The position numbers and the translations under genes were made by a program. From the IMG/VR virus record IMGVR_UViG_3300035187_002824, positions 4,659-68,658 of that record: a stretch of 64,000 nt of DNA; one strand, written 5' to 3'. The stretch is from a virus. Numbering within the stretch: the first letter of the stretch is position 1; the number at the start of each line of letters is the position of its first letter. This document shows, one piece after another, positions 1 through 64,000 of the stretch. The notes beneath the pieces are model-generated. The model did no database searches. It saw only the letters and a program-made list of their open reading frames with translations, and was not told where the DNA came from.

Positions 1-1
1 T

Positions 2-280
2 CGTGGATGGGTAGAGAGTCGTGGTATACACTACCGGAAGGGGCACCGCCATAACTTCCTACTGAACATGGCGTGTGCTATGTACCGCGCTGGTGTACGT
101 ACTGATGACATCATTCGTATTATTCATCGCAATCACTCGATCGATCAGGAGATGAGCAAAGATCTTGAGAGGATTATCAAATCAATCAACGACGATTATT
201 CAAATCAATTTAATACAAAACCTATATGGGCAAGAAGAAACAAACCTACATTGGGATTGGACCTCACGGGTCTGACATGA
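2..280 (+). CDS. C-terminal fragment of a primase-associated protein (PriCT-1-like), 5' end outside window
   Basis: The frame is open from the window edge: RGWVESRGIHYRKGHRHNFLLNMACAMYRAGV resembles the G-R-N..L...A....R.G PriCT-1 pattern. Confidence 0.5.
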   Translation, partial: RGWVESRGIHYRKGHRHNFLLNMACAMYRAGVRTDDIIRIIHRNHSIDQEMSKDLERIIKSINDDYSNQFNTKPIWARRNKPTLGLDLTGLT

Positions 281-867
281 TCTGCGATTCATGGGAAGAA
301 GTTCACTTCACATGGTGGCTGAAAGAATTAAAGGACCGTGGATTCGTTGATGATTACATGAGAAGCAAGACCTATGCACTGAATCATGGCCTTGACATGG
401 AGCTCAATGTTCTGCGCAAGAGAAAAGGAAAACTCGTGGAGGTTAAATCTATCGTGAATATAATTCCGGCAAAGGAGTACACACCAGATTTCGTTGTGAG
501 GTTCAATAAGATATCGCAAGATATATTCTACAGTCATACGAAGCTTAAGTATTTTAGTGAACCAGTAAGTGTTGTTGAGGTTAAGCCGGCTTTTGATTTC
601 AAGAACATGACCCGTCTTGCTCAGACAAACATTGCCTTCTTGCATGCAACAGAAGGTATCGTTACCGACTTGACTATTCCTTCCGGAAAGAAAGGGTGCT
701 TGTTCGAACAGACATTTACTCCGAAGAGATTCCTGTTTCAAGATATGACCAATAAGAAGAGGACCATCACAAAGTTCAAAGTTCGTACACTGGATGAGTT
801 CCTAGCTATGGAAGCCAGCCTTGCGATTCAGGAGAATATTATTGGAGATGACGGAGATCTTTTATAA
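226..867 (+). CDS. PD-(D/E)XK endonuclease (DUF1064/resolvase-like)
   Basis: DSWEE...YTPDF...VVEVK motif series. Confidence 0.65.
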   Translation: MGKKKQTYIGIGPHGSDMICDSWEEVHFTWWLKELKDRGFVDDYMRSKTYALNHGLDMELNVLRKRKGKLVEVKSIVNIIPAKEYTPDFVVRFNKISQDIFYSHTKLKYFSEPVSVVEVKPAFDFKNMTRLAQTNIAFLHATEGIVTDLTIPSGKKGCLFEQTFTPKRFLFQDMTNKKRTITKFKVRTLDEFLAMEASLAIQENIIGDDGDLL

Positions 868-888
868 CTTCGCACAAAAGAAATTAAC

Positions 889-1179
889 ATGGCACTATTG
901 GAAGTTTACAAAGTTGTGGAAGTCAAAGGAGACGAAGGCTTCAAGGATAGCGTGAAGTATAAAGTTGAGGTAGATGTTATCGACACTGTCGACATCAAGT
1001 CAGCTCGTATCTTCCGCCCATCGAAGAAGCATGCTGAATCCGGTATCCGTTCAGAGATGATACGTATCTATTTTAAAACCGGTGGAGAGATGACTATCCT
1101 AGAGAAATGGGAATCATTCAGTCAAAGAGCAAATGTCGTTAAAGCGCCAGCCCCAATCAAAGAAGTCGCAAAGGATTAA
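889..1179 (+). CDS. hypothetical protein
   Basis: 96-aa ORF with A-rich upstream region, in operon. Confidence 0.6.
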   Translation: MALLEVYKVVEVKGDEGFKDSVKYKVEVDVIDTVDIKSARIFRPSKKHAESGIRSEMIRIYFKTGGEMTILEKWESFSQRANVVKAPAPIKEVAKD

Positions 1180-1498
1180 TGCTGAGCGCCGGAATATATC
1201 CGGTGTATACAATGATCCAATCGTTTCATCAGCAGAGATCAAGAGAATAATTGTATCCAAGATTATTGAATATGATCTTGATCCAAGACTATTGTCTGTT
1301 GCCATAGGTCTTGATGAGACAAAGCTCAGCAATCTTTACCTCAAGAAGAAGAAGCCCATGAGGACACCAAACCTATCCTCATATGAGATAATCAATCTCG
1401 CTTCGATACTTGGTGTTCAAATAAAAATTAATCTGTATTTGAAACCTTCTGAAGAAATCAACGTTGAAGAACTTAAAAGGCAATATGGAAAAGCCTAA
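1133..1498 (+). CDS. putative HTH DNA-binding protein
   Basis: Helical LSVAIGLDETKLSNL ... IINLASILGV, XRE-like pattern. Confidence 0.45.
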   Translation: MSLKRQPQSKKSQRINAERRNISGVYNDPIVSSAEIKRIIVSKIIEYDLDPRLLSVAIGLDETKLSNLYLKKKKPMRTPNLSSYEIINLASILGVQIKINLYLKPSEEINVEELKRQYGKA

Positions 1499-1715
1499 GC
1501 TAGTGAGATCGAAATCGGATGAGGCAACGCTTGAGACTATTACAAACAGGTTAAGCGAGCTGAGTATCGATGTGCATCAGATTGAAATAACAGATAACAG
1601 AACTGCAGTTGCTCGCGCTCTAAGCAAGTGCAGGACATTGAAAGCTGAAGTAGACTTATTCTACGCCAGATTAAAAGTTGAGCGAGACAGATTAGCAAAC
1701 CTTAAAAAACAATAA
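1485..1715 (+). CDS. small coiled-coil hypothetical protein
   Basis: ATG at 1485 (MEKPKL), tightly packed with neighbours. Confidence 0.55.
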   Translation: MEKPKLVRSKSDEATLETITNRLSELSIDVHQIEITDNRTAVARALSKCRTLKAEVDLFYARLKVERDRLANLKKQ

Positions 1716-1718
1716 AGT

Positions 1719-2255
1719 ATGTCAAGAAGAGGCTCTATGCAGCAAGTCGGTTCCGGCGCAGACTGGAATCCAAAGAAAAATGAAGACGGAACAGACCGCG
1801 TGTTTGATCCAAAGAACCCACCTGCAATCGAGGGGTGGTACCTTGGTGGTGTACCTAACCAAGGGAAGGATGGTAACAGTACATTGCATTCAATGTTGTG
1901 TAGCCATGTTGATGGCACTGATCATCCAAAAGGTAAGGAGGTATCGATCAACTTCTGGGGATCACATGTGCTCGATGATCAACTCTCGAAGATCCGTCCG
2001 GGTGTATTCGCTGCGATCGAATACGAGGGTGTAAAGCAACCTACAACAAAAGGCGGCCGTTCGTACAACTCTTACAAAGTGTTTAAGGATGAGAAAGACT
2101 TCCGCCCTGAACTCGTAGGAGGGGCTCCGGTAGCACCAGCTCAGGCACCTGCACAAAACGTTGCAGCTGCACCTGTAGCACAAGCACCATCTCCAAGCGC
2201 AGCTGCTCCGGTAGCAAACGTTATACCAGATGATACAGACGATCTCCCATTCTAA
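1719..2255 (+). CDS. single-stranded DNA-binding protein (phage OB-fold type)
   Basis: Beta-rich core, Ala/Pro/Gln linker and acidic C-terminal DDTDDLPF tail typical of SSBs. Confidence 0.7.
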   Translation: MSRRGSMQQVGSGADWNPKKNEDGTDRVFDPKNPPAIEGWYLGGVPNQGKDGNSTLHSMLCSHVDGTDHPKGKEVSINFWGSHVLDDQLSKIRPGVFAAIEYEGVKQPTTKGGRSYNSYKVFKDEKDFRPELVGGAPVAPAQAPAQNVAAAPVAQAPSPSAAAPVANVIPDDTDDLPF

Positions 2256-2274
2256 ACCAAACAAGTTACAAACG

Positions 2275-2301
2275 AAAAGCCTGGGCTAGTTCCAGGCTTT
2301 T
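2275..2301. terminator. intrinsic terminator, potentially bidirectional
   Basis: AAAAGCCTGG-gctagtt-CCAGGCTTTT. Confidence 0.75.
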
Positions 2302-2316
2302 AAATTCCATCTAGTT

Positions 2317-2622
2317 ATGAAAAAAGAAATGATCGTATCGTGCGATAACAACGAGAAAGATTTGACTGAGTTGTTTGACTTTATCTGGAGTAAGACTACT
2401 CATGATGCCAGTGACAACAAGAAGAAGTACTTGAATAATGGAGTTGCAAATGCAAACAGTTTACTCCGGTTCTGCAACGACAAGAAGTTGCATGTTGAAT
2501 TCAACAGTGAGGTTGCTCCTGTTGTTGTTCACTACTCTGAAGATGTTGATGAGGCTTTCGAGAAGACACCTGGTGTTGACAAGGAAGATCTTGATGACTC
2601 ACTCCCTTTTGAAATAGGTTAA
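2317..2622 (+). CDS. hypothetical protein, last + strand gene before the convergence point
   Basis: 101-aa ORF with acidic DDSLPF-like tail; stop overlaps the stop of the opposing gene. Confidence 0.6.
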   Translation: MKKEMIVSCDNNEKDLTELFDFIWSKTTHDASDNKKKYLNNGVANANSLLRFCNDKKLHVEFNSEVAPVVVHYSEDVDEAFEKTPGVDKEDLDDSLPFEIG

Positions 2623-2825
2623 TCCTCATCCTTTTTAGAGGTACCATTCTTGATGGCCAGCAGTTCTTCGAACCTGGCCATTCCTTTTTTTATCTCCGAC
2701 TCACCATACGCTTCTTCTTTGTATGAGTGATTCATGTCGTAAGTCCCGGTTCTTTCTACCTCACAGAATGATATTACGATACCGCGATCCTTCGCATAAA
2801 CACTTAAGTTTTCAATCATTGACAT
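2619..2825 (-). CDS. hypothetical protein
   Basis: 68-aa ORF directly downstream of the endolysin. Confidence 0.55.
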   Translation of the reverse strand: MSMIENLSVYAKDRGIVISFCEVERTGTYDMNHSYKEEAYGESEIKKGMARFEELLAIKNGTSKKDED

Positions 2826-2828
2826 AGG

Positions 2829-3302
2829 TTAGTCATTTAGATGGTTGACAAATATTACTCCTGCTTTAGAGTATGCACGCTTGCGCTTGTATACGCCATC
2901 GCCATTTGATTGGCTGCCAGCAATACCGGCAGATGTATTCCCTTCGATGGAGTAGAATTCTTTTCTTGAGTCATCAACCCATCCAATGAAGATACCGGTA
3001 TGATCCATCTTCTTGTCCTTGTTGAAGTCGAACAATACAATGTCACCGGCTTTTGGATTCTCAGTTAATAAACCTTTCTTCCTCCAGAAGTTGTATGCTG
3101 ATGGACAGTAGTGGTATCCTTTAGGTGAGTCGATCTTTCCAAGAGGTAATCCGGCTTTATCGTACACGAACGATACAAACATGGCGCACCATGCAAGACC
3201 ATCCATGCCGTACCATTTACCGAAAATGTTTTTGTTTCCGGCAGATTCTTTATAGCCAACATGATGTTCGGCAACGGAGATTATATCAGCCCTGGTTCCC
3301 AT
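2829..3302 (-). CDS. CHAP-domain endolysin
   Basis: AWCAMFVS (catalytic Cys), AGDIVLF, DHTGIF (His), SIEGNT. Confidence 0.9.
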   Translation of the reverse strand: MGTRADIISVAEHHVGYKESAGNKNIFGKWYGMDGLAWCAMFVSFVYDKAGLPLGKIDSPKGYHYCPSAYNFWRKKGLLTENPKAGDIVLFDFNKDKKMDHTGIFIGWVDDSRKEFYSIEGNTSAGIAGSQSNGDGVYKRKRAYSKAGVIFVNHLND

Positions 3303-3495
3303 CCTTGTTTCTTTTTAATCGTGGTTGAATATATGTTTTGAATACGTATTGACCAAGCATACCACAGAAGCCACCTATAATACCGTATAAGCCAACCTCA
3401 AAGATATGCCATCCGTATTCGTATACTGTCTTGAAGACTGAGAGTAGCACGCCACCGGCGAACCCAACTACTTCTGGTGTATGGTCATGAGTCAT
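3286..3495 (-). CDS. putative holin
   Basis: 69 aa, two hydrophobic segments, basic C-terminus, overlaps endolysin start. Confidence 0.6.
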   Translation of the reverse strand: MTHDHTPEVVGFAGGVLLSVFKTVYEYGWHIFEVGLYGIIGGFCGMLGQYVFKTYIQPRLKRNKDGNQG

Positions 3496-3499
3496 GTGG

Positions 3500-3507
3500 C
3501 AAAGTTA
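3500..3507 (-). promoter_or_regulatory. Bacteroidota-type -7 promoter element TAACTTTG
   Basis: Matches TAnnTTTG, 4 nt before the holin ATG. Confidence 0.6.
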
Positions 3508-3526
3508 ATGAAAAAATATAAACAAT

Positions 3527-3549
3527 ACGGGCTCCTTTCGAGAGCCCGT
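3527..3549 (-). terminator. hairpin terminator
   Basis: ACGGGCTC-ctttcga-GAGCCCGT followed by T-rich sequence on the minus strand. Confidence 0.55.
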
Positions 3550-3574
3550 TAAATCGTTTTAGAATGTAGTTTCC

Positions 3575-4003
3575 TTACGGAAGGTCAGTCCAAGGGCGTT
3601 GTTGCTTCTCGTAGCCAGCGATGTATTCTGCTTGAGCCTGCAGATACTCTTCTCTTGCTGTTCCGGTAAGTGTTGTTTCAACACCATGAGAAACTTTAGC
3701 TACAGCATTCTGGATGGTGAATCCAATTGTGATGTCGTAGTTGTTTCCTCCGGTAGGGACAAGTGAGAATGTATTACTTCTCGATGTATCCTTGGTTACA
3801 AAGATAGGATCGTTGTCTTTAGCTGAGTTCTCAACGTCATCAGCATAGTTTTGGAAGAAGTCATTGAAATCTTGAGATCCAAACTCAAGAGTTGACATCA
3901 CCGGGTAAACGTACTGTACTGATACGTTCACGTCGAATTCAACATCCATTTGGATAGGTACAACAGGATCTCCTTCTTGTGTTACAGTGTAGTTAACTGA
4001 CAT
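3575..4003 (-). CDS. hypothetical virion-associated protein
   Basis: Likely start MSVNYTV at 4003 (A-rich leader); the longer start in the ORF track overlaps the upstream gene. Confidence 0.6.
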   Translation of the reverse strand: MSVNYTVTQEGDPVVPIQMDVEFDVNVSVQYVYPVMSTLEFGSQDFNDFFQNYADDVENSAKDNDPIFVTKDTSRSNTFSLVPTGGNNYDITIGFTIQNAVAKVSHGVETTLTGTAREEYLQAQAEYIAGYEKQQRPWTDLP

Positions 4004-4025
4004 ATTTTTGTTTTTAAATTTACGA

Positions 4026-5309
4026 TTAGGTGTATGAAATATTAACAGCAACTTGGTTAGCTGGAATAGCACCAGTGTCTGTATGAGCAATACCAGTAGT
4101 AATAGCGTAAGCAATACCGGAAGATAAACGTATTCCAAAAGGTCCTCCATTTATTTGAATTGTATCGTTGGCTGGAATCATAATCGTCTTAGCAGGTGTG
4201 TCTGAAGCAAGGACTGGTGCAGCATTCTTATTGTACAGCTTGAAGTATACTGGTGATGCTCCGTTGTTGCTAAGAGTGATCTCATTAATACTTGCAGCAG
4301 TAGCTTTAACAGACGTTAAGTTTGTTGAGTTTGCACCTATAACATTGTGTTGTGTAGAAGCACCCTGACCTGTTTGCGGAACGTTTGTTATAACTTGGTT
4401 TGATCCAAGAGTGATAGCTGCAGCTGTAACATTCAATCGTGCAGCTGTATTTTGTTGTACGTTAAGTCTCGTAGACATCCATGGCACTTGAGAGAACGTG
4501 GTATTAACCCTTACGTTACCTCCAGTGAATCCTGTTGATACGCGTATACGAACATACCTTGATTGCACAGCGCCTGTAAATACCCTGTTGGAGTTTGCTG
4601 CAATTGTTATTGCCGCAATGTTTGGATCTGAACCTAAAACGGATTCTTCAAATACCGGCCATGGAATACCGGTAGTGATGGTATTATCATTTGTCTGTTC
4701 AAAGATAATTGCCCCGGCAGATATACCAGCGGAACCTATGATTGAAACAGAGAATGAATTGAAGTTACGCACATCGAACCAACCGTTTACTACATTGGTA
4801 AGTAGATCTGTGTTGACGGCTGTTATTGTAGGTGAATCTACCAGAACTTTCTTCGATAAGTTCACTGGGGCAGCAGAGTTTCCGTCTGAATAACCAAGGA
4901 CTGGAAGTTTTGCTTCAATAGCTTCAAGACCAGATACAACACTTGATGTATCGCCAGCTCCACAATTCGCTTTAATAGCATCTTGTATATCTGTTGCCGC
5001 TTTCTTCAAGCCTGCAAGGTTAGGTGTCCATGTAGCTTGATTGGTTACATCTTGGATATCGAAATCCAAACGAGCAACATTACCTTGTCCATCAGTGAAG
5101 TTGATCGTTAATTTAAGCAGGTCATTCCAATGGTATCCGGAGTTGGGGAGAGATCTGTAGTTCGGGAAGTACATCGGTTCAACACTCTTGATGTTACAAA
5201 CCGAGAACACGTAGTTATGCTGACCAGTTGATGTTGGTGCAGCTCCTGTATTTTCAATTACGATAGTATTACCATCGATCACTACTGTCTTTTGTCTGTT
5301 CAGAACCAT
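4026..5309 (-). CDS. putative structural/tail-appendage protein
   Basis: 427 aa, Thr/Asn/Ala-rich beta-type sequence; the C-terminal VYFKLYNKNAAP..GIAYAIT domain looks like a common phage virion domain. Confidence 0.55.
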   Translation of the reverse strand: MVLNRQKTVVIDGNTIVIENTGAAPTSTGQHNYVFSVCNIKSVEPMYFPNYRSLPNSGYHWNDLLKLTINFTDGQGNVARLDFDIQDVTNQATWTPNLAGLKKAATDIQDAIKANCGAGDTSSVVSGLEAIEAKLPVLGYSDGNSAAPVNLSKKVLVDSPTITAVNTDLLTNVVNGWFDVRNFNSFSVSIIGSAGISAGAIIFEQTNDNTITTGIPWPVFEESVLGSDPNIAAITIAANSNRVFTGAVQSRYVRIRVSTGFTGGNVRVNTTFSQVPWMSTRLNVQQNTAARLNVTAAAITLGSNQVITNVPQTGQGASTQHNVIGANSTNLTSVKATAASINEITLSNNGASPVYFKLYNKNAAPVLASDTPAKTIMIPANDTIQINGGPFGIRLSSGIAYAITTGIAHTDTGAIPANQVAVNISYT

Positions 5310-5310
5310 A

Positions 5311-5976
5311 TCAATTGTTGATTAAGTATCCAATGCCTACTCCGTAAACAAACATGGCTGGCCTGGATAAGTACCATGGTGTTTTATTTTCCTTCACCAC
5401 AATATTGTTCACGTAAGGAACTGTGGTGTATGGGTTGTATGAATTTAACTGAACAATAGGCTCAGCCTTTTTAAACAATCCTTTCTTTTTGTACCCTATT
5501 GTTACGTCGAACTTGTTGATGAATCGCAATGAATCAATGAATACGTAGTTGTCAAACACTCTACCGTCGATCGAAGCCCACTCATTATTCATCATGAATC
5601 TATTCGTGGTGTCAATGTACATTGTGTCTTTATTATAAACAGTATCAACCACATATGGAACTTTAACATTCTTAATCTCTGTTAAGAGCTCCGCCTTTGT
5701 CACGCTTTGCAATTTCTTAAATGACTCAAACTCTTTCCCGAGAAGGTTCATCGCTTTATCTTGTGAGATAATATGCTGCCTCATCCGGATAGACTCATGC
5801 ACCGCCATGTCACGGTGAGAAATCAATTGAGCATTTTCTTTCTCAAGGAACGATATCTGGTCCTCGTATTCAGAGGATACTTCAGCAATCTTATTACATG
5901 AAGCAGCTTGGTTTATCACGAATGATACAGCAAGCAGGAATGACAACGCCTTCCATATGTTAAAGCCTTTGATCAT
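5311..5976 (-). CDS. putative spanin-like lysis protein
   Basis: N-terminal TM/signal, coiled coil, C-terminal hydrophobic tail; next to a holin-like gene. Confidence 0.45.
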   Translation of the reverse strand: MIKGFNIWKALSFLLAVSFVINQAASCNKIAEVSSEYEDQISFLEKENAQLISHRDMAVHESIRMRQHIISQDKAMNLLGKEFESFKKLQSVTKAELLTEIKNVKVPYVVDTVYNKDTMYIDTTNRFMMNNEWASIDGRVFDNYVFIDSLRFINKFDVTIGYKKKGLFKKAEPIVQLNSYNPYTTVPYVNNIVVKENKTPWYLSRPAMFVYGVGIGYLINN

Positions 5977-6167
5977 TTCTCTTTATAAAAGTTAGTGATC
6001 AATGCACCTACCATAGCTGACACTATGACAGCTTTGTGTAAGAATGGAAACGGTGACAAGAAATCAATTGAGAATTCAAGTGCACCTATAGCTGTCAATG
6101 CAGCCCCAATCCTACGCATCTTCGCAGGAGTGGGGGCATTGAAATTATTTATGAGTTTCCTTAACAT
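5973..6167 (-). CDS. small membrane protein (holin-like)
   Basis: ATG overlaps the upstream TAA (TAATG); MLRKLINNFNAPTPAKMRRIG followed by two hydrophobic segments. Confidence 0.55.
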   Translation of the reverse strand: MLRKLINNFNAPTPAKMRRIGAALTAIGALEFSIDFLSPFPFLHKAVIVSAMVGALITNFYKEK

Positions 6168-6946
6168 TACGGTACTACTACGTTTTGAACACTGGTACAT
6201 CCGTTTGCATCTGTAACGGTACATGCATAGTTTCCAGCAAGAGGGGCTACTATGTTTTGTGTAGTAGCAGTGAATCCACCAGGACCGGTCCATGAGTATG
6301 CGTATGGAAGCGTACCTCCAGAAGCAATCACAGATACATTTGCAGTAGGCGCAGCACCAACGGTGTTTGCTCCAGTAACAAGCAGGTTAGGCTGTGTCAG
6401 CGTAAATGTGATAGCCACCTCGTCACCATTTGAATCAGTGATGGTAACAGTGTTGTTTCCGGCAGGAAGGTTTCCGGCGGTACCCTTCTCATAAGAGATA
6501 GAGTAAGGACCTTCTCCTCCGGTAATGTTCAGCTGAATATTACCATTGCTCAAGCCATTACAGCTTGGGTTCTCAAAGCTGATGATAGTTGCTGCAAGAC
6601 CTGGATTGGTTGATACCGAACCAGTGCAAGCTCCAGTCAATGGATCTGGTGTGCTTGTTGCCTGTACATTGAGGCCATTAACAAGGTCAAGATATTGTTG
6701 ACCGGTAAGCGTTCCGGCTTTAGCAAGGCAAAGAGCATCATCAAGAATTTTCTTAGCTGCCTCGCATGCGCAGTCACAGTCACCAAGTACTGATGGCAAT
6801 AAAGAACCGGTAACCACCATGTAAGTACATGCCGGGCATCCGTATTTTATGGTAAGCAAATTACCATTTTCGGAATCAAGGAATAACCATGCTTCGTTTG
6901 CCGCAGGATTCGGAGTTTCGTTTCTTGTTTGAACAGGGATAATCAT
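6167..6946 (-). CDS. SprB-repeat-like (Ig-like) Cys-rich virion protein
   Basis: SCNGLSNGNIQLNITGGEGPY and GGTLPYAYSW...AGNYACTVTDANGC are typical Bacteroidota SprB-type repeats. Confidence 0.7.
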   Translation of the reverse strand: MIIPVQTRNETPNPAANEAWLFLDSENGNLLTIKYGCPACTYMVVTGSLLPSVLGDCDCACEAAKKILDDALCLAKAGTLTGQQYLDLVNGLNVQATSTPDPLTGACTGSVSTNPGLAATIISFENPSCNGLSNGNIQLNITGGEGPYSISYEKGTAGNLPAGNNTVTITDSNGDEVAITFTLTQPNLLVTGANTVGAAPTANVSVIASGGTLPYAYSWTGPGGFTATTQNIVAPLAGNYACTVTDANGCTSVQNVVVP

Positions 6947-6950
6947 GTCC

Positions 6951-7220
6951 TTATGGAGTTACAATTACTGAATAGTCCGAAGCGGATACACAACCAAGGA
7001 ACTTTCCGGTTGTTGGGTGGTATGCTTTAACATACCCCTCTCCACATTTAACACGAGCATCATTGTATTGCTCAGCGTCAGAAGGAGTGAGACAACCTAC
7101 ATGCTTGTCGCATTCGTAAATAGCAACAAGACCTGGAGGGCAACACCCGCAATCTTCTTTTGGTTCGCAGTCTTCACAAGGCTGGAACTTATTGTATACT
7201 GTTTGATTCTCGTATGGCAT
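6951..7220 (-). CDS. small Cys-rich protein
   Basis: CEDCEPKEDCGCCPPG; internal duplication HVGCLT / FLGCVS. Confidence 0.6.
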   Translation of the reverse strand: MPYENQTVYNKFQPCEDCEPKEDCGCCPPGLVAIYECDKHVGCLTPSDAEQYNDARVKCGEGYVKAYHPTTGKFLGCVSASDYSVIVTP

Positions 7221-7222
7221 CG

Positions 7223-7582
7223 TTAACAGGTTGAACAGTGTTTATACATGGTATCAATTAGTGCACACAGTTCATCTTGCTTAATGCAATTGACTTCGTC
7301 AGGGTGCACTGATGCTTTCGGCAAAGATACCGAATTCTTGTATTTTTCAAAAGCAAATCTTCCTTTACTGGAGAAGACTACTGTGTCGTAATTTATGACA
7401 GGATTTGCGACATACTCATCAAGCTCTTGAGCAAGCCACATAAGGTAGTTTATTGAATTCCATAACGCATCTGCTTCGGATATTCTACCCAAAGACATGA
7501 GCTCGACATACTTAACGGCAATACCGGAAGAGCAATCTTTAATCCTTATTGAGGATGAGCATATGAAATTCTTACTCAGCAT
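7223..7582 (-). CDS. hypothetical protein (Cys-rich C-terminus)
   Basis: Translationally coupled ORF ending HCSTC. Confidence 0.6.
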   Translation of the reverse strand: MLSKNFICSSSIRIKDCSSGIAVKYVELMSLGRISEADALWNSINYLMWLAQELDEYVANPVINYDTVVFSSKGRFAFEKYKNSVSLPKASVHPDEVNCIKQDELCALIDTMYKHCSTC

Positions 7583-8343
7583 TACTGAAGAGGTATGATT
7601 ATCTGTCCGCGAATATAGAATCTCTTACTAGAGAATGATGCTGGAATTTTTATTGTTGAGAACTTAATGAGTGAAGAGCCAACATTACAGTATGCCAACA
7701 TACCCTCATTAGAATCTAAACCTGACTCAGGATCGAGTGTTGAACCATTGGCCATGTTCGCTCCATTCTCATAAACAAAACTCATGACAGACCTAACTTC
7801 TTTTGCAGCAGTGTTTGATCCGGCAAGAGTTATCTCTACGGCAGTTGTGATAGGAAGTCCTCCGGCGTTTGCAAGGTTTAACTCAAGCATGATGTTTACG
7901 AACATTGTCTTACCAACAATGAGGTATGACGAATCAGTACTGGTTGTGGAACCTATACCAAAGTCAATATCTGATGGATCGACATTTGTCCATGCTGTTG
8001 AGAAAGCAATATCACCAGAAGGACCAGCAGGACCGGCAGGGCCAGCAGGACCCGGATCGCCATCATCGCCCTTATCTCCCTTTGGACCAGCCACACCTTG
8101 AATACCTTGAGGTCCGGCAGGACCGCGATCTCCAGTATCACCTTTGTCACCCTTTGGACCTTGAGGACCTGGATCGCCAGCTTCACCTTGTTCTCCTTGA
8201 GGTCCGGCTACACCCTGCTCACCTTGAGGACCGGCAGGACCAGCGGGACCGGTATCACCTTTGTCCCCTTTATCACCTTTAGGGCCTACAGGTATTTGCT
8301 TGTCTCCGCAACCGCATTCGTCTTCGAATTCATTGAACGCCAT
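7582..8343 (-). CDS. collagen-like fibre protein
   Basis: Long uninterrupted Gly-X-Y run (about 30 triplets) followed by a beta-rich C-terminal domain. Confidence 0.85.
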
Positions 8344-8344
8344 A

Positions 8345-8905
8345 TCAAGATACTTTAAGTGCTACAATAGATGCTCCAAGGATTTGGATGTTTGCTCCTC
8401 CGGAAGTTTCCCAAACATATATCTCTACAACATCACCAGCGTTAAGCGGACTTGGTCCGGCATGCAAGTGCATTGTTACAGGGTATGTTCCTGGAGTTCT
8501 TCCAGCTGTACTCTCTTGACCATTCCAACCTTGGTTATTGAGAATGGTTCCGTTTACACGAAGAGCCATATTGAATACACCTCCGGCGCCAACAGCACAG
8601 TTCGTTTGAAACAGTATCAAGTAAGTACCAGTTTGGTTTATTGTAAGTGACTCACCAATGTTGAATGAACCAGCAGGTACAAGGATATCTTTAGGGCCAT
8701 TGTCTTTTTGGAAGACGTATGTCACGATACCGGCAGGGCCTTGAGGACCTACAGGACCTTGCTCTCCTTGCTCTCCTTGAGGGCCAGTTCCACCAGGAGG
8801 GCCTACTGGACCTTGAAGACCACGCTCGCCACGCTTGGTTATTACTTCGCGCTCGCAGCATGAACCACCACACTTCTTTCCTTTTTTATTACAGTCTTTG
8901 CACAT
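8345..8905 (-). CDS. collagen-like fibre protein with C1q/BclA-like C-terminal domain
   Basis: Cys-rich N-terminus, Gly-X-Y run, [10 protein letters not shown]...[11 protein letters not shown]. Confidence 0.8.
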
Positions 8906-8907
8906 GA

Positions 8908-9501
8908 TTATTTCATTACGAATAATTGTGGATTACTCAGTGAACATGATCCAACACCTATGGTGACAGAAGAAACTTGTATGTCAATTACCTGACCAAG
9001 ATCTCCGGATACATATGTGTCATTAATCATGAATGTGATTTTCCCTCGCTCGCTTAATGACCCGGCTATTCTTTCAAATACAACAGGGTTACCATATGGT
9101 GAACCATTCTTGCGCATGCGCACAACGAAGTATACAGCTCCAGAAGATGTGTAATCAAATGATACGAACGCAACATGTGATCCTACTTCTGATATAGGAT
9201 GAGCAACACCGGTTCCGAGAATGATATCAACAGCAGTTGCTAGTGCCTGAGTAGTTGTACTATCATAGCACCATTTGTTTATCTCTCCGGCAGGACCTTG
9301 GACGCCTTGGATACCTTGTGGGCCGGCAGGACCGGGAGGACCAGCAGGGCCTGTAGGACCTCCAGGATCTCCTTGATCACCCTTGTCACCTTTATCCCCC
9401 TTGGGGCCTTGAGGACCAGGATCACCTTTAGCGCCACGAGGACCACGAGGTCCTTGTACTTCTATAGCTTCTGGGCAGTTACCTTTACTCATAAACAGCA
9501 A
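8908..9501 (-). CDS. collagen-like fibre protein
   Basis: Gly-X-Y run followed by a beta-sandwich-like domain. Confidence 0.8.
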
Positions 9502-10043
9502 TCACATAGGTTACGTAAATACTCCGCAATGACATTTGCGTCATTGTACTTACCATGCTCAGCGGCCCACACCATGTTGGTGTATAAGTCCCTCATACGG
9601 ACGGCCATTTGCGTTTCTTTGCTGTCAACTTCAAGCAAGTTTACCTTTGCCATCTTGTTCTCTATGCAACACTTCAAACATTCACTGAACAAGAAGTAGC
9701 ATTTAGTTTGTATTGTCTCAGCATCTTCTGTACCTGGCTGATACAAGCAAACCAACTCAACAGTGTAAACACCTGAGTCTATCTTTTGAAGACCGAGATC
9801 TTCGGCAAGCAATTCAAACCCGAGTTCAGTTGCAGAAGGGAAGATACCGGTTGTATCTATCTTCTTTACTTCACTCATTGTTGGGCCTTTGATTAACAAA
9901 TAAGACTCACTGATATCTGTAGTCTTCAGGTTAGGTTCTCCCCACCCGGTTTCATTACAACACTCTGAATACTCTCCAGATGTTTCATATACGATAACAG
10001 ACTGGCAGTCAGATGAAGTTTTTATTTTGATCTCGTTGGCCAT
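9489..10043 (-). CDS. putative tail/fibre-attachment protein
   Basis: First gene of the fibre cluster; TGWG motif, CLKCC and LCDCCL. Confidence 0.5.
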
Positions 10044-10049
10044 TTAACG

Positions 10050-10057
10050 CAAAGATA
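10050..10057 (-). promoter_or_regulatory. Bacteroidota-type -7 promoter element TATCTTTG
   Basis: Matches TAnnTTTG, 6 nt before the ATG at 10043. Confidence 0.6.
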
Positions 10058-10079
10058 AGGTAAATTGTTTCAATTGCAA

Positions 10080-13000
10080 TTAATATAATTTCGTCACTTG
10101 CGGTGGTTCAGGATCTGATTCTCGAACCATGATAGCGTCATTGAATTCATTGCCTTGGTCGATAACGGAGTTCTTGCCCATCCATAATTGCATGAGTGCT
10201 TTCCGGCGGAACCTTGAGAATATCTTATTCAAATACTCTTGAGCCTGTGTATCAGACATTGTAGCTATCTTGTCCAAACCGGTGTCAAGCAGGAATTGCT
10301 TAGCCTCTGTACCTGACTGCTTAATAATATCCCAGTATTGGTCATCGGTAATCTTTGTGCCATCAGGAAGTTCCTGCCCCTTGTTGTAATCAGGAATGAA
10401 CAGTCCTCTCTTTATGAGTGGAGTATACACGGGGTGTTCCTTAACCTCTTGAGAGAATCTATCCCCGTACTTTATCGGTTCGCCAAGTGCATTCAGTTTT
10501 TCTCCGGAAGCCCTTCTTACAAATGGAATGTTCGCAGCAATCATGGATAGAAGATCATCTCTTCTGTACACATTACTGTCTGTCATCCGGTCGATATTGG
10601 ATAACAATCCTTTCCAAGGAATGAATCCGGAAAGAGGTCTTGTTAAATTACCTACAGTTTTCTCAAATGCATTCATGTCACCTTTGCTATCAACAAGCCC
10701 AGAGAGGAACCCATTAATACCGGTTAAGTATGATTGCTCAAGCATTCCTGACACAGATCTCTGAAGGACAAATGCTGACTCAGTCAAGATGTCCGATTCA
10801 TTCTGATCACTCCATCTTCTGTGGTCTGCTGTATTCCCGGCGAAAGAAAGCACGGCGAACAATGGTGAGAACTGGTATGAGTAGTACTTGTCACCAATCT
10901 TGATTGAATACGGAAGCCACCCGGTTTCTCTTAACTGAGCTTGCTTATCCCAATCGGTAGGACCTTTACCATAGATTTTAAATCCTGAGTCATCATCATC
11001 ATCATAAGCCAATGCTACCGCAGTCAGTAGTGTTGAACCTACAACTACCTTCAAAGCGGATCTTGCCTGCTCTTCTCTTTCATTTTCCCTCCTAACTCCA
11101 GGTATTCCAAATGGGGTGTACCCAAGCATTTCATTGAAGACGTTGGCAACAACTTTAGTGAATGGAACCACAAGTCTTAATGCAGGCATCTTCTTCACTC
11201 CGTTGTTTATGAGCTCAGCTACTATACCAAGAACACCTTGGGGTTTGTAGTTATATGTGAATTTACGACCGTAGTTTTTAGCTCGTTCAATGTAGTGAGC
11301 GTCTACCTTATTCTCCCATATCTCCCAAGCTCTACGATATGTCATAGCTCTTTTCTTAGTTGGAGAATAGTTTTCGCCCATGTACTTCATATCCGACTCA
11401 ACATCTTTTGTTGCCTCGGCAATTGTTTCACTCCATTCTTTCTTGGTGTACCCCATTTTTTCGTTAACGAAATCATTGAGGGCTTTCCCGGAAAGACCTT
11501 TATTCCTTCCTTCCATGTGAACGATTTCGTAAAGCTTAACAGCCTCTGCTCCAGAGAAGAATATCTCATCAGTAGCAGCCATAAAACGTCCAACGTATTT
11601 CAGGTAATTCAATGGGTTTATAGATCCTCCTTTATATCGAACATCTTCAAGAGGATTCACAACATTCTCTATACCGGTAAGATCGGATCGTATTGTAGAT
11701 GACGGTCCGTAAGCAATTGTTGATGCAGCTTCAGATACACCTTTTGTACCTACACCAGTAGCAAAAGCTTTCCATATCGACACAGCTCTCTTCATGTCAG
11801 GATATGTCAATACTTTACTCTTACCTACTTTTATTCCCGGGATGTTTGATGCTTCGCTTTTTAATCTGGGAGTTAATGCAAGTATGGAATTGATAGGCAT
11901 CTCAACAAGAGACTTAATCAAGTTTGCATTGAAGTTTAGTTTCTGTGTATCAATAGATGATAATGTGTTAGCATACCACATAGACCACATCAAGTCAGAT
12001 GGTGGTACCGGTATTTTGTTCTTGGCATCTTTAGATCCATATACAGAATAATTGTACATGGACTTCATGATCTCAATAGCTACTTTCCTCTTGGCTGCAT
12101 CGGTCTTAAGATTCTTCAATTTCTCTTGAAGAGATTCTATGTATGACACGAAGTCTTTATCGGGATCTTTTATACCGTATTCCTTCTTGATTATGTTTTC
12201 AATTTCATCCCTAGTCATCAATGAGCCATCACCTAGAATGTCATCTATAGCCTTCTTTAGCTTACGATTAACAACTGGAGCGTTATCACTTACTACTTTT
12301 GAAGCGTCATTCTTTTGAGTTGTAACTTTGTCGACAACATCTTTGGCTATTTTAGAAGCAACATCTTTTGACAGACCGTAATCTTTTGCTATTGTTTCTA
12401 CAAGCTTATCGGTAACACCGTCTTTAAGAATTGAATTCAAAGTATTTGATAACTCTTCTTTAGATTTTTCCGGCGATTGCTTAGCTGGCTTATCAACTTG
12501 ATTCTGTACAGCTTCATCAATTGTTTTTGGCAGACTCTTGATGACGTTGTCCATTGATTTCTCATACAGAGAAATGAATTCATTTATCTTCTCACGATTC
12601 TTTTCTATGTTAGATCTAATCTTATTGTTCTGAACATTCATCAAAGCAAGGAATTGCTTTGGAGAAAACTCATTCAGTATTTTCAACGCATCAACACCAC
12701 GACCAAGCTCTGTAGCAAACTTCATCATGAAGTTTGTAATCTCTACTGAACGCTCTCTTACTCTGTCTGCAGAAACTTGCTCGCCTTTAGACTCAAAGTC
12801 TTTAGCCATTTCTTCTGATGACTTAACGATCATTGATGCGAGAGTAATCCTTACAGCAGCATCAAGACCATTACGCTTATTCATAGCAATAGTAGTAGCA
12901 ACGTCTACGCCAAACTTATCTATGATGTTCTTAGCTTCTTGCTCGTTTATAGATCTGCTTCTCTGGTAGTATGTCTCAACTTCTTTAACAGCTTCCGCGG

Positions 13001-16000
13001 CTTGTTCTGTCAACTCTTTTTCATTTGACAATAATCTTTCCGCTGTTTTTCTTTTCGCAGTTCTAGTGCCTTCATCTTCGATGTTTGAGAATTCAGGATC
13101 TGCTACTTTCTCAAGTTCAGCTTTTATGAAATTCTTCATATCGTTCACAGCCTTCTCCCTTGCTTGTTCTGGAAGAGACTGGAAGTATTCTGTAGTCTGA
13201 AAGAATCCAATTGCATTCGCCACAGCCTGTGCTACTGATCCGGATGTTTCTATTGTTTTAGCTGCGAGCTCAATCATACCATCCCATGCTTTAAGCAGTA
13301 GCTTGTTAGCTCCGGCTGCACCAGCCATATCTTTCATGAATTGCTCCGGCATCTTTAATTTCCGGGTAGCGTCTGCAACCTTCTTGAATTTATCTTTGAT
13401 GGAAGTAGATTCTTCTTTAGTCTGCTTCTCTGCAAACATTCTGTCAAACACTTCTCTTACATCTTCATCAATCTTTACATTGATTGGAGATCCTTTAAGT
13501 GCAGAATAAATTTCAGTGAACCAATCCTTCATTCTATCGAACACTGACTTCAATTCAGGAGATGGAGCTTTACCATCTCTCATGTATCTCTCACCTGCAC
13601 GAGCAACTTTCTCTTCAGCTTTAACGTCCCATACTCCATCTTTAACTCCAGCCCATTGCTCAAGAGTTTTAATGTCCTCATCTATCTGTGACTTCAATTC
13701 TGGAGTTGATGCGTTATCTCTTGCTTCATAAATGTCACGTCTGAAGCCATGGAACAATTCATGGATGAGTGTGCTTATGTCTGCAGATTCAAACGCATGT
13801 ATGATGTATGCAGAGTTATCACCAAACTCTATAGCACCTTTCTCTCCTTGGGAAAGTTTCTTTGTAATGTCGACAGTTCTGTTCTCTGCAGGTTTACCCT
13901 GCATCTTTCTGTTTACAGTATTGATCGACATGGTCCATCCGCCGTTCTCTGCTTTAGAGTCAAGAACGATTCTGTCTCCCGGATTCATATCGATTGTTTC
14001 AATCATGGTTTCTTCCGGAGATATCATCTCTCTTTCTTCGTCAGAAAGTAATGATCTTTCAGATACATTTCTTGCCTCAACCTCGCCTGATGACTTGGTG
14101 TATATTTTTTTTGCAGTAGGTTTTGAATATCCAGCTGCAACAAAATCTTCCGGCGCTGACCCTGGTTGAAAACCTTCTTGCTTCTGGATAAAATGTTGTA
14201 CTTCGTGACGCAACGTGAGATACATATCAGCTATAGATCCAGCGCGTACAGCAATCTTGTTGTTCGATAGATCAGCATAACCCAGAGCTTTGGCTTCTGC
14301 GAGCTCTGAGTTCTTTGAATCCTGTATTTCTATTTCAATATCCTTAAGGAATGGATGTGATTCATAAAGCTCATTCCATTCAAGGACTTCAGAAAGTTTC
14401 TTTGTTCCCGGAACAACATCACCGTTATCATTCGATGATGGCTTGAATACAACATTGTCTTGACCTGGAACTTCTGTCTTCCATTTGTCATCAGCTCTGT
14501 CATAGTACCATCCGGTTTTTTGCCACACACTAGTAGCATCAGATCCTGAATCCTGAAGCTTTTTAGCTGAAGATAAATCAGTCTTCTGCTTAGGTGTAAG
14601 GTTGGATCCTTCTCCTACGAACTGGTATAATACTGGTTGGTCAACCAGATCTTCCGGTGAAGATTCCTGGGCAGACTTATCTGCATACCATTCGTCAATA
14701 TCTTTTCCGGTTTGTTTGGACCATACTTTTGCTCTTGCCTCGGCAAGTGATAATGCTGCACTTATCTGATCAGTGTCAGCTTTACCTTCAAAAGCTACAT
14801 TGACAGATTGTTCAAACGCTTCTCTGTTTGGTGATGGAACTTTTACTGTTTCCGGTTTTATTTCTTCTTGAACAGGTTGTTGCACTTGTTCTTCTTTGGC
14901 GAGCTCTGCTTGTACCTCCGGCTTTGATGCAGTCTTTGATACAGCATTAGCAACTGAGTTCACAACATTGCCTATTACTTCTGCGACAATAGGGTCTACT
15001 TTCTTCTTCTGTTCCTCAGTGAGTGTTTTATACTTTGACTTGAATACATCCATTGATGAGTTGTATCCAAATGCAGCACCCATAACAAATGATCCGACAA
15101 GGAACTCTTGCCAAGATTCCATGTCAGGAAACTTTTCCTTTACAGCATCGATGAACGATTGACCATTCTCTGTTTCAAGATAAATGTTCGTGAGCTCTTC
15201 ACCTAATTCCTGTCCGGTCTCACCAATACCACGAGATACTACTGCACCGGTTTTATCAACAGAAGAAGCAATAGCTTTCACCCCTCTATCTGTTAATAGT
15301 TTCTTTGTATACATGGCACCTTTCTCAGTAGCAGCAACACTCAGTGCTTTACCAATAAACGGCTCAACAGCTTGACCTAAAATTGATCCGGCAAAACCGG
15401 CTGCGAAGTTAAGTTGATCTTCATTATTTGTGAAGATATTCCCAGCCATCTCAAATGAATACGCTTCATCAAGAGCCTTTCCTATTGCTTTAGCAATCTT
15501 GCTGTTTGAGTTTACAAAAGAGGAAACATATGCAGCTTCAAGAGATGTTGCTTTCCCGGCTTTATCTATGGCGGACAATCCTTTCTGAAGCGATCCTAAA
15601 GCTGGTACATTTCTTGTCATCAGCAATGGTATCATTATACCACCTGTAGTTCCTGCGAGCTCACCCAATCTATCAGCATCAAAGTCTGTAACCCATGAAG
15701 CTGGATTGTACCACTTGAAATCAGATTGCATTAAAGGATCAGGAGTGGATTGCTCTATGTTTGCGCCAAGCTGAGCTTGGTTTATATTCTCGTTCTTTAC
15801 CCCGATGTCATTCAACATAGACACGACAAGAGCATTCCTGTCTGAGTATTTTGTACTCTTTGTTCCTTCAACATTTGGAGATATCATTGACAGAGCAGAC
15901 TCTGTTGCGCTGGCAGCAAAACCAGGTTCATTACCAAATCCGGAAATGGATGAGTTGAGGAAGAACAATGGAGCCATCACCTGAAGATCTCTCTTCAATC

Positions 16001-17324
16001 TGTAGTAACGATCTCTGTCATCATCTTTGAGTGCATCTCCTGCAATAGGGATCTGTGAAAGGAAATCCTTTGGAGCATCCATAGCTCCGCCGTAACTCTG
16101 AGACAACGTAATATATTCGTCATACATTGTTTTGTACCACAGTTCGAACTTCTCTTTCTCAGACAATCCAGATGGCAATGCATCAAGAAGTTTGATTGAG
16201 GAATCAGAAACGGTATTCTTTACTTCATCAATAGTAGGGATAGCGGAGAAGAAGTCTCCGCGCATAGCTTTGTATTCGTCGAGTTTATTCTCGTAGAAAT
16301 CCCTCTGCGATGGCGTGAGATTTCTTTCGAGCATCTTCTCCATTTGAGATACAGCAGCATCAACATTCTGATATCTCTTGTTACGGAATTCATTATACTG
16401 CTTCTCGTATTCTCGGTACTTCTGTCCAAAGTAATTATCATCCGAATATCCAGGAACAGACTTGAGTCTTTCCATTTCTGATTTAAGGAAATATTCTTTC
16501 GACACAAGATTCATGTAGTCCTGATTGATACCATCGCCACCGAAGAAAGATACTCCAGTGTTCGGATCTACATCTTGATTAGTAGCAAGAGATCTAGCCA
16601 TCTCACGTTTTTGAGATGACATATATTGATCAACAGTTTTACCTTGAGCCTCAGCCTTCTTCTTTTCTACAGCTGTAGTCAATGCAAAATTATAGAAGTT
16701 GTCATACGTTGATTTATTCTGACGAAAGAACTCTGACTGGTTTATACCTTGCGATGCGGTCTGATCAGCACCGGTTGATACATCAGGATTCAATGGGTCA
16801 TAAACTTCTTCTGTAGCTTGTTGTTGAGGCAATAGCTTATTAAGCTCACTGAGCATTTTCTTTTGCTGATCATCGAGATAATAATCTGCAGGCTTGATGT
16901 TTGAAGCAATTGACTTTACATCAAACGGAGATTGCTCGGCACCTTGTTGTTCAACACCTGCTCCGAAAGCTTCATTGAATAAAGAAGATACTTCAGTTTC
17001 TGTTGTTGGAGTTGCTGGTGTTCCCTCCCAGACTTGCTGAAAATTTGATTGGACCGATTGTTGCGCTGAAGGAGCAGGTTGCCCATTTACTGAAAACGTT
17101 GCTCCATATCCGCCACCATTTTCTGCTGTCACCTCCACCGGTGTGGCTTGCTGTATTGCTGGTGAAGGTTCCGCTTTTTTTAATGGCACACCTCCTGCAG
17201 GGATCTCATCATCAATCTCACCGGCAGCAGATGACGTTGGTGCAACATTAACTTTTGCTGTAGTACTTTTTAATGGAACTCCACCTGCCGGGATTTCATC
17301 ATCCAATTCATTTCCGTTGCTCAT
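10080..17324 (-). CDS. giant internal virion/ejection protein, 'large polyvalent protein' type with zincin-like HExxH motifs
   Basis: 2414 aa; WQKTGWYY..DDKWKTE (LPD23-like), HEVQHFIQKQEGF, IHELFH, C-terminal GWLPYSIKIGDKYYSY (LPD38-like); last of three ejection-type genes. Confidence 0.7.
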   Translation of the reverse strand: MSNGNELDDEIPAGGVPLKSTTAKVNVAPTSSAAGEIDDEIPAGGVPLKKAEPSPAIQQATPVEVTAENGGGYGATFSVNGQPAPSAQQSVQSNFQQVWEGTPATPTTETEVSSLFNEAFGAGVEQQGAEQSPFDVKSIASNIKPADYYLDDQQKKMLSELNKLLPQQQATEEVYDPLNPDVSTGADQTASQGINQSEFFRQNKSTYDNFYNFALTTAVEKKKAEAQGKTVDQYMSSQKREMARSLATNQDVDPNTGVSFFGGDGINQDYMNLVSKEYFLKSEMERLKSVPGYSDDNYFGQKYREYEKQYNEFRNKRYQNVDAAVSQMEKMLERNLTPSQRDFYENKLDEYKAMRGDFFSAIPTIDEVKNTVSDSSIKLLDALPSGLSEKEKFELWYKTMYDEYITLSQSYGGAMDAPKDFLSQIPIAGDALKDDDRDRYYRLKRDLQVMAPLFFLNSSISGFGNEPGFAASATESALSMISPNVEGTKSTKYSDRNALVVSMLNDIGVKNENINQAQLGANIEQSTPDPLMQSDFKWYNPASWVTDFDADRLGELAGTTGGIMIPLLMTRNVPALGSLQKGLSAIDKAGKATSLEAAYVSSFVNSNSKIAKAIGKALDEAYSFEMAGNIFTNNEDQLNFAAGFAGSILGQAVEPFIGKALSVAATEKGAMYTKKLLTDRGVKAIASSVDKTGAVVSRGIGETGQELGEELTNIYLETENGQSFIDAVKEKFPDMESWQEFLVGSFVMGAAFGYNSSMDVFKSKYKTLTEEQKKKVDPIVAEVIGNVVNSVANAVSKTASKPEVQAELAKEEQVQQPVQEEIKPETVKVPSPNREAFEQSVNVAFEGKADTDQISAALSLAEARAKVWSKQTGKDIDEWYADKSAQESSPEDLVDQPVLYQFVGEGSNLTPKQKTDLSSAKKLQDSGSDATSVWQKTGWYYDRADDKWKTEVPGQDNVVFKPSSNDNGDVVPGTKKLSEVLEWNELYESHPFLKDIEIEIQDSKNSELAEAKALGYADLSNNKIAVRAGSIADMYLTLRHEVQHFIQKQEGFQPGSAPEDFVAAGYSKPTAKKIYTKSSGEVEARNVSERSLLSDEEREMISPEETMIETIDMNPGDRIVLDSKAENGGWTMSINTVNRKMQGKPAENRTVDITKKLSQGEKGAIEFGDNSAYIIHAFESADISTLIHELFHGFRRDIYEARDNASTPELKSQIDEDIKTLEQWAGVKDGVWDVKAEEKVARAGERYMRDGKAPSPELKSVFDRMKDWFTEIYSALKGSPINVKIDEDVREVFDRMFAEKQTKEESTSIKDKFKKVADATRKLKMPEQFMKDMAGAAGANKLLLKAWDGMIELAAKTIETSGSVAQAVANAIGFFQTTEYFQSLPEQAREKAVNDMKNFIKAELEKVADPEFSNIEDEGTRTAKRKTAERLLSNEKELTEQAAEAVKEVETYYQRSRSINEQEAKNIIDKFGVDVATTIAMNKRNGLDAAVRITLASMIVKSSEEMAKDFESKGEQVSADRVRERSVEITNFMMKFATELGRGVDALKILNEFSPKQFLALMNVQNNKIRSNIEKNREKINEFISLYEKSMDNVIKSLPKTIDEAVQNQVDKPAKQSPEKSKEELSNTLNSILKDGVTDKLVETIAKDYGLSKDVASKIAKDVVDKVTTQKNDASKVVSDNAPVVNRKLKKAIDDILGDGSLMTRDEIENIIKKEYGIKDPDKDFVSYIESLQEKLKNLKTDAAKRKVAIEIMKSMYNYSVYGSKDAKNKIPVPPSDLMWSMWYANTLSSIDTQKLNFNANLIKSLVEMPINSILALTPRLKSEASNIPGIKVGKSKVLTYPDMKRAVSIWKAFATGVGTKGVSEAASTIAYGPSSTIRSDLTGIENVVNPLEDVRYKGGSINPLNYLKYVGRFMAATDEIFFSGAEAVKLYEIVHMEGRNKGLSGKALNDFVNEKMGYTKKEWSETIAEATKDVESDMKYMGENYSPTKKRAMTYRRAWEIWENKVDAHYIERAKNYGRKFTYNYKPQGVLGIVAELINNGVKKMPALRLVVPFTKVVANVFNEMLGYTPFGIPGVRRENEREEQARSALKVVVGSTLLTAVALAYDDDDDSGFKIYGKGPTDWDKQAQLRETGWLPYSIKIGDKYYSYQFSPLFAVLSFAGNTADHRRWSDQNESDILTESAFVLQRSVSGMLEQSYLTGINGFLSGLVDSKGDMNAFEKTVGNLTRPLSGFIPWKGLLSNIDRMTDSNVYRRDDLLSMIAANIPFVRRASGEKLNALGEPIKYGDRFSQEVKEHPVYTPLIKRGLFIPDYNKGQELPDGTKITDDQYWDIIKQSGTEAKQFLLDTGLDKIATMSDTQAQEYLNKIFSRFRRKALMQLWMGKNSVIDQGNEFNDAIMVRESDPEPPQVTKLY

Positions 17325-19306
17325 TGCTGATATTTTAAGCGTTCTTTAGACATCTCTTCATCGTAGATTGTATGGCCTTTAGCTTGCGCCTCTTTGTAAG
17401 TTTCAGGATCAGAGATTGTGTACTCAGTACCAGATCTTGTTACCGCCACAACCTTCTTACCTTCTGGCCATGCTGCCTCTTGTGATTTCTTTGTTGTACT
17501 GTATGAGTCTTCAGCCACATTTTTAACTGTAGCATTAGAGTTTTGTTCCTGATATTTATATGCAGCACCAGCATCTGAAGCAGTGAAAGTAGAATGATTA
17601 TTTCTTGTGTCTACAGCTGCAGGTATTCTTTGAGTAGTCTTAACTGTTTTCACAACCTGACCAGTCACAGGATCTGTTACCTGTATCTCTTTCTCAACAT
17701 TGAAATAACCAACGGCAACACGGACAACTTCTTCTTTACCGTTTGCGCCTTTCACTTTCATATCACTGAATTCAGTTGGAACAAACGCTCCGTCTTTAGG
17801 TAATTCTTTATCAACAACATTACCATTAGAATCATAGATGATGGCACTACTTAAGTAAACCGGTTTTGCGTTTGATTTAGCGCCGGTGGCAACAGCATTA
17901 TTTGTATTGAACAACATGCCGTCATCCTGTTTGTTTACAACGTAATACCCATCAGCGCCTTTGCGAACATATTGTCCTTCGTTCATTTTTATGTAAGCAG
18001 AAACTTTGTCTGCGCCATACTTCTTGATGTACTCATCAGGAATCTTAAGACCAGATTCGTTGGCAAAGTTGTTTACTTTATTTTGCTGAACAGTAAGGTT
18101 TTCTACTTTCTGTTCGTAACCAGCTCCGCCCCTTGTAGGTGTTGATACAGTACGTATGTCAGACTCTTGGATATCAGGCATCATTGCCTTGAGTCTTTTG
18201 TAGATCATGTCCTCAGTAACCCATGGAACATTATAATATTGACCTCCTTCAGCTTTCAATTGCTTAGCTATTTCTCTGGCACCTTTCTCGATAGTTTCGT
18301 AACGAGATTTTCTAGCAAGATCATATTCTCCTTGAGCTGCAAATTTACCCCAGTTCTCGTTAACCTGACGTTCAAGTTCAGGAAGGATTTGAGACTTAAG
18401 TTTCTCATCGAGAGACATTGTACCTACAAGCTCATTGAGATTCTTACGTATGTTTACATCAACTTTTCCGTTGGCAAAATCTTCAATACCTTTTTTGTAT
18501 TCACGGTACTTCTGCATTGTGTCGGCTGAATACGTACCTTTTCCTTCTTTATCGTCCTTCTCAATAGTAGCCATGATGTCGGTGATATTGTCTATCTCCT
18601 TAGCTACTGTATTGTAGTTATCAAGTGTTTGAGCAAAGTTTCTACCAAGAGCTGATCGAGGATCCTGCAGCATTACAGCCCACTTATCTCCGTACATCTT
18701 CTTTGATTCATCTACATACTTATTTACAGTAGCGTAGAATTCGTCCTGAAGTGCACCTGTCCATCTAGCTTCTTTTGTTGTAGGAGCTTCAGGCATATCG
18801 AACTTTGAAAGAGCTGCAGCCCTTGCTGCGATAGCAGCTTTCTGAGCACGGTCTCTTGCATCGACAAGACCCCATGGCATGTATCCACCTGATCTTACAA
18901 AGATCGGATTGTTCCCAACTATCCTTCCGGAGTAATTCCCCTTAAGAATTGGATCCTCAAGACCAGGCATATACTCTGTTCTGTCAAGCTTTTCTATAGC
19001 AGGAAGAGGGAGTTGTGAGTCTATGTTGGCAAGAAGATCTTTATCCATTGTGGATAAAGCTTGAAGGTCCGCGCCAGAAAGGATGTTGTCAATAGATACA
19101 TATCTCTCCCCGTTATTCGGAGGTAAGGTTAATCCAGGAACTGGAGATTGAACTGGTTGAGTAGGTGTTACCTGTGGTATTTCAATAGGAACTGGAGGCG
19201 GTGTAGCTGGTGTACCAGCAGTTGGCAATACAAATTCAGTCTGAGGCTGCGCACTCAGATTCCCGGCTTCGAGGTCCTGGTTTAGGTAATCAATAGGATC
19301 TGGCAT
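17321..19306 (-). CDS. putative internal virion (ejection) protein
   Basis: 661 aa, Pro-rich N-terminus then helical; podovirus synteny. Confidence 0.55.
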   Translation of the reverse strand: MPDPIDYLNQDLEAGNLSAQPQTEFVLPTAGTPATPPPVPIEIPQVTPTQPVQSPVPGLTLPPNNGERYVSIDNILSGADLQALSTMDKDLLANIDSQLPLPAIEKLDRTEYMPGLEDPILKGNYSGRIVGNNPIFVRSGGYMPWGLVDARDRAQKAAIAARAAALSKFDMPEAPTTKEARWTGALQDEFYATVNKYVDESKKMYGDKWAVMLQDPRSALGRNFAQTLDNYNTVAKEIDNITDIMATIEKDDKEGKGTYSADTMQKYREYKKGIEDFANGKVDVNIRKNLNELVGTMSLDEKLKSQILPELERQVNENWGKFAAQGEYDLARKSRYETIEKGAREIAKQLKAEGGQYYNVPWVTEDMIYKRLKAMMPDIQESDIRTVSTPTRGGAGYEQKVENLTVQQNKVNNFANESGLKIPDEYIKKYGADKVSAYIKMNEGQYVRKGADGYYVVNKQDDGMLFNTNNAVATGAKSNAKPVYLSSAIIYDSNGNVVDKELPKDGAFVPTEFSDMKVKGANGKEEVVRVAVGYFNVEKEIQVTDPVTGQVVKTVKTTQRIPAAVDTRNNHSTFTASDAGAAYKYQEQNSNATVKNVAEDSYSTTKKSQEAAWPEGKKVVAVTRSGTEYTISDPETYKEAQAKGHTIYDEEMSKERLKYQQ

Positions 19307-19992
19307 TACACTACGTTTTCTGGAGCTGTCATTGAATCAACCCCGGTTCCTTCTACGCCTTTGTTTTGAAAAAGGTTCTGAAGCAATGATTGAACTTTGT
19401 TTCCACCCTTATTGAGTAACTCATCATACTTTCCGGAAGCTACTCCTGACATGATGTTCATGGTATTTTCTTTACCATACTGAGCTTCCTCGGCAGCGGC
19501 TTGTGCTTTATCAAGAAGCGTGAGCTCAAGTTTACGCTGAGACAATCTATCAAGCATCTGGTCTTGAAGACTGGTGTAGAACGGTATGCGTGTTTGCGCT
19601 TGAGCAACAGCGTTATTAACACCTTGCTGTTGCATCTTCTGAGACTTCAATAAAGCATCAACAGTCTGACCGGCATTCCCGCCAGTAGATCTAACAAGAG
19701 AGCCTCTTGTGGCTTCAGCTGCATCAGCAACTTCTCCAATGGCGGCTTGAGTAGTGATGTCGGTTCCCATCTCTGTAGACATTCGCTTAGCTCTAATCTC
19801 TTCGAGAAGAGCACGTTGCTCAGGATCTTCCATTAATGGCCTGGCATTGTCAGCTTTATTCTTAGCAACGGAAGTATCGACTAGATTACCAAAGGCAGAG
19901 CCAATACCCATACCTACTGATGTTCCGACACCTGGCGCTACAGAACCTGCTGCTGCACCTAATAAGGATCCTATGGCTGCACCTCTTGACAT
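19306..19992 (-). CDS. putative small ejection (pilot) protein
   Basis: Gly/Ala-rich hydrophobic N-terminus (GAAIGSLLGAAAG...GMGIGSAFG) then a Gln/Ala helix. Confidence 0.65.
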   Translation of the reverse strand: MSRGAAIGSLLGAAAGSVAPGVGTSVGMGIGSAFGNLVDTSVAKNKADNARPLMEDPEQRALLEEIRAKRMSTEMGTDITTQAAIGEVADAAEATRGSLVRSTGGNAGQTVDALLKSQKMQQQGVNNAVAQAQTRIPFYTSLQDQMLDRLSQRKLELTLLDKAQAAAEEAQYGKENTMNIMSGVASGKYDELLNKGGNKVQSLLQNLFQNKGVEGTGVDSMTAPENVV

Positions 19993-22900
19993 TACTTAAG
20001 AATTTTAAATTGAACCTCTACATCTATCACGCCGAACTCGGATGCTAAGTTATGAATTATACGGTACAGAAGCAAACGACCTTGTACTCTCGACCTTTTG
20101 AAATCGTAGTTATAATCCTTCCTCGGGATGCCCTGCTCCCACCCTCCATAATTCTTCAAGAACAATGGACCTTTAGAGGCCAGGTCTAGCCTACACATCA
20201 CGGAACCGTTCTCATCGATAAATTGTATCTCATCAGGCTTTGATCCTCTCAATGTCTTAGCGCGGAACCGGATGAATTCCTTCTCATCCTTTTGCTGAGC
20301 AGAGAACGGAGCTTCTACCATGCATTGAATTGGAGAGCCATTGATAATGTATCCTCGATCAAGAACAAATGTTCCGCCATCTCTTGAACCGTATGATACA
20401 TCCCCATCGGAAGCGTATCGTTCAAATCTGTACGTATACCTACCATTCCAATGAGACTTCTTGGCAGAGAAAGCGAAAAGAATATTCTCTTTATCGCAGC
20501 AATCATCTATGGATTCAGCTTCGATTTGTATCCAGTACTCGTCATATGCTGAATCATAATGACCGGCAACAAGACTGTAGTACCCTGGAAGTACTCTCGA
20601 TAAGGCTGGTTTAAGTTTAGAGCTGTAATCATTTTGTATATCAACAACTCTATTCATTGATAGCATGAATACGGATTCTTGGTTACCCCAGAAGCATGCA
20701 TCAACTTTTTCTTCCCCGGCCTGTGATTGAATTGGTATGGATGCGTCAGCTCTTGATCTCCACATTTCATCATTACATCCGATTGTTCTTGACAACCAGT
20801 ATTCACCCTGTATTACAGCATCAGTCTGCATTACAGATATCTCATCAGCATTGATGTTTGAAAGTATTGATTTCTTTGTAAGGATTAAGCATACGCCTTT
20901 GTTTGTAACAGCGTATATGTTATCACCTTTGCCTTCAAACTTGGCATCGTAAGCGAATTTTATAGGACCGGTATCGTCATTCAAGTAATAAACAGTAGCC
21001 GCCAAGAATGTTTTTAAACCTGGAGCATCCTGTGAGTTTACAGCCCGAGGTAATGACGGGGCCACTGCTGTACAAAAATGTGTCTTCTCTTCAAACCCGA
21101 CTTTAGGTTTACTTGTATGATCGATAGGAGATTCTTTGCTGTAGTCAACATTGAATGATTGAATAAATCTGAATCCACCATAGGTCCAGAGTAAGTGTTC
21201 ATTTGGATAGTCGTTAAAATAATCAACGAATATGTTATTGTCATTTGCGACATCGCTCATTCCGGATCCGAATGAAGAATCATCAAACCTATTTGGCCTC
21301 ATGATATAGTGCGTCTTCGGATAGTATTGTGTTGAGTCGGCCAAGTTGAAAGCATAGTGTGTTGCTATCCTACTTTCGCAGCAGAACATAACAACAAGCT
21401 GACGTATGTATCCAAGGTTTGCTTGCTCGTCGTTTTGAATCTTGTTTACACCAGTAGTATCCCTTACGATATAATGGCGAGGATTCATTCTATACTGACG
21501 GAATGGGAATCCTAGATTCATTATGAATTGCTCATCCTTCTGGTCTTGATCGTCTTTACCATTTGCTTTCCTGTCTATAGGAGAGAATAGTGTTTCACCA
21601 ACAGTGGTGTCTCCACCGAAAACAATGATTGGCATAGTATCGTCGTACTTCACAACAACGTAATGTTGATCGGGAACGTTAAACCCGGGGAGATTAAACT
21701 CTATTGTGAATTTACGATTGTCAGAAGACACTGAGTGATTGTAAACACCATATACATTTACTCCCCCAGATGTTGTATGGAATCCGTTGACAGCTATGTC
21801 GTTTACTATTGTGGTATAGTCTACCGCAGACTTATATGACACATCTATCCACGCGTATGAATTCCCGGCTTTATCTTTTATGTAAACGAATGCATCTCTG
21901 GAAGCGAATGGACCAGAAGAAGATCTATCAGAGATACAGTCTTCCCATCTCTCATCCACAAGTTCAAATGATTGATTGGCGGTGCCATCACCTAATCCGA
22001 TTATAGATTCAAGTTTCTGGTAGTGTCCAGTAGAAAGATACTCATTGATGTTCTCGTCTATTATCTGCTTGCCTTCAGCTATTATATTGATGATGTAGAA
22101 TGGTTCGGTCCAGTCTCTCAATTCAGGATCGTTGAACTCGCTTCCGCTTGTTCCGCCAACTCCATAAGTCTGATACACTTGGGTATCAAGCTGTAACTCA
22201 ACGTATGTATTCCGCCCTTCTGTTTGAGTTTTTACAGAGTTCAAATTGTACGCACCTGTTGTACCATTGATGGAGAATATTCCACCATTTACAGCGTGAG
22301 AGTTTCTGTATTTGTTGAATGCAACGTATCCACCTACACCAACTCCGGATTCTCCCGGATTAATCTGGCCGGTATCAAATAATACTCTTGCGTAGGAGAT
22401 CATGTCTACAATCCTGGATCTACGCTGAGGCAATGTATCTCCTTCGAAGTTGTACACTTCAGAGTAGAAGCCAAGAGGAGAAACAAATTCTATACGGTAG
22501 TTTCCGGGATTTGATATGATGTCGCTGAGCTGATCTCCAGAAGCTATGCCTGATGCAAAGTCCGGTGAATAGAACCACAACCTGTCAAGTCTTTTTGTGG
22601 CAAGAGCTTTGTTGCCAATGAAATCGAAATCACCAGAATTCATGGCATACATACCTATACCCTGGGCGATAACTCTACCTGCTGCTTTCTTTCGAACAAC
22701 AGAAAATGATTTCATCCATGCAGGGAAGTTTCTTACACCGGAAATAGCAATGCCTTTCGAGTAGTAATTATGGCGATAACATACTGGAGAATATCTGAGC
22801 CATGATGACCCATCATTTACTTCAACGTTAGCAAGGTATCCAGTGTTATCGTTTCTGTCGTTATTACCAACAGGTCCATATGGTGCGTATGGAGGTTTGA

Positions 22901-24422
22901 CATCATTAAGGATTGTGACTTTTGCTCCGTAATCTTCAGGGTCAGTATTACACCAGTTGTTCACTGTAGCCAATGGCTTATTACCTTTCTTGAGAATATT
23001 CCTGAACGAACATCCGTCGTTTTTACCGACGGCATTCGAATGATCGATAGCTTCAAAAACTTCACTTACAACACCGTTAACATTGGCAGCAACAGGAACC
23101 CCATCATAAGAGTAAAGGGATGATGTTGCACTCACTGGAGTTCTTCTACTTGGGAATGTGTAGTTAAGCAGGGATGGTACCTCCTGAACAAATGATTTAC
23201 CAGCAGCAGCGTCATATCCTTGGATACCAAATGAGTATCTTTCATTAGACATGTATCCCTTGTAGTACGTATGATTGAACGGATCTGAATGCCCATTAAT
23301 TCCTAGGTTTTTAACAACAGGGAATGACTCTTGTCCATCAGTCTGTGTGAATTCAAGCTCAAGCTCTCTCTTAGGGAATGTGATATTCATCAACCACAAT
23401 CTTGTGTCGTAGTATCTGATTGCTTTCGCTCTCTCGATATATGCAAGCTGTCCTGCATCTTCAGTGTTGGTAACTACCTCTATTGTGTTTGATGCAATAG
23501 GATCAATGAACTCTCGAATGGATATTTCCTGCGGAGCAATATCGATCTTAGCGATAACCTCTGTAACCGGAGTGTAGTTCGGGCCACCCTCTGTATTGTT
23601 TGAGATTCTGATTAGCTCAATGTAGTTGTAGTTCGAAATATTTGTTACTCTGAACTTCAGTTTTATTCCGTAAGAAGTAGGGAATTCCGTGTTCGAATTC
23701 GACCCGCCTGTTTTAGATGACGGATAAGTATAAGAAGCATCAGCCAGTGTTTGAACCACAGGAATGGGCGGAGTAAGAGGACCTCGATTAGTCCGGTCAC
23801 CAGCTTCAGTAACATAACGAATAGCGTACTGATAAGTTCCGACGGGTAGACCCGCGCCTCCACCAACGTTTGTAAGACTATCAAAAACAGGAATATCAAG
23901 GGGAGCAACAAGATTAACATAGTACAAGTCAGGATTAAAGTCTGAGAAATATTTCTGTGTTCCGTATGAATCGATCATGTCTCCAATGTTGAGTATCATT
24001 GGAGGAACATTGTCATCTGTGATAAATATTTCACCACCATCACAGCTTTCGTTTTTATCGATCTGTAACGGGAAATCATACTTGAATGGTATACGTGGTG
24101 ACTTGGCGTATATCACGCCATTTATTCTTATAATTGGATCTTCAACACCGAATGCATCTACCATTACTTCGACAACCTTCTTGTGCACAACAATCATTCC
24201 TATGCACTGGTAGATTCCGGAAGTTGTAACATCTGGATAAACAACTTCCTCTCCCTTAATTTTGTTTAAGGAAAGATCATCGCCGGTTATAGATGTTGAC
24301 CTGAGATTTATTGCATCAGAATACTGCCCAGTATTAGAGGCACCAAGTAATTCCTTCGCAATGTTCGGGTGTGCACCTTTGTAGAACGTGCGTATGTCGG
24401 ATGGATGGTTCTCTGTATTCAT
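19992..24422 (-). CDS. tail nozzle/stabilisation (muzzle-like) protein
   Basis: 1476 aa beta-rich; YSDAINLR, GTYQYAIRY, SNERYSFGI motifs resemble crAss-like tail stabilisation proteins; follows the ring genes. Confidence 0.7.
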   Translation of the reverse strand: MNTENHPSDIRTFYKGAHPNIAKELLGASNTGQYSDAINLRSTSITGDDLSLNKIKGEEVVYPDVTTSGIYQCIGMIVVHKKVVEVMVDAFGVEDPIIRINGVIYAKSPRIPFKYDFPLQIDKNESCDGGEIFITDDNVPPMILNIGDMIDSYGTQKYFSDFNPDLYYVNLVAPLDIPVFDSLTNVGGGAGLPVGTYQYAIRYVTEAGDRTNRGPLTPPIPVVQTLADASYTYPSSKTGGSNSNTEFPTSYGIKLKFRVTNISNYNYIELIRISNNTEGGPNYTPVTEVIAKIDIAPQEISIREFIDPIASNTIEVVTNTEDAGQLAYIERAKAIRYYDTRLWLMNITFPKRELELEFTQTDGQESFPVVKNLGINGHSDPFNHTYYKGYMSNERYSFGIQGYDAAAGKSFVQEVPSLLNYTFPSRRTPVSATSSLYSYDGVPVAANVNGVVSEVFEAIDHSNAVGKNDGCSFRNILKKGNKPLATVNNWCNTDPEDYGAKVTILNDVKPPYAPYGPVGNNDRNDNTGYLANVEVNDGSSWLRYSPVCYRHNYYSKGIAISGVRNFPAWMKSFSVVRKKAAGRVIAQGIGMYAMNSGDFDFIGNKALATKRLDRLWFYSPDFASGIASGDQLSDIISNPGNYRIEFVSPLGFYSEVYNFEGDTLPQRRSRIVDMISYARVLFDTGQINPGESGVGVGGYVAFNKYRNSHAVNGGIFSINGTTGAYNLNSVKTQTEGRNTYVELQLDTQVYQTYGVGGTSGSEFNDPELRDWTEPFYIINIIAEGKQIIDENINEYLSTGHYQKLESIIGLGDGTANQSFELVDERWEDCISDRSSSGPFASRDAFVYIKDKAGNSYAWIDVSYKSAVDYTTIVNDIAVNGFHTTSGGVNVYGVYNHSVSSDNRKFTIEFNLPGFNVPDQHYVVVKYDDTMPIIVFGGDTTVGETLFSPIDRKANGKDDQDQKDEQFIMNLGFPFRQYRMNPRHYIVRDTTGVNKIQNDEQANLGYIRQLVVMFCCESRIATHYAFNLADSTQYYPKTHYIMRPNRFDDSSFGSGMSDVANDNNIFVDYFNDYPNEHLLWTYGGFRFIQSFNVDYSKESPIDHTSKPKVGFEEKTHFCTAVAPSLPRAVNSQDAPGLKTFLAATVYYLNDDTGPIKFAYDAKFEGKGDNIYAVTNKGVCLILTKKSILSNINADEISVMQTDAVIQGEYWLSRTIGCNDEMWRSRADASIPIQSQAGEEKVDACFWGNQESVFMLSMNRVVDIQNDYSSKLKPALSRVLPGYYSLVAGHYDSAYDEYWIQIEAESIDDCCDKENILFAFSAKKSHWNGRYTYRFERYASDGDVSYGSRDGGTFVLDRGYIINGSPIQCMVEAPFSAQQKDEKEFIRFRAKTLRGSKPDEIQFIDENGSVMCRLDLASKGPLFLKNYGGWEQGIPRKDYNYDFKRSRVQGRLLLYRIIHNLASEFGVIDVEVQFKILK

Positions 24423-25165
24423 CAGTAATTCATTCTTGACATGTATTCTTTGAAGTCTTGGCGCTCTTTGTCGTTAGCTCGCTTAACCCTACGCTTAGCT
24501 TCCTCCCATGGCCCGGATAGATCGTATATCTTTTTCTCATTGGAAGCAGCAATTGTTCTGTACAATTGAAAGTTCTCCTTGTCATTAGCCATGTAAACCT
24601 CCGCAAGATTAAAGCTTGACCATACGATTATGGCTTGCTTTAAATACTCAGGTATGAATGGAACTTTAAAGAGATCTCCGCCGGTTCCGTTATATACCAG
24701 TAGAATGTTTTCGTAGCCTCCAGAATAAGCAAACATAAGCATGCCGTTTTGCATGGAGCATATTGGTTGAGTACCCAATCCTGAAGTTCTTTCTTTATAG
24801 AAAGGATCGTTCATGTTTGGGTTTCCGGTATGCTTTGCAAAGTATCCTGCTCCGCTTACTATCATATCCTTCTTAAAGTACACGCGTCTTGCCGTCTGAA
24901 TATTACATTCATTCCCGTTAAACAAATACACTTCTTTTATATTGAACACCCCAGCAGGAAGTTCAAGTACATTATTTTCAGGATACGGTAAAGCTTCGTG
25001 ACGCTTATCGAAGAACGATTCGAAAGCAAGTTCTCTTAACGCGTCTTGGACAATTTGCTTATAGAAACCTTTGGACATTATCTTGAAAGATCTGTCACCT
25101 AGTCTTGATGATAAAGAAGAAACGACCTCGTCCAATGATACGAGGTCCTTTGGTGAGAAGTCCAT
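24422..25165 (-). CDS. tail ring/adaptor protein
   Basis: About 245 aa, one of three similarly sized tandem genes between capsid and nozzle; LELP..., PFIPEYLKQAI. Confidence 0.6.
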   Translation of the reverse strand: MDFSPKDLVSLDEVVSSLSSRLGDRSFKIMSKGFYKQIVQDALRELAFESFFDKRHEALPYPENNVLELPAGVFNIKEVYLFNGNECNIQTARRVYFKKDMIVSGAGYFAKHTGNPNMNDPFYKERTSGLGTQPICSMQNGMLMFAYSGGYENILLVYNGTGGDLFKVPFIPEYLKQAIIVWSSFNLAEVYMANDKENFQLYRTIAASNEKKIYDLSGPWEEAKRRVKRANDKERQDFKEYMSRMNY

Positions 25166-25175
25166 AGGCTAAGAA

Positions 25176-25898
25176 TTACTGAGCTTGCTGAGATGTGTCA
25201 GCTACTGACACCAATTTATTGGTAGGCACCTGGCTTCCAGATACCATATTGGCTCCATCGTTTGCTCGCTCTTGTGGCAAAAGTAAGGAGAATCTACCAA
25301 GATCCAAAACCCTACGCTTAAGAACTTCGATGAGTTCTTCCGGGAAATCAAAAGGAGCATCGATGTCGATATCCTGAACAGGACTTATTGTCATAAACAA
25401 ACCTACCTCTACATTCTTGATTGGAATACATTCAACACCAAGAAGATACACATACTGATGTACCCTGTAGAAATAAGGATTGTCTGGAGTTGGAGCTTCA
25501 AATCTTGAAACAAGATTTTCCATCTCAGATATTGTTGTTCTCGAAAACTGAACCCTTGTGAATTCAGGAAGGTCTCCGAGCTTTTCTTTTTCATTGTAAT
25601 ATGCAACAAACTCTATACCACCGTCACGATCAAAGTCAAATACAGAACCAGGAAGTTCGAAGTACTTCCGGTTCATCACCTGGTTTGGGTTTGCGTTTGA
25701 TGTAAAGTAAGATACCGGTATTATAAACGTTGACAAGAAAGCTCCTGTGCTGCGCTTAGGTATGTGCTTTGAAAGTATGTTGTTTCCAACAACTATACAC
25801 CAGTAAGCGATCTGTGCTTTTGTGATTGACTGGTCATCAATCATCTGCTTTAGATCAACCTCTATGTCATCGATTATTGTTCTTAACTTCGTTGCCAT
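25176..25898 (-). CDS. tail ring/adaptor protein
   Basis: FELPG..., PYFYRV..YVYL, FDFPEELIEVL; synteny. Confidence 0.6.
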   Translation of the reverse strand: MATKLRTIIDDIEVDLKQMIDDQSITKAQIAYWCIVVGNNILSKHIPKRSTGAFLSTFIIPVSYFTSNANPNQVMNRKYFELPGSVFDFDRDGGIEFVAYYNEKEKLGDLPEFTRVQFSRTTISEMENLVSRFEAPTPDNPYFYRVHQYVYLLGVECIPIKNVEVGLFMTISPVQDIDIDAPFDFPEELIEVLKRRVLDLGRFSLLLPQERANDGANMVSGSQVPTNKLVSVADTSQQAQ

Positions 25899-26635
25899 CA
25901 GTTCATCAATTTAACAAGTGATGCAACATCTTGAGATGTTACCAGGTAAAGACTTGTTCTGTCTCCTTGCTTGAACGAGATATACTTAAGAGCAAGTTCT
26001 GTTATTAAATTCACCAGAGAGTCCGGGAACTCTATGTTACCTTGCTGAGTAGATGGGTATGAAGGTGTCTTGATATATTCTATACCGACAAACTTACCAG
26101 CAACGGATGGTCTGATTTCTATCTCGCTTACTCCGGAAACATTACCATGACTCTTGTACCCGTAATCAAGGAATGACTTTGACTGCACATTATTTCCAGC
26201 GATGAAAATGTTGCTTTCACCTTTAGACCATACTTCATCAGTAATCAACGAAGCGTATTTTCCGGAAACGTAAATCAAATCGTTTCTTAAAACAGATGTC
26301 AAAGGATTGGCTTGTGAAGGAGGAGTTGTTACCGGGTGCACTTTAGGTTCCGGAGATACACTGATGATCGTCCATAACGAATGATTGATGGATGACAGCA
26401 GCGATGTATCTATTCTTGAGAACTGATTCGCTTGAAATACTTTTGTGTATTTAAGATCTCTCAAGTTTTCCGGCGCGAACTTCTTCTCTCCGAATGCAGT
26501 GTTGAATACAGAGACGATGAAGTCGATTGAATATTGTATTGCAGGTTTATAATCCTGATCCCATAAATAACGGTCGCTGCCCTCGGCATCGAGAGCAGCT
26601 TCCATTCTTTTTATGACTGATGAAACAGGTATCAT
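25898..26635 (-). CDS. tail ring/adaptor (gatekeeper-like) protein
   Basis: EYIKTP...IEFPDSLVNLITELAL pattern; synteny. Confidence 0.6.
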   Translation of the reverse strand: MIPVSSVIKRMEAALDAEGSDRYLWDQDYKPAIQYSIDFIVSVFNTAFGEKKFAPENLRDLKYTKVFQANQFSRIDTSLLSSINHSLWTIISVSPEPKVHPVTTPPSQANPLTSVLRNDLIYVSGKYASLITDEVWSKGESNIFIAGNNVQSKSFLDYGYKSHGNVSGVSEIEIRPSVAGKFVGIEYIKTPSYPSTQQGNIEFPDSLVNLITELALKYISFKQGDRTSLYLVTSQDVASLVKLMN

Positions 26636-27420
26636 TTTTTACCGAAAAACAATTCGTCAGCTATATCGTCGACTGATCTTACATTGACAACATGTTCGTT
26701 TGCTATCTCTCTTTGAGCAAGCACTGTTGCAACTTGCATTTTAATCTTCTGTCCATCTTGACGATCCATATCATCACCGGAAATTTGAATTCCATTTTCA
26801 CGGGCCATTTGAAGAACGTCGTAAACAGGTCTGTTTGCAAGCATGTTGTTGATCTTCGATATTTTCTGAGCGAAGCGAATATCAACAGACTCATTAATGT
26901 CTGATCTTTCAAAGAACATGACATTGAACATTGAGTGCTTTTTCAAAAACTCATACTCCTTCTTGCTCTTACAGATAAATCGAGATACAAGAACAAGGCT
27001 TGTGTCTCTCCCGTTTCCATTTCGAGATGTTGATACGTGCTCGAAGTTTATTGGACCGAGAGGAGCAAGAACTGAACGTCCTTGAACAAGATCATCAGCA
27101 ATACAATAGAACGATGTGTATGCGTAGAATGTAACAGGCTTTTCAAGAACATCATTTGGATCAATATCTGCAGAGTCACGGAATGACCTGTACTTGATCT
27201 CATTAACACTTTCTTGTCGAGCCGGGATGAGAGTCTTTAACGCAGCGATAAGTTCGCTGTTACTGTTATTGACTTCATTCTTCTTGTCAAGCTCCGCCTT
27301 TAATCGTTGAATCAATTCAAGAGCTTCTTTCATTGTTGGCTCTTGTGATTGAACTTGCGGTGTTTCTTTTGTTTTAGCTTCCGAGCCTTTGCTCAAATCT
27401 TCTTGAACTTTTAATGACAT
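26632..27420 (-). CDS. hypothetical protein downstream of the capsid gene
   Basis: 262-aa ORF, coupled to the ring genes. Confidence 0.6.
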   Translation of the reverse strand: MSLKVQEDLSKGSEAKTKETPQVQSQEPTMKEALELIQRLKAELDKKNEVNNSNSELIAALKTLIPARQESVNEIKYRSFRDSADIDPNDVLEKPVTFYAYTSFYCIADDLVQGRSVLAPLGPINFEHVSTSRNGNGRDTSLVLVSRFICKSKKEYEFLKKHSMFNVMFFERSDINESVDIRFAQKISKINNMLANRPVYDVLQMARENGIQISGDDMDRQDGQKIKMQVATVLAQREIANEHVVNVRSVDDIADELFFGKK

Positions 27421-27446
27421 ACGTTTTTGTTTTTATGAATAAAATA

Positions 27447-27469
27447 AGGGCCGGGATTTTCCCAGCCCT
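27447..27469 (-). terminator. terminator after major capsid gene
   Basis: AGGGCTGGG-aaaat-CCCGGCCCT then TATTTT on the minus strand. Confidence 0.65.
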
Positions 27470-27483
27470 AATCTTTTCAATTT

Positions 27484-28758
27484 TTACAGGAGGTCGATGA
27501 TGAAGGACCCGAGTGGGTTGTTGAATTTCAATCCCATTTGTCCTTTAACCCACCAGTCTTTGTTTGCAGACAAGGTTTGGTTTTGGATCGAGTCAGGAGT
27601 TTCTCCAACTTCAAAGGCTTGCATTCCTTTTACTTTGGTTGGAGTGATGGTGTCTTGATCGAGGATGATCAAGCGTCTGCGCCACTCAGGACCGAAGCAT
27701 GATTGCTCACGCCACAGTTCACATGGAACCAACACGAAGTTCATTCCACCTACTTCGATACGCTGCAAGTCAAGCTTGATAGTAGTATCGTTTGGAGTGT
27801 AACGAAGACCCGGTTGTTTGTAGATCTTGCTCAACTCATTGAGCATCTCTGCGGTTCCGTAGATGAAACGGGTACCACCTTCAACTTTGAAGTTGGTTGC
27901 GAAAGCAAGCTGTTCGAAAACAGTTTGGAGGGTAGCAAGAGTTGGGTTACCAACTGCTGAACCTGCAGCGATCATGGTAGGATAAACACCACCCATTGCT
28001 TTTGCTGCAACACCGGAAGCAAGTTGATACTCACCACGGTTACCATTCCAGTACGCATTGAACATGTCAATACGAAGCTGTTTAATTTGGTGCTCCTTAT
28101 CCTTATTCAGGTAATCGGTAGTACCACTGTTGATGTGCTTCTGAAGCTCCATGCGTGACCAGCGACGGGCACGAGCGAAGAGTTGCACGTAGTTGTAACG
28201 AGTTACAGTTTCAGTGCGCTCATAGTTTTGGAACCCAACAGCACCATCATGCTCGATGGAAGAAAGGATCGGGAACACGTCGTTCGCAGCTACAGCAGGA
28301 AGACCATTGCTAGTCTGTGATGCAACTGTAACGTTAAGACCGGCGATGGATCGAACAACAGCTTTAGTGTTGTTTGGATACACGATGATCAAATCTGGGG
28401 TGAGTCGCTGTACGGATTGAGCCGTCATAGGAATCACTTGGGTTACTACTGCGCCAGGCACAGCAGCTACAGCGGCTACGATACCGGTAGCTGATACGGC
28501 AGTACGACCAAAGGTCATTTCGAGGTATTCAAACTCATCGTTGTTCACATCCTCGAAAGGTTTCATCATGAGGATTTTCATCGCATCATAACGAGCAGGA
28601 GCAGTATCAAAGATAGCAGCCTGTACAGCCTTTGCAATAAGGATTGTTTCAGCGGTGGTGAAACCGGATTCTTGTGCGTAATTAGAACCTTGTGGGTTCA
28701 ACGGCAAGTTTCCATAAGGAGCATTAGCGGCTCCGGGGGTATAAGCAATTGCGCTCAT
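27484..28758 (-). CDS. major capsid protein
   Basis: 424 aa, after portal and scaffold; RYNYVQLF, ID MFNAYWNG.R, AMGGV; followed by a terminator. Confidence 0.8.
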   Translation of the reverse strand: MSAIAYTPGAANAPYGNLPLNPQGSNYAQESGFTTAETILIAKAVQAAIFDTAPARYDAMKILMMKPFEDVNNDEFEYLEMTFGRTAVSATGIVAAVAAVPGAVVTQVIPMTAQSVQRLTPDLIIVYPNNTKAVVRSIAGLNVTVASQTSNGLPAVAANDVFPILSSIEHDGAVGFQNYERTETVTRYNYVQLFARARRWSRMELQKHINSGTTDYLNKDKEHQIKQLRIDMFNAYWNGNRGEYQLASGVAAKAMGGVYPTMIAAGSAVGNPTLATLQTVFEQLAFATNFKVEGGTRFIYGTAEMLNELSKIYKQPGLRYTPNDTTIKLDLQRIEVGGMNFVLVPCELWREQSCFGPEWRRRLIILDQDTITPTKVKGMQAFEVGETPDSIQNQTLSANKDWWVKGQMGLKFNNPLGSFIIDLL

Positions 28759-28776
28759 TTTTTAGAGTTTAGGTTT

Positions 28777-30033
28777 TTAATAGGTAGAACTTGTGTTTGG
28801 TGGAAGGACTTTGTTTATGTAATCCTTAACCGCATCCTGACCTCCTTTAGTATTGCCATTTCCATTCTCGATAGCAGTAGCTACCTTCTCCGGTGTTCTG
28901 ACAATTACTTCCGCTTTCGCAGCATTTGCTGACTTGACAACTTCTTTGTTGACAATCATGTTTACGATCTCATCACCATACTTGATGAACAACATAAACT
29001 TAGCCGCGTTATCATTTAACGAGCCATCGCTATTTCTGAAGTAGGAATCGAAGTTACCACTTACTAAGCTTGATTCGATTTCTTTCAAAACCGGCTCAGC
29101 TGTTTCAGGAAGTACTTGCTTCAACTTATCAACGGAACTAACTGCTGAAGACTCAACACGCTGTCTGTATTCAACGGCAAGTTTATTCTCGTTAGCACGT
29201 TTGTTCTTGAAGAAATCCTTCTGTTCATTATAGGAACGAACTGCGTTTTCATGTGCAAATTTAATGGCTTTCGCTTGTGGGGATGTAGGATCCTGGGAAG
29301 CTATTTCGAAATCTTCTTCTGAAAACTCGTTTGGATTATAAATTCCAAGCAAAGTTTTAGCATCAATATCTTTAGCTTCTTTGGAGAAATCCACAGACAA
29401 AGGTCTTGCAGTAATAGGCTTTGTCCAGTCCTCGTTTTTAAGGAATGATTCAATAGCCGCGAAGATAGGTTCAGGAAGTTGATCAAACAACTTGTTGTAC
29501 CTGTTAACCTGATCGCTTACTTTAGACAAGTCTTGCGAAGAGTTACGCCATTTTTCAACAGACTCAAAGAACTTCTTGGGCTCTTTAATCCCATATTTCT
29601 TTTCGATGAATTGAACTGCTTCAGGTGTTGAGAGCAATTCAGGAATGTCAGAAACAACCTCTTTAGCTGGCTCTTGACTTTTCTTATTCAAGAAAGACAA
29701 ACCTTTATCGGATTGATTACCGTTGTTGTCATCTCCCTTTTTAGAATCATCTCCAGCTGCTCCGGCATTACCATTTTCATCTGGATTGCCGCCTTGGTTT
29801 TCGGTGCCTGCTCCATTACTTCCTTCGTTTCCTCCAGAATTGCCAGCTCCTGCATTCCCATTAGGGTCATTAGCCGGCTGGACATTACTGGGGTTCCCGG
29901 AAATTTCTTGAGCTTGTTTCACAAAATCACCTAATGCACTCTGAGGCATTAGACCGGATAACGCTCCGGATATCAGTGATGCTGCTCCACTTACTTGTTG
30001 AGCTCCACCTTGTTCTTGACTTCCATTATTCAT
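28777..30033 (-). CDS. capsid scaffolding protein
   Basis: Low-complexity Gly/Asn N-terminus and helical body, between portal and capsid; start MNNGSQ lies 6 nt after a TAACTTTG element. Confidence 0.65.
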   Translation of the reverse strand: MNNGSQEQGGAQQVSGAASLISGALSGLMPQSALGDFVKQAQEISGNPSNVQPANDPNGNAGAGNSGGNEGSNGAGTENQGGNPDENGNAGAAGDDSKKGDDNNGNQSDKGLSFLNKKSQEPAKEVVSDIPELLSTPEAVQFIEKKYGIKEPKKFFESVEKWRNSSQDLSKVSDQVNRYNKLFDQLPEPIFAAIESFLKNEDWTKPITARPLSVDFSKEAKDIDAKTLLGIYNPNEFSEEDFEIASQDPTSPQAKAIKFAHENAVRSYNEQKDFFKNKRANENKLAVEYRQRVESSAVSSVDKLKQVLPETAEPVLKEIESSLVSGNFDSYFRNSDGSLNDNAAKFMLFIKYGDEIVNMIVNKEVVKSANAAKAEVIVRTPEKVATAIENGNGNTKGGQDAVKDYINKVLPPNTSSTY

Positions 30034-30039
30034 ACGATG

Positions 30040-30047
30040 CAAAGTTA
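30040..30047 (-). promoter_or_regulatory. Bacteroidota-type -7 promoter element TAACTTTG
   Basis: Matches TAnnTTTG directly upstream of scaffold-capsid genes. Confidence 0.6.
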
Positions 30048-30086
30048 ATTGTTTGTTGATAAAAAACAAATATTTATTGAAACCTT

Positions 30087-32303
30087 TTACATTGGTATGC
30101 GTTGTGACGCATCTTCTATTGCTTTACCGGTAATCATTTCATCTGTCTTAAGCTTTGATTTTGCTGCGATCTCACGTTCTTTAACACTGGCATCTATGTT
30201 TCGCTGACCGACGTATTCAGCAAGCCTTGTGTTCATATCTTCAGCAACCTTAGCTTTAGCTTCAACTTCTTTTTGCTTATTGATTTCAGCCGACTTGATA
30301 GCAACCATTGCTTTTTCTTTAGCAAAACGTCTCAGATATGTTCCAACCTGGAATGGTGTTGATCTTCCAAATAGATCCGCCAGTATTTTATCGTCGATGA
30401 GTTGAGCTTGGTACAATTGCATAAGCATGGAGTCTGCTTGCTGCATCAGCATTTCGTTTGTATTTTCCCTGTTGACAAATATACGCATGTCTTCAAGTTG
30501 TATATCCTTGTCAAGTTTGGCAACCTTAACAAAGTCATCACCAACCCTTATAGCGAACTCTCTCTCGTTCTCAATAAAGATGTCTCTACCAACGTGTGCG
30601 TAGTAATCCATGGCAGATATATAAGCTTCTTGTATAGCATTATAGAATGGCTCCTGCATCAAGGACCCTCTCTGGAGTAGCATCTTCGTTACTCCAACCA
30701 ATTGTTCAGACCCCATTGATTCACCGCGCAAAGCTTCGTTTACTCCGGTAGCTTGCTGGATCATGTTGGCGTATCCGTTTATGATATTGAATAAGGAATA
30801 GGTTCCTTGCGGGACATTGTTGTCATACTTCTGAACCATATTCGGAACACCTCTACCCTTAGTTGTTACCTTAACCGGTCTTCCGTTCTTCATGTCAGAA
30901 AGGAATTGTATCTCATCATCTACAGCGCTTTCATCATAGAAGAAGCTGGATCCTCCAGAGTTGTTGAGTTGGCTTTCAACTACAGAATTGATTCTGTTTA
31001 TCATCTTCTGAGGATCAATAGCATCCTCGATCGGGGCTACTATTTCTCCATCTATATAAGCCCAAGTTGATATCGAGTACGGGAATGTGATGTTGTTTGG
31101 CTTCTCGTTTCTTTCACCTTGATATTGGTAAACACCATATTCAAGGACGATATCCTTAAGCTCATTTGATGGTGTCGACTGAGTAGCGATGCACTCTGAT
31201 GGTATTAAATAGCAGTAACGGAGAACATCGTATACAGACTTCCTTGTTTTCTTTGATGCATTAAGACCAAGCTTTCTTGCTTCAGCTGTATCAGGAGGAG
31301 TTACAACATCCTTATCTGTATACCTCGGTTCTGTTTCCCCGGGGTACGTGTAGTTTATTTTCTGAAGTTCGAGGTATCCATATTTGTTCTGGATATATCC
31401 CCATGTATCTTGCTGGATGTCGATCCAGAAGCAAGTGTACACAGCAATCCTTCCAGCGTCTGATTGTGATGTAGAGTTGAATGCAGATACTCCGCCGTTG
31501 GCAACAAACCTTTCGATGTTCAATCTGTCTTCCGGTTTGATGTCTTGAAAAGATTCGAATATGGAAGATGGGTCCAGCAGTGACCAGTGCCCCATGAATG
31601 AAGCATCCTTAAGATCGCTCTCCCTGGCGTTTCTATCAAAGAAGAATCGTTCAGATTCAAGTACTGTTGTCTTCAGGAATGTACCATGATTATAATGGTG
31701 CATTACAACGGCTCCGGAGAACGCAAGGTTCTCTGCCATCTTCAGCTGTTTCTTTGTCAAATCATTTTCTTTGGCAATATGCTGAATGAGATGCGTTATC
31801 ATCTCTGAGTAGTTGTCGACGTATTCGTTTATGAATATCTGATATGTCTCCTCACTTGTTTTTCCTACGTTGAAGTTCTTTCTTATACCTTCAGAGAAAG
31901 TAGGTATCTCATTCTGAAGTCTAGTCATGAACATCTTATCTTCAAGAGCCTGGTCCATCCTTGTCTTTACACGAGGAGAGATGCTTCTTGCTGAAGCATT
32001 CATATTAAGGAGTATCGAATTACCTCGGTAGTTCTCAACGAGTGGACGTATTGTGTTTTGAACAATGCGCATACGTGTGGCAACTTCTCCAGATTCGTCG
32101 GTAAGGAATGAGTCGATATCTTCTTTCTCCCACTGGTTGCCCTTATAGAACTCCTTATGTCTCTTGATTTTTTCAAGCCATTTATTATGCCTCCAGTCGG
32201 AAGCTTGTCCTAAATAGAATCTGCAGAACTTTGAGTGATAGGTCTCGTCTTTTGTATCAGAGATCCTGTTCGGCCTGGTTGATATTTGGAGTGCAGATGA
32301 CAT
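30087..32303 (-). CDS. portal protein
   Basis: 738 aa; FYKGNQW, NTIRPLV, DPQKMINR..S, ATGVNEALRG are P22/crAss-type portal hallmarks. Confidence 0.9.
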   Translation of the reverse strand: MSSALQISTRPNRISDTKDETYHSKFCRFYLGQASDWRHNKWLEKIKRHKEFYKGNQWEKEDIDSFLTDESGEVATRMRIVQNTIRPLVENYRGNSILLNMNASARSISPRVKTRMDQALEDKMFMTRLQNEIPTFSEGIRKNFNVGKTSEETYQIFINEYVDNYSEMITHLIQHIAKENDLTKKQLKMAENLAFSGAVVMHHYNHGTFLKTTVLESERFFFDRNARESDLKDASFMGHWSLLDPSSIFESFQDIKPEDRLNIERFVANGGVSAFNSTSQSDAGRIAVYTCFWIDIQQDTWGYIQNKYGYLELQKINYTYPGETEPRYTDKDVVTPPDTAEARKLGLNASKKTRKSVYDVLRYCYLIPSECIATQSTPSNELKDIVLEYGVYQYQGERNEKPNNITFPYSISTWAYIDGEIVAPIEDAIDPQKMINRINSVVESQLNNSGGSSFFYDESAVDDEIQFLSDMKNGRPVKVTTKGRGVPNMVQKYDNNVPQGTYSLFNIINGYANMIQQATGVNEALRGESMGSEQLVGVTKMLLQRGSLMQEPFYNAIQEAYISAMDYYAHVGRDIFIENEREFAIRVGDDFVKVAKLDKDIQLEDMRIFVNRENTNEMLMQQADSMLMQLYQAQLIDDKILADLFGRSTPFQVGTYLRRFAKEKAMVAIKSAEINKQKEVEAKAKVAEDMNTRLAEYVGQRNIDASVKEREIAAKSKLKTDEMITGKAIEDASQRIPM

Positions 32304-32911
32304 TATGTTTTATTTTTGACGTAGTGTTCGATCCTGTTAATAAACTTGGACTCCTGTGCTACTGATACTTCTTTTGTTGAGTACCCTTCCTCTTGCTTCT
32401 TTATCAGCTTATCAAGGTCTTCGGCAATATCAAGCATCGTTTGTGAGTATGCTCTTTTCTTTGCCCAGTCAAGTTCTCCGGAAGCATTCTTAAACATGTT
32501 GTCATCCGGTCTTTCATCAATGATTGACTCAAGATTGCTGACGATTTTATTCAATGCTACCTTGGCTCTTACCCTTGCAAGTGTGTTAAAAGAACGCATT
32601 CGAGATATAGCCTCGTTGATTATAGTAGGGAATCTCTTGTTCATGTATTCATTCTTTAGCTTATCGCTGAATGAATAATGCATATTGTCTTCAATATGTT
32701 CTATAGATATCCTTACCCTCTCCTCGTCGACATCAACTCCATTCATTAATAAAGGTGATGAAGAGCATGCGTACAAGTAAACAAAGATTAGCTCATACGC
32801 TTTGAGTTGCTTGAACTCAGGATATGATGAAAGCTCTGGATACTCAGATAAGAGTGCATACCCGGTTGACGGGAAGAACACCCTCATTCTTTCAATCTCT
32901 TCTTTAGTCAT
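32303..32911 (-). CDS. hypothetical packaging-region protein
   Basis: Coupled between terminase and portal. Confidence 0.6.
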   Translation of the reverse strand: MTKEEIERMRVFFPSTGYALLSEYPELSSYPEFKQLKAYELIFVYLYACSSSPLLMNGVDVDEERVRISIEHIEDNMHYSFSDKLKNEYMNKRFPTIINEAISRMRSFNTLARVRAKVALNKIVSNLESIIDERPDDNMFKNASGELDWAKKRAYSQTMLDIAEDLDKLIKKQEEGYSTKEVSVAQESKFINRIEHYVKNKT

Positions 32912-35240
32912 ACATCTTCACCTTTACTTGTTGTCTGTAAAGAGTTCCATCAGGATTCCTCTTTAGCACATGTCGGTACCTTACATTGGTCTCAGAGGTT
33001 TTAACTTCCTCGATATTAACCGGCTCTCTACCTACGCTTAAAGCGCAAATATACGAATAAACTACTGCAAACAAAACGTCATCAGGGTAGTTGCGCTTAT
33101 CCACTGATCCCCAGGTTTCATTCCCCTTGTCGGTCATTGATACTACGAATGTCCTCAACTGGTCCCATATATCTCTTATGTAGATTCTGTCACCATATGT
33201 TACAAGTAGTTCATGCAGGTAGTTGATTATTATTCTGTTACGGCCTCTGTGGTTGTCTATACCTTTGTTCATCCCTCCTCCTTGTAAGGATTCGATAAGC
33301 TCTGTATTGTAAAGCACGCTGTGTTTATCCCCCTTCAATTCAACGTAGTCCATGTAGTTTTGACCTACGTTACCCTCTACAAGTTCTCTTATTCGCTTCT
33401 TGTTCGGGGTGGTGTTGTAGTATAATCCGGCCAAGTAAACCTGTAGGTATGTATTCTTATGGTTCGATTCCCGGTAATTAACGATACATGCTACTGTCTT
33501 GTATAAGTGATCCCATATTGATGTTGCCATTTTTGACACACCATTATCAGAAGACACAGGGTCAGTTCCTTGGTAGAACCGGTGATCATACTTACGGTTG
33601 TTCTGTATAAACATCACAGCACTTGCGCGAGGATCTCCTACTTCTGTGGGGATAAACTCAGCGCCTATTATATCGTATGGAGTATCGCTGTTTTCACCGC
33701 ACGGTTTTGAGTAGTCATATATTGGCTCGAAGTATCCATGCCTTGGCCTTTGATTATGAGGCATGTCATTGATCTTCTTGATGTTTTTGTTTATGTATGT
33801 TGACGGAACAATGGTCTTGTGTGATGATAGGAACATGTCCTCTATACAATCAGGATATGCCTGACGGAATTGAACCATTCGCTCTTCAGCTTCAGGACCG
33901 TCTATGGTATAAGCTTTCTTCTCAGATTCATAAAACTCCTTCGTTATTCCCGGGCGTGTTGTCCAGTCAAAGAACAATGGTATGATACCATAAGAGAAGT
34001 CTCTTTCTTTCCACTTCTTAATGGTGTTCATGTACTCAATCTCATAAGCTTTCCCGGCCCGGTCCATCTCTCCTCCGGTACCCCAGATGATTATTTGTCT
34101 CTGCATTTCGAGAGCACCTGTAACGGTGTTCTTTCTGTACATTGTCGGACGGGCCTCCTTAATCATCTTACCTAACATGGAGATGTATCCGGCCTCGTCT
34201 ATAAGGACAAGTTGCGGAGATCCACCATTGATGGCTCCTACTGATGGAGGTACGATAAGGAGTTCCGAGTTTAATCCGTCGATCTTACCTTTCTCTGTCT
34301 TTGATTTGAATGATATCTTGTTGTCTGTATCGTTATAAACCTTTGGCCTCATCCATACCGGCAACTCGGAGAATGGGTATTTCACCTTATGGGAGAAGAT
34401 CTCCTGTACTTTTGCCTCGTCCTGGGCTATGAACTTTATGAAGAAGTTTTGATTGAATATAAGCTTCTTGAGTGATAGTGCACCAATGGTTGTGGTAGCA
34501 GCAATCTGCCTTGGCTTACCCATCTCAAAGCTGTATCCACAATCGAATAGGAATGCTATTACTTTGTGTACTGGAGCAGAACGATACTGCATGTATCCAT
34601 CATCAAGGTCACCTTCTTTAACGTGGATGTACCTGTCAAGGAAATAGTATGAGTTCTCGTCGCACCGGAACAGCTCTGAATCAATGTAGCTTTCCATGTC
34701 TGGCTCGGTGGTACAGTCAGATATTGACCGATCTTCCGATAGCCATATCTCAGCCTGCTTACAATACAGCTCGAATGGTTTGTATCTAACCATGGATTGA
34801 AAGCCTTCGTTAATGCTATCGATCCATGCTACAAATTCTTTGTCGTGATTTATTCTGTCTTTCGGGAACCAGTCTGCTTTCCTGATTTCCTTACCACCTC
34901 CATGGATTGTTTTGTTTACAAGATCCTGTATTACATCATCATTAGCAACGACTTCAACAAGAGATCTTCCGGAGTTTATTCCATTGCCTTCAATGATGGA
35001 AATGAATTCGTCCGCTATTTTTGATTCCTCGGTAACAGCAACTACCGATTCATCAATCTTAATTTCTTTTTCTTTTACAGGCTCTTCAGAACGGCTAAAG
35101 CCGTACTGTTCAAGTACGGCTTGCTGTTCTGCGCTTATCGGCAATCCTTGTTCTTTCAGGAACTGAATAAACTCGGCATGCCTTTCTGCTGCTTTTTGTT
35201 TATTGTTCAGCGCTTGCTTCTGTGTTTTCTGCATTTGCAC
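32904..35240 (-). CDS. terL: terminase large subunit
   Basis: GKPRQIAATT Walker A, LVLIDEAG Walker B, WGTGG coupling motif, GTDP and DDVLFA nuclease acidic motifs. Confidence 0.9.
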   Translation of the reverse strand: MQMQKTQKQALNNKQKAAERHAEFIQFLKEQGLPISAEQQAVLEQYGFSRSEEPVKEKEIKIDESVVAVTEESKIADEFISIIEGNGINSGRSLVEVVANDDVIQDLVNKTIHGGGKEIRKADWFPKDRINHDKEFVAWIDSINEGFQSMVRYKPFELYCKQAEIWLSEDRSISDCTTEPDMESYIDSELFRCDENSYYFLDRYIHVKEGDLDDGYMQYRSAPVHKVIAFLFDCGYSFEMGKPRQIAATTTIGALSLKKLIFNQNFFIKFIAQDEAKVQEIFSHKVKYPFSELPVWMRPKVYNDTDNKISFKSKTEKGKIDGLNSELLIVPPSVGAINGGSPQLVLIDEAGYISMLGKMIKEARPTMYRKNTVTGALEMQRQIIIWGTGGEMDRAGKAYEIEYMNTIKKWKERDFSYGIIPLFFDWTTRPGITKEFYESEKKAYTIDGPEAEERMVQFRQAYPDCIEDMFLSSHKTIVPSTYINKNIKKINDMPHNQRPRHGYFEPIYDYSKPCGENSDTPYDIIGAEFIPTEVGDPRASAVMFIQNNRKYDHRFYQGTDPVSSDNGVSKMATSIWDHLYKTVACIVNYRESNHKNTYLQVYLAGLYYNTTPNKKRIRELVEGNVGQNYMDYVELKGDKHSVLYNTELIESLQGGGMNKGIDNHRGRNRIIINYLHELLVTYGDRIYIRDIWDQLRTFVVSMTDKGNETWGSVDKRNYPDDVLFAVVYSYICALSVGREPVNIEEVKTSETNVRYRHVLKRNPDGTLYRQQVKVKMYD

Positions 35241-36177
35241 TTTCAGTGTTTGATGCTTCAGTATCAGGAGCGTTCACCGGTCCTGGTTCACCAACTGGTA
35301 ATTCAGATTCCGGTTCATCGCTGGTTGAATCTTCTTCAACGTCGATAATGACAGGAGGCTCTGGTGTTTCGTCTGTTTTTGGTTCTCCTCCCATAAGTGG
35401 GCCAAGGAGCTCCCCTCCTGATTCACTCAGCTTCTCTTCGAATTCATCAAAAGAATCCTTCTCTTTATTGAAGTCAAATGAATTACCAAGGTCTTTTACC
35501 CAGTCTTTAACTGAGTCGATTTCAGATTGGATCGAATCAAAGTCGATATCCAAAGGCTTGGCATCCGTTCCGAGGATAATCTTCTTACCAAACGTCTCGT
35601 AGGTAAGTTTCGAGATCTCAGCAAGAACGCGGTTGGTAACCTGTTCTGTGACCGTAGCATGGATGCTTGCGGTTATTTTACCGGTGGCAGATGTGAGGTC
35701 TTTGTACTCTTGCTTTACTGCACCTCCTGATTCACCAAAAGCAGAGAAAGAAACTTCCTCGTAAATCTTCTGGATCTTCATAACCGGTGTTTCAAAAAGG
35801 TCATTGATCTCTTTTGAGATGGATGTGTAATGCGCTGAAAGTTTTGCGCGGCCAATGAGAAGCTCATTTCGAATGGCTTCGATTTGTGATAAGAAATTGA
35901 TTGCTTGCATATAGTTGATTTTAAACCACTTATCTAAAGGACACTGCGATTGTAGGGACCGGCATTTGGCAGCAAGAGGGCAGCCACATTCAGAGCATTT
36001 GTATTCGCTCATACCTGTGTCTTCGAGTTTCCTTGTTATTGAATTGAATATGAATTTAGGTAAAAGCTTTGGCTTATCGCATTCACTGCAGATCTTAGCT
36101 CTTTCAATAGCTACTGCGTCTACCTGTTTATTGGGTATCGCATTGTTTTTCCAGCCTTCTATAATTTCTTTTACCAT
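35200..36177 (-). CDS. Zn-finger protein with acidic C-terminal tail
   Basis: ICSEC...CSECGCPLAAKCRS..SQCPLDKW; possible internal start MQAINF. Confidence 0.55.
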   Translation of the reverse strand: MVKEIIEGWKNNAIPNKQVDAVAIERAKICSECDKPKLLPKFIFNSITRKLEDTGMSEYKCSECGCPLAAKCRSLQSQCPLDKWFKINYMQAINFLSQIEAIRNELLIGRAKLSAHYTSISKEINDLFETPVMKIQKIYEEVSFSAFGESGGAVKQEYKDLTSATGKITASIHATVTEQVTNRVLAEISKLTYETFGKKIILGTDAKPLDIDFDSIQSEIDSVKDWVKDLGNSFDFNKEKDSFDEFEEKLSESGGELLGPLMGGEPKTDETPEPPVIIDVEEDSTSDEPESELPVGEPGPVNAPDTEASNTESANAENTEASAEQ

Positions 36178-36189
36178 ACTTCCTTCCCG

Positions 36190-36465
36190 TTAGGGGTAAG
36201 CCCCTACTATGCCGGGGCCTACAAATTTGGGCCGATCAAGCTGCGATGCGGGTAGCACGCGTAGCGATCATGTTGACAGTGTTGTCAGTTATTTTTCAAT
36301 ACACTCTCCTATGCTCTTTCATCAAATGTCAAATCCAGTCGGCCCCAATGTTAAATTTTTAACAACCGATTTGTGTGCGCATATGCGTAACCGGTTTTAT
36401 TGGTGGAGCCGGAGGGGATCGAACCCTCGTCCAAAAGATTTCCAAACACAATCAACGAACGTATC
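36190..36465 (-). ncRNA. ssrA: circularly permuted two-piece tmRNA gene (acceptor piece 36465-36401, intervening segment 36400-36347, coding piece from 36346; 3' end approximate)
   Basis: GACGAGGGTTCGATCCCCTCCGGCTCCACCA lies upstream of GGGGCCGACTGGATTTGAC; 7-bp acceptor stem with G3.U; ATAACT resume context then DNTVNMIATRATRIAA*. Confidence 0.9.
36236..36286 (-). other. tmRNA tag reading frame (A)DNTVNMIATRATRIAA*
   Basis: GAC AAC ACT GTC AAC ATG ATC GCT ACG CGT GCT ACC CGC ATC GCA GCT TGA after AAAAATAACT; ends in Ala-Ala. Confidence 0.85.
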
Positions 36466-36469
36466 TGTG

Positions 36470-36477
36470 CAAATGTA
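36470..36477 (-). promoter_or_regulatory. tmRNA promoter -7 element TACATTTG
   Basis: TAnnTTTG 4 nt before the first paired base of the acceptor piece. Confidence 0.7.
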
Positions 36478-36489
36478 CGTTATGTTTTG

Positions 36490-36497
36490 TACTTTTG
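36490..36497 (+). promoter_or_regulatory. divergent -7 element TACTTTTG
   Basis: TAnnTTTG upstream of the ATG at 36519. Confidence 0.5.
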
Positions 36498-36518
36498 TTT
36501 CAAATTAAATTCGATTTT

Positions 36519-36791
36519 ATGAGTGATACCTGCGCATGCGGTTCCGGGAAGATGAATCAAAAGTTTCTTTTCTCTGACAAAGCTGTTGATACTAAGCCAG
36601 TTAACCCTGACTTCGTTATTACGTTTGAGAAAAACAATGATTCTGCAAATGTGAAAGGAAAGTACCAGATCATCTTTGCTGTCGCAGATCAAGGAACTAA
36701 AGCCAGGGATATTATTTGGTATTTCGTGGAAGAGGAAGACCGGAATAAAGCTTACGACAACATAAAATGTCTGCTTGGTTTTCCAGTTTAA
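36519..36791 (+). CDS. hypothetical protein
   Basis: Start MSDTCACGS; the longer ORF-track start overlaps the tmRNA. Confidence 0.6.
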   Translation: MSDTCACGSGKMNQKFLFSDKAVDTKPVNPDFVITFEKNNDSANVKGKYQIIFAVADQGTKARDIIWYFVEEEDRNKAYDNIKCLLGFPV

Positions 36792-36796
36792 TTTAA

Positions 36797-36804
36797 TATC
36801 TTTG
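36797..36804 (+). promoter_or_regulatory. -7 element TATCTTTG
   Basis: Intergenic TAnnTTTG upstream of 36837. Confidence 0.55.
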
Positions 36805-36836
36805 CTACCATTGTTGTTTTATAAAACATTTTTGAC

Positions 36837-37103
36837 ATGAGCGCTATTGCCAAACCTTTCGTACATTCATCCGGAGCAGGAGTTTTATCTGCTAACCCAG
36901 TAGCAATCGAGGAGATTGCCGGGTTTTCAAAAGGAACTCGCGTTGCCCAGCCAGGGTCTGCACCTGAGGCTTACACTATTGATTTTTCCATGAAGACTGT
37001 GGATCACAAACCTTCAGGTTCTGTTCAGTGGGTGTTCTCAAGTGAGGTGACTCGCGATGCAAAGTTCACTGCACTTCAAACTGCTGTGTCCACCGCGATC
37101 TAA
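36837..37103 (+). CDS. hypothetical protein, possible distant paralog of 36519-36791
   Basis: Shared pattern PV....I..F.K...Y.I.F......W.F..E..RD/N. Confidence 0.6.
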   Translation: MSAIAKPFVHSSGAGVLSANPVAIEEIAGFSKGTRVAQPGSAPEAYTIDFSMKTVDHKPSGSVQWVFSSEVTRDAKFTALQTAVSTAI

Positions 37104-37124
37104 GGATCTTCGATCTTTGAAAAG

Positions 37125-37153
37125 AAAAAGCCAGGTTTTATTCCTGGCTTTTT
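37125..37153. terminator. intrinsic terminator
   Basis: AAAAAGCCAGG-ttttatt-CCTGGCTTTTT. Confidence 0.75.
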
Positions 37154-37184
37154 TATTTTAACAACTTGTTAAAATTTTAACATT

Positions 37185-37484
37185 ATGATGTTTTTTGTGC
37201 GACTACAGGGCGAGGATGGAAAGTTCCGCAATTACGAGATGTCAGTATTTGATGTCTCTATCATACGTCCAATCGATGAAAACAATATCGATAAAGGAAC
37301 TGAGATAACAACCACAAGAGGGTTTACATACATCTCAAACCAACCGATCGATATCATCATGCTTGAGAAAAGGAAAGTGGAGAGCGAGTACTCAACCAAG
37401 ATACTGCTGGCTATCGCTTCCGGAAAGGTGGAAACGGACGGTCCTGAACCGAAAACAACACGTCGACGTACCAAACGGACATAG
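37185..37484 (+). CDS. hypothetical protein
   Basis: 99 aa, basic C-terminal tail. Confidence 0.55.
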   Translation: MMFFVRLQGEDGKFRNYEMSVFDVSIIRPIDENNIDKGTEITTTRGFTYISNQPIDIIMLEKRKVESEYSTKILLAIASGKVETDGPEPKTTRRRTKRT

Positions 37485-37876
37485 TATCCCATTGTGTGTT
37501 GATTGATGTCCTGAAAAAAGTTGGTCCTTTAAATCAGTTTTTCCTTGTAGATACTTGTATCTGGTATCCGTGTGACTTCCTTCGGAGGGAGGGTTTCAGA
37601 GAGGGACGGTAGAATAAGAGTATGAAATATCCACACCTCTCCATTCTACCTCTTCCTTACGTCGGGATGGGAACGTCGATATAAGACAGGCTGCGGCAGG
37701 AAAGAGTACGAGTCCATGCACCGCATTTAAAAAGTTATTTGACACCGTGGCCACAACGTACCATCCGGAAATATCAAAACGAATGAGGGTGACCACCGCC
37801 TTCCTTGTGAGTTGGCTGAGCTTTTCTTGTATTGAAATCCTTGCAAGCGTAAAAAGGATCGCTTATGTAAGCGACC

Positions 37877-38122
37877 TTATGTATCGAATAATCCTTCTTG
37901 AATTGCTCCAGGCTCCTGGAGTTTGCCGGTTCCAAGATCAAGATTGTCGGTATCCACTACAATATCTATTCCGCAGATAGCCTCTCTGTTCTTTTCACTG
38001 ACAGGTATGAACTTAATGTAATCCCCGTTCATGTCGGATATGCGGGTGAATGGGATGAAGAATCCTCCTCGTCCATCAACCTGCTGTATCTCTACTCTAC
38101 TAAAACTCAAACGTACTTTCAT
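37877..38122 (-). CDS. hypothetical protein
   Basis: 81 aa, AT-rich leader, ends QEGLFDT. Confidence 0.5.
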   Translation of the reverse strand: MKVRLSFSRVEIQQVDGRGGFFIPFTRISDMNGDYIKFIPVSEKNREAICGIDIVVDTDNLDLGTGKLQEPGAIQEGLFDT

Positions 38123-38229
38123 ACAATATTAAAAGAAAAGCCCCCGATTGCACAAACCACTAAAATGCTCTCGGGGGCTAGAAGAACCATTTGGTTCAGC
38201 GGGGGCTCTTAAAAGTGGTTAACTTTTTG

Positions 38230-38301
38230 TAGCGGGAGACGGATTCGAACCGCCGGCCTTCGAGTTATGAGCCCGACGAGCTACCGCTGCTCTATCCCGC
38301 T
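38230..38301 (-). tRNA. tRNA-Met(CAT), initiator-like, CCA not encoded
   Basis: AGCGGGA/TCCCGCT acceptor stem, GAGC..GGTA.GCTC D arm, TCGGG-CTCATAA-CTCGA anticodon arm, GGCGG-TTCGAAT-CCGTC T arm. Confidence 0.9.
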
Positions 38302-38305
38302 GAAA

Positions 38306-38313
38306 CAAAATTA
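38306..38313 (-). promoter_or_regulatory. -7 element TAATTTTG for tRNA-Met
   Basis: TAnnTTTG 4 nt upstream of tRNA position 1. Confidence 0.6.
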
Positions 38314-38357
38314 CATCTTTTTCCGTAAATCCAAATAAACAACATCAAAAAAATATC

Positions 38358-38822
38358 ATGAATCGTAAAATAGATTTCAGAACATTAAGAAAACCAGTCG
38401 ATTATCTCGTCGAAGAAATGATTGGAATGCAATTCCAAATCAATAAGCAGCAGGAATTAATCGAGGAACTATGTAATGATGCAATCAATCATGGGGCAAG
38501 TATATCTACGGAACCATTCATTCCGGAATACATATGCATGCAGCATACATATGTTGAAGATAAAGAGACGGGATCACGCGATTCAATGTACATCTATAAG
38601 GAAGATGATCTTGAGATCGCAATTACAAAACATCCTATCAGCGTAGCTACCGGGGAAAACCTCGAAGAGAATAACACTTCTTGGATAGTAACGAGCAGCG
38701 TTATTAGTCCTATTGTAATAAAGATCGAGAACATGCTTGACGCGATCCACATGATGAAGATCCTCGGAAGCAAGAGAATAACTATCGATAACTACATAAC
38801 CGGGAAACTCTGTGTGAAATGA
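38358..38822 (+). CDS. hypothetical protein
   Basis: 154-aa ORF with A-rich leader. Confidence 0.6.
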   Translation: MNRKIDFRTLRKPVDYLVEEMIGMQFQINKQQELIEELCNDAINHGASISTEPFIPEYICMQHTYVEDKETGSRDSMYIYKEDDLEIAITKHPISVATGENLEENNTSWIVTSSVISPIVIKIENMLDAIHMMKILGSKRITIDNYITGKLCVK

Positions 38823-39352
38823 AAATAGCTCAGTACATAATCCTGCTTATCAACTCAACGGTATATTCCGGAAAGCCTTCTGAAGAGCAGGTTATGATGT
38901 ACATAGCAGCCTCAGATATACAGCACAAAGAGATCGTTGCGGCTCAGGCCATTGCAGAAACAATGCATATGAGGTGTACAAACTGTTCAATGCAGTTTAA
39001 TAACCTGTTCGGCTTCCGCGTTTACGGCTATTTAAAATTCAAACACTGGACATCATCAATAGATTATTATGAGCAATGGCAAGAAAAGAGGTACAAGGAC
39101 GGAGAAGATTACTACGCATTCCTCAAAAGAGTTAGATACGCCCAATCAGAAAGCTATTCTAAGCTCATCCGGTCAGTTGAAGCTTACGTCAGAAAGAGGT
39201 ACCGAACAATTTTTGCTGCTGCAGAATATCTTTCAAATGCGGTATCTTCATGGGAAGAGTTCCAAAGAAATCTCAGAATCACTATCTTTGCCAAAGCACT
39301 TGATCTCAAAGTTTCTATACAGGCACGGTTTGTCGCAGCGTTACCTGACTAA
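38819..39352 (+). CDS. glucosaminidase/FlgJ-type (GH73-like) peptidoglycan hydrolase
   Basis: AAQAIAET, NNLFG, F..W..SI..Y, YA....Y motifs; N-terminal hydrophobic stretch. Confidence 0.7.
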   Translation: MKIAQYIILLINSTVYSGKPSEEQVMMYIAASDIQHKEIVAAQAIAETMHMRCTNCSMQFNNLFGFRVYGYLKFKHWTSSIDYYEQWQEKRYKDGEDYYAFLKRVRYAQSESYSKLIRSVEAYVRKRYRTIFAAAEYLSNAVSSWEEFQRNLRITIFAKALDLKVSIQARFVAALPD

Positions 39353-39494
39353 TTTCCTCGGTGAAAAAGAAGCTTTTAGAATCATATCTTCTCATGAACA
39401 TGAAAGACTCAACCCAAGAAAACAACCATTCTCAAAAAATGAAATGGACTATGGGTGCGACGGAAAACTCCCCGATCACGTTTACTTAACATAA
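39237..39494 (+). CDS. small HTH-like protein
   Basis: MRYLHGKSSKEISESLSLPKHLISKFLYRHG; overlaps the 3' end of the upstream gene. Confidence 0.4.
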   Translation: MRYLHGKSSKEISESLSLPKHLISKFLYRHGLSQRYLTNFLGEKEAFRIISSHEHERLNPRKQPFSKNEMDYGCDGKLPDHVYLT

Positions 39495-39499
39495 AGCAA

Positions 39500-40945
39500 A
39501 TGAATAGAGCACTAAGAGAAAAGATTGTACAAACACTTGCCGAGGCAATGTCGAATGGTGTTGTTACTACAACTGAAGATGTAATGAGGTTCATAAAAAA
39601 GAACTTCAACATTCAGATAGCTAAAAGAACATCTTTCGAATACAAGGTGAGAGCTTCAGAGATCATGATCGGTAATGTTGTTATAAACCCGATTGATCAA
39701 GATCCTGAGAAAACGAAGTTCACGGTAGATCATTCCGGATACACAATCAGGACAAAGCAAGGAGATGTGCAAGTCTCCATTGAGATGGCGGACCGGTTGA
39801 TGTATGAATACTCTGAGCATGGATTAAACATGACCCAGGTTGAGATCATCAACAAATACCGGTTCACTCCTGTTCAGTTCCACGCTATCAAGAGTGCACT
39901 TGGAATGTACAAGAAGGCGAACATCTTCTGCCAGTTCACGATGGATAACCTTCCAAAGGAAGAGATCGCCGAAAGAACAGAAAAGCTTATCAGCAATGCT
40001 CTTGATGACAGAAACAATATCAAGAACATTTACGATAGAACCGTAACAAAGAAGTCCAAGGAGCAGATTAATGCTGTTCAATCCCGGGAACTTGCCAAAC
40101 AGATATTATCCATTGAGATATCAAACCTCCTGGCCGAGTCATCAATTCAAAAAGTTTCCATATTAAGAAACAAAGAATCAAACCTCAGACCTATAGTTGT
40201 GAATACTGCTGACTGGCATGTTGGCGCTGAGGTATCTGGACTTCATAAAACAAAAGACTATAGCCCGGAAATTCTTGAATCATACATAGAGCAGATCGGT
40301 GAGATTACATCATCCTATTGTTCTTCAGATGTCACGCTTGTAATCAACGGTGACATCATCGAATCATTTACCGGTAAGATGCATAAGAACCAGTTCATGA
40401 GTATTGCCAAGGGATACTACGGCTCAAAGGTTGTAGTTGAAGCGTACAAGATGATCCTTCTTCTTGCTTCGAAAATAGAGAACCTGAAGACAATCGTTAT
40501 TACAGGAGGGAACCACGACCGGTTCTCGGATGACAATGACTTCGATGTCAATGGTGAAATTGCAGAGATCATCTCTTATATGGTGGCTACCACGCTGAAA
40601 GATAATGTGACAGTCATTTACTCAAATGGGGTCGTATCGCAGGAGATTGATGGGATAAATTACGTGTGGGCCCACGGACACAAGAAGCGTGACGCTATGC
40701 CAGCAGACAGGATCTTGTTTAAATATGGAAGGCAGAGCATGTTCAATATGATCATCCACGCGCACAAGCATACGAGGGAGATAAACAAAGATGACCTGCA
40801 GTATCGTGTACTCAGGTTGCCATCTTTGTTTACCGGTAATAGCTACTCAGAAGATCTTGGGTTCTCCACGCTTGGAGGATTCGTTATCACATACAACAAC
40901 GGGAAAGGATACCCGGTTACGGTTGATCATCCATTGGCGTTATAA
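39500..40945 (+). CDS. calcineurin-like metallophosphoesterase with N-terminal extension
   Basis: ADWHVG, NGDIIE, GGNHDR, AHGH, AHKH. Confidence 0.85.
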   Translation: MNRALREKIVQTLAEAMSNGVVTTTEDVMRFIKKNFNIQIAKRTSFEYKVRASEIMIGNVVINPIDQDPEKTKFTVDHSGYTIRTKQGDVQVSIEMADRLMYEYSEHGLNMTQVEIINKYRFTPVQFHAIKSALGMYKKANIFCQFTMDNLPKEEIAERTEKLISNALDDRNNIKNIYDRTVTKKSKEQINAVQSRELAKQILSIEISNLLAESSIQKVSILRNKESNLRPIVVNTADWHVGAEVSGLHKTKDYSPEILESYIEQIGEITSSYCSSDVTLVINGDIIESFTGKMHKNQFMSIAKGYYGSKVVVEAYKMILLLASKIENLKTIVITGGNHDRFSDDNDFDVNGEIAEIISYMVATTLKDNVTVIYSNGVVSQEIDGINYVWAHGHKKRDAMPADRILFKYGRQSMFNMIIHAHKHTREINKDDLQYRVLRLPSLFTGNSYSEDLGFSTLGGFVITYNNGKGYPVTVDHPLAL

Positions 40946-41237
40946 CACCAGAGAACATAGTATCAGAATAACATGTGAAGGCGAGATGGACATTTCCATT
41001 CTCGTCTTTTCCTGTTACAGCCACACCACACAAGTGTCCAAATATTGCATTGCTGAATCCCGGGAACTTACTGTTTACAATCATGATCTGCATGTTGATA
41101 CGCTTATCATCAAGATCAAGATCCTCATCATCAATCTCGTCATCGTCATCCATCCCAGCAATCATTGGTGCCGGTGGCTCAACAGACGGCCCGACGAAAA
41201 TCATATGATCATTTCCTAAAATAACTTTGTGTTCCAT
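40917..41237 (-). CDS. hypothetical protein with acidic tract
   Basis: 106 aa, DDDDEIDDEDLDLDD. Confidence 0.5.
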   Translation of the reverse strand: MEHKVILGNDHMIFVGPSVEPPAPMIAGMDDDDEIDDEDLDLDDKRINMQIMIVNSKFPGFSNAIFGHLCGVAVTGKDENGNVHLAFTCYSDTMFSGVITPMDDQP

Positions 41238-41256
41238 AGTGTATTGTTACGAATAA

Positions 41257-41282
41257 AAAAGCCGGATGTTACTCCGGCTTTT
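41257..41282. terminator. intrinsic terminator
   Basis: AAAAGCCGGA-tgttac-TCCGGCTTTT. Confidence 0.75.
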
Positions 41283-41349
41283 GATTATTTTTTCGGCGGG
41301 TTCCAGGAGTCCTCAAGAACTCCGTTTGGAAGTTTAACAATAACGTCAC

Positions 41350-41676
41350 TCATAGTATCTGCATTTCAAAATACAAAGTTAACTCTTTATTCAAATACCT
41401 TTCTTCTGGAATCTTAGAAAAAGATGGCCACGGCTTAAAGATAAACAAGCCAAGATCCCTTTCGTGAAACAGCCACTTCTGGTTGTACTTATCCACATAT
41501 AGGAACTTTTCAGGATTCTCCTCAGCATCAGGTAGATACTCAGTCACAACCATTAACATGTTGTTTGGTTCTGATTGTTTAAGTGGCTTCAGAAACTGAA
41601 ACCACTTTCTTTTTTCCTGCTTGAGAAAAACCGGGAATACCGATTTAATTACACCTTTAAAAAGTTTTCGCTTCAT
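41350..41676 (-). CDS. hypothetical protein
   Basis: Coupled to the kinase gene. Confidence 0.5.
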   Translation of the reverse strand: MKRKLFKGVIKSVFPVFLKQEKRKWFQFLKPLKQSEPNNMLMVVTEYLPDAEENPEKFLYVDKYNQKWLFHERDLGLFIFKPWPSFSKIPEERYLNKELTLYFEMQIL

Positions 41677-42322
41677 TCTCCATGATGTATTTCAAAAGCG
41701 TATCAACAATCTCTTCAGTGGATGATATCTCTGTGTTGAACACATCATCAAATATCTCAAGATACTTGTCATCATCAAGAGCAGTCTCAGAGATGTGGTT
41801 CAAGTTACGGTTAGAGTTTGCTCTAACTTTGGCCGGATCACCTTCAAGGCGGATACACAGTCTTTTGATACCATCGTTCTTAGGTGCAAACATGTCGAGC
41901 TCATTCGGGAATCGAACATCAGGAACAATCACCAAGGTATCTATGTTGGAAAACCCAACTCTGAACGCTTCCTTAATCTTCTTCTCAGCAATATTTACCC
42001 AGATATTCTCGCCGAAAATCTCACGCATGCCTACTCCAAACTTCTGCATGAATTCACCATATGTAACATTGTCAAAAGCAATGTCATTCTTGTGCTCTTG
42101 AGATGGCTCACCATTCTCATCAACAACCATCCCGAGATTGTTTGCTGCGAAATTCTTGATGGCCGATGCAAAAGAAATGTATTGAACATTCATTCTGTAC
42201 GGACGTCCGATGACCATGTTGGAATCGTTCAGCTTTTCAATTACATAAGCCAAAGCATTTTGAGTTGTGGTCTTTCCGGATCCAATCTTACCGGAGATAC
42301 CGAGGATGATTTTTCTTCCCAT
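41657..42322 (-). CDS. deoxynucleoside monophosphate kinase
   Basis: GISGKIGSGKTT P-loop, SFASAIK, MQKFG, PDVRFPNE, HISETALD. Confidence 0.85.
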   Translation of the reverse strand: MGRKIILGISGKIGSGKTTTQNALAYVIEKLNDSNMVIGRPYRMNVQYISFASAIKNFAANNLGMVVDENGEPSQEHKNDIAFDNVTYGEFMQKFGVGMREIFGENIWVNIAEKKIKEAFRVGFSNIDTLVIVPDVRFPNELDMFAPKNDGIKRLCIRLEGDPAKVRANSNRNLNHISETALDDDKYLEIFDDVFNTEISSTEEIVDTLLKYIMENEAKTF

Positions 42323-42325
42323 AGA

Positions 42326-42580
42326 TTATTTTATTTTTTGTTTCATACCGATTACTGTTCCGATGGCCCCTCCAATAAGATGAGCTATAATAGTGAGATA
42401 CTCAGAGCCTATGTTCATCACTGCTTTCGCGCCGAGTCCAGTTGTTATCAACCAAAGTATACCAACACCGGTCCCGGAAACTACAGCGCCTACCATGTTA
42501 TCGCGGGATGTATACTTGACATTTATGGTTCTCAGATAGAGAAATCCTATTTGCGCGAACAACACGATTAAAGCTTCCAT
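42326..42580 (-). CDS. small membrane protein (DUF5698-like)
   Basis: Three hydrophobic segments, LYLRTINV, GGAIGTVIGM. Confidence 0.6.
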   Translation of the reverse strand: MEALIVLFAQIGFLYLRTINVKYTSRDNMVGAVVSGTGVGILWLITTGLGAKAVMNIGSEYLTIIAHLIGGAIGTVIGMKQKIK

Positions 42581-42618
42581 TGATTATTGTAACGTATCTT
42601 GTAATTTTTTGTTACAAA

Positions 42619-42645
42619 AAAAGCCGGGAGATTATCCCGGCTTTT
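42619..42645. terminator. intrinsic terminator
   Basis: AAAAGCCGGGA-gatta-TCCCGGCTTTT. Confidence 0.75.
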
Positions 42646-42663
42646 AAAATAGTTTTTAGAATC

Positions 42664-42978
42664 TTACCAAGTGATAGCTTTCACAGCCCACATCTGAGCT
42701 CCTTGAGCCTCGGTGATTGCAATTGAATACAATCGCTTTTTCTCCGGATCATCAGTTTGATTTCGCTTATCATTGAGGTCATCAATAATATGTGAGAATA
42801 ACGACTTCTGATAATCTACATCAGAGTTATTGCTTGGATTAAAAGATAACCCTACAGCCTTAGCTCCATAGCTTTGTGCTGGGATGTCATGTTGACGGCC
42901 TGCCTCTGCAGGTACTTCAGAACGGACACCGCGTTCTTCAATTTCTTGTCCTTCTTCTTCTTTTGTAACTTCACTCAT
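42664..42978 (-). CDS. Acb2/Tad1-like helical-hairpin protein (candidate cyclic-nucleotide sponge)
   Basis: VGLSFNPS...KRLYSIAITEAQGAQMWAVKAITW resembles the C-terminal R..S.AIT..E/Q.A.MW..KA helix of this group. Confidence 0.6.
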   Translation of the reverse strand: MSEVTKEEEGQEIEERGVRSEVPAEAGRQHDIPAQSYGAKAVGLSFNPSNNSDVDYQKSLFSHIIDDLNDKRNQTDDPEKKRLYSIAITEAQGAQMWAVKAITW

Positions 42979-43185
42979 AAATAGTTTTTTAAAGTTTGAA
43001 AATGTATTGATAGAGACTTCGTTTACGTATCTGGGCGGGGAAAAGTTACAGTAGTTTTAAGACAGGTAAACGCAATGTAAATCAACTATTTAGCAATTGT
43101 TTCCCTCATTGATAAGGGAAACAATTATCATCCATAATAACCGTATTGGAATGTTATGGATGATTAAGCGAGACTTAGCGGGGAG

Positions 43186-43524
43186 TTATGCACAATAATA
43201 AGCGACCGTAGCCATCCAAAGAATATGAACTACATTGTCAACTATTACGTGTCCCCAAAATCTACTTATTTCAGGTTGAAATTTTCCTGTTACTCTACAA
43301 AACCAAGCAATTATATAAGTACGGTCTTGTATGTAGTGTTGCACTGCTATTAAAAGCAATCCAAGTGGGTTTATACTTGTGAATATAAATGGTATCATAT
43401 AAGTTAAAATATGAACCAAGCAAATCCAACTGTTTTTCTTTTTGTTTAATGCCATCCAATCGTTTTGAAGTAGATAATCCCCGATTAAGTGGGCATAAAT
43501 CCATGGTAAAGCAAATCCAATCAT
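43186..43524 (-). CDS. DUF3307-like membrane protein (cassette ORF)
   Basis: AHLIGDYLLQNDWMA..K, HY.QD, DNVVH; stop TAA lies within TGTGCATAAC. Confidence 0.75.
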   Translation of the reverse strand: MIGFALPWIYAHLIGDYLLQNDWMALNKKKNSWICLVHILTYMIPFIFTSINPLGLLLIAVQHYIQDRTYIIAWFCRVTGKFQPEISRFWGHVIVDNVVHILWMATVAYYCA

Positions 43525-43559
43525 TTTATTTAAGTGTTTAATTAATAATAAATTACTGT

Positions 43560-43690
43560 GCATAACAAGCGGTCATAAAACATTGGGGTTTAATCTGTTA
43601 TTCAAACTTTACCCACATGCAAAGTTCCGTTTCGGCTGATAGGTTTGTAGCTCGCATTCCCCAACGATTTTATACCGCCAGCCGTTACCT
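43560..43690 (+). mobile_element. attC-like recombination site (131 bp)
   Basis: GCATAAC-aa-GCGGTcATAAAACATTGGGG ... CCCCAACGaTTTTATACCGC-cagcc-GTTACCT; unpaired C on the left arm and A on the right arm. Confidence 0.7.
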
Positions 43691-43696
43691 GCAAGT

Positions 43697-44038
43697 CTAC
43701 GTGACGTTTTCAAAATAAAGTTTATTACTTGGGTTTTCAGGGTTCAAGTTGTTCAATGCCAACCGACCAAAAGAACCTTTTTCAACCGACTTTTCAATTA
43801 ACGCAACTGATAATTGTTCGTGAGTAAATCCGTTCTGTTTAGCAAATGAAAAAGCAACCTGTATCAAGTCCACAAATTCCATAATATCCTTATGGTCGCT
43901 TGCTTGAATTTCAGCTAATTCCTCACGAACTTTAATTGCATAAAGTCGGTTCAATTCGTCTTGGTCGGTAATAGTTTCCCATTCACCCTCTTTTAGTTTT
44001 TCAGTAATAAACTTTCTGATTAATTTCTTTGGTTTCAT
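43697..44038 (-). CDS. MazG-superfamily NTP pyrophosphohydrolase (COG4997-like; cassette ORF)
   Basis: KLIR..., KVREELAE, EFVDL, EK..EKGSF. Confidence 0.7.
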   Translation of the reverse strand: MKPKKLIRKFITEKLKEGEWETITDQDELNRLYAIKVREELAEIQASDHKDIMEFVDLIQVAFSFAKQNGFTHEQLSVALIEKSVEKGSFGRLALNNLNPENPSNKLYFENVT

Positions 44039-44079
44039 TTTCGTGTTTTAATTAAATTCCTACTGATAAACCGCCCAAC

Positions 44080-44161
44080 AGATAACAGCGGTTTGTGGTC
44101 ATTAACCAGACCACACAAGGCTTTGCTTCGTTAACGAACCACAAGTCGAAAAGCGTTATGC
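44080..44161 (+). mobile_element. attC-like recombination site (82 bp)
   Basis: AGATAAC-ag-CGGTTTGTGGTCATTAAC ... GTTAACGAACCACAAGTCG-aaaagc-GTTATGC. Confidence 0.7.
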
Positions 44162-44695
44162 GTTACGCAACGCTGCCGTGTGCCCCAACAATATTTTCAA
44201 ATCATTGACAATATATCGGTAATGGTGCATTTCGCTTTCGTTTGGAAATAATGATTGCAAAAAATCATCATTCTCTTTCTGATAAACACCATACATCCGT
44301 GACATATTATCGTAGCTATATTGGACGTTTGCAAGCCTATCACATAGCTTTACATACTTTGCCCACATTGTTTTTCTGATGCCATCGTAGTAAGCCTCGT
44401 TTGCTCTTTCTTTTCGGTTCTTGCCTTTCTCATTCGTTACAGCATAAACAATGTTTGCGACCGTTTCACCAGCTACTTGTTTCACATCGTTGTAAGTAAG
44501 CCTACAATCCTCAATCGTATCGTGTAACCAACAAGCTGCCAATACATCGCTTTGAGCCTGTACAGGTATGCAATCAATATACTTTTGTGCAATCATAGCT
44601 ACCATAGCTAAATGCACCGAATAAGGTTTACCATCGTATAAATGGTTTGTGTTGTTGTGTGCTTCAATTGCGAAGCTGATAATTTTACTGTTCAT
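44156..44695 (-). CDS. HD-domain small alarmone hydrolase-like protein (SpoT-HD/Mesh1 type; cassette ORF)
   Basis: FAIEAH, PYSVHL, WLHDTIED, VYAVT, VKLCDRLAN. Confidence 0.85.
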   Translation of the reverse strand: MNSKIISFAIEAHNNTNHLYDGKPYSVHLAMVAMIAQKYIDCIPVQAQSDVLAACWLHDTIEDCRLTYNDVKQVAGETVANIVYAVTNEKGKNRKERANEAYYDGIRKTMWAKYVKLCDRLANVQYSYDNMSRMYGVYQKENDDFLQSLFPNESEMHHYRYIVNDLKILLGHTAALRNA

Positions 44696-44752
44696 ATTTC
44701 AAATTTCAATTCGTTTTCAAAAAGACAGAACACATAACATTTATGTGCAGAA

Positions 44753-44977
44753 CTACAATTCTACTATCCAAGAAGGATATGGGTATTGATGTCTTTCTCC
44801 GATTACTGGTGCAGGAGCCATCCAATCATTTCCATCAGGATGCCTTACAGGTTTTTTATCTACGATTTTTAAACCGTTCTTAATTAAGTGCAGCTCAAAC
44901 ATAGCATTCCATTCCGGGCCTGAACCTGCATACTGTAACGCATCATCTATTATTGTATTGTATTTCTCATGTGTCAT
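44753..44977 (-). CDS. hypothetical protein (probable cassette ORF)
   Basis: Flanked by GTTATATGTA upstream and TGCACATAAA downstream. Confidence 0.55.
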   Translation of the reverse strand: MTHEKYNTIIDDALQYAGSGPEWNAMFELHLIKNGLKIVDKKPVRHPDGNDWMAPAPVIGERHQYPYPSWIVEL

Positions 44978-45023
44978 TTCGTCTCAATTTAAAAATACAT
45001 ATAACAAGTTTTCAGTAACGGAA

Positions 45024-45179
45024 TTAATCACTTTCTTGATTAATGCCAATAATTATCAAGTAAATGATCGCGTAAATTATAGGAGCTACCCCAATTAAAG
45101 GTAAAGGATTTTCCCAGCTTACCTTAAAACATATTAGCAATCCCATTGCGATAATTAAAATTTTGTCTATTACTTTCAT
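45024..45179 (-). CDS. small membrane peptide (51 aa)
   Basis: MKVIDKILIIAMGLLICF...; read manually, below the ORF-track cutoff. Confidence 0.4.
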   Translation of the reverse strand: MKVIDKILIIAMGLLICFKVSWENPLPLIGVAPIIYAIIYLIIIGINQESD

Positions 45180-45258
45180 ATTTGAATGAGTTATTATACG
45201 TTATCTATTGTGGCCGTAGTTAATGAATGATATAGTAGTTATTGCTTTATAAAGTGAT

Positions 45259-45471
45259 CTAATTTATTGTGCAAAGATTCCCTTCTTCGCCAATGGGTCC
45301 TTCTGGATACTGTTTCAATGCTTGATACTTTTCAATCCTAGCCATTACAGCGGCAGCCTGTTCCTGGAAATTATAATAATCTCCGTGTATGATTTCTGAA
45401 ATATCTCTTACGAGTTTACCTTTCTCAGAATCGGGATGAATGATTTCGCTCATGTTATTCTTTATTATCAT
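45259..45471 (-). CDS. hypothetical protein
   Basis: 70-aa ORF in the minus-strand run. Confidence 0.5.
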   Translation of the reverse strand: MIIKNNMSEIIHPDSEKGKLVRDISEIIHGDYYNFQEQAAAVMARIEKYQALKQYPEGPIGEEGNLCTIN

Positions 45472-45857
45472 TAAAATAATTTACCACCGAAAACCGGCTA
45501 TCGCCTAACGTCATTTTTACCGGCTCGGGAATGCTCTCCTTTCGGCATATTAGGCATCCTCTGTGGTAAATATTTGTACCCGCCCGGGTACGCTCGGGCC
45601 GGAAAATGATATATCACAAACCCGTAAGGGTATAAAATTTCTACCGTCTACCACTCCAGAGATAAGATATGAAAAACACCATAGACATAAATAAAGAAAT
45701 CAAATAAAGAACTAATGTTGAAAGAAAAACCAACTTCTCCCAATCATATATCTTTCGATCGCCGTCAATGTGTAAACACACAAGCGCGTAAACTAATTGT
45801 ATGTACATGGCTATTAAACAAAACACTGAAGTATTTATAAGGATCTTTCTCATGGTT

Positions 45858-46127
45858 TTATATATCGTAATAAGTTTCTTTCCCGCAATCCACACATGTA
45901 TGCTTAGCATACCTTTCTTGATAGTTGTTTTTAATTTTAACACGAAAATGATCGCAACGACAAGGGCCGGATTCTTTTTTCTCCATGAAAGCGACAGCTG
46001 CCTTTTCTATTTCGATAAGCTCATCATCCATAGACATTTTACTTACAGGATAAACCCTTCCTCGTGGATACTTTCTGCTCCAGTCAGCAAGTCTCTTTAC
46101 TATATCTTCAGCGTTCATATCAAACAT
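45858..46127 (-). CDS. small Zn-ribbon protein
   Basis: CRCDH...CVDCG. Confidence 0.55.
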   Translation of the reverse strand: MFDMNAEDIVKRLADWSRKYPRGRVYPVSKMSMDDELIEIEKAAVAFMEKKESGPCRCDHFRVKIKNNYQERYAKHTCVDCGKETYYDI

Positions 46128-46851
46128 TTACTTTTAAAAACTCAGAATCTCCTATGAAGATTTTTTTCTTAATCTCCCCTTTCTCAAACCCGGAACCGCT
46201 ACTACCTTTCTCTCCGTATATGATGATATAGTCAGGAGTTATCTCGTAGAATTTATTTGCAGTAGCATATAGCTCATCGTTCTTGTATATCTCCGCAACC
46301 TGCCAGTACCTGGAGTCATAGTGTTTCAGCACGAATTTATTCTTGTTTACGCGGGGAGAAATATTTTCTTTTTCAAAAACGATTGCATTTTTCTTGGCCT
46401 GCTCTTCTTTATAGTATTCTAATGGAGAAATCAAAATAGGCGCAACACTTTCATTATCAGGAATATAAGACTGAACATCAGACTCTTTAATCTGTCCTAC
46501 GAGTTTCGCTCTATGGGAACGATTCAACCGGTCCGCCAGCCGGATCAGTTTTCTTTCCACGCTGATATCGATACGCTCCTTACACAGGAACGTCTCCAGC
46601 TGGGCGATCATGATCTTAACGTCAGCTACCTCACTACACAGCTCGTTGTATACATTGATATCTTCAATAGACATTTCAGAATGTGGTCTTGTGATACGTT
46701 CTTCAGAGACGAGCCCGGATCGGCGGGCCTTATTGATAGCTTTTATCAACTCGGACATTTCCTCAATAGCCATCATTAGCTGATCAGAAACGCCCCATGT
46801 TCTTACCGCTGACTTAAATAGATGCTCACTATCTTTCAATGGATCACTCAT
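46120..46851 (-). CDS. MazG-like NTP pyrophosphohydrolase with C-terminal extension
   Basis: WG...Q...AIEEMSELIKAI...EVADVKIMIAQL. Confidence 0.75.
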   Translation of the reverse strand: MSDPLKDSEHLFKSAVRTWGVSDQLMMAIEEMSELIKAINKARRSGLVSEERITRPHSEMSIEDINVYNELCSEVADVKIMIAQLETFLCKERIDISVERKLIRLADRLNRSHRAKLVGQIKESDVQSYIPDNESVAPILISPLEYYKEEQAKKNAIVFEKENISPRVNKNKFVLKHYDSRYWQVAEIYKNDELYATANKFYEITPDYIIIYGEKGSSGSGFEKGEIKKKIFIGDSEFLKVNV

Positions 46852-46857
46852 ATAGGA

Positions 46858-47031
46858 TTAGTTTTTAGGGTAAACAAAGATTACACAAATCAGCGCAGCA
46901 ACCATCACAACAAACAGTACTGCGGACCCGATCATAGCGCGGGGATCACCAGATTCTTTCGACTTAAAGAACATAGCCGCAAAGAACAGTAAGAAGAATA
47001 GCAGGAATGTGATAGGCATAAATGCTGACAT
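46858..47031 (-). CDS. small two-TM membrane protein (57 aa)
   Basis: MSAFMPITFLLFFLLFF...AVLFVVMVAALICVIFV; read manually. Confidence 0.5.
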   Translation of the reverse strand: MSAFMPITFLLFFLLFFAAMFFKSKESGDPRAMIGSAVLFVVMVAALICVIFVYPKN

Positions 47032-47109
47032 AAGTTTTTTATTACATATACGAAACCCCGGAACGTAATGTTTCGCCCGGGGTTCACTTTTTTATTAACA
47101 ATAGTAATA

Positions 47110-47757
47110 CTATTTAAAGTGTTTGTTCAGCAGCTCAATATTTTCCGGGTCGGAGAGGAAGTCTTCTGCTGAGTTTGCAGACTTGAAACTGCCATAATGA
47201 GGACAAGTACAAGCAACCCGTCTCCATTGATTTAATTCTGAATAATACACCTGCACCTTGCCGCCTTCATTCATCTTATGTTCTAGCTGTTTGCGCTCGA
47301 ACCATGCTTCGGCTGCCTCCTTGGTGCGGTGGACGTTGCCGATGGAGAGTTGAGCATTATCATAAACACCATCATTCCAAGTGCATAAAACACCTATTCC
47401 TGCCATATTGCATATGAAATACTTATCCCTCACCTTCGGCCATTCATCCTTCGGTTGCTGCTGAGATAGTTGGGCTTTTAACTCCGCGTTCTCTTTGCGT
47501 AAGCGTTCGAGCTCATCTTCTTCTGCTATATCAGATAGCGTTATTGGCTCGTAATTATTAATTTCATGATCCCATTTACCATCTTTAGGAATAATGGCAA
47601 TAGGAAAAGATACCCTAACAGGAGAGTACTCTGTATATCTCTTGTCGCTACACCATTTTAACCCCGCTTCATCAAGCATCTTCGCCAGTTTGTCGTATTC
47701 ATCACGGTTTGTAACTACAATTCCACAGCCACTTTCAATTATGTCTTTCAGTTTCAT
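47110..47757 (-). CDS. hypothetical modular phage protein
   Basis: GLKWCS N-domain, coiled coil, GNVHRTKEAAE C-domain. Confidence 0.6.
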   Translation of the reverse strand: MKLKDIIESGCGIVVTNRDEYDKLAKMLDEAGLKWCSDKRYTEYSPVRVSFPIAIIPKDGKWDHEINNYEPITLSDIAEEDELERLRKENAELKAQLSQQQPKDEWPKVRDKYFICNMAGIGVLCTWNDGVYDNAQLSIGNVHRTKEAAEAWFERKQLEHKMNEGGKVQVYYSELNQWRRVACTCPHYGSFKSANSAEDFLSDPENIELLNKHFK

Positions 47758-47761
47758 AATG

Positions 47762-48286
47762 TTAATTCTTTTTATGGTTTGTTAAATTTTTAACAATTAG
47801 TTCAGAAATCTCAACAATTTGTGAATAACTGAGATCCTGCCCATGTCGCTGGATAATACTTACCAGGGCATCAAGCACATCGGGGGATCCCTTACTTATG
47901 AACCTGTAAGGAAAAGAATACAAGCATTTCAATGTAACCTTATCGCTTATCCTTCTCTTAAACAGTTCATACACGCCGCTGCTCATTTCCGGGCGGAACC
48001 TTTCAGACGGATCGGTACACAACATCCACGGCCCAGGCATCATACTCGGAGGATAAAACATAAGGACTTTAGCGGGAATAACATACCCCTTCATCCCTAT
48101 AAGATCTACACCACCATTACGAGTTTCCATGGTCCGGACACCTGGTTGGATTGGATAATCCTCTGAGATATAGACAAGGTCACCAGGCTTGAAAGCAATA
48201 CCACTAAAAAGACCGTTGTAACAAACAGGATAGTGTAGCTCTCGGCGCCCATCAAAAAAAGTTTTATACATAATGTTCATACACAC
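47762..48286 (-). CDS. hypothetical protein, first gene of the leftward arm
   Basis: 174-aa ORF. Confidence 0.55.
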   Translation of the reverse strand: MCMNIMYKTFFDGRRELHYPVCYNGLFSGIAFKPGDLVYISEDYPIQPGVRTMETRNGGVDLIGMKGYVIPAKVLMFYPPSMMPGPWMLCTDPSERFRPEMSSGVYELFKRRISDKVTLKCLYSFPYRFISKGSPDVLDALVSIIQRHGQDLSYSQIVEISELIVKNLTNHKKN

Positions 48287-48575
48287 TTATACACCCGGCC
48301 CATAAAAAATGTTTCAATTTCCCAACAAAAGATTTTGACATACATAACTTCAACGATCTAACCTCTTCCCTGTTCAAGACACCAGAGCCTATACATAAAT
48401 CGATCATACCCACATAATAATGCCCAAATTTTCAATGTCAAGAATAAACCACTCACCCCTATATTCCAGAGTACGCTCGTAAAGAACATGGTCCAATGGG
48501 CTAAAGTGAGGTTTGGCCACCGGTGAAACACCAGTGTTTACTGGGAAAGTTGAAAAATGAGTAGTTGATCAGGAT

Positions 48576-48680
48576 CAATAGGTGAACTCATGGGGTCAAT
48601 AATTGAACACATTGCACCAATAGGTAGACTCAAGGAACCAATAGGTGAACTCACGGCGATAAGAAGCTAGCTCACGGCGC
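48576..48680. repeat. degenerate 21-bp tandem repeats (about 5 units), iteron-like
   Basis: CAATA at 48576, 48597, 48618, 48639; CAATAGGTGAACTCA twice; CTCACGGCG at 48650 and 48671. Confidence 0.8.
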
Positions 48681-48853
48681 TAAAAAGGTTGGTGTGGGAG
48701 GGGTACTGTATCCGTACAAACATCCCTCCCCTGTTTTCAGTCCCGAAACGTAACCCAAAGTTCAAAGCCCCCCGCCCTATTATCGAATAAGATTCCAGTA
48801 CACTAGGGTAGGGTAGGGGGTTGCCTTGTCAGTTATGACCTGACATATTGTCT

Positions 48854-48881
48854 ACTTAACATAATAAATATTATACAGGCA
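48854..48881 (-). other. dif-like XerC/XerD site
   Basis: TGCCTGTATAA-TATTTA-TTATGTTAAGT, 11-6-11 layout; XerD arm is 10/11 identical to TTATGTTAAAT. Confidence 0.75.
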
Positions 48882-49155
48882 ATCTAATAACGTTTCATGC
48901 ATGGGAAAAATTCGCGTATATATGGTATAAACTAAACGCCTGTTTACTAAACATTTAGGTGATGTTAAATATTTAACACTTGAAACCTTTTTCTGCAACA
49001 TCTACCCAATCCACCCCTTGCCCATGCATATTTTTACCCTATTTCCATACCCTTTATTAACAAATTAGACTCTATATATCAGCAAGTTACATTTAGTCGA
49101 TAGGTTATCAACACCATATTGTTAATATCAAGTTTGATTTTTTTTCTGCAAACTA

Positions 49156-49185
49156 TTGCAGATTAAAAAACCTTATCTATCTTTG
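49156..49185 (+). promoter_or_regulatory. host-type promoter of the rightward (early) arm
   Basis: TTG(C) ... TATCTTTG with Bacteroidota -33/-7 type spacing and AT-rich upstream sequence. Confidence 0.7.
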
Positions 49186-49218
49186 TCATGTCGATATGAT
49201 TAAACAACATAGAGATAA

Positions 49219-49246
49219 GGCCGAAAGGCTACCAGTTCTTTTACAT
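49219..49246 (+). promoter_or_regulatory. boxB/boxA-like antitermination signal
   Basis: GGCC-GAAA-GGCT hairpin followed by GTTCTTTTACAT. Confidence 0.5.
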
Positions 49247-49558
49247 GTACATACATTAAACACAGGGCAACAAGGTAGTTGTCCTAATGGGAAAGGTATG
49301 TACCAAAGGTAGATAACCCGATGGTGGGTGTACTTAACAGTTAACAGGCTTTACTAACCTGTTCCTTATCTTAACCTTTGTTTGTTCATTGACGTATTGT
49401 GTAAAGCCCCTAGATATATAGGAAAGTAGTTTTACCGGAGGTAATTCGGCCGTGACCATACACGGACTACATGGGTTAAAAAGGTTAAGCGGGTACAAGT
49501 CCGCTGAAATTATCCGTCGTTTACTACACCGAATGCAGGATATATTTAATAGACTTAA

Positions 49559-49574
49559 TGTTCCACGTGGAACA
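49559..49574. other. parS-like palindrome
   Basis: TGTTCCACGTGGAACA, perfect 16-bp palindrome matching the chromosomal parS consensus. Confidence 0.75.
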
Positions 49575-49710
49575 TTTAAAATATAGCAACGTTCCTGAAT
49601 GTTTGCAAACGTCACGGCAACAGGGTTACCAAAGTGAAACGTTACCCCTTAATTAGTTGAAATAAGACTATAGAATCGAATTCGATTAAGGGGGCTAAAA
49701 ATCCATAAAC

Positions 49711-50103
49711 ATGAAAAATGCAATCATTACCGTATTTCAGGCCTCTACAGGTCTTGAAATCAAAAAAGAGTACAAAGGTGAATTCCTTACTTCAGAGGAG
49801 ACAAAGTCCAAAATTATTGGGTCTTCTCTTCATTCAGTTTTTTCCCTGCTCAAAGTTAGGCAAGAGACTGGTCAGAAAATCTTTAAACTTTCCGAATCAT
49901 TGGATATTTCCTTTGAGATGGATGGTGTTAAGATTTCCACCGCTGAGGTACGAGAATCATTAAAAGTACGTCTGAAACTTGGCAACAAGGCAAAACAGCA
50001 AAGAAAATTTGCTCAGACCTTTAAGGCCATTATTGACTATGCTTTGACAGATAATAAGTTTATGACCTTGGAAGAGGTTATCGAATCTATCCCTGCAGAG
50101 TAA
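49711..50103 (+). CDS. hypothetical early protein
   Basis: First rightward ORF, preceded by AAATCCA. Confidence 0.65.
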   Translation: MKNAIITVFQASTGLEIKKEYKGEFLTSEETKSKIIGSSLHSVFSLLKVRQETGQKIFKLSESLDISFEMDGVKISTAEVRESLKVRLKLGNKAKQQRKFAQTFKAIIDYALTDNKFMTLEEVIESIPAE

Positions 50104-50127
50104 TTACACTACCATCATTATTTTCCC

Positions 50128-50158
50128 CGCCCGAGGTATACCGCTTCGGGCTTTTTTA
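50128..50158 (+). terminator. intrinsic terminator
   Basis: GCCCGAGG-tataccg-CTTCGGGC-TTTTTT. Confidence 0.65.
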
Positions 50159-50178
50159 TTACCAAAAAACCACAGGTC

Positions 50179-50346
50179 ATGAAAAGTCAATTCATTTCCC
50201 CCGCCGTGCGCTCTGAAATTTCAACCATGCGCAAATATAAAGTCCGTAAACAACAAACGGATAAACACAACAGATACGTTTGGGCTGTTATCGCAGTGGC
50301 TACAATTGTGGCAATCGTATTGGACCAACTAGGCTTAATCGTATGA
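50179..50346 (+). CDS. small membrane protein (55 aa)
   Basis: Basic N-terminus then VWAVIAVATIVAIVL; read manually. Confidence 0.5.
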   Translation: MKSQFISPAVRSEISTMRKYKVRKQQTDKHNRYVWAVIAVATIVAIVLDQLGLIV

Positions 50347-50436
50347 AAAAGCAAAGAGACTTCACAGTAATGGCCTATATTATAGGCTATGGACTAGCGT
50401 TTATCATTGCATTACTCACTTCATTATAAATAAGTC

Positions 50437-50826
50437 ATGGACGCAAAAATTTTTTACAAAGAACTGAAGCTTAACAAGCCAACAGTTTATGAGGCATTCA
50501 CTAATTCGCATGGCCAAGTGGTTGTGTTGGTAGAACATCCATGGAAAGGTGACGAATATCCAGTTATTGCCATGTTTCCCGAACTTCAAATGGCGTTCAA
50601 AACAGAATTCTTTGACACAGAAGACATGTTGGCCGAACACAAAGAGTATGAACCGTATTTTTATAACGGGAAAATAAAATATGGCGCTGGGAAAATTGAA
50701 ACTTCAGATGAGGAGTTTCTTGGGTATATCATAAAAACACTCATTCCTGACCTGAGAGAGGGAGGGCATGACTTTATTGCCGACGATATTTTCAGATTGT
50801 ATGAAATGGTATCTAAACTGATGTAA
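50437..50826 (+). CDS. hypothetical protein
   Basis: EHPWKGDEYPVI motif; operon packing. Confidence 0.6.
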   Translation: MDAKIFYKELKLNKPTVYEAFTNSHGQVVVLVEHPWKGDEYPVIAMFPELQMAFKTEFFDTEDMLAEHKEYEPYFYNGKIKYGAGKIETSDEEFLGYIIKTLIPDLREGGHDFIADDIFRLYEMVSKLM

Positions 50827-50827
50827 T

Positions 50828-51310
50828 ATGAACTATCCTTCTATCGGGTTTCTTGCCCGTATAAAAAATTCTTGGCCGTACTCTGTACGACTGAATGAAT
50901 TCATCCGACAAAAAGTCGAGAACGAATTGAAAATTGAAATACAAGTTGTCGGAGAATCACGCGATGACTGGGAGCAAATAAGATATTCCAACCCACTAAA
51001 GCAGACTATCAGTACAATTGGTTGCGAAAATACTATCTTTGGAGACCCGCAAGTGAACATTATGTTCCGAGCATGGCATGACTACATCCATATCACAAAG
51101 CAATTGGACTTCTCGCCCATTAACGAAGCTGCCGTAGCATTCATCCAAGCAAGTGAACTGCCTTGGGACTGGTGGTACGAGAAACAATTAATCATCGCCG
51201 AAGTTGTCGGGCAAGTTGTGAATCACGAACGTACAGGTCAGTTCAATCACGACCAACGTGCATTCACACTTAACCTACTGGCAACAGGTACAACAGACGT
51301 AAACTTTTAA
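50828..51310 (+). CDS. hypothetical protein with FRAWHD..H motif (putative metal-dependent enzyme)
   Basis: NIMFRAWHDYIH...F....E...AEVVGQ. Confidence 0.55.
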   Translation: MNYPSIGFLARIKNSWPYSVRLNEFIRQKVENELKIEIQVVGESRDDWEQIRYSNPLKQTISTIGCENTIFGDPQVNIMFRAWHDYIHITKQLDFSPINEAAVAFIQASELPWDWWYEKQLIIAEVVGQVVNHERTGQFNHDQRAFTLNLLATGTTDVNF

Positions 51311-51322
51311 ATCCAACATACC

Positions 51323-51472
51323 ATGAACACAGGTAAAATTCCCGCAAACGTAGGACATTCTATGTCCAAGCAAGGTAAAATTAAAGTAGGTCGCAACGCT
51401 AAAGAGGTGGCCCGTAAACTTGAGTCCGGAGAATACATCTTCCGTGACGGATACATTGTCAAATTAAAGTAG
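51323..51472 (+). CDS. small basic protein (49 aa)
   Basis: MNTGKIPANVGHSMSKQGKIKVGR..., AAATCCA leader; read manually. Confidence 0.5.
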   Translation: MNTGKIPANVGHSMSKQGKIKVGRNAKEVARKLESGEYIFRDGYIVKLK

Positions 51473-51498
51473 TATCCCGCCCCTAAAATGGGGCGCTT

Positions 51499-51586
51499 GG
51501 TCAGGTGGCGTAATTGGTGAAAGCAACGTGGGCTTGGTGAAAATCCAACACGTCTGATGCAGGTTCGAATCCTGCCCTGACCACCA
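51499..51586 (+). ncRNA. tRNA-like element A with non-canonical anticodon arm, CCA encoded
   Basis: GGTCAGG/CCTGACC-A-CCA, TGGCGTAATTGG, GCAGG-TTCGAAT-CCTGC. Confidence 0.7.
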
Positions 51587-51594
51587 ATTTAATT

Positions 51595-51700
51595 GATGAG
51601 TTCGTCTAATGGTAGGACTGATCTATGATAGATCCTGATGCTGAGTTAGTCGGCACTGAAAGTTGAAACACTTATACGGGTTCGATTCCCGTACTCATCA
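51595..51700 (+). ncRNA. tRNA-like element B with multi-hairpin insert in place of the anticodon arm
   Basis: GATGAGT/ACTCATC, GTCTAATGGTAGGAC D arm, ACGGG-TTCGATT-CCCGT. Confidence 0.7.
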
Positions 51701-51719
51701 CTATAAAAATCCAAAGCTT

Positions 51720-51974
51720 ATGTCAGAGTTTGAAATCATTATCCTCCTTCGCAAAGGTAATTTGAAGGATCAACTGCTCACTGAGAACAAAGTACTTGCA
51801 TACGAATGGCTCAAGGAACGGGCAGCAGAGGTACTTGAGTGGGAAAAGTGTATTATCGAAGAAACGTATGAGACTATCACGGCAAGTGAAGAGGATGTAT
51901 ACAGTAGAATCAACAGAGATATCCGAGGTCTTGGGTATGAATTTATTTGGCTCACAGAAGTTGAACCTCAATAA
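51720..51974 (+). CDS. hypothetical protein
   Basis: Start MSEFEII after AAATCCA; the longer ORF-track start lies inside element B. Confidence 0.55.
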   Translation: MSEFEIIILLRKGNLKDQLLTENKVLAYEWLKERAAEVLEWEKCIIEETYETITASEEDVYSRINRDIRGLGYEFIWLTEVEPQ

Positions 51975-51982
51975 AAATAATC

Positions 51983-52321
51983 ATGAGCAAACGTGCATCC
52001 AAACAAGCGTACGATTCTTTCAATAGACTGTATGCTCGGTTCGAATCAGGTGAAATTAACCTGAAAGAACAGACGGTTAATGGCAGTCCCGCGCAAAAGT
52101 ATGACGGAAACATGAATGGTATTGCAAAGGACCTGAGCGAAGGTAAAGATCTTGAACAGTTATTCATCCATGCATACGACCGAGCAGACATATCCATATT
52201 CTCACAACTGGTGACTGGTGTACTGCATAAGGGAGTAAACTTCATGCCCGATGCTGCGAAGGCAAAGTTCCGTAAGAAGTATGCTCAGCTATTTGATTTA
52301 ATTATCGAGAAACATTTGTAA
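51983..52321 (+). CDS. hypothetical protein
   Basis: Tightly packed + strand ORF. Confidence 0.6.
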   Translation: MSKRASKQAYDSFNRLYARFESGEINLKEQTVNGSPAQKYDGNMNGIAKDLSEGKDLEQLFIHAYDRADISIFSQLVTGVLHKGVNFMPDAAKAKFRKKYAQLFDLIIEKHL

Positions 52322-52323
52322 CT

Positions 52324-52788
52324 ATGGGACGCTCAGTAGATTACCTCAGCCATGCACTACACGTAGTGTATATCGACGTTGACTATCCTGACAAAGTTGA
52401 GAACGAGGATGGTGAGATGGTAGATGCAACAGACTTTGATAATGAATGTCATTGGGACTGGTTCACAGAAACAATCACGGAGAATCTCCCCGCCGGTATC
52501 AAGTCGCTCGATAATATTTGGAAGGAACGTAAATGGGACGGTGATGAAACACGTATCATCTTCGAGAACAAACACTGCGAGATAGGACTATCCGAGTACT
52601 GTGGTATTGCATCCATCTCTATCCGTGACAAAGATAACTCGGACCACCCCGGCCTGGCCATAGCATGGGCGCATAAAGTATGGCCACGCATCGTCCGGAA
52701 TCTACATGATACGTTCGGAGAAAATGTACTCATCAAGTTAGGTACGTTCTCCAATGGACAAAGTGTGTACGATAGAATGAAACCTTAA
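52324..52788 (+). CDS. hypothetical protein
   Basis: MGRSV...SEYCG...LGTFSNG, conserved-looking phage protein. Confidence 0.6.
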   Translation: MGRSVDYLSHALHVVYIDVDYPDKVENEDGEMVDATDFDNECHWDWFTETITENLPAGIKSLDNIWKERKWDGDETRIIFENKHCEIGLSEYCGIASISIRDKDNSDHPGLAIAWAHKVWPRIVRNLHDTFGENVLIKLGTFSNGQSVYDRMKP

Positions 52789-52800
52789 ATCCACATAGTT

Positions 52801-53040
52801 ATGAAAACACCACGCATCATTCAATTACTTGATTTACCTGAAGGTAACTCAGTTAATTCAGAGTTCGGACTAATATCTGTACTCGACCCATCGTTTCCGA
52901 GTGAGACAATCGAAGAAGAATTCTCCGAATGGATGGAGGATACTCAAGGAGGAGGTAATGCATCAGAATTTGTTGATTACTTAAACTCAAAGTGGCCGAA
53001 CATATTCGAAGTAGTGTTTGTTGAACAAATAAATCCATGA
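52801..53040 (+). CDS. hypothetical acidic protein
   Basis: AAATCCA leader. Confidence 0.55.
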   Translation: MKTPRIIQLLDLPEGNSVNSEFGLISVLDPSFPSETIEEEFSEWMEDTQGGGNASEFVDYLNSKWPNIFEVVFVEQINP

Positions 53041-53043
53041 ACC

Positions 53044-53364
53044 ATGAACATCACATACACCCATTCATTTGTCTTCAAGAAATCGAAGACTGTATTCAAC
53101 GACTGCCCGCCGAATAAAGATGGGCGCACCGATGTTGAAGTCACAACATTCAAGCGAGAGAATCAAATCGTATCATCCTTCCAGTATGGTAAGGTGGAAT
53201 ATGGCCAAGGGTACTCATCATTCTCATTCACCATGTACCAAGATGAGTACGGTAGAATCCATAACGAATCATTCAAGCGCATCACCGACAAGATGATTCA
53301 GAAGCAACACTCAGAAGCTGTTGCTATCTTCATGAAGAACAAAGGATGGGAGGTTAAGCCATGA
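53044..53364 (+). CDS. hypothetical protein
   Basis: AAATCCA leader; coupled to the next gene. Confidence 0.55.
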   Translation: MNITYTHSFVFKKSKTVFNDCPPNKDGRTDVEVTTFKRENQIVSSFQYGKVEYGQGYSSFSFTMYQDEYGRIHNESFKRITDKMIQKQHSEAVAIFMKNKGWEVKP

Positions 53365-53654
53365 ACCAGAAGGAAATACAAGAGCGCAATAAGCAGATAG
53401 CTATGATGCTTGATACAAAATTACATGAATCACAGTTATCTATGCCTCATCCTCATTATACTTGTTACCACTCGGATTGGAATTGGTTAATGGAAGCGGT
53501 TGAGTTTATTCAAGAACTTGAAGATAAATTAGGTGATAAAGAAAACTTCAAGATATTCAATAGAGTTCTTGCCTTATCAATAGGAACTAAAAAAGAAACT
53601 GTATTTATAGCAGTATCTGATTTCGCAAAACAGTACAATGAGAACAAGAAATAG
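53361..53654 (+). CDS. hypothetical protein with YHSDWNWLM..V..I motif
   Basis: N..IA.M...YHSDWNWLMEAVEFI. Confidence 0.6.
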   Translation: MNQKEIQERNKQIAMMLDTKLHESQLSMPHPHYTCYHSDWNWLMEAVEFIQELEDKLGDKENFKIFNRVLALSIGTKKETVFIAVSDFAKQYNENKK

Positions 53655-53665
53655 GAGACACAACC

Positions 53666-53881
53666 ATGAAATACTTTCTCGTAACATTCACCGAACTGTA
53701 CGACGGGTACGAGTTCACCTCAACGCACGCTATCGCAGCACATGACCATCGATCACTAATGATTAAAGTGAATAGCCTTCGACATGAAGGCAACGACTTT
53801 GAAGACCGACTCGACAAGGTGGTTCTAATCTCCAAAGAGGAGTTCGATATGTTCAACGAATTAATTTCAAGACAACCATGA
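53666..53881 (+). CDS. hypothetical protein
   Basis: Coupled ORF. Confidence 0.55.
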   Translation: MKYFLVTFTELYDGYEFTSTHAIAAHDHRSLMIKVNSLRHEGNDFEDRLDKVVLISKEEFDMFNELISRQP

Positions 53882-54180
53882 AAGACTCAGTAACAGTACC
53901 TACCAATGCAAAGATTCTTGTATGGTGGGACGGGCAAGCCATCGCCGTAGTAATGGGTAACACAGAGCAAGTCATTGAACAGATCGAGACTGCATGCAGA
54001 GAACATTCATGCTTCGAGTCTGTCAAGGTTATCCGCCCAGTCGATATCAACCTTGGTTTCCTGGAAAAAGTATACATCTCAGTACTCATTAATGATGGTA
54101 TTGAAAAGTATGAAGGTGATGTTGAGCTAACTACCATCACTGATTATTCACACAATAACTACATGGAGGTACAGCCATGA
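53878..54180 (+). CDS. hypothetical protein, paralog of the N-terminal half of the next gene
   Basis: WWDGQAIAVVMG..EQIETACR. Confidence 0.6.
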   Translation: MKDSVTVPTNAKILVWWDGQAIAVVMGNTEQVIEQIETACREHSCFESVKVIRPVDINLGFLEKVYISVLINDGIEKYEGDVELTTITDYSHNNYMEVQP

Positions 54181-54689
54181 ACAAAGCAACAAAGATGATA
54201 CTATGGTGGGAAGGACAAGTACTAGCCATTGTAATGGGTGATGCCAAGCAGATAACCGAACAGATTGAAGAGGCGTGCCGCAACAACTTAGGCTATCCCG
54301 AATTCATGGTTGTCGAACCCAACGATCTCAACATCGGAAAGCGTGACGTAGTATCGCTCGATACAAAGTACAAGTACTCAGAAGATGGTGATTGGAATGA
54401 GGGTATGGTTGAATTAACAGAGGTACTTGATTACTCACCTCAGCGTGACACAGGATGGATCGAAACTCATTATGAAATCTCAGGTGCTATCTATCTTGAG
54501 TTCGAAAAAGATAATCCAACCGGCCTCGTAGCTGAACGACACGCAGCACAGGGTACTGGTGGACTGTACGAACTGGCCGAAGAATTAACCGATGAGTTCG
54601 AAGAGATGAACAAGGACCGTGAATGGGACGGTGAGTACATCGAAGAACTTTATTCATTCATTCAAAACAAATTGTATGGCACTGCATAA
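54177..54689 (+). CDS. hypothetical two-domain protein
   Basis: WWEGQVLAIVMG..EQIEEACR plus a C-domain ETHYEI...GTGGLYELAEELTDEFE. Confidence 0.6.
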   Translation: MNKATKMILWWEGQVLAIVMGDAKQITEQIEEACRNNLGYPEFMVVEPNDLNIGKRDVVSLDTKYKYSEDGDWNEGMVELTEVLDYSPQRDTGWIETHYEISGAIYLEFEKDNPTGLVAERHAAQGTGGLYELAEELTDEFEEMNKDREWDGEYIEELYSFIQNKLYGTA

Positions 54690-54939
54690 CGAACACCTCC
54701 GGAAAGCTGACGAGACGTATGAGATCCGTCACGATAACAATGGCAATGCTATCCACGTATACATAGACGGGTACGGCGGGGCCAAAGTGTACCCAACACT
54801 CAACGAACTGGTCAAAGATGTGTACCTCAATGAGGATAGTGAATCTTTCTACATCAAGGAAGATGAACTTGAATATCTGTACGACTTCGAGGAGTACAAC
54901 TTTTACAAGATGCGCGAAGCATGGCTTGACAAATTTTAA
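54676..54939 (+). CDS. hypothetical protein
   Basis: Start MALHNEH overlapping the upstream gene end. Confidence 0.55.
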   Translation: MALHNEHLRKADETYEIRHDNNGNAIHVYIDGYGGAKVYPTLNELVKDVYLNEDSESFYIKEDELEYLYDFEEYNFYKMREAWLDKF

Positions 54940-54950
54940 TACCAACCACC

Positions 54951-55634
54951 ATGAAAAAGAAAAATCCAGCAGTGAAAACACTACTCGTACACAACCAGGT
55001 ACGTAACATCATCAATGTATACCGACAAGCATTCGACCACGAGGTTGAAGCAGGTACAAAATGGTATAAAGAGGCTCGAGAATTCTGCGAGCAATTGGCT
55101 GACAAATCAAATGGTAAGGTTCACTGGACCACAGTTGCTGCCATCGTAGCTGTGTTATCTCCGGGAGTTACATGGGAACGCAACAAGCTTGATGCTGAAG
55201 ACCTCATCCTTAAGTACCTCACTAAAGGTAAGAAGGTTAACCCATATCGCTATGCTACTTACCCTGTTAATGTTAGCAAGGCAGAAGATATCTATGCGAC
55301 AGACCCTGCATACGAAAGCTATTACAATATCATAAAAGGTAAGGCAGGATTCAAGACCGCATCGTTCTTCACAAACATTCTCGGAGACCTTTCTGTTGTC
55401 ACAGTAGATCGCCACGCATACAAGGTAGCAAACAATATCTACGAAGGTGGTGCTGTCCCAATGCATGCTAAGCGTTATCGTGACACTGCTTCTGCTTATG
55501 TTAAGGCAGCTGAGATACTCGATGTTCCCCCGGCTATCGTACAAGCGGTGACATGGGTTACATATCGTAGACTGTCCGGCCTTGTCAAGCAACAGGAAGA
55601 GCTTGCTGAAGAAACTTATGTTGAACCATTTTAA
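54951..55634 (+). CDS. HhH-GPD DNA glycosylase-like protein
   Basis: GTKWY..A, AAIVAVLSP..TW..N, GFKTASF, VTVDRHA, VQAVTW. Confidence 0.6.
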   Translation: MKKKNPAVKTLLVHNQVRNIINVYRQAFDHEVEAGTKWYKEAREFCEQLADKSNGKVHWTTVAAIVAVLSPGVTWERNKLDAEDLILKYLTKGKKVNPYRYATYPVNVSKAEDIYATDPAYESYYNIIKGKAGFKTASFFTNILGDLSVVTVDRHAYKVANNIYEGGAVPMHAKRYRDTASAYVKAAEILDVPPAIVQAVTWVTYRRLSGLVKQQEELAEETYVEPF

Positions 55635-55645
55635 TTCATAAAGCC

Positions 55646-64000: not shown

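What the first reader, a model, noticed from the sequence alone, without database searches (positions are those of the whole stretch)
43073..45010. Integron-type gene cassette array inside a phage genome
Seen: single ORFs alternate with imperfect palindromes bounded by TAAC...GTTA (43560-43690, 44080-44161). Each ORF unit has mutually complementary ends, as expected of a once-circular cassette: GTTATGCACA...TGTGCATAAC (DUF3307), GTTATCTG...CAGGTAAC (MazG-like), GTTATGTGTT...AACGCATAAC (HD), GTTATATGTA...TGCACATAAA (74 aa). Two stops lie inside TAAC, and the region looks AT-richer than its flanks. No tyrosine recombinase is in the window. Known: attC arrays are features of bacterial chromosomes and plasmids and are rarely reported in phages. 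Inference: the phage captures or shuffles accessory genes with a host (or distant phage) IntI, i.e. a cassette-based counter-defence locus.
Basis: partly seen in the sequence, partly recalled or inferred. Interest (0 to 1): 0.85.

Follow-up and report, generated by a model that had tools for sequence, protein, structure and literature searches.

The report
Integron-like gene cassettes in a phage
This complete phage genome carries a short row of swappable single-gene cassettes joined by DNA hairpins, of a type widespread in Bacteroidota and their phages, and a lake-water variant of the same phage lacks exactly one cassette.

Summary
Three small minus-strand genes (DUF3307, MazG-like, HD) alternate with two imperfect hairpins bounded by TAAC...GTTA. 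A fourth unit (74 aa) is weak.

A covariance model built only from other phages finds just these two hairpins in the window (26 bits, E 6e-4; 19 bits, E 0.03). The family forms co-oriented arrays in Bacteroidota chromosomes and phages. In 164 family cassettes the two ends of a cassette pair with each other (5.95 of 8). The two flanks of one hairpin do not (3.27; random 3.12).

Most decisive: one contig from an independent lake-water run skips 499 bases between the GTTA cores at 43185 and 43684. It lacks exactly the DUF3307 gene plus its hairpin.

In six bacterial genomes the arrays lie beside a Xer-like tyrosine recombinase that lacks the integron-integrase insert. This phage encodes no tyrosine recombinase. 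Phage genes face the opposite way to bacterial ones relative to hairpin polarity.

So this is an integron-like, integrase-less array, but membership in the classical attC/IntI family is not shown. Phage attC clusters were published in 2023. This scan has flagged the same Bacteroidota-type system many times on other DNA. Novelty: a new variant of a known kind.

The parts
43186..43684 (-). Cassette 1: the DUF3307 gene (43186-43563) plus hairpin A. This unit is present or absent as a whole in natural variants.
   Evidence: Pfam PF11750, E 3.2e-7. A run X5 contig skips 43185-43683, with 4 letters (GTTA) fitting both sides. The unit ends are complementary 10 of 10.
43557..43693 (-). Hairpin A, a divergent member of the Bacteroidota hairpin family. 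Model strand is the minus strand. Cores are TAAC 43563-66 and GTTA 43684-87 on the + strand.
   Evidence: R1 full-length match, 19.2 bits, E 0.03. Inverted-repeat arms at 43569-88 and 43659-78. Fold energy -19.4 kcal/mol on the minus strand against -15.4 on the plus strand.
43685..44155 (-). Cassette 2: the 113-aa MazG-like gene (43697-44038), a conserved leader (about 44039-44095), and hairpin B.
   Evidence: L005 carries the same gene at 92% nucleotide identity over window 44104-43676, with unrelated flanks. The weak PF04447 match (E 0.015, 16 bits) is below the cut-off of 23. The leader island recurs in other contigs.
44077..44164 (-). Hairpin B, a member of the same family. Cores are TAAC 44083-86 and GTTA 44155-58 on the + strand.
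   Evidence: R1 full-length match, 26 bits, E 6e-4. Arms at 44087-44100 and 44109-44122.
44156..44739 (-). Cassette 3: the HD-domain phosphohydrolase gene (44156-44695), its leader, and a degenerate site that keeps only the outer boxes (mini-palindrome 44729-44746).
   Evidence: PF13328, E 4.3e-11. phrog_990, E 1.4e-31. Homology to L001-L003 runs exactly from window 44739 to 44154/55 at 87-88% nucleotide identity. The mini-palindrome folds.
44740..45005 (-). Possible cassette 4: a 74-aa ORF (44753-44977) with weakly matching ends and no hairpin.
   Evidence: Sequence. No family match and no relative in viral contigs. No R1 match here.
43073..43185 (.). Array boundary. Two strong hairpins (43095-43126, 43127-43164) and 21 bases lead up to the first GTT core. 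This is the side where the recombinase gene sits in related arrays.
   Evidence: Arms 93% and 100% complementary. Fold z -5.2, with 0 of 200 shuffles as good.

Best explanation
The stretch is a short, integrase-less array of three (perhaps four) integron-like gene cassettes.

Shown:
- Read on the + strand, each cassette runs from TT of a GTT core, through one antisense gene, to a TAAC box, then a hairpin site and the G of the next GTT.
- The units are exchanged at the GTT/AAC cores.

Inferred, by analogy with attC recombination:
- The minus strand is the better-folding strand and the one the family model matches. It folds into a hairpin with an outer box (TAAC/GTTA) and an inner box.
- A tyrosine recombinase bound to the folded strand cuts within TAA|C and exchanges one strand. 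Replication then completes insertion or excision.

Inferred from bacterial and phage relatives:
- The enzyme is most likely the Xer-like recombinase found beside such arrays. It would be supplied in trans by the host or a co-infecting element, because this phage encodes none.

Plausible but untested: the cargo (membrane protein, NTP pyrophosphohydrolase-like protein, HD hydrolase, next to an Acb2/Tad1-like gene) looks like accessory or counter-defence genes.
For: 1. Family membership.
- Model R1 was built from 37 hairpins of other viral contigs. In 64 kb it gives only two full-length matches, and they are the two hairpins.
- The alignment shows 23 pairs, 9 of them with compensatory changes.

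2. Arrays.
- R1 finds co-oriented rows in bacterial loci and genomes: 176 matches in 80 loci, and 11-51 matches per genome in 5 genomes.
- It also finds rows in viral loci: 236 matches in 63 loci.

3. Cassette signature, over 164 cassettes.
- The 8 nt outside the upstream GTT pair with the 8 nt outside the next AAC at a mean of 5.95 of 8.
- The two flanks of one hairpin pair at 3.27 (n=238). Random pairs give 3.12.
- In paired comparison, own exceeds adjacent in 137 cassettes, falls below in 11, and ties in 16.

4. Natural variant. One 1494-nt contig of run X5 (depth 4.81) covers 42327-43184 and 43684-44319, with 1 other letter in each piece. It skips 499 nt, and GTTA fits both sides.

5. Module boundaries. 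HD homology to L001-L003 starts at GTTATG and stops at CATAAC.

6. Recombinase linkage.
- A 313-416-aa Xer-like recombinase lies 0.8-8 kb from arrays, always at the same end and on the opposite strand. This holds in G002, G003 and G004.
- After I predicted the position and strand, it also held in G009, G043 and G065 at 61-64% identity.
- Homologues lie beside arrays in 4 viral loci.

7. Strand. The model strand folds better in 223 of 261 elements.
Against: - The window's hairpins score low against R1 (26 and 19 bits, against 60-124 for typical members). Their fold energies are not unusual.
- The MazG-like cassette's ends match only 4 of 8. The 74-aa unit has no hairpin.
- Complementary ends alone are at chance level window-wide.
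- The deletion rests on one contig of one run. Contigs, not raw reads, were laid.
- The recombinase was not adjacent to listed elements in G001 (about 204 kb away) or in G005 (11 kb away, different arrangement).
- No enzyme activity was tested.
- The same HD gene carries different hairpins in four contexts. Near-identical hairpin interiors sit between unrelated flanks on both sides in 320 pairs. Linkage of hairpin to gene is therefore loose, or it is re-set often.
- R1 gave no match in Polaribacter phage P12002L, which has published attC sites. It gave only 8.1 bits (E 1.2) on the veb-1 attC.
Confidence: 0.75

Rival explanations
1. A classical CALIN. On this reading the hairpins are true attC sites, recombined by a bona fide integron integrase (IntI) of the host.
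For: - The AAC/GTT cores, the imperfect hairpin and the crossover at the core match attC logic.
- attC clusters without integrase occur in phages, including a Flavobacteriia phage. Five of six tested sites recombined with IntI1 (PMC9892861, section 3.4).
- P12002L intergenic regions show TAACG...GTTA mini-hairpins.
- The veb-1 attC aligns end to end with R1 on the strand opposite the gene.
Against: - The recombinase next to the arrays scores 191-207 bits against the TIGR02249 cut-off of 265, and 128-131 against 435 for NF011946. It matches in two pieces that skip profile positions 182-233.
- The unpaired bases sit on the arm that carries the crossover core, unlike my recalled picture of attC.
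- IntegronFinder 2.0 reported only In0 in Bacteroidetes earlier, plus one complete integron in Salinibacter (PMC9024848, passage). Yet these arrays are common.
- The veb-1 match is not significant (8.1 bits, E 1.2).
Confidence: 0.12
2. The hairpins are conserved intergenic linkers, such as terminators or regulatory stem-loops. Gene modules would then be swapped by homologous or microhomology-driven recombination between linkers, with no dedicated site-specific enzyme.
For: - The hairpin arms are highly conserved across contigs and could serve as homology.
- Some hairpins look chimeric in the lower stem: 6-7 of 37 sequences break those pairs.
- The deletion has a 4-nt overlap.
- In phages the better-folding strand is the sense strand.
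Against: - The flanks of one hairpin are no more complementary than random, while the two ends of a cassette pair across the gene. Linker recombination does not predict this.
- Genes face opposite ways relative to the hairpin in bacteria (39 of 62 opposite) and in phages (98 of 130 co-oriented). This argues against a role tied to the sense transcript.
- The recombinase position and strand were predicted and then found in 3 of 3 genomes.
- I saw no T-run after hairpins A and B.
Confidence: 0.08
3. The hairpins are selfish miniature mobile elements (MITE or REP-like) that insert between genes. The genes themselves would not be mobile units.
For: Near-identical hairpin interiors lie between unrelated flanks on both sides. 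Upstream 40 nt are at least 85% identical in 0.00 of 320 pairs, and downstream 40 nt in 0.02.
Against: - The natural variant loses gene plus hairpin together.
- The HD gene moves with exact core-to-core boundaries.
- The arrays are strictly co-oriented and lie beside a recombinase.
- Homogeneous sites within arrays are, from recall, also typical of sedentary integrons.
Confidence: 0.04

Closest known systems
[quoted passage not shown]
   Same: - Single-gene units are separated by imperfect hairpin sites with AAC...GTT cores.
- The crossover lies at the core, so a cassette's two ends are complementary.
- One whole cassette is present or absent in natural variants.
- There is no integrase in the phage.
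   Different: - The hairpin family is specific to Bacteroidota and their phages, with a conserved inner box and about 4 unpaired bases next to the crossover core.
- The linked recombinase lacks the IntI insert.
- Phage genes are antisense to the site polarity used in bacteria.
- Detection by attC models was not testable here.
Sedentary chromosomal integrons with homogeneous repeats, such as the Vibrio cholerae repeats (recalled)
   Same: - Long co-oriented arrays of similar sites, about 126-138 nt long, carry very diverse small cassettes.
- The recombinase gene sits at one fixed end.
   Different: - The recombinase is Xer/XerA-like: NF040815 215-226 bits against TIGR02249 191-207 bits.
- It is co-oriented with the bacterial cassette genes rather than divergent.
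- The host phylum is one in which IntegronFinder found almost no integrons.
Xer-dependent dif modules of Acinetobacter plasmids (recalled, not tested)
   Same: Gene modules are bounded by inverted recombinase half-sites. The outer boxes here (CATAA / TTATG) resemble Xer arm ends. The linked enzyme is Xer-like.
   Different: Here the two half-sites are brought together by a folded hairpin of 60-130 nt, not by a 6-nt spacer in duplex DNA. The arrays are long and co-oriented.
Promoter-stem-loop mediated module shuffling in T4-type phages (recalled, not tested)
   Same: Small accessory genes in a phage plastic region are flanked by conserved stem-loops.
   Different: That system is thought to work by homologous recombination between repeats. 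Here the end-pairing signature and a linked recombinase point to site-specific exchange.

Membership tests
attC recombination site (integron) | Inverted outer cores ending in AAC and starting with GTT (R'' RYYYAAC / R' GTTRRRY) | tested here: met
   Both window hairpins have TAAC...GTTA. Of 261 family elements, 238 have AAC and GTT at the modelled places, and 221 have TAAC. The bases further out do not follow RYYY/RRRY strictly.
attC recombination site (integron) | Imperfect hairpin with a second inner box pair and a variable loop, conserved in structure more than in sequence | tested here: met
   23 consensus pairs, 9 with compensatory changes, and variable interiors of about 30-100 nt. The window hairpins align full-length to the model.
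attC recombination site (integron) | Crossover at G|TT, so that the R' tail belongs to the next cassette and each cassette's ends are complementary | tested here: met
   Own ends 5.95 of 8, same-hairpin flanks 3.27, random 3.12, over 164 cassettes. The 499-nt skip lies between two GTTA cores. The position within the 4-nt overlap is not resolved.
attC recombination site (integron) | Extrahelical bases and unpaired central spacer in the canonical geometry (recalled from the attC literature) | tested here: inconclusive
   About 4 unpaired bases lie between the TAAC-G box and the lower stem, on the arm carrying the crossover core. There are three G.T pairs on the model strand. This differs from my recalled canonical picture. 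No structural test was possible.
attC recombination site (integron) | Recognised by the attC covariance or HMM models (IntegronFinder, HattCI) | not testable with these tools
   These models are not available here. Rfam gave no match in the region. Indirectly, IntegronFinder 2.0 reports almost no integrons in Bacteroidetes.
attC recombination site (integron) | Recombined by an integron integrase | not testable with these tools
The published IntI1 activity concerns other phage sites. R1 does not match that phage.
Integron integrase IntI (for the array-linked recombinase) | Score above the curated family cut-off and presence of the IntI-specific additional domain | tested here: not met
   TIGR02249 scores 191-207 against a cut-off of 265, in two pieces (2-181, 234-315). 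NF011946 scores 128-131 against 435. The best family is NF040815 (XerA / 'integron integrase') at 215-226 against 220. The match to IntI4 structure 2a3v also comes in two stretches.
[quoted passage not shown] | Two or more sites on one strand within 4 kb, with no integrase nearby | tested here: met
   The two family hairpins are 384 nt apart on the minus strand. The genome has no tyrosine recombinase. This is met only if the sites are accepted as attC-like.
   26 bits (E 6e-4) and 19.2 bits (E 0.03), both covering model positions 1-136 on the minus strand. There are no other full-length matches in 64 kb.

The most novel reading that the evidence does not exclude
Bacteroidota and their phages may share a distinct, essentially undescribed integron-like gene-exchange system. 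Its features would be:
- Folded-hairpin sites.
- A Xer-like recombinase without the IntI domain.
- Huge chromosomal arrays.
- Phage arrays whose genes are antisense to the site polarity.

In this recombinase-less phage the array would still be turning over in nature, so a host or co-infecting enzyme would be editing phage accessory and counter-defence genes in trans during infection.
Probability: 0.5. Interest if true: 0.8.

Novelty: new variant of a known kind. Interest (0 to 1): 0.65.

Why it matters
Integrons are regarded as nearly absent from Bacteroidota (passages). They are defined by IntI and attC.

A parallel system with another recombinase, shared between abundant freshwater Bacteroidota and their phages, would widen the concept of cassette-based gene capture. 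It would also give a route by which phages swap small accessory or anti-defence genes.

This window adds two things to the family picture. It is a complete, recombinase-free phage genome. And it has a direct natural presence/absence variant of one cassette, cut at the predicted cores. That makes in-trans cassette exchange testable.

Tried and rejected
- Constrained folding of all 152 TAAC...GTTA pairs in the genome ranked by length, not by site quality. It was not informative.
- A simple arm-alignment score missed the window's own hairpins at my threshold.
- nhmmer profiles of the two arms recovered only 131 elements and few arrays. I used the covariance-model coordinates instead.
- I looked for the same cassette in two arrays, to see which side the hairpin travels with. 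Only 1 pair turned up among 193 cassettes. The reverse test on 320 pairs of near-identical hairpin interiors showed unrelated flanks on both sides. Neither settles the linkage.
- Relatives of the phage backbone: the flanking genes 41657-42322 and 46120-46851 gave no relative in viral contigs. GenBank phages gave only 57-93-nt matches. A locus comparison among related genomes was therefore not possible, and the read-laying step took its place.
- R1 found nothing in Polaribacter phage P12002L.
This is inconclusive.
- No match of a family element in E. coli genomes.
- The Salmonella plasmid hit lies in a Bacteroidota-derived erm(F)/ere(D) segment, not in a class 1 integron.
- Parts of the laid stretch without contig cover in runs X4-X6 say nothing.
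- In X3, two contigs diverge just after 43190. From 30 letters they read like the end of a diverged DUF3307-type gene. This is a weak hint only.
- Literature: five searches found no description of this Bacteroidota-type system. Supplements were closed, so the attC coordinates of Qi 2023 could not be compared.
Full report
**What is in the sequence.**
Between 43073 and 45010 all genes are on the minus strand:
- a 74-aa ORF (44753-44977);
- an HD-domain hydrolase (44156-44695; PF13328, E 4.3e-11; phrog_990);
- a 113-aa protein (43697-44038). Its only family signal is a sub-threshold match to the dATP/dGTP pyrophosphohydrolase family (E 0.015, 16 bits against a cut-off of 23), so 'MazG-like' is weakly supported;
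- a DUF3307 membrane protein (43186-43563; PF11750, E 3.2e-7).

Two intergenic imperfect palindromes lie at 43563-43687 and 44083-44158, bounded by TAAC and GTTA. The stops of DUF3307 and HD are the TAA of TAAC. Unit ends are complementary 10 of 10 (DUF3307), 9 of 10 (HD), 7 of 8 (MazG-like) and about 7 of 10 (74 aa). GC is only slightly lower than in the flanks.

The record is a complete 68,658-base virus genome with terminal repeats. It has no tyrosine recombinase.

**Is it more than chance?**
Taken alone, not clearly.
- Ends of this kind occur 12 times in the window, against 10.9 +/- 3.4 in shuffles. Within the 2-kb region, 2 or more occur in 10 of 200 shuffles.
- The folds have z-scores of only -1.7 and -1.9.
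- Rfam has nothing there.

The evidence had to come from relatives.

**Gene modules.**
Each gene recurs alone in unrelated viral contigs.
- The HD gene is 87-88% identical at the nucleotide level in L001-L003. Homology starts at GTTATG and stops at CATAAC (window 44739 to 44154/55). Flanks are unrelated, and a different hairpin follows in each context.
- The MazG-like gene in L005 (92%) shares part of the hairpin arms on both sides.

**A hairpin family.**
The hairpins next to these relatives share a motif.
- A 14-base pattern found about 50 distinct elements in viral contigs.
By my reading of the record titles about 106 of them are Bacteroidota.
- An alignment of 37 elements gives 23 consensus pairs, 9 with compensatory changes.
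- The covariance model R1 was built from these and contains no window sequence. In 64 kb it finds only two full-length matches: hairpin B (26 bits, E 6e-4) and hairpin A (19.2 bits, E 0.03), both on the minus strand. They are divergent members, since typical members score 60-124 bits.

**Arrays.**
R1 finds co-oriented rows spaced 0.3-2 kb apart:
- in bacterial loci (176 matches in 80 loci);
- in whole genomes (11-51 matches each in 5 genomes);
- in viral loci (236 matches in 63 loci, with up to 14 in 9 kb);
- in Bacteroidota plasmids.

In a sample of 81 genomes of one order, 11 had a match and 4 had nine or more.

**Cassette signature.**
Of these, 238 had AAC and GTT at the modelled places.
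- Over 164 cassettes, the 8 nt after the upstream GTT pair with the 8 nt before the next AAC at a mean of 5.95 of 8 (mode 7).
- The two flanks of one hairpin pair at 3.27, and random pairs at 3.12.
- Own exceeds adjacent in 137 cassettes, is lower in 11 and ties in 16.

This is the integron-type signature of units that recombine at the core. The one window cassette measurable this way (MazG-like) scores only 4 of 8.

**A natural variant.**
Lake-water runs hold the stretch in part. In run X5, one contig of 1494 nt (depth 4.81) covers 42327-43184 and then 43684-44319, with 1 other letter in each piece. It skips 499 nt, and four letters fit both sides. Those letters are the GTTA cores at 43185-88 and 43684-87.

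The variant therefore lacks exactly the DUF3307 gene plus hairpin A. This shows that on the + strand a cassette is made of an antisense gene followed by its hairpin.

The evidence is one contig, not raw reads. A 33-nt island (44063-44095) recurs in many other contigs and looks like a shared cassette leader.

**Polarity.**
- In viral arrays the longest ORF is co-oriented with the model strand in 98 of 130 cassettes (12 opposite, 20 unclear).
- In bacterial loci it is opposite in 39 of 62 (10 co-oriented, 13 unclear).
- The model strand folds better in 223 of 261 elements.

Bacterial cassettes thus look canonical, with the gene followed by its site and the better-folding strand being the 'bottom' strand. 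Phage cassettes, including this window, carry their genes antisense to that polarity.

**Recombinase.**
- The best IntI-model hit in G002, G003 and G004 lies 0.8-8 kb from arrays, at the same end and on the opposite strand.
- I predicted the place and strand for G009, G043 and G065, and found orthologues (61-64% identity) there in 3 of 3.
- It was not adjacent in G001 or G005.
- Homologues (37-45% identity) lie just after arrays in the viral loci L115, L070, L048 and L003.
- The protein is Xer-like: NF040815 215-226 bits (cut-off 220), TIGR02249 191-207 (cut-off 265) in two pieces that skip the IntI-specific region, and Pfam Phage_integrase plus SAM_4. It is not an integron integrase by the curated tests.

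**Known work.**
Qi et al. 2023 reported 17 attC clusters in 10,705 phages and IntI1 activity on five of six tested sites, including one from a Polaribacter phage. I read the abstract, section 3.4 and passages. R1 does not match that phage, although its methyltransferase intergenic regions show TAACG...GTTA mini-hairpins.

IntegronFinder 2.0 found almost no integrons in Bacteroidetes (passage). Five literature searches found no description of this family.

Earlier notes of this scan describe the same system on many other genomes. I re-tested their main claims here. The veb-1 claim stayed inconclusive.

**Verdict.**
This is a real, small, partly decayed integron-like cassette array in a recombinase-less phage. 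It belongs to a Bacteroidota-type variant of the integron idea, and there is direct evidence of cassette gain or loss at the predicted cores. The enzyme, and the claim that the cargo is counter-defence, remain inferences.

Noticed in passing
window 36236-36463 (-): Rfam match to permuted tmRNA (RF04321, 67.2 bits against a gathering score of 47) in this phage. tRNA matches lie at 38230-38301, 51499-51583, 51595-51700 and 58381-58454.
   Followed up: no
window 42664-42978 (-): The 104-aa gene just beyond the array boundary matches the Acb2/Tad1 hairpin domain (PF24729, E 3.1e-8). It is a candidate anti-CBASS/Thoeris sponge.
   Followed up: partly
window 45478-45570: A non-coding stretch is 88% identical over 93 nt to an unannotated region of Flavobacterium phage vB_FspS_snusmum9-1. 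Several runs show variant letters there at 45518-45524. It may be a conserved regulatory or RNA element.
   Followed up: no
window 44039-44095: The leader after hairpin B (GTTAT..GGGCGGTT.ATCAG type) recurs downstream of hairpins in other viral loci and in a 642-kb uncultured phage record. It also recurs as a high-depth island with unrelated sequence on both sides in four runs. It may be a shared cassette promoter or leader.
   Followed up: partly
family hairpin interiors, e.g. L083:6806-6943, L111:113-250: The variable interiors hold one to three copies of a roughly 20-nt sub-motif of the ACAAATGTTGAATAGAA type. They might be binding sites for an accessory protein.
   Followed up: no
L001:5145-5540: Two paralogous ORFs begin inside hairpin elements, so part of each hairpin is read as coding sequence. 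Either the ORFs are spurious or the sites overlap genes.
   Followed up: no
L286 (Salmonella IncC plasmid NZ_OQ658822.1, 129818-129862): A 45-nt piece of a family hairpin arm lies in a Bacteroidota-derived erm(F)/ere(D) segment of an enterobacterial plasmid.
   Followed up: partly
window 43127-43164 and 44729-44746: These mini-palindromes keep only the outer boxes (CATAA / TTATG) with 3-16 nt between them. They look like hairpin sites that lost their interior, and their arms resemble Xer-type half-sites (the resemblance is recalled).
   Followed up: no

Follow-up and report, generated by a model that had tools for sequence, protein, structure and literature searches.

A dif mimic and a host-type parS beside iteron-like repeats in a tailed lake-water phage: a possible maintenance region served by host Xer and ParABS

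The phage-plasmid P1 carries an origin with iterons (oriR) and its RepA protein, a parS centromere with ParAB, and a lox site with Cre; it encodes all of these trans-acting proteins together with a repressor. About 180 bp of accessory sequence, binding PepA plus ArgR or ArcA, is required at the plasmid sites cer (ColE1) and psi (pSC101). Plasmid multimers are resolved by the Xer recombinases of the host, and recombination at chromosomal dif is tied to cell division via FtsK (PMC5357621). The Bacillus subtilis phage phi29 has five parS sites, and the host protein Spo0J takes part in segregation into the prespore (PMC2731898); small ssDNA prophages of Flavobacterium are flanked by dif, implying the use of XerC/D (PMC9719478).

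The genome considered here (G000), from a lake-water phage, is complete at 68,658 bp with ends that overlap by 127 bp; the window, which is the whole 64-kb stretch of DNA that was analysed, makes up most of it. The genome appears to belong to a Bacteroidota phage and includes primase, helicase, and clamp-like genes (Pfam on ORFs), while most of the early proteins have no recognisable family in PHROGs or Pfam. At positions 48532-49710, about 1.2 kb without coding content is flanked by diverging gene blocks and coincides with the minimum of the cumulative GC skew. The region holds a single sizeable open reading frame (49334-49615, minus strand, 93 aa), which does not stay intact in a relative of 94% identity, where three indels (2, 1, and 1 bases) interrupt it; the region is counted as non-coding. 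The original prediction had placed a parS, a dif-like site, and iteron-like repeats within it; all three features are real, their positions, copies, and cores having been confirmed. The features are:

48576..48660, plus strand: four iteron-like direct repeats CAATAGGTGAACTCA (starts 48576, 48597, 48618, and 48639), a putative initiator-binding part of an origin
48689..48735, no strand assigned: G-rich element TTGGTGTGGGAGGGGTACTGTA with an 8-bp inverted repeat GGGAGGGG...CCCTCCCC, from sequence
48850..49250, no strand assigned: AT-rich stretch (GC 0.27-0.37), a possible unwinding region
48851..48881 (about), plus strand: dif mimic, an Xer-type site TCTAC-TTAACATAA / TAAATA / TTAT-ACAGGCA, with its core at 48856-48874
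48963-48978, no strand assigned: second perfect palindrome TGTTAAATATTTAACA, within the AT-rich stretch
49178..49185, plus strand: TATCTTTG, a Bacteroidota-type -7 promoter motif pointing right (motif match)
49190..49710, plus strand: predicted structured RNA (about 520 nt), either a leader or non-coding, containing the parS palindrome as a hairpin
49304-49311, minus strand: TACCTTTG, a facing promoter-like motif (motif match)
49557..49576, no strand assigned: host-type parS, a 20-bp perfect palindrome AATGTTCCACGTGGAACATT with core TGTTCCACGTGGAACA at 49559-49574; the first rightward gene (49711) begins 135 bp further on

Searches of 50,697 phage records with the region (blastn) and the portal protein (tblastn) returned no match, and the two proteins flanking the region found no relatives when used as probes in IMG/VR; the 130-aa flanking protein, used as a probe in metagenome contigs, yielded a single close relative, L043.

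The dif mimic, rather than parS, forms the conserved core of the module. The exact sequence TTAACATAA-N6-TTAT is present once per genome in all five complete related genomes, at a portal identity of only about 40%, and the exact core is found once in 9 of 19 related records, always within large non-coding gaps; shuffled genomes gave 12 matches per 500 shuffles. A near-identical site is carried by 104 of 121 Flavobacteriaceae genomes, nearly always in single copy, with the consensus CTATTTtACATAA-TATAAA-TTATAGTaCA (27 sites), and lies 47-52% of the genome from parS in the five single-contig genomes for which both sites were listed (5/5). The phage lineage reads tCTAyTTAACATAA-tgtaaa-TTAT-mAgACA. 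Its sites have the two-arm Xer layout (arms of about 11 bp, an inner inverted ATAA/TTAT, and a spacer of 6-8 bp), with extended arms in 9/9; the first arm fits that of host-clade dif in all nine phage sites and the second in five. Of the two arms in G000, the first resembles the host arm and is strongly conserved, and the second, TTATACAGGCA, is degenerate. The mimic is the top match to a Flavobacteriaceae PWM in each of the five phage genomes, and in G000 its score of 7.7 falls inside the shuffle range (mean 3.7, maximum 15.9). A search for a Bacteroidota host with the second arm of G000 gave nothing above noise in a phylum sample of 401 genomes, where the 74 genomes with matches were about level with the control columns.

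The palindrome core TGTTCCACGTGGAACA fits the parS consensus TGTTNCACGTGNAACA and is the single match both in the window and in the whole genome; the palindrome also holds the sole CACGTG of the genome, in which about 11 would be expected. No exact match arose in 100 dinucleotide shuffles, and since a scan allowing up to two mismatches found matches in 27 of 100, only the exact match is meaningful. One to three exact consensus parS sites were found in 108 of 121 sampled Flavobacteriaceae genomes (control pattern, 0), and TGTTCCACGTGGAACA, with which the phage agrees at 16/16 positions, is the commonest variant in the family among the matches listed. Judged by its sequence, the phage palindrome is a chromosomal-type parS of Flavobacteriaceae, the match holding at the level of the clade. 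The proposal that the phage DNA mimics cis-sites of the host chromosome thus holds for both sites, the palindrome being the dominant parS of the family and the dif-like site matching its single-copy site.

The check suggested with the original prediction, co-occurrence of parS and dif among relatives, gave dif in 5/5 complete genomes and parS in just 2/5, both times in a non-coding region shared with the dif mimic; parS is accessory in this lineage, and partition therefore cannot be essential to it. The second parS-bearing phage, G010 (39% portal identity), has in the equivalent region GGTTCCACGTGGAACA (core GTTCCACGTGGAAC) and two extra GTGGAACA half-sites, 40 bp from its dif mimic. In L043 the palindrome is unchanged. 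Two parS-like matches in G006, with two mismatches, were dropped as being the same as the control level.

The CAATAGGTGAACTCA copies follow one another at exactly 21 bp with 0, 3, 2, and 0 mismatches respectively, and the window holds only one further match with up to three mismatches (51597, minus strand). Their arrangement agrees with the layout of an iteron origin, in which at least three direct repeats of 17-22 bp stand in helical phase with an AT-rich neighbour, here 200 bp off, and they are accordingly treated as candidate iterons. DnaA boxes form no cluster: the window has 25 matches, where about 20 would be expected, and a single box (49105) lies inside the AT-rich stretch; no Rep-type initiator was recognised near the repeats with PHROGs or Pfam, and a primase-like gene is located elsewhere in the genome. 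Equivalent regions of relatives contain weak two-copy repeats only, spaced by 20-22 bp, and the G-rich element recurs in part in those of G004 (TTGGTGTGGG / GGGGTACTGTA) and G010 (GGGAGGGGTA).

The cognate proteins of the two host-type sites are missing from the phage. No parA, parB, or xer gene was found with PHROGs (89 window ORFs) or Pfam (61 + 21 ORFs), as the original prediction had stated for the window, and six-frame searches extend this to the whole G000 genome (ParB_N, Phage_integrase, and XerD models, 0 matches) and to the five complete phage genomes (ParB_N 0/5; Phage_integrase, the tyrosine recombinase, 0/5). G000 has no self-contained parA-parB-parS cassette, as ParB is not on the replicon. 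Nor was a recognisable lysogeny-control gene (repressor etc.) found in G000, in which one ORF has a weak HTH_3 match under the Pfam cut-off. ParB and XerD-like proteins are both encoded in each of the three metagenome-assembled genomes (MAGs) that include related phage contigs. In the genome collection at species level, the sole portal-related DNA was on three MAG contigs that look free, and among 401 Flavobacteriaceae genomes it was in one, the MAG already found; in neither set was the lineage found in an isolate genome. A stable carrier state might predict its presence in isolates, and to that extent the absence counts against such a state.

Many other viral contigs carry a host-type parS: the scan gave at least 121 stretches, compared with 3 from the control. 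Of the 42 parS-bearing viral contigs that reach 20 kb, 40 lack ParB_N. No open frame runs across 216 nt in 58 of 116 distinct viral parS stretches compared with 558 of 2000 random stretches; as the random control was taken from other genomes, this non-coding bias is just a modest hint. The IMG/VR scan for the dif core returned at least 120 stretches versus at least 117 for the mirrored control, counts that give no enrichment, and full-length dif mimics accounted for 23/124 among the matches listed versus 4/117 in the control. Among contigs with a full-length mimic, an integrase was present in 0/6 complete ones, and only 4/22 had a portal match, which was weak. Contigs with parS and TTNACATAA-N6-TTAT together (7 of the 42 that bear parS) were rejected as candidates: six of the seven have one near-identical sequence, whose spacer is rich in G+C and whose flanks are unlike those of the host, and they are therefore counted as one unconvincing lineage.

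The best reading of the region, which approaches an even probability and stays somewhat short of it, is plasmid-like upkeep of the phage via host Xer and ParABS. The 1.2-kb region would then be a control and maintenance region in which a phage-specific origin-like part, consisting of the four phased iterons beside the AT-rich stretch, is joined to copies of two host-chromosome sites. The circularised genome would be replicated by the host replisome, aided by the primase, helicase, and clamp-like proteins of the phage; host XerC/XerD acting at the dif mimic would convert genome dimers to monomers, as at plasmid cer and psi; and host ParB would load on parS and, with ParA, partition the phage DNA into daughter cells. 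ParB at parS may also damp the neighbouring early operon. The outcome would be plasmid-like persistence, a carrier or pseudolysogenic state, in a phage that has neither integrase nor par genes. A module using only host proteins, as originally proposed, fits the findings on partition and resolution; for replication it is unlikely, because the phage has primase, helicase, and clamp-like genes of its own.

The same dif mimic could instead serve as attP, with host XerC/D inserting the whole 68-kb genome at chromosomal dif; the phage would then be temperate as well as tailed, with no integrase of its own, comparable to IMEX (integrative mobile elements exploiting Xer). Such Xer-dependent integration is considered unlikely here. 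The site does have the complete host-dif layout of two arms and a 6-bp spacer, and the phage lacks an integrase, as would suit integration by host enzymes. Also in its favour, Xer-dependent insertion has been inferred for small ssDNA Flavobacterium phages (PMC9719478), Vibrio inoviruses and double jelly-roll phages are known to take the Xer route (PMC12715192), and in one of the sampled Flavobacteriaceae genomes two dif-like sites stand 4.5 kb apart on the same strand. Copies integrated at chromosomal dif were, however, found neither in the three MAG contigs, which have phage-like ORFs on either side of the mimic, nor in the 401 family genomes, where the only portal-related DNA is that of the known MAG, nor in four lake metagenomes, whose contigs vary in sequence yet have neither joints nor loose ends at the mimic. 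Each species is represented by a single genome in this sampling, in which rare lysogens may have gone unseen. The phage spacers also argue against integration: they come in six variants among nine sites and are unlike the host spacer in both MAG pairs (TAATTA versus TATAAA; TAATAA versus TATTAA), in which the assignment of phage contigs to MAGs is uncertain. Finally, integration would bring parS to the terminus, a position that would probably be awkward for the host.

Use of both sites in the lytic cycle only, with no persistent state, is likewise an improbable account. Xer would act at the dif mimic on circular replication intermediates, resolving or processing them; host ParB and SMC would be titrated or moved elsewhere by the large number of parS copies, and this would either disturb host segregation or position the replicating phage DNA. 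The genome does resemble that of a virulent phage, with no recognised repressor, integrase, or par genes; the lineage is absent from isolate genomes, the sites are located in the early control region, and viral contigs commonly carry host-type parS without a ParB gene, all of which speak for this account. Phages that package from concatemers, however, have no obvious gain from dimer resolution. The coupling of dif recombination to cell division by FtsK (PMC5357621) is easier to reconcile with carrier cells that divide than with a lytic burst, and phi29, in the sources available the sole studied precedent of a host-type parS in a lytic phage, uses it for persistence in the spore (PMC2731898).

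It is very unlikely that the sites resemble host sites only by coincidence and serve phage-coded factors or RNA, with the palindrome as an operator or as an RNA hairpin of the leader and the dif-like site as a binding site for terminase, an initiator, or similar. The consensus of the Bacteroidota -7 promoter is TAnnTTTG, and in the relative G010 the motif TATCTTTG directly precedes the first rightward gene. The leader folds with z = -3.14, and 0/100 shuffles fold equally well; against L043, none of its 143 pairs is broken, and seven compensatory and seven one-sided changes were counted where slid controls gave 0-1 compensatory. Rfam found nothing at threshold over 48000-50200 (best match twister-P3, 21.7 bits against a cut-off of 39.9). 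An RNA role for the palindrome is possible, since it is also a hairpin of this covariation-supported leader and has a promoter-like motif on one side and the first gene on the other; because most early proteins have no recognisable family, an undetected DNA-binding phage protein is possible as well. Several observations point the other way. The palindrome matches the dominant parS of the host family at every position, its half-site occurs three times in G010 in direct as well as inverted orientation, which is not the logic of a hairpin, and no protein is common to the two parS-bearing phages (G000 and G010) and to no others. The dif mimic copies both arms and the spacer layout of host dif, and it recurs in other viral contigs whose portal similarity is slight or absent.

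Chance matches in AT-rich non-coding DNA, for which the parS-like matches of the mismatch-tolerant shuffles and an AT-rich dif core that is too short for specificity at the scale of Mb-sized genomes or of IMG/VR might speak, are effectively refuted by the conservation of dif in 5/5 complete genomes, the identity of parS to that of the host family, the shuffle counts for both exact sites, and the presence of the two sites together in the equivalent region of G010.

Plasmid-like upkeep by the host, if it extends beyond this genome, would matter for how phages are classified. That several lineages of integrase-less tailed Bacteroidota phages are host-maintained mini-chromosomes, using Xer via the dif mimic and, in some, ParABS via parS, is conceivable although somewhat unlikely. 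Two collection-wide findings agree with it: the frequency of host-type parS in viral contigs that lack ParB, and the full-length dif mimics on other large viral contigs that have no recombinase. If true, a mini-chromosome lifestyle would lie between lytic and lysogenic and be invisible to standard gene-based calls, as lifestyle is normally predicted from integrase, repressor, and parAB genes. If cis-sites alone suffice, many "virulent" lake and ocean phages could persist in dividing cells, and infection dynamics, host ranges, and metagenomic virus-to-host ratios would need another reading. The dif mimic and the parS variant, being clade-specific, could give a simple gene-free marker of the host, and the sites offer an experimental entry to the unstudied Xer/dif and ParABS systems of Bacteroidota.

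Searches of open-access text found no report of a conserved dif mimic in a tailed phage lacking integrase, or of host-type parS in a phage of Bacteroidota; the parts of the arrangement described here can nevertheless each be set beside a known system. Like P1, G000 would combine an iteron origin (a candidate one), a centromere, and a dimer-resolution site on one phage genome; it differs from P1 in having no partition and resolution proteins and no recognised repressor. Its likeness to phi29 lies in a phage without its own ParB that carries chromosomal-type parS, with host machinery moving the phage genome, as shown for phi29. That phage differs in its linear protein-primed genome, its Firmicutes host, its five parS sites, and its entrapment in the spore, and dif is not described in the phi29 text available; the G000 assembly is circular, and its single parS (in G010 there is a cluster) has a dif mimic and candidate iterons as neighbours. 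With cer and psi it shares a dif-like site on a mobile replicon that has no recombinase, where the plasmids stay monomeric through host XerC/D (PMC5357621); in contrast to them, G000 is a 68-kb tailed phage in which accessory sequence of the PepA/ArgR/ArcA type is not recognisable, and the Xer system of its host clade is uncharacterised. IMEX (CTXphi-type inoviruses, dif-type double jelly-roll phages, and PhiCjT23-like ssDNA phages of Flavobacterium) also lack an integrase and offer a dif-like site to host XerC/D (PMC12715192; PMC9719478), and PhiCjT23 places the Xer/dif route among phages of the same host clade. These elements are of 6-16 kb, non-tailed, and integrated between dif sites, whereas the G000 lineage is of 65-75 kb and tailed, with no integrated copy found. 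Separate precedents are thus known in phi29 parS/Spo0J, in cer and psi, and in Xer-integrating phages, and it is their combination in integrase-less tailed phages that appears to be new.

The three features named in the original prediction, a parS palindrome, a dif-like site and iteron-like repeats, are all present in a 1.2-kb non-coding region of the phage under study (G000), where the cumulative GC-skew minimum also falls. In a relative that is 94% identical, from a metagenome contig (L043), indels disrupt the sole sizeable ORF of this region. The region and its elements are (window coordinates):

48532-49710: 1.2-kb non-coding region between diverging gene blocks
Within the region: four direct repeats CAATAGGTGAACTCA, starts spaced exactly 21 bp
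48689-48735: G-rich element with inverted repeat GGGAGGGG/CCCTCCCC
~48851-48881: dif-like site
48963-48978: second perfect 16-bp palindrome, TGTTAAATATTTAACA, inside an AT-rich stretch
49190-49710, + strand: predicted structured leader or non-coding RNA of ~520 nt, directly after the TATCTTTG promoter-like motif
49559-49574: parS palindrome, core of a perfect 20-bp palindrome

The G-rich element is partly common to the related phages G004 and G010, and a pair of promoter-like motifs in the region is oriented face to face. The second palindrome and parS have identical outer TGTT/AACA.

The source record (68,658 bp, of which the window covers 4659-68658) is rated complete in IMG/VR, and a 127-bp overlap between the genome ends indicates a circular assembly. 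Its genes are arranged as follows:

Minus strand: structural genes (SU10-type capsid, portal, large terminase, tail fibres, polyvalent protein)
Window 10080-17324, - strand: 2,414-aa polyvalent protein with an LPD23 domain
Leftward from ~48.5 kb: nucleotide-metabolism gene block
Rightward, starting at 49,711: numerous small genes
Genome 976-4938 (entry L002): replication genes for an SNF2 helicase, a beta-clamp-like protein and a BT4734-type primase

The annotated genes include no recognised DNA polymerase, and no close relative was found among 50,697 phage records; near-identical DNA is contained in lake-water metagenomes. The hosts are probably Bacteroidota, Flavobacteriia or neighbours, as pointed to by -7 motifs in the phage (TAnnTTTG, the Bacteroidota -7 promoter consensus), by several protein families typical of Bacteroidota, and by the labels (Flavobacteriia, Kordia, Ignavibacteriae) of metagenome-assembled genomes (bins) with related contigs. 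Another gene product, of 104 aa (window 42664-42978, - strand), carries an Acb2/Tad1 hairpin domain (Pfam E = 3.1e-8), which makes it a candidate sponge for nucleotides of immune signalling. ARAGORN reports two tRNA-Met genes (window 38229-38301, - strand; 58381-58455, + strand) and an asterisk-flagged tmRNA-like gene partly overlapping an ORF end (window 36145-36493, - strand).

Within the module, it is the dif-like site that forms the conserved core. Exact TTAACATAA-N6-TTAT occurs once each in nine of 19 related records, including all five complete genomes, always in a large non-coding gap, against 12 matches in 500 shuffled genomes; alignment of the phage sites gives tCTAy-TTAACATAA-tgtaaa-TTAT-mAgACA. 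Of the five complete genomes, all have the dif core and two, G000 and G010, also have parS, in the same non-coding region as dif; the other three lack parS. A near-identical dif-like site is found in 104 of 121 Flavobacteriaceae genomes, nearly always singly (consensus of 27 sites, CTATTTtACATAA-TATAAA-TTATAGTaCA). It lies 47-52% of the genome from parS in all five single-contig genomes listing both, which fits a terminus dif and an origin-proximal parS. Its first arm is identical to the arm that is conserved in the dif motif of Vibrio (PMC12715192). The second arm in G000 is degenerate, and no host with that arm was found among the sampled genomes; in the Flavobacteriia bin, a contig of chromosomal origin (with MutL and a T9SS protein) carries TCTAT-TTAACATAA-TATTAA-TTAT-GAGACA, which fits the phage-type second arm. 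One sampled Flavobacteriaceae genome has two same-strand dif-like sites 4.5 kb apart (G068:C23:38028-42579), apparently marking a small PhiCjT23-type element integrated through Xer.

Exact parS is present once in the phage genome and arises in none of 100 shuffles; only the exact match counts, since matches with up to two mismatches are not significant. In the host sample (121 genomes of Flavobacteriaceae, the family of one bin), 108 genomes have one to three exact parS-consensus matches and the reversed control pattern has none. The phage's variant, TGTTCCACGTGGAACA, is the most frequent listed there, and by its sequence the phage parS is that of the host clade. Mimicry of host chromosome sites, as in the original prediction, is well supported. 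ParB is encoded, away from parS, in all four sampled genomes checked. The equivalent non-coding region of G010 holds GGTTCCACGTGGAACA and two further GTGGAACA half-sites. Portal identity among the compared phages is only 37-43%, and no protein is common to only the two parS-bearing phages. The single CACGTG of G000 (window 49564-49569; about 11 expected) sits inside the parS palindrome, which suggests that parS is kept in spite of selection against this strongly avoided hexamer; G004 has no copy of it. Three other palindromic hexamers, TCTAGA (0 observed, 21.5 expected), ACTAGT (1, 21.5) and CGCGCG (0, 5.6), are also strongly depleted in G000, in what looks like restriction-site avoidance.

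The predicted leader fold, in which the parS palindrome forms a hairpin, is stronger than 100 of 100 shuffles (z = -3.14) and matches no Rfam family. Comparison with L043 over 143 pairs gives no broken pairs, seven compensatory and seven one-sided changes (slid controls, 0-1 compensatory), which suggests a structured RNA leader, the structure being derived from the same two sequences compared. Past the control region of G010, the two ORFs that open the rightward block (L025 2017-2624) resemble helix-turn-helix proteins by eye and may form a switch.

Host-type sites also occur on other viral contigs. Exact TGTTCCACGTGGAACA is found in at least 121 IMG/VR stretches (L114-L234; 3 for the reversed control), with flank GC of 0.32-0.58 and thus probably diverse hosts. 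ParB_N was detected in two of 42 parS-bearing contigs of at least 20 kb, picked from the first 80 among the matches listed (complete ones, 1/15). The short dif core does not discriminate in IMG/VR, as pattern and control scans both saturated (at least 120 stretches vs at least 117 for the mirrored control). Among the matches listed (L252-L371), 23 of 124 hits resemble host dif beyond the core as well, compared with 4 of 117 mirrored controls; these full-length mimics read CTAyTTAACATAA-N6-TTATnnnACA and lie on viral contigs up to 188 kb. Among the same listed matches, 20 of 22 such contigs, including all six complete ones, lack a tyrosine recombinase, and only four of 22 have so much as a weak portal match to the lineage, most being unrelated to it by portal.

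In line with the original prediction, no par or xer gene was found in the phage: six-frame searches of the five complete genomes found neither ParB_N nor tyrosine recombinases, and the XerD model has no match in G000. All three bins encode ParB and XerD-like proteins. Our best reading, held tentatively, is that host machinery would resolve phage genome dimers at the dif mimic and, in some members, also partition phage DNA via parS, together supporting plasmid-like persistence. Xer-mediated integration is unlikely. No integrated copy was found in the species-level genome collection, 401 family genomes or four lake metagenomes. In the first, the dif mimic of three bin contigs is flanked on each side by phage-like ORFs; among the family genomes only the already-known bin matches the phage; and lake contigs span the mimic without joints or loose ends. 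Complete Xer exchange requires matching spacers. Six spacer variants occur among the nine phage sites, and in each of the two bin pairs the phage spacer is unlike that of the host, which favours phage-with-phage recombination, that is, dimer resolution; integration retains some weight because sampling is thin and binning uncertain. Use of the sites in the lytic cycle only is likewise doubtful, roles involving a phage factor or RNA are improbable, and chance matches can be practically dismissed.

Our searches of the open-access literature turned up neither an account of tailed phages that lack an integrase and conserve a dif mimic, nor one of a dif mimic, host parS and iterons within one control region. 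The functional part of the original prediction is plausible, and precedents are known. Host Xer serves small phages without tails that integrate, among them the PhiCjT23-like ssDNA phages of Flavobacterium (PMC9719478, PMC12715192), whereas G000 is tailed and no integrated copy was found. Plasmid cer/psi sites use host Xer and, like G000, provide a dif-like site without their own recombinase (PMC5357621). Phage phi29 shares with G000 a host-type parS in a phage lacking its own ParB, and uses Spo0J for spore entrapment (PMC2731898).
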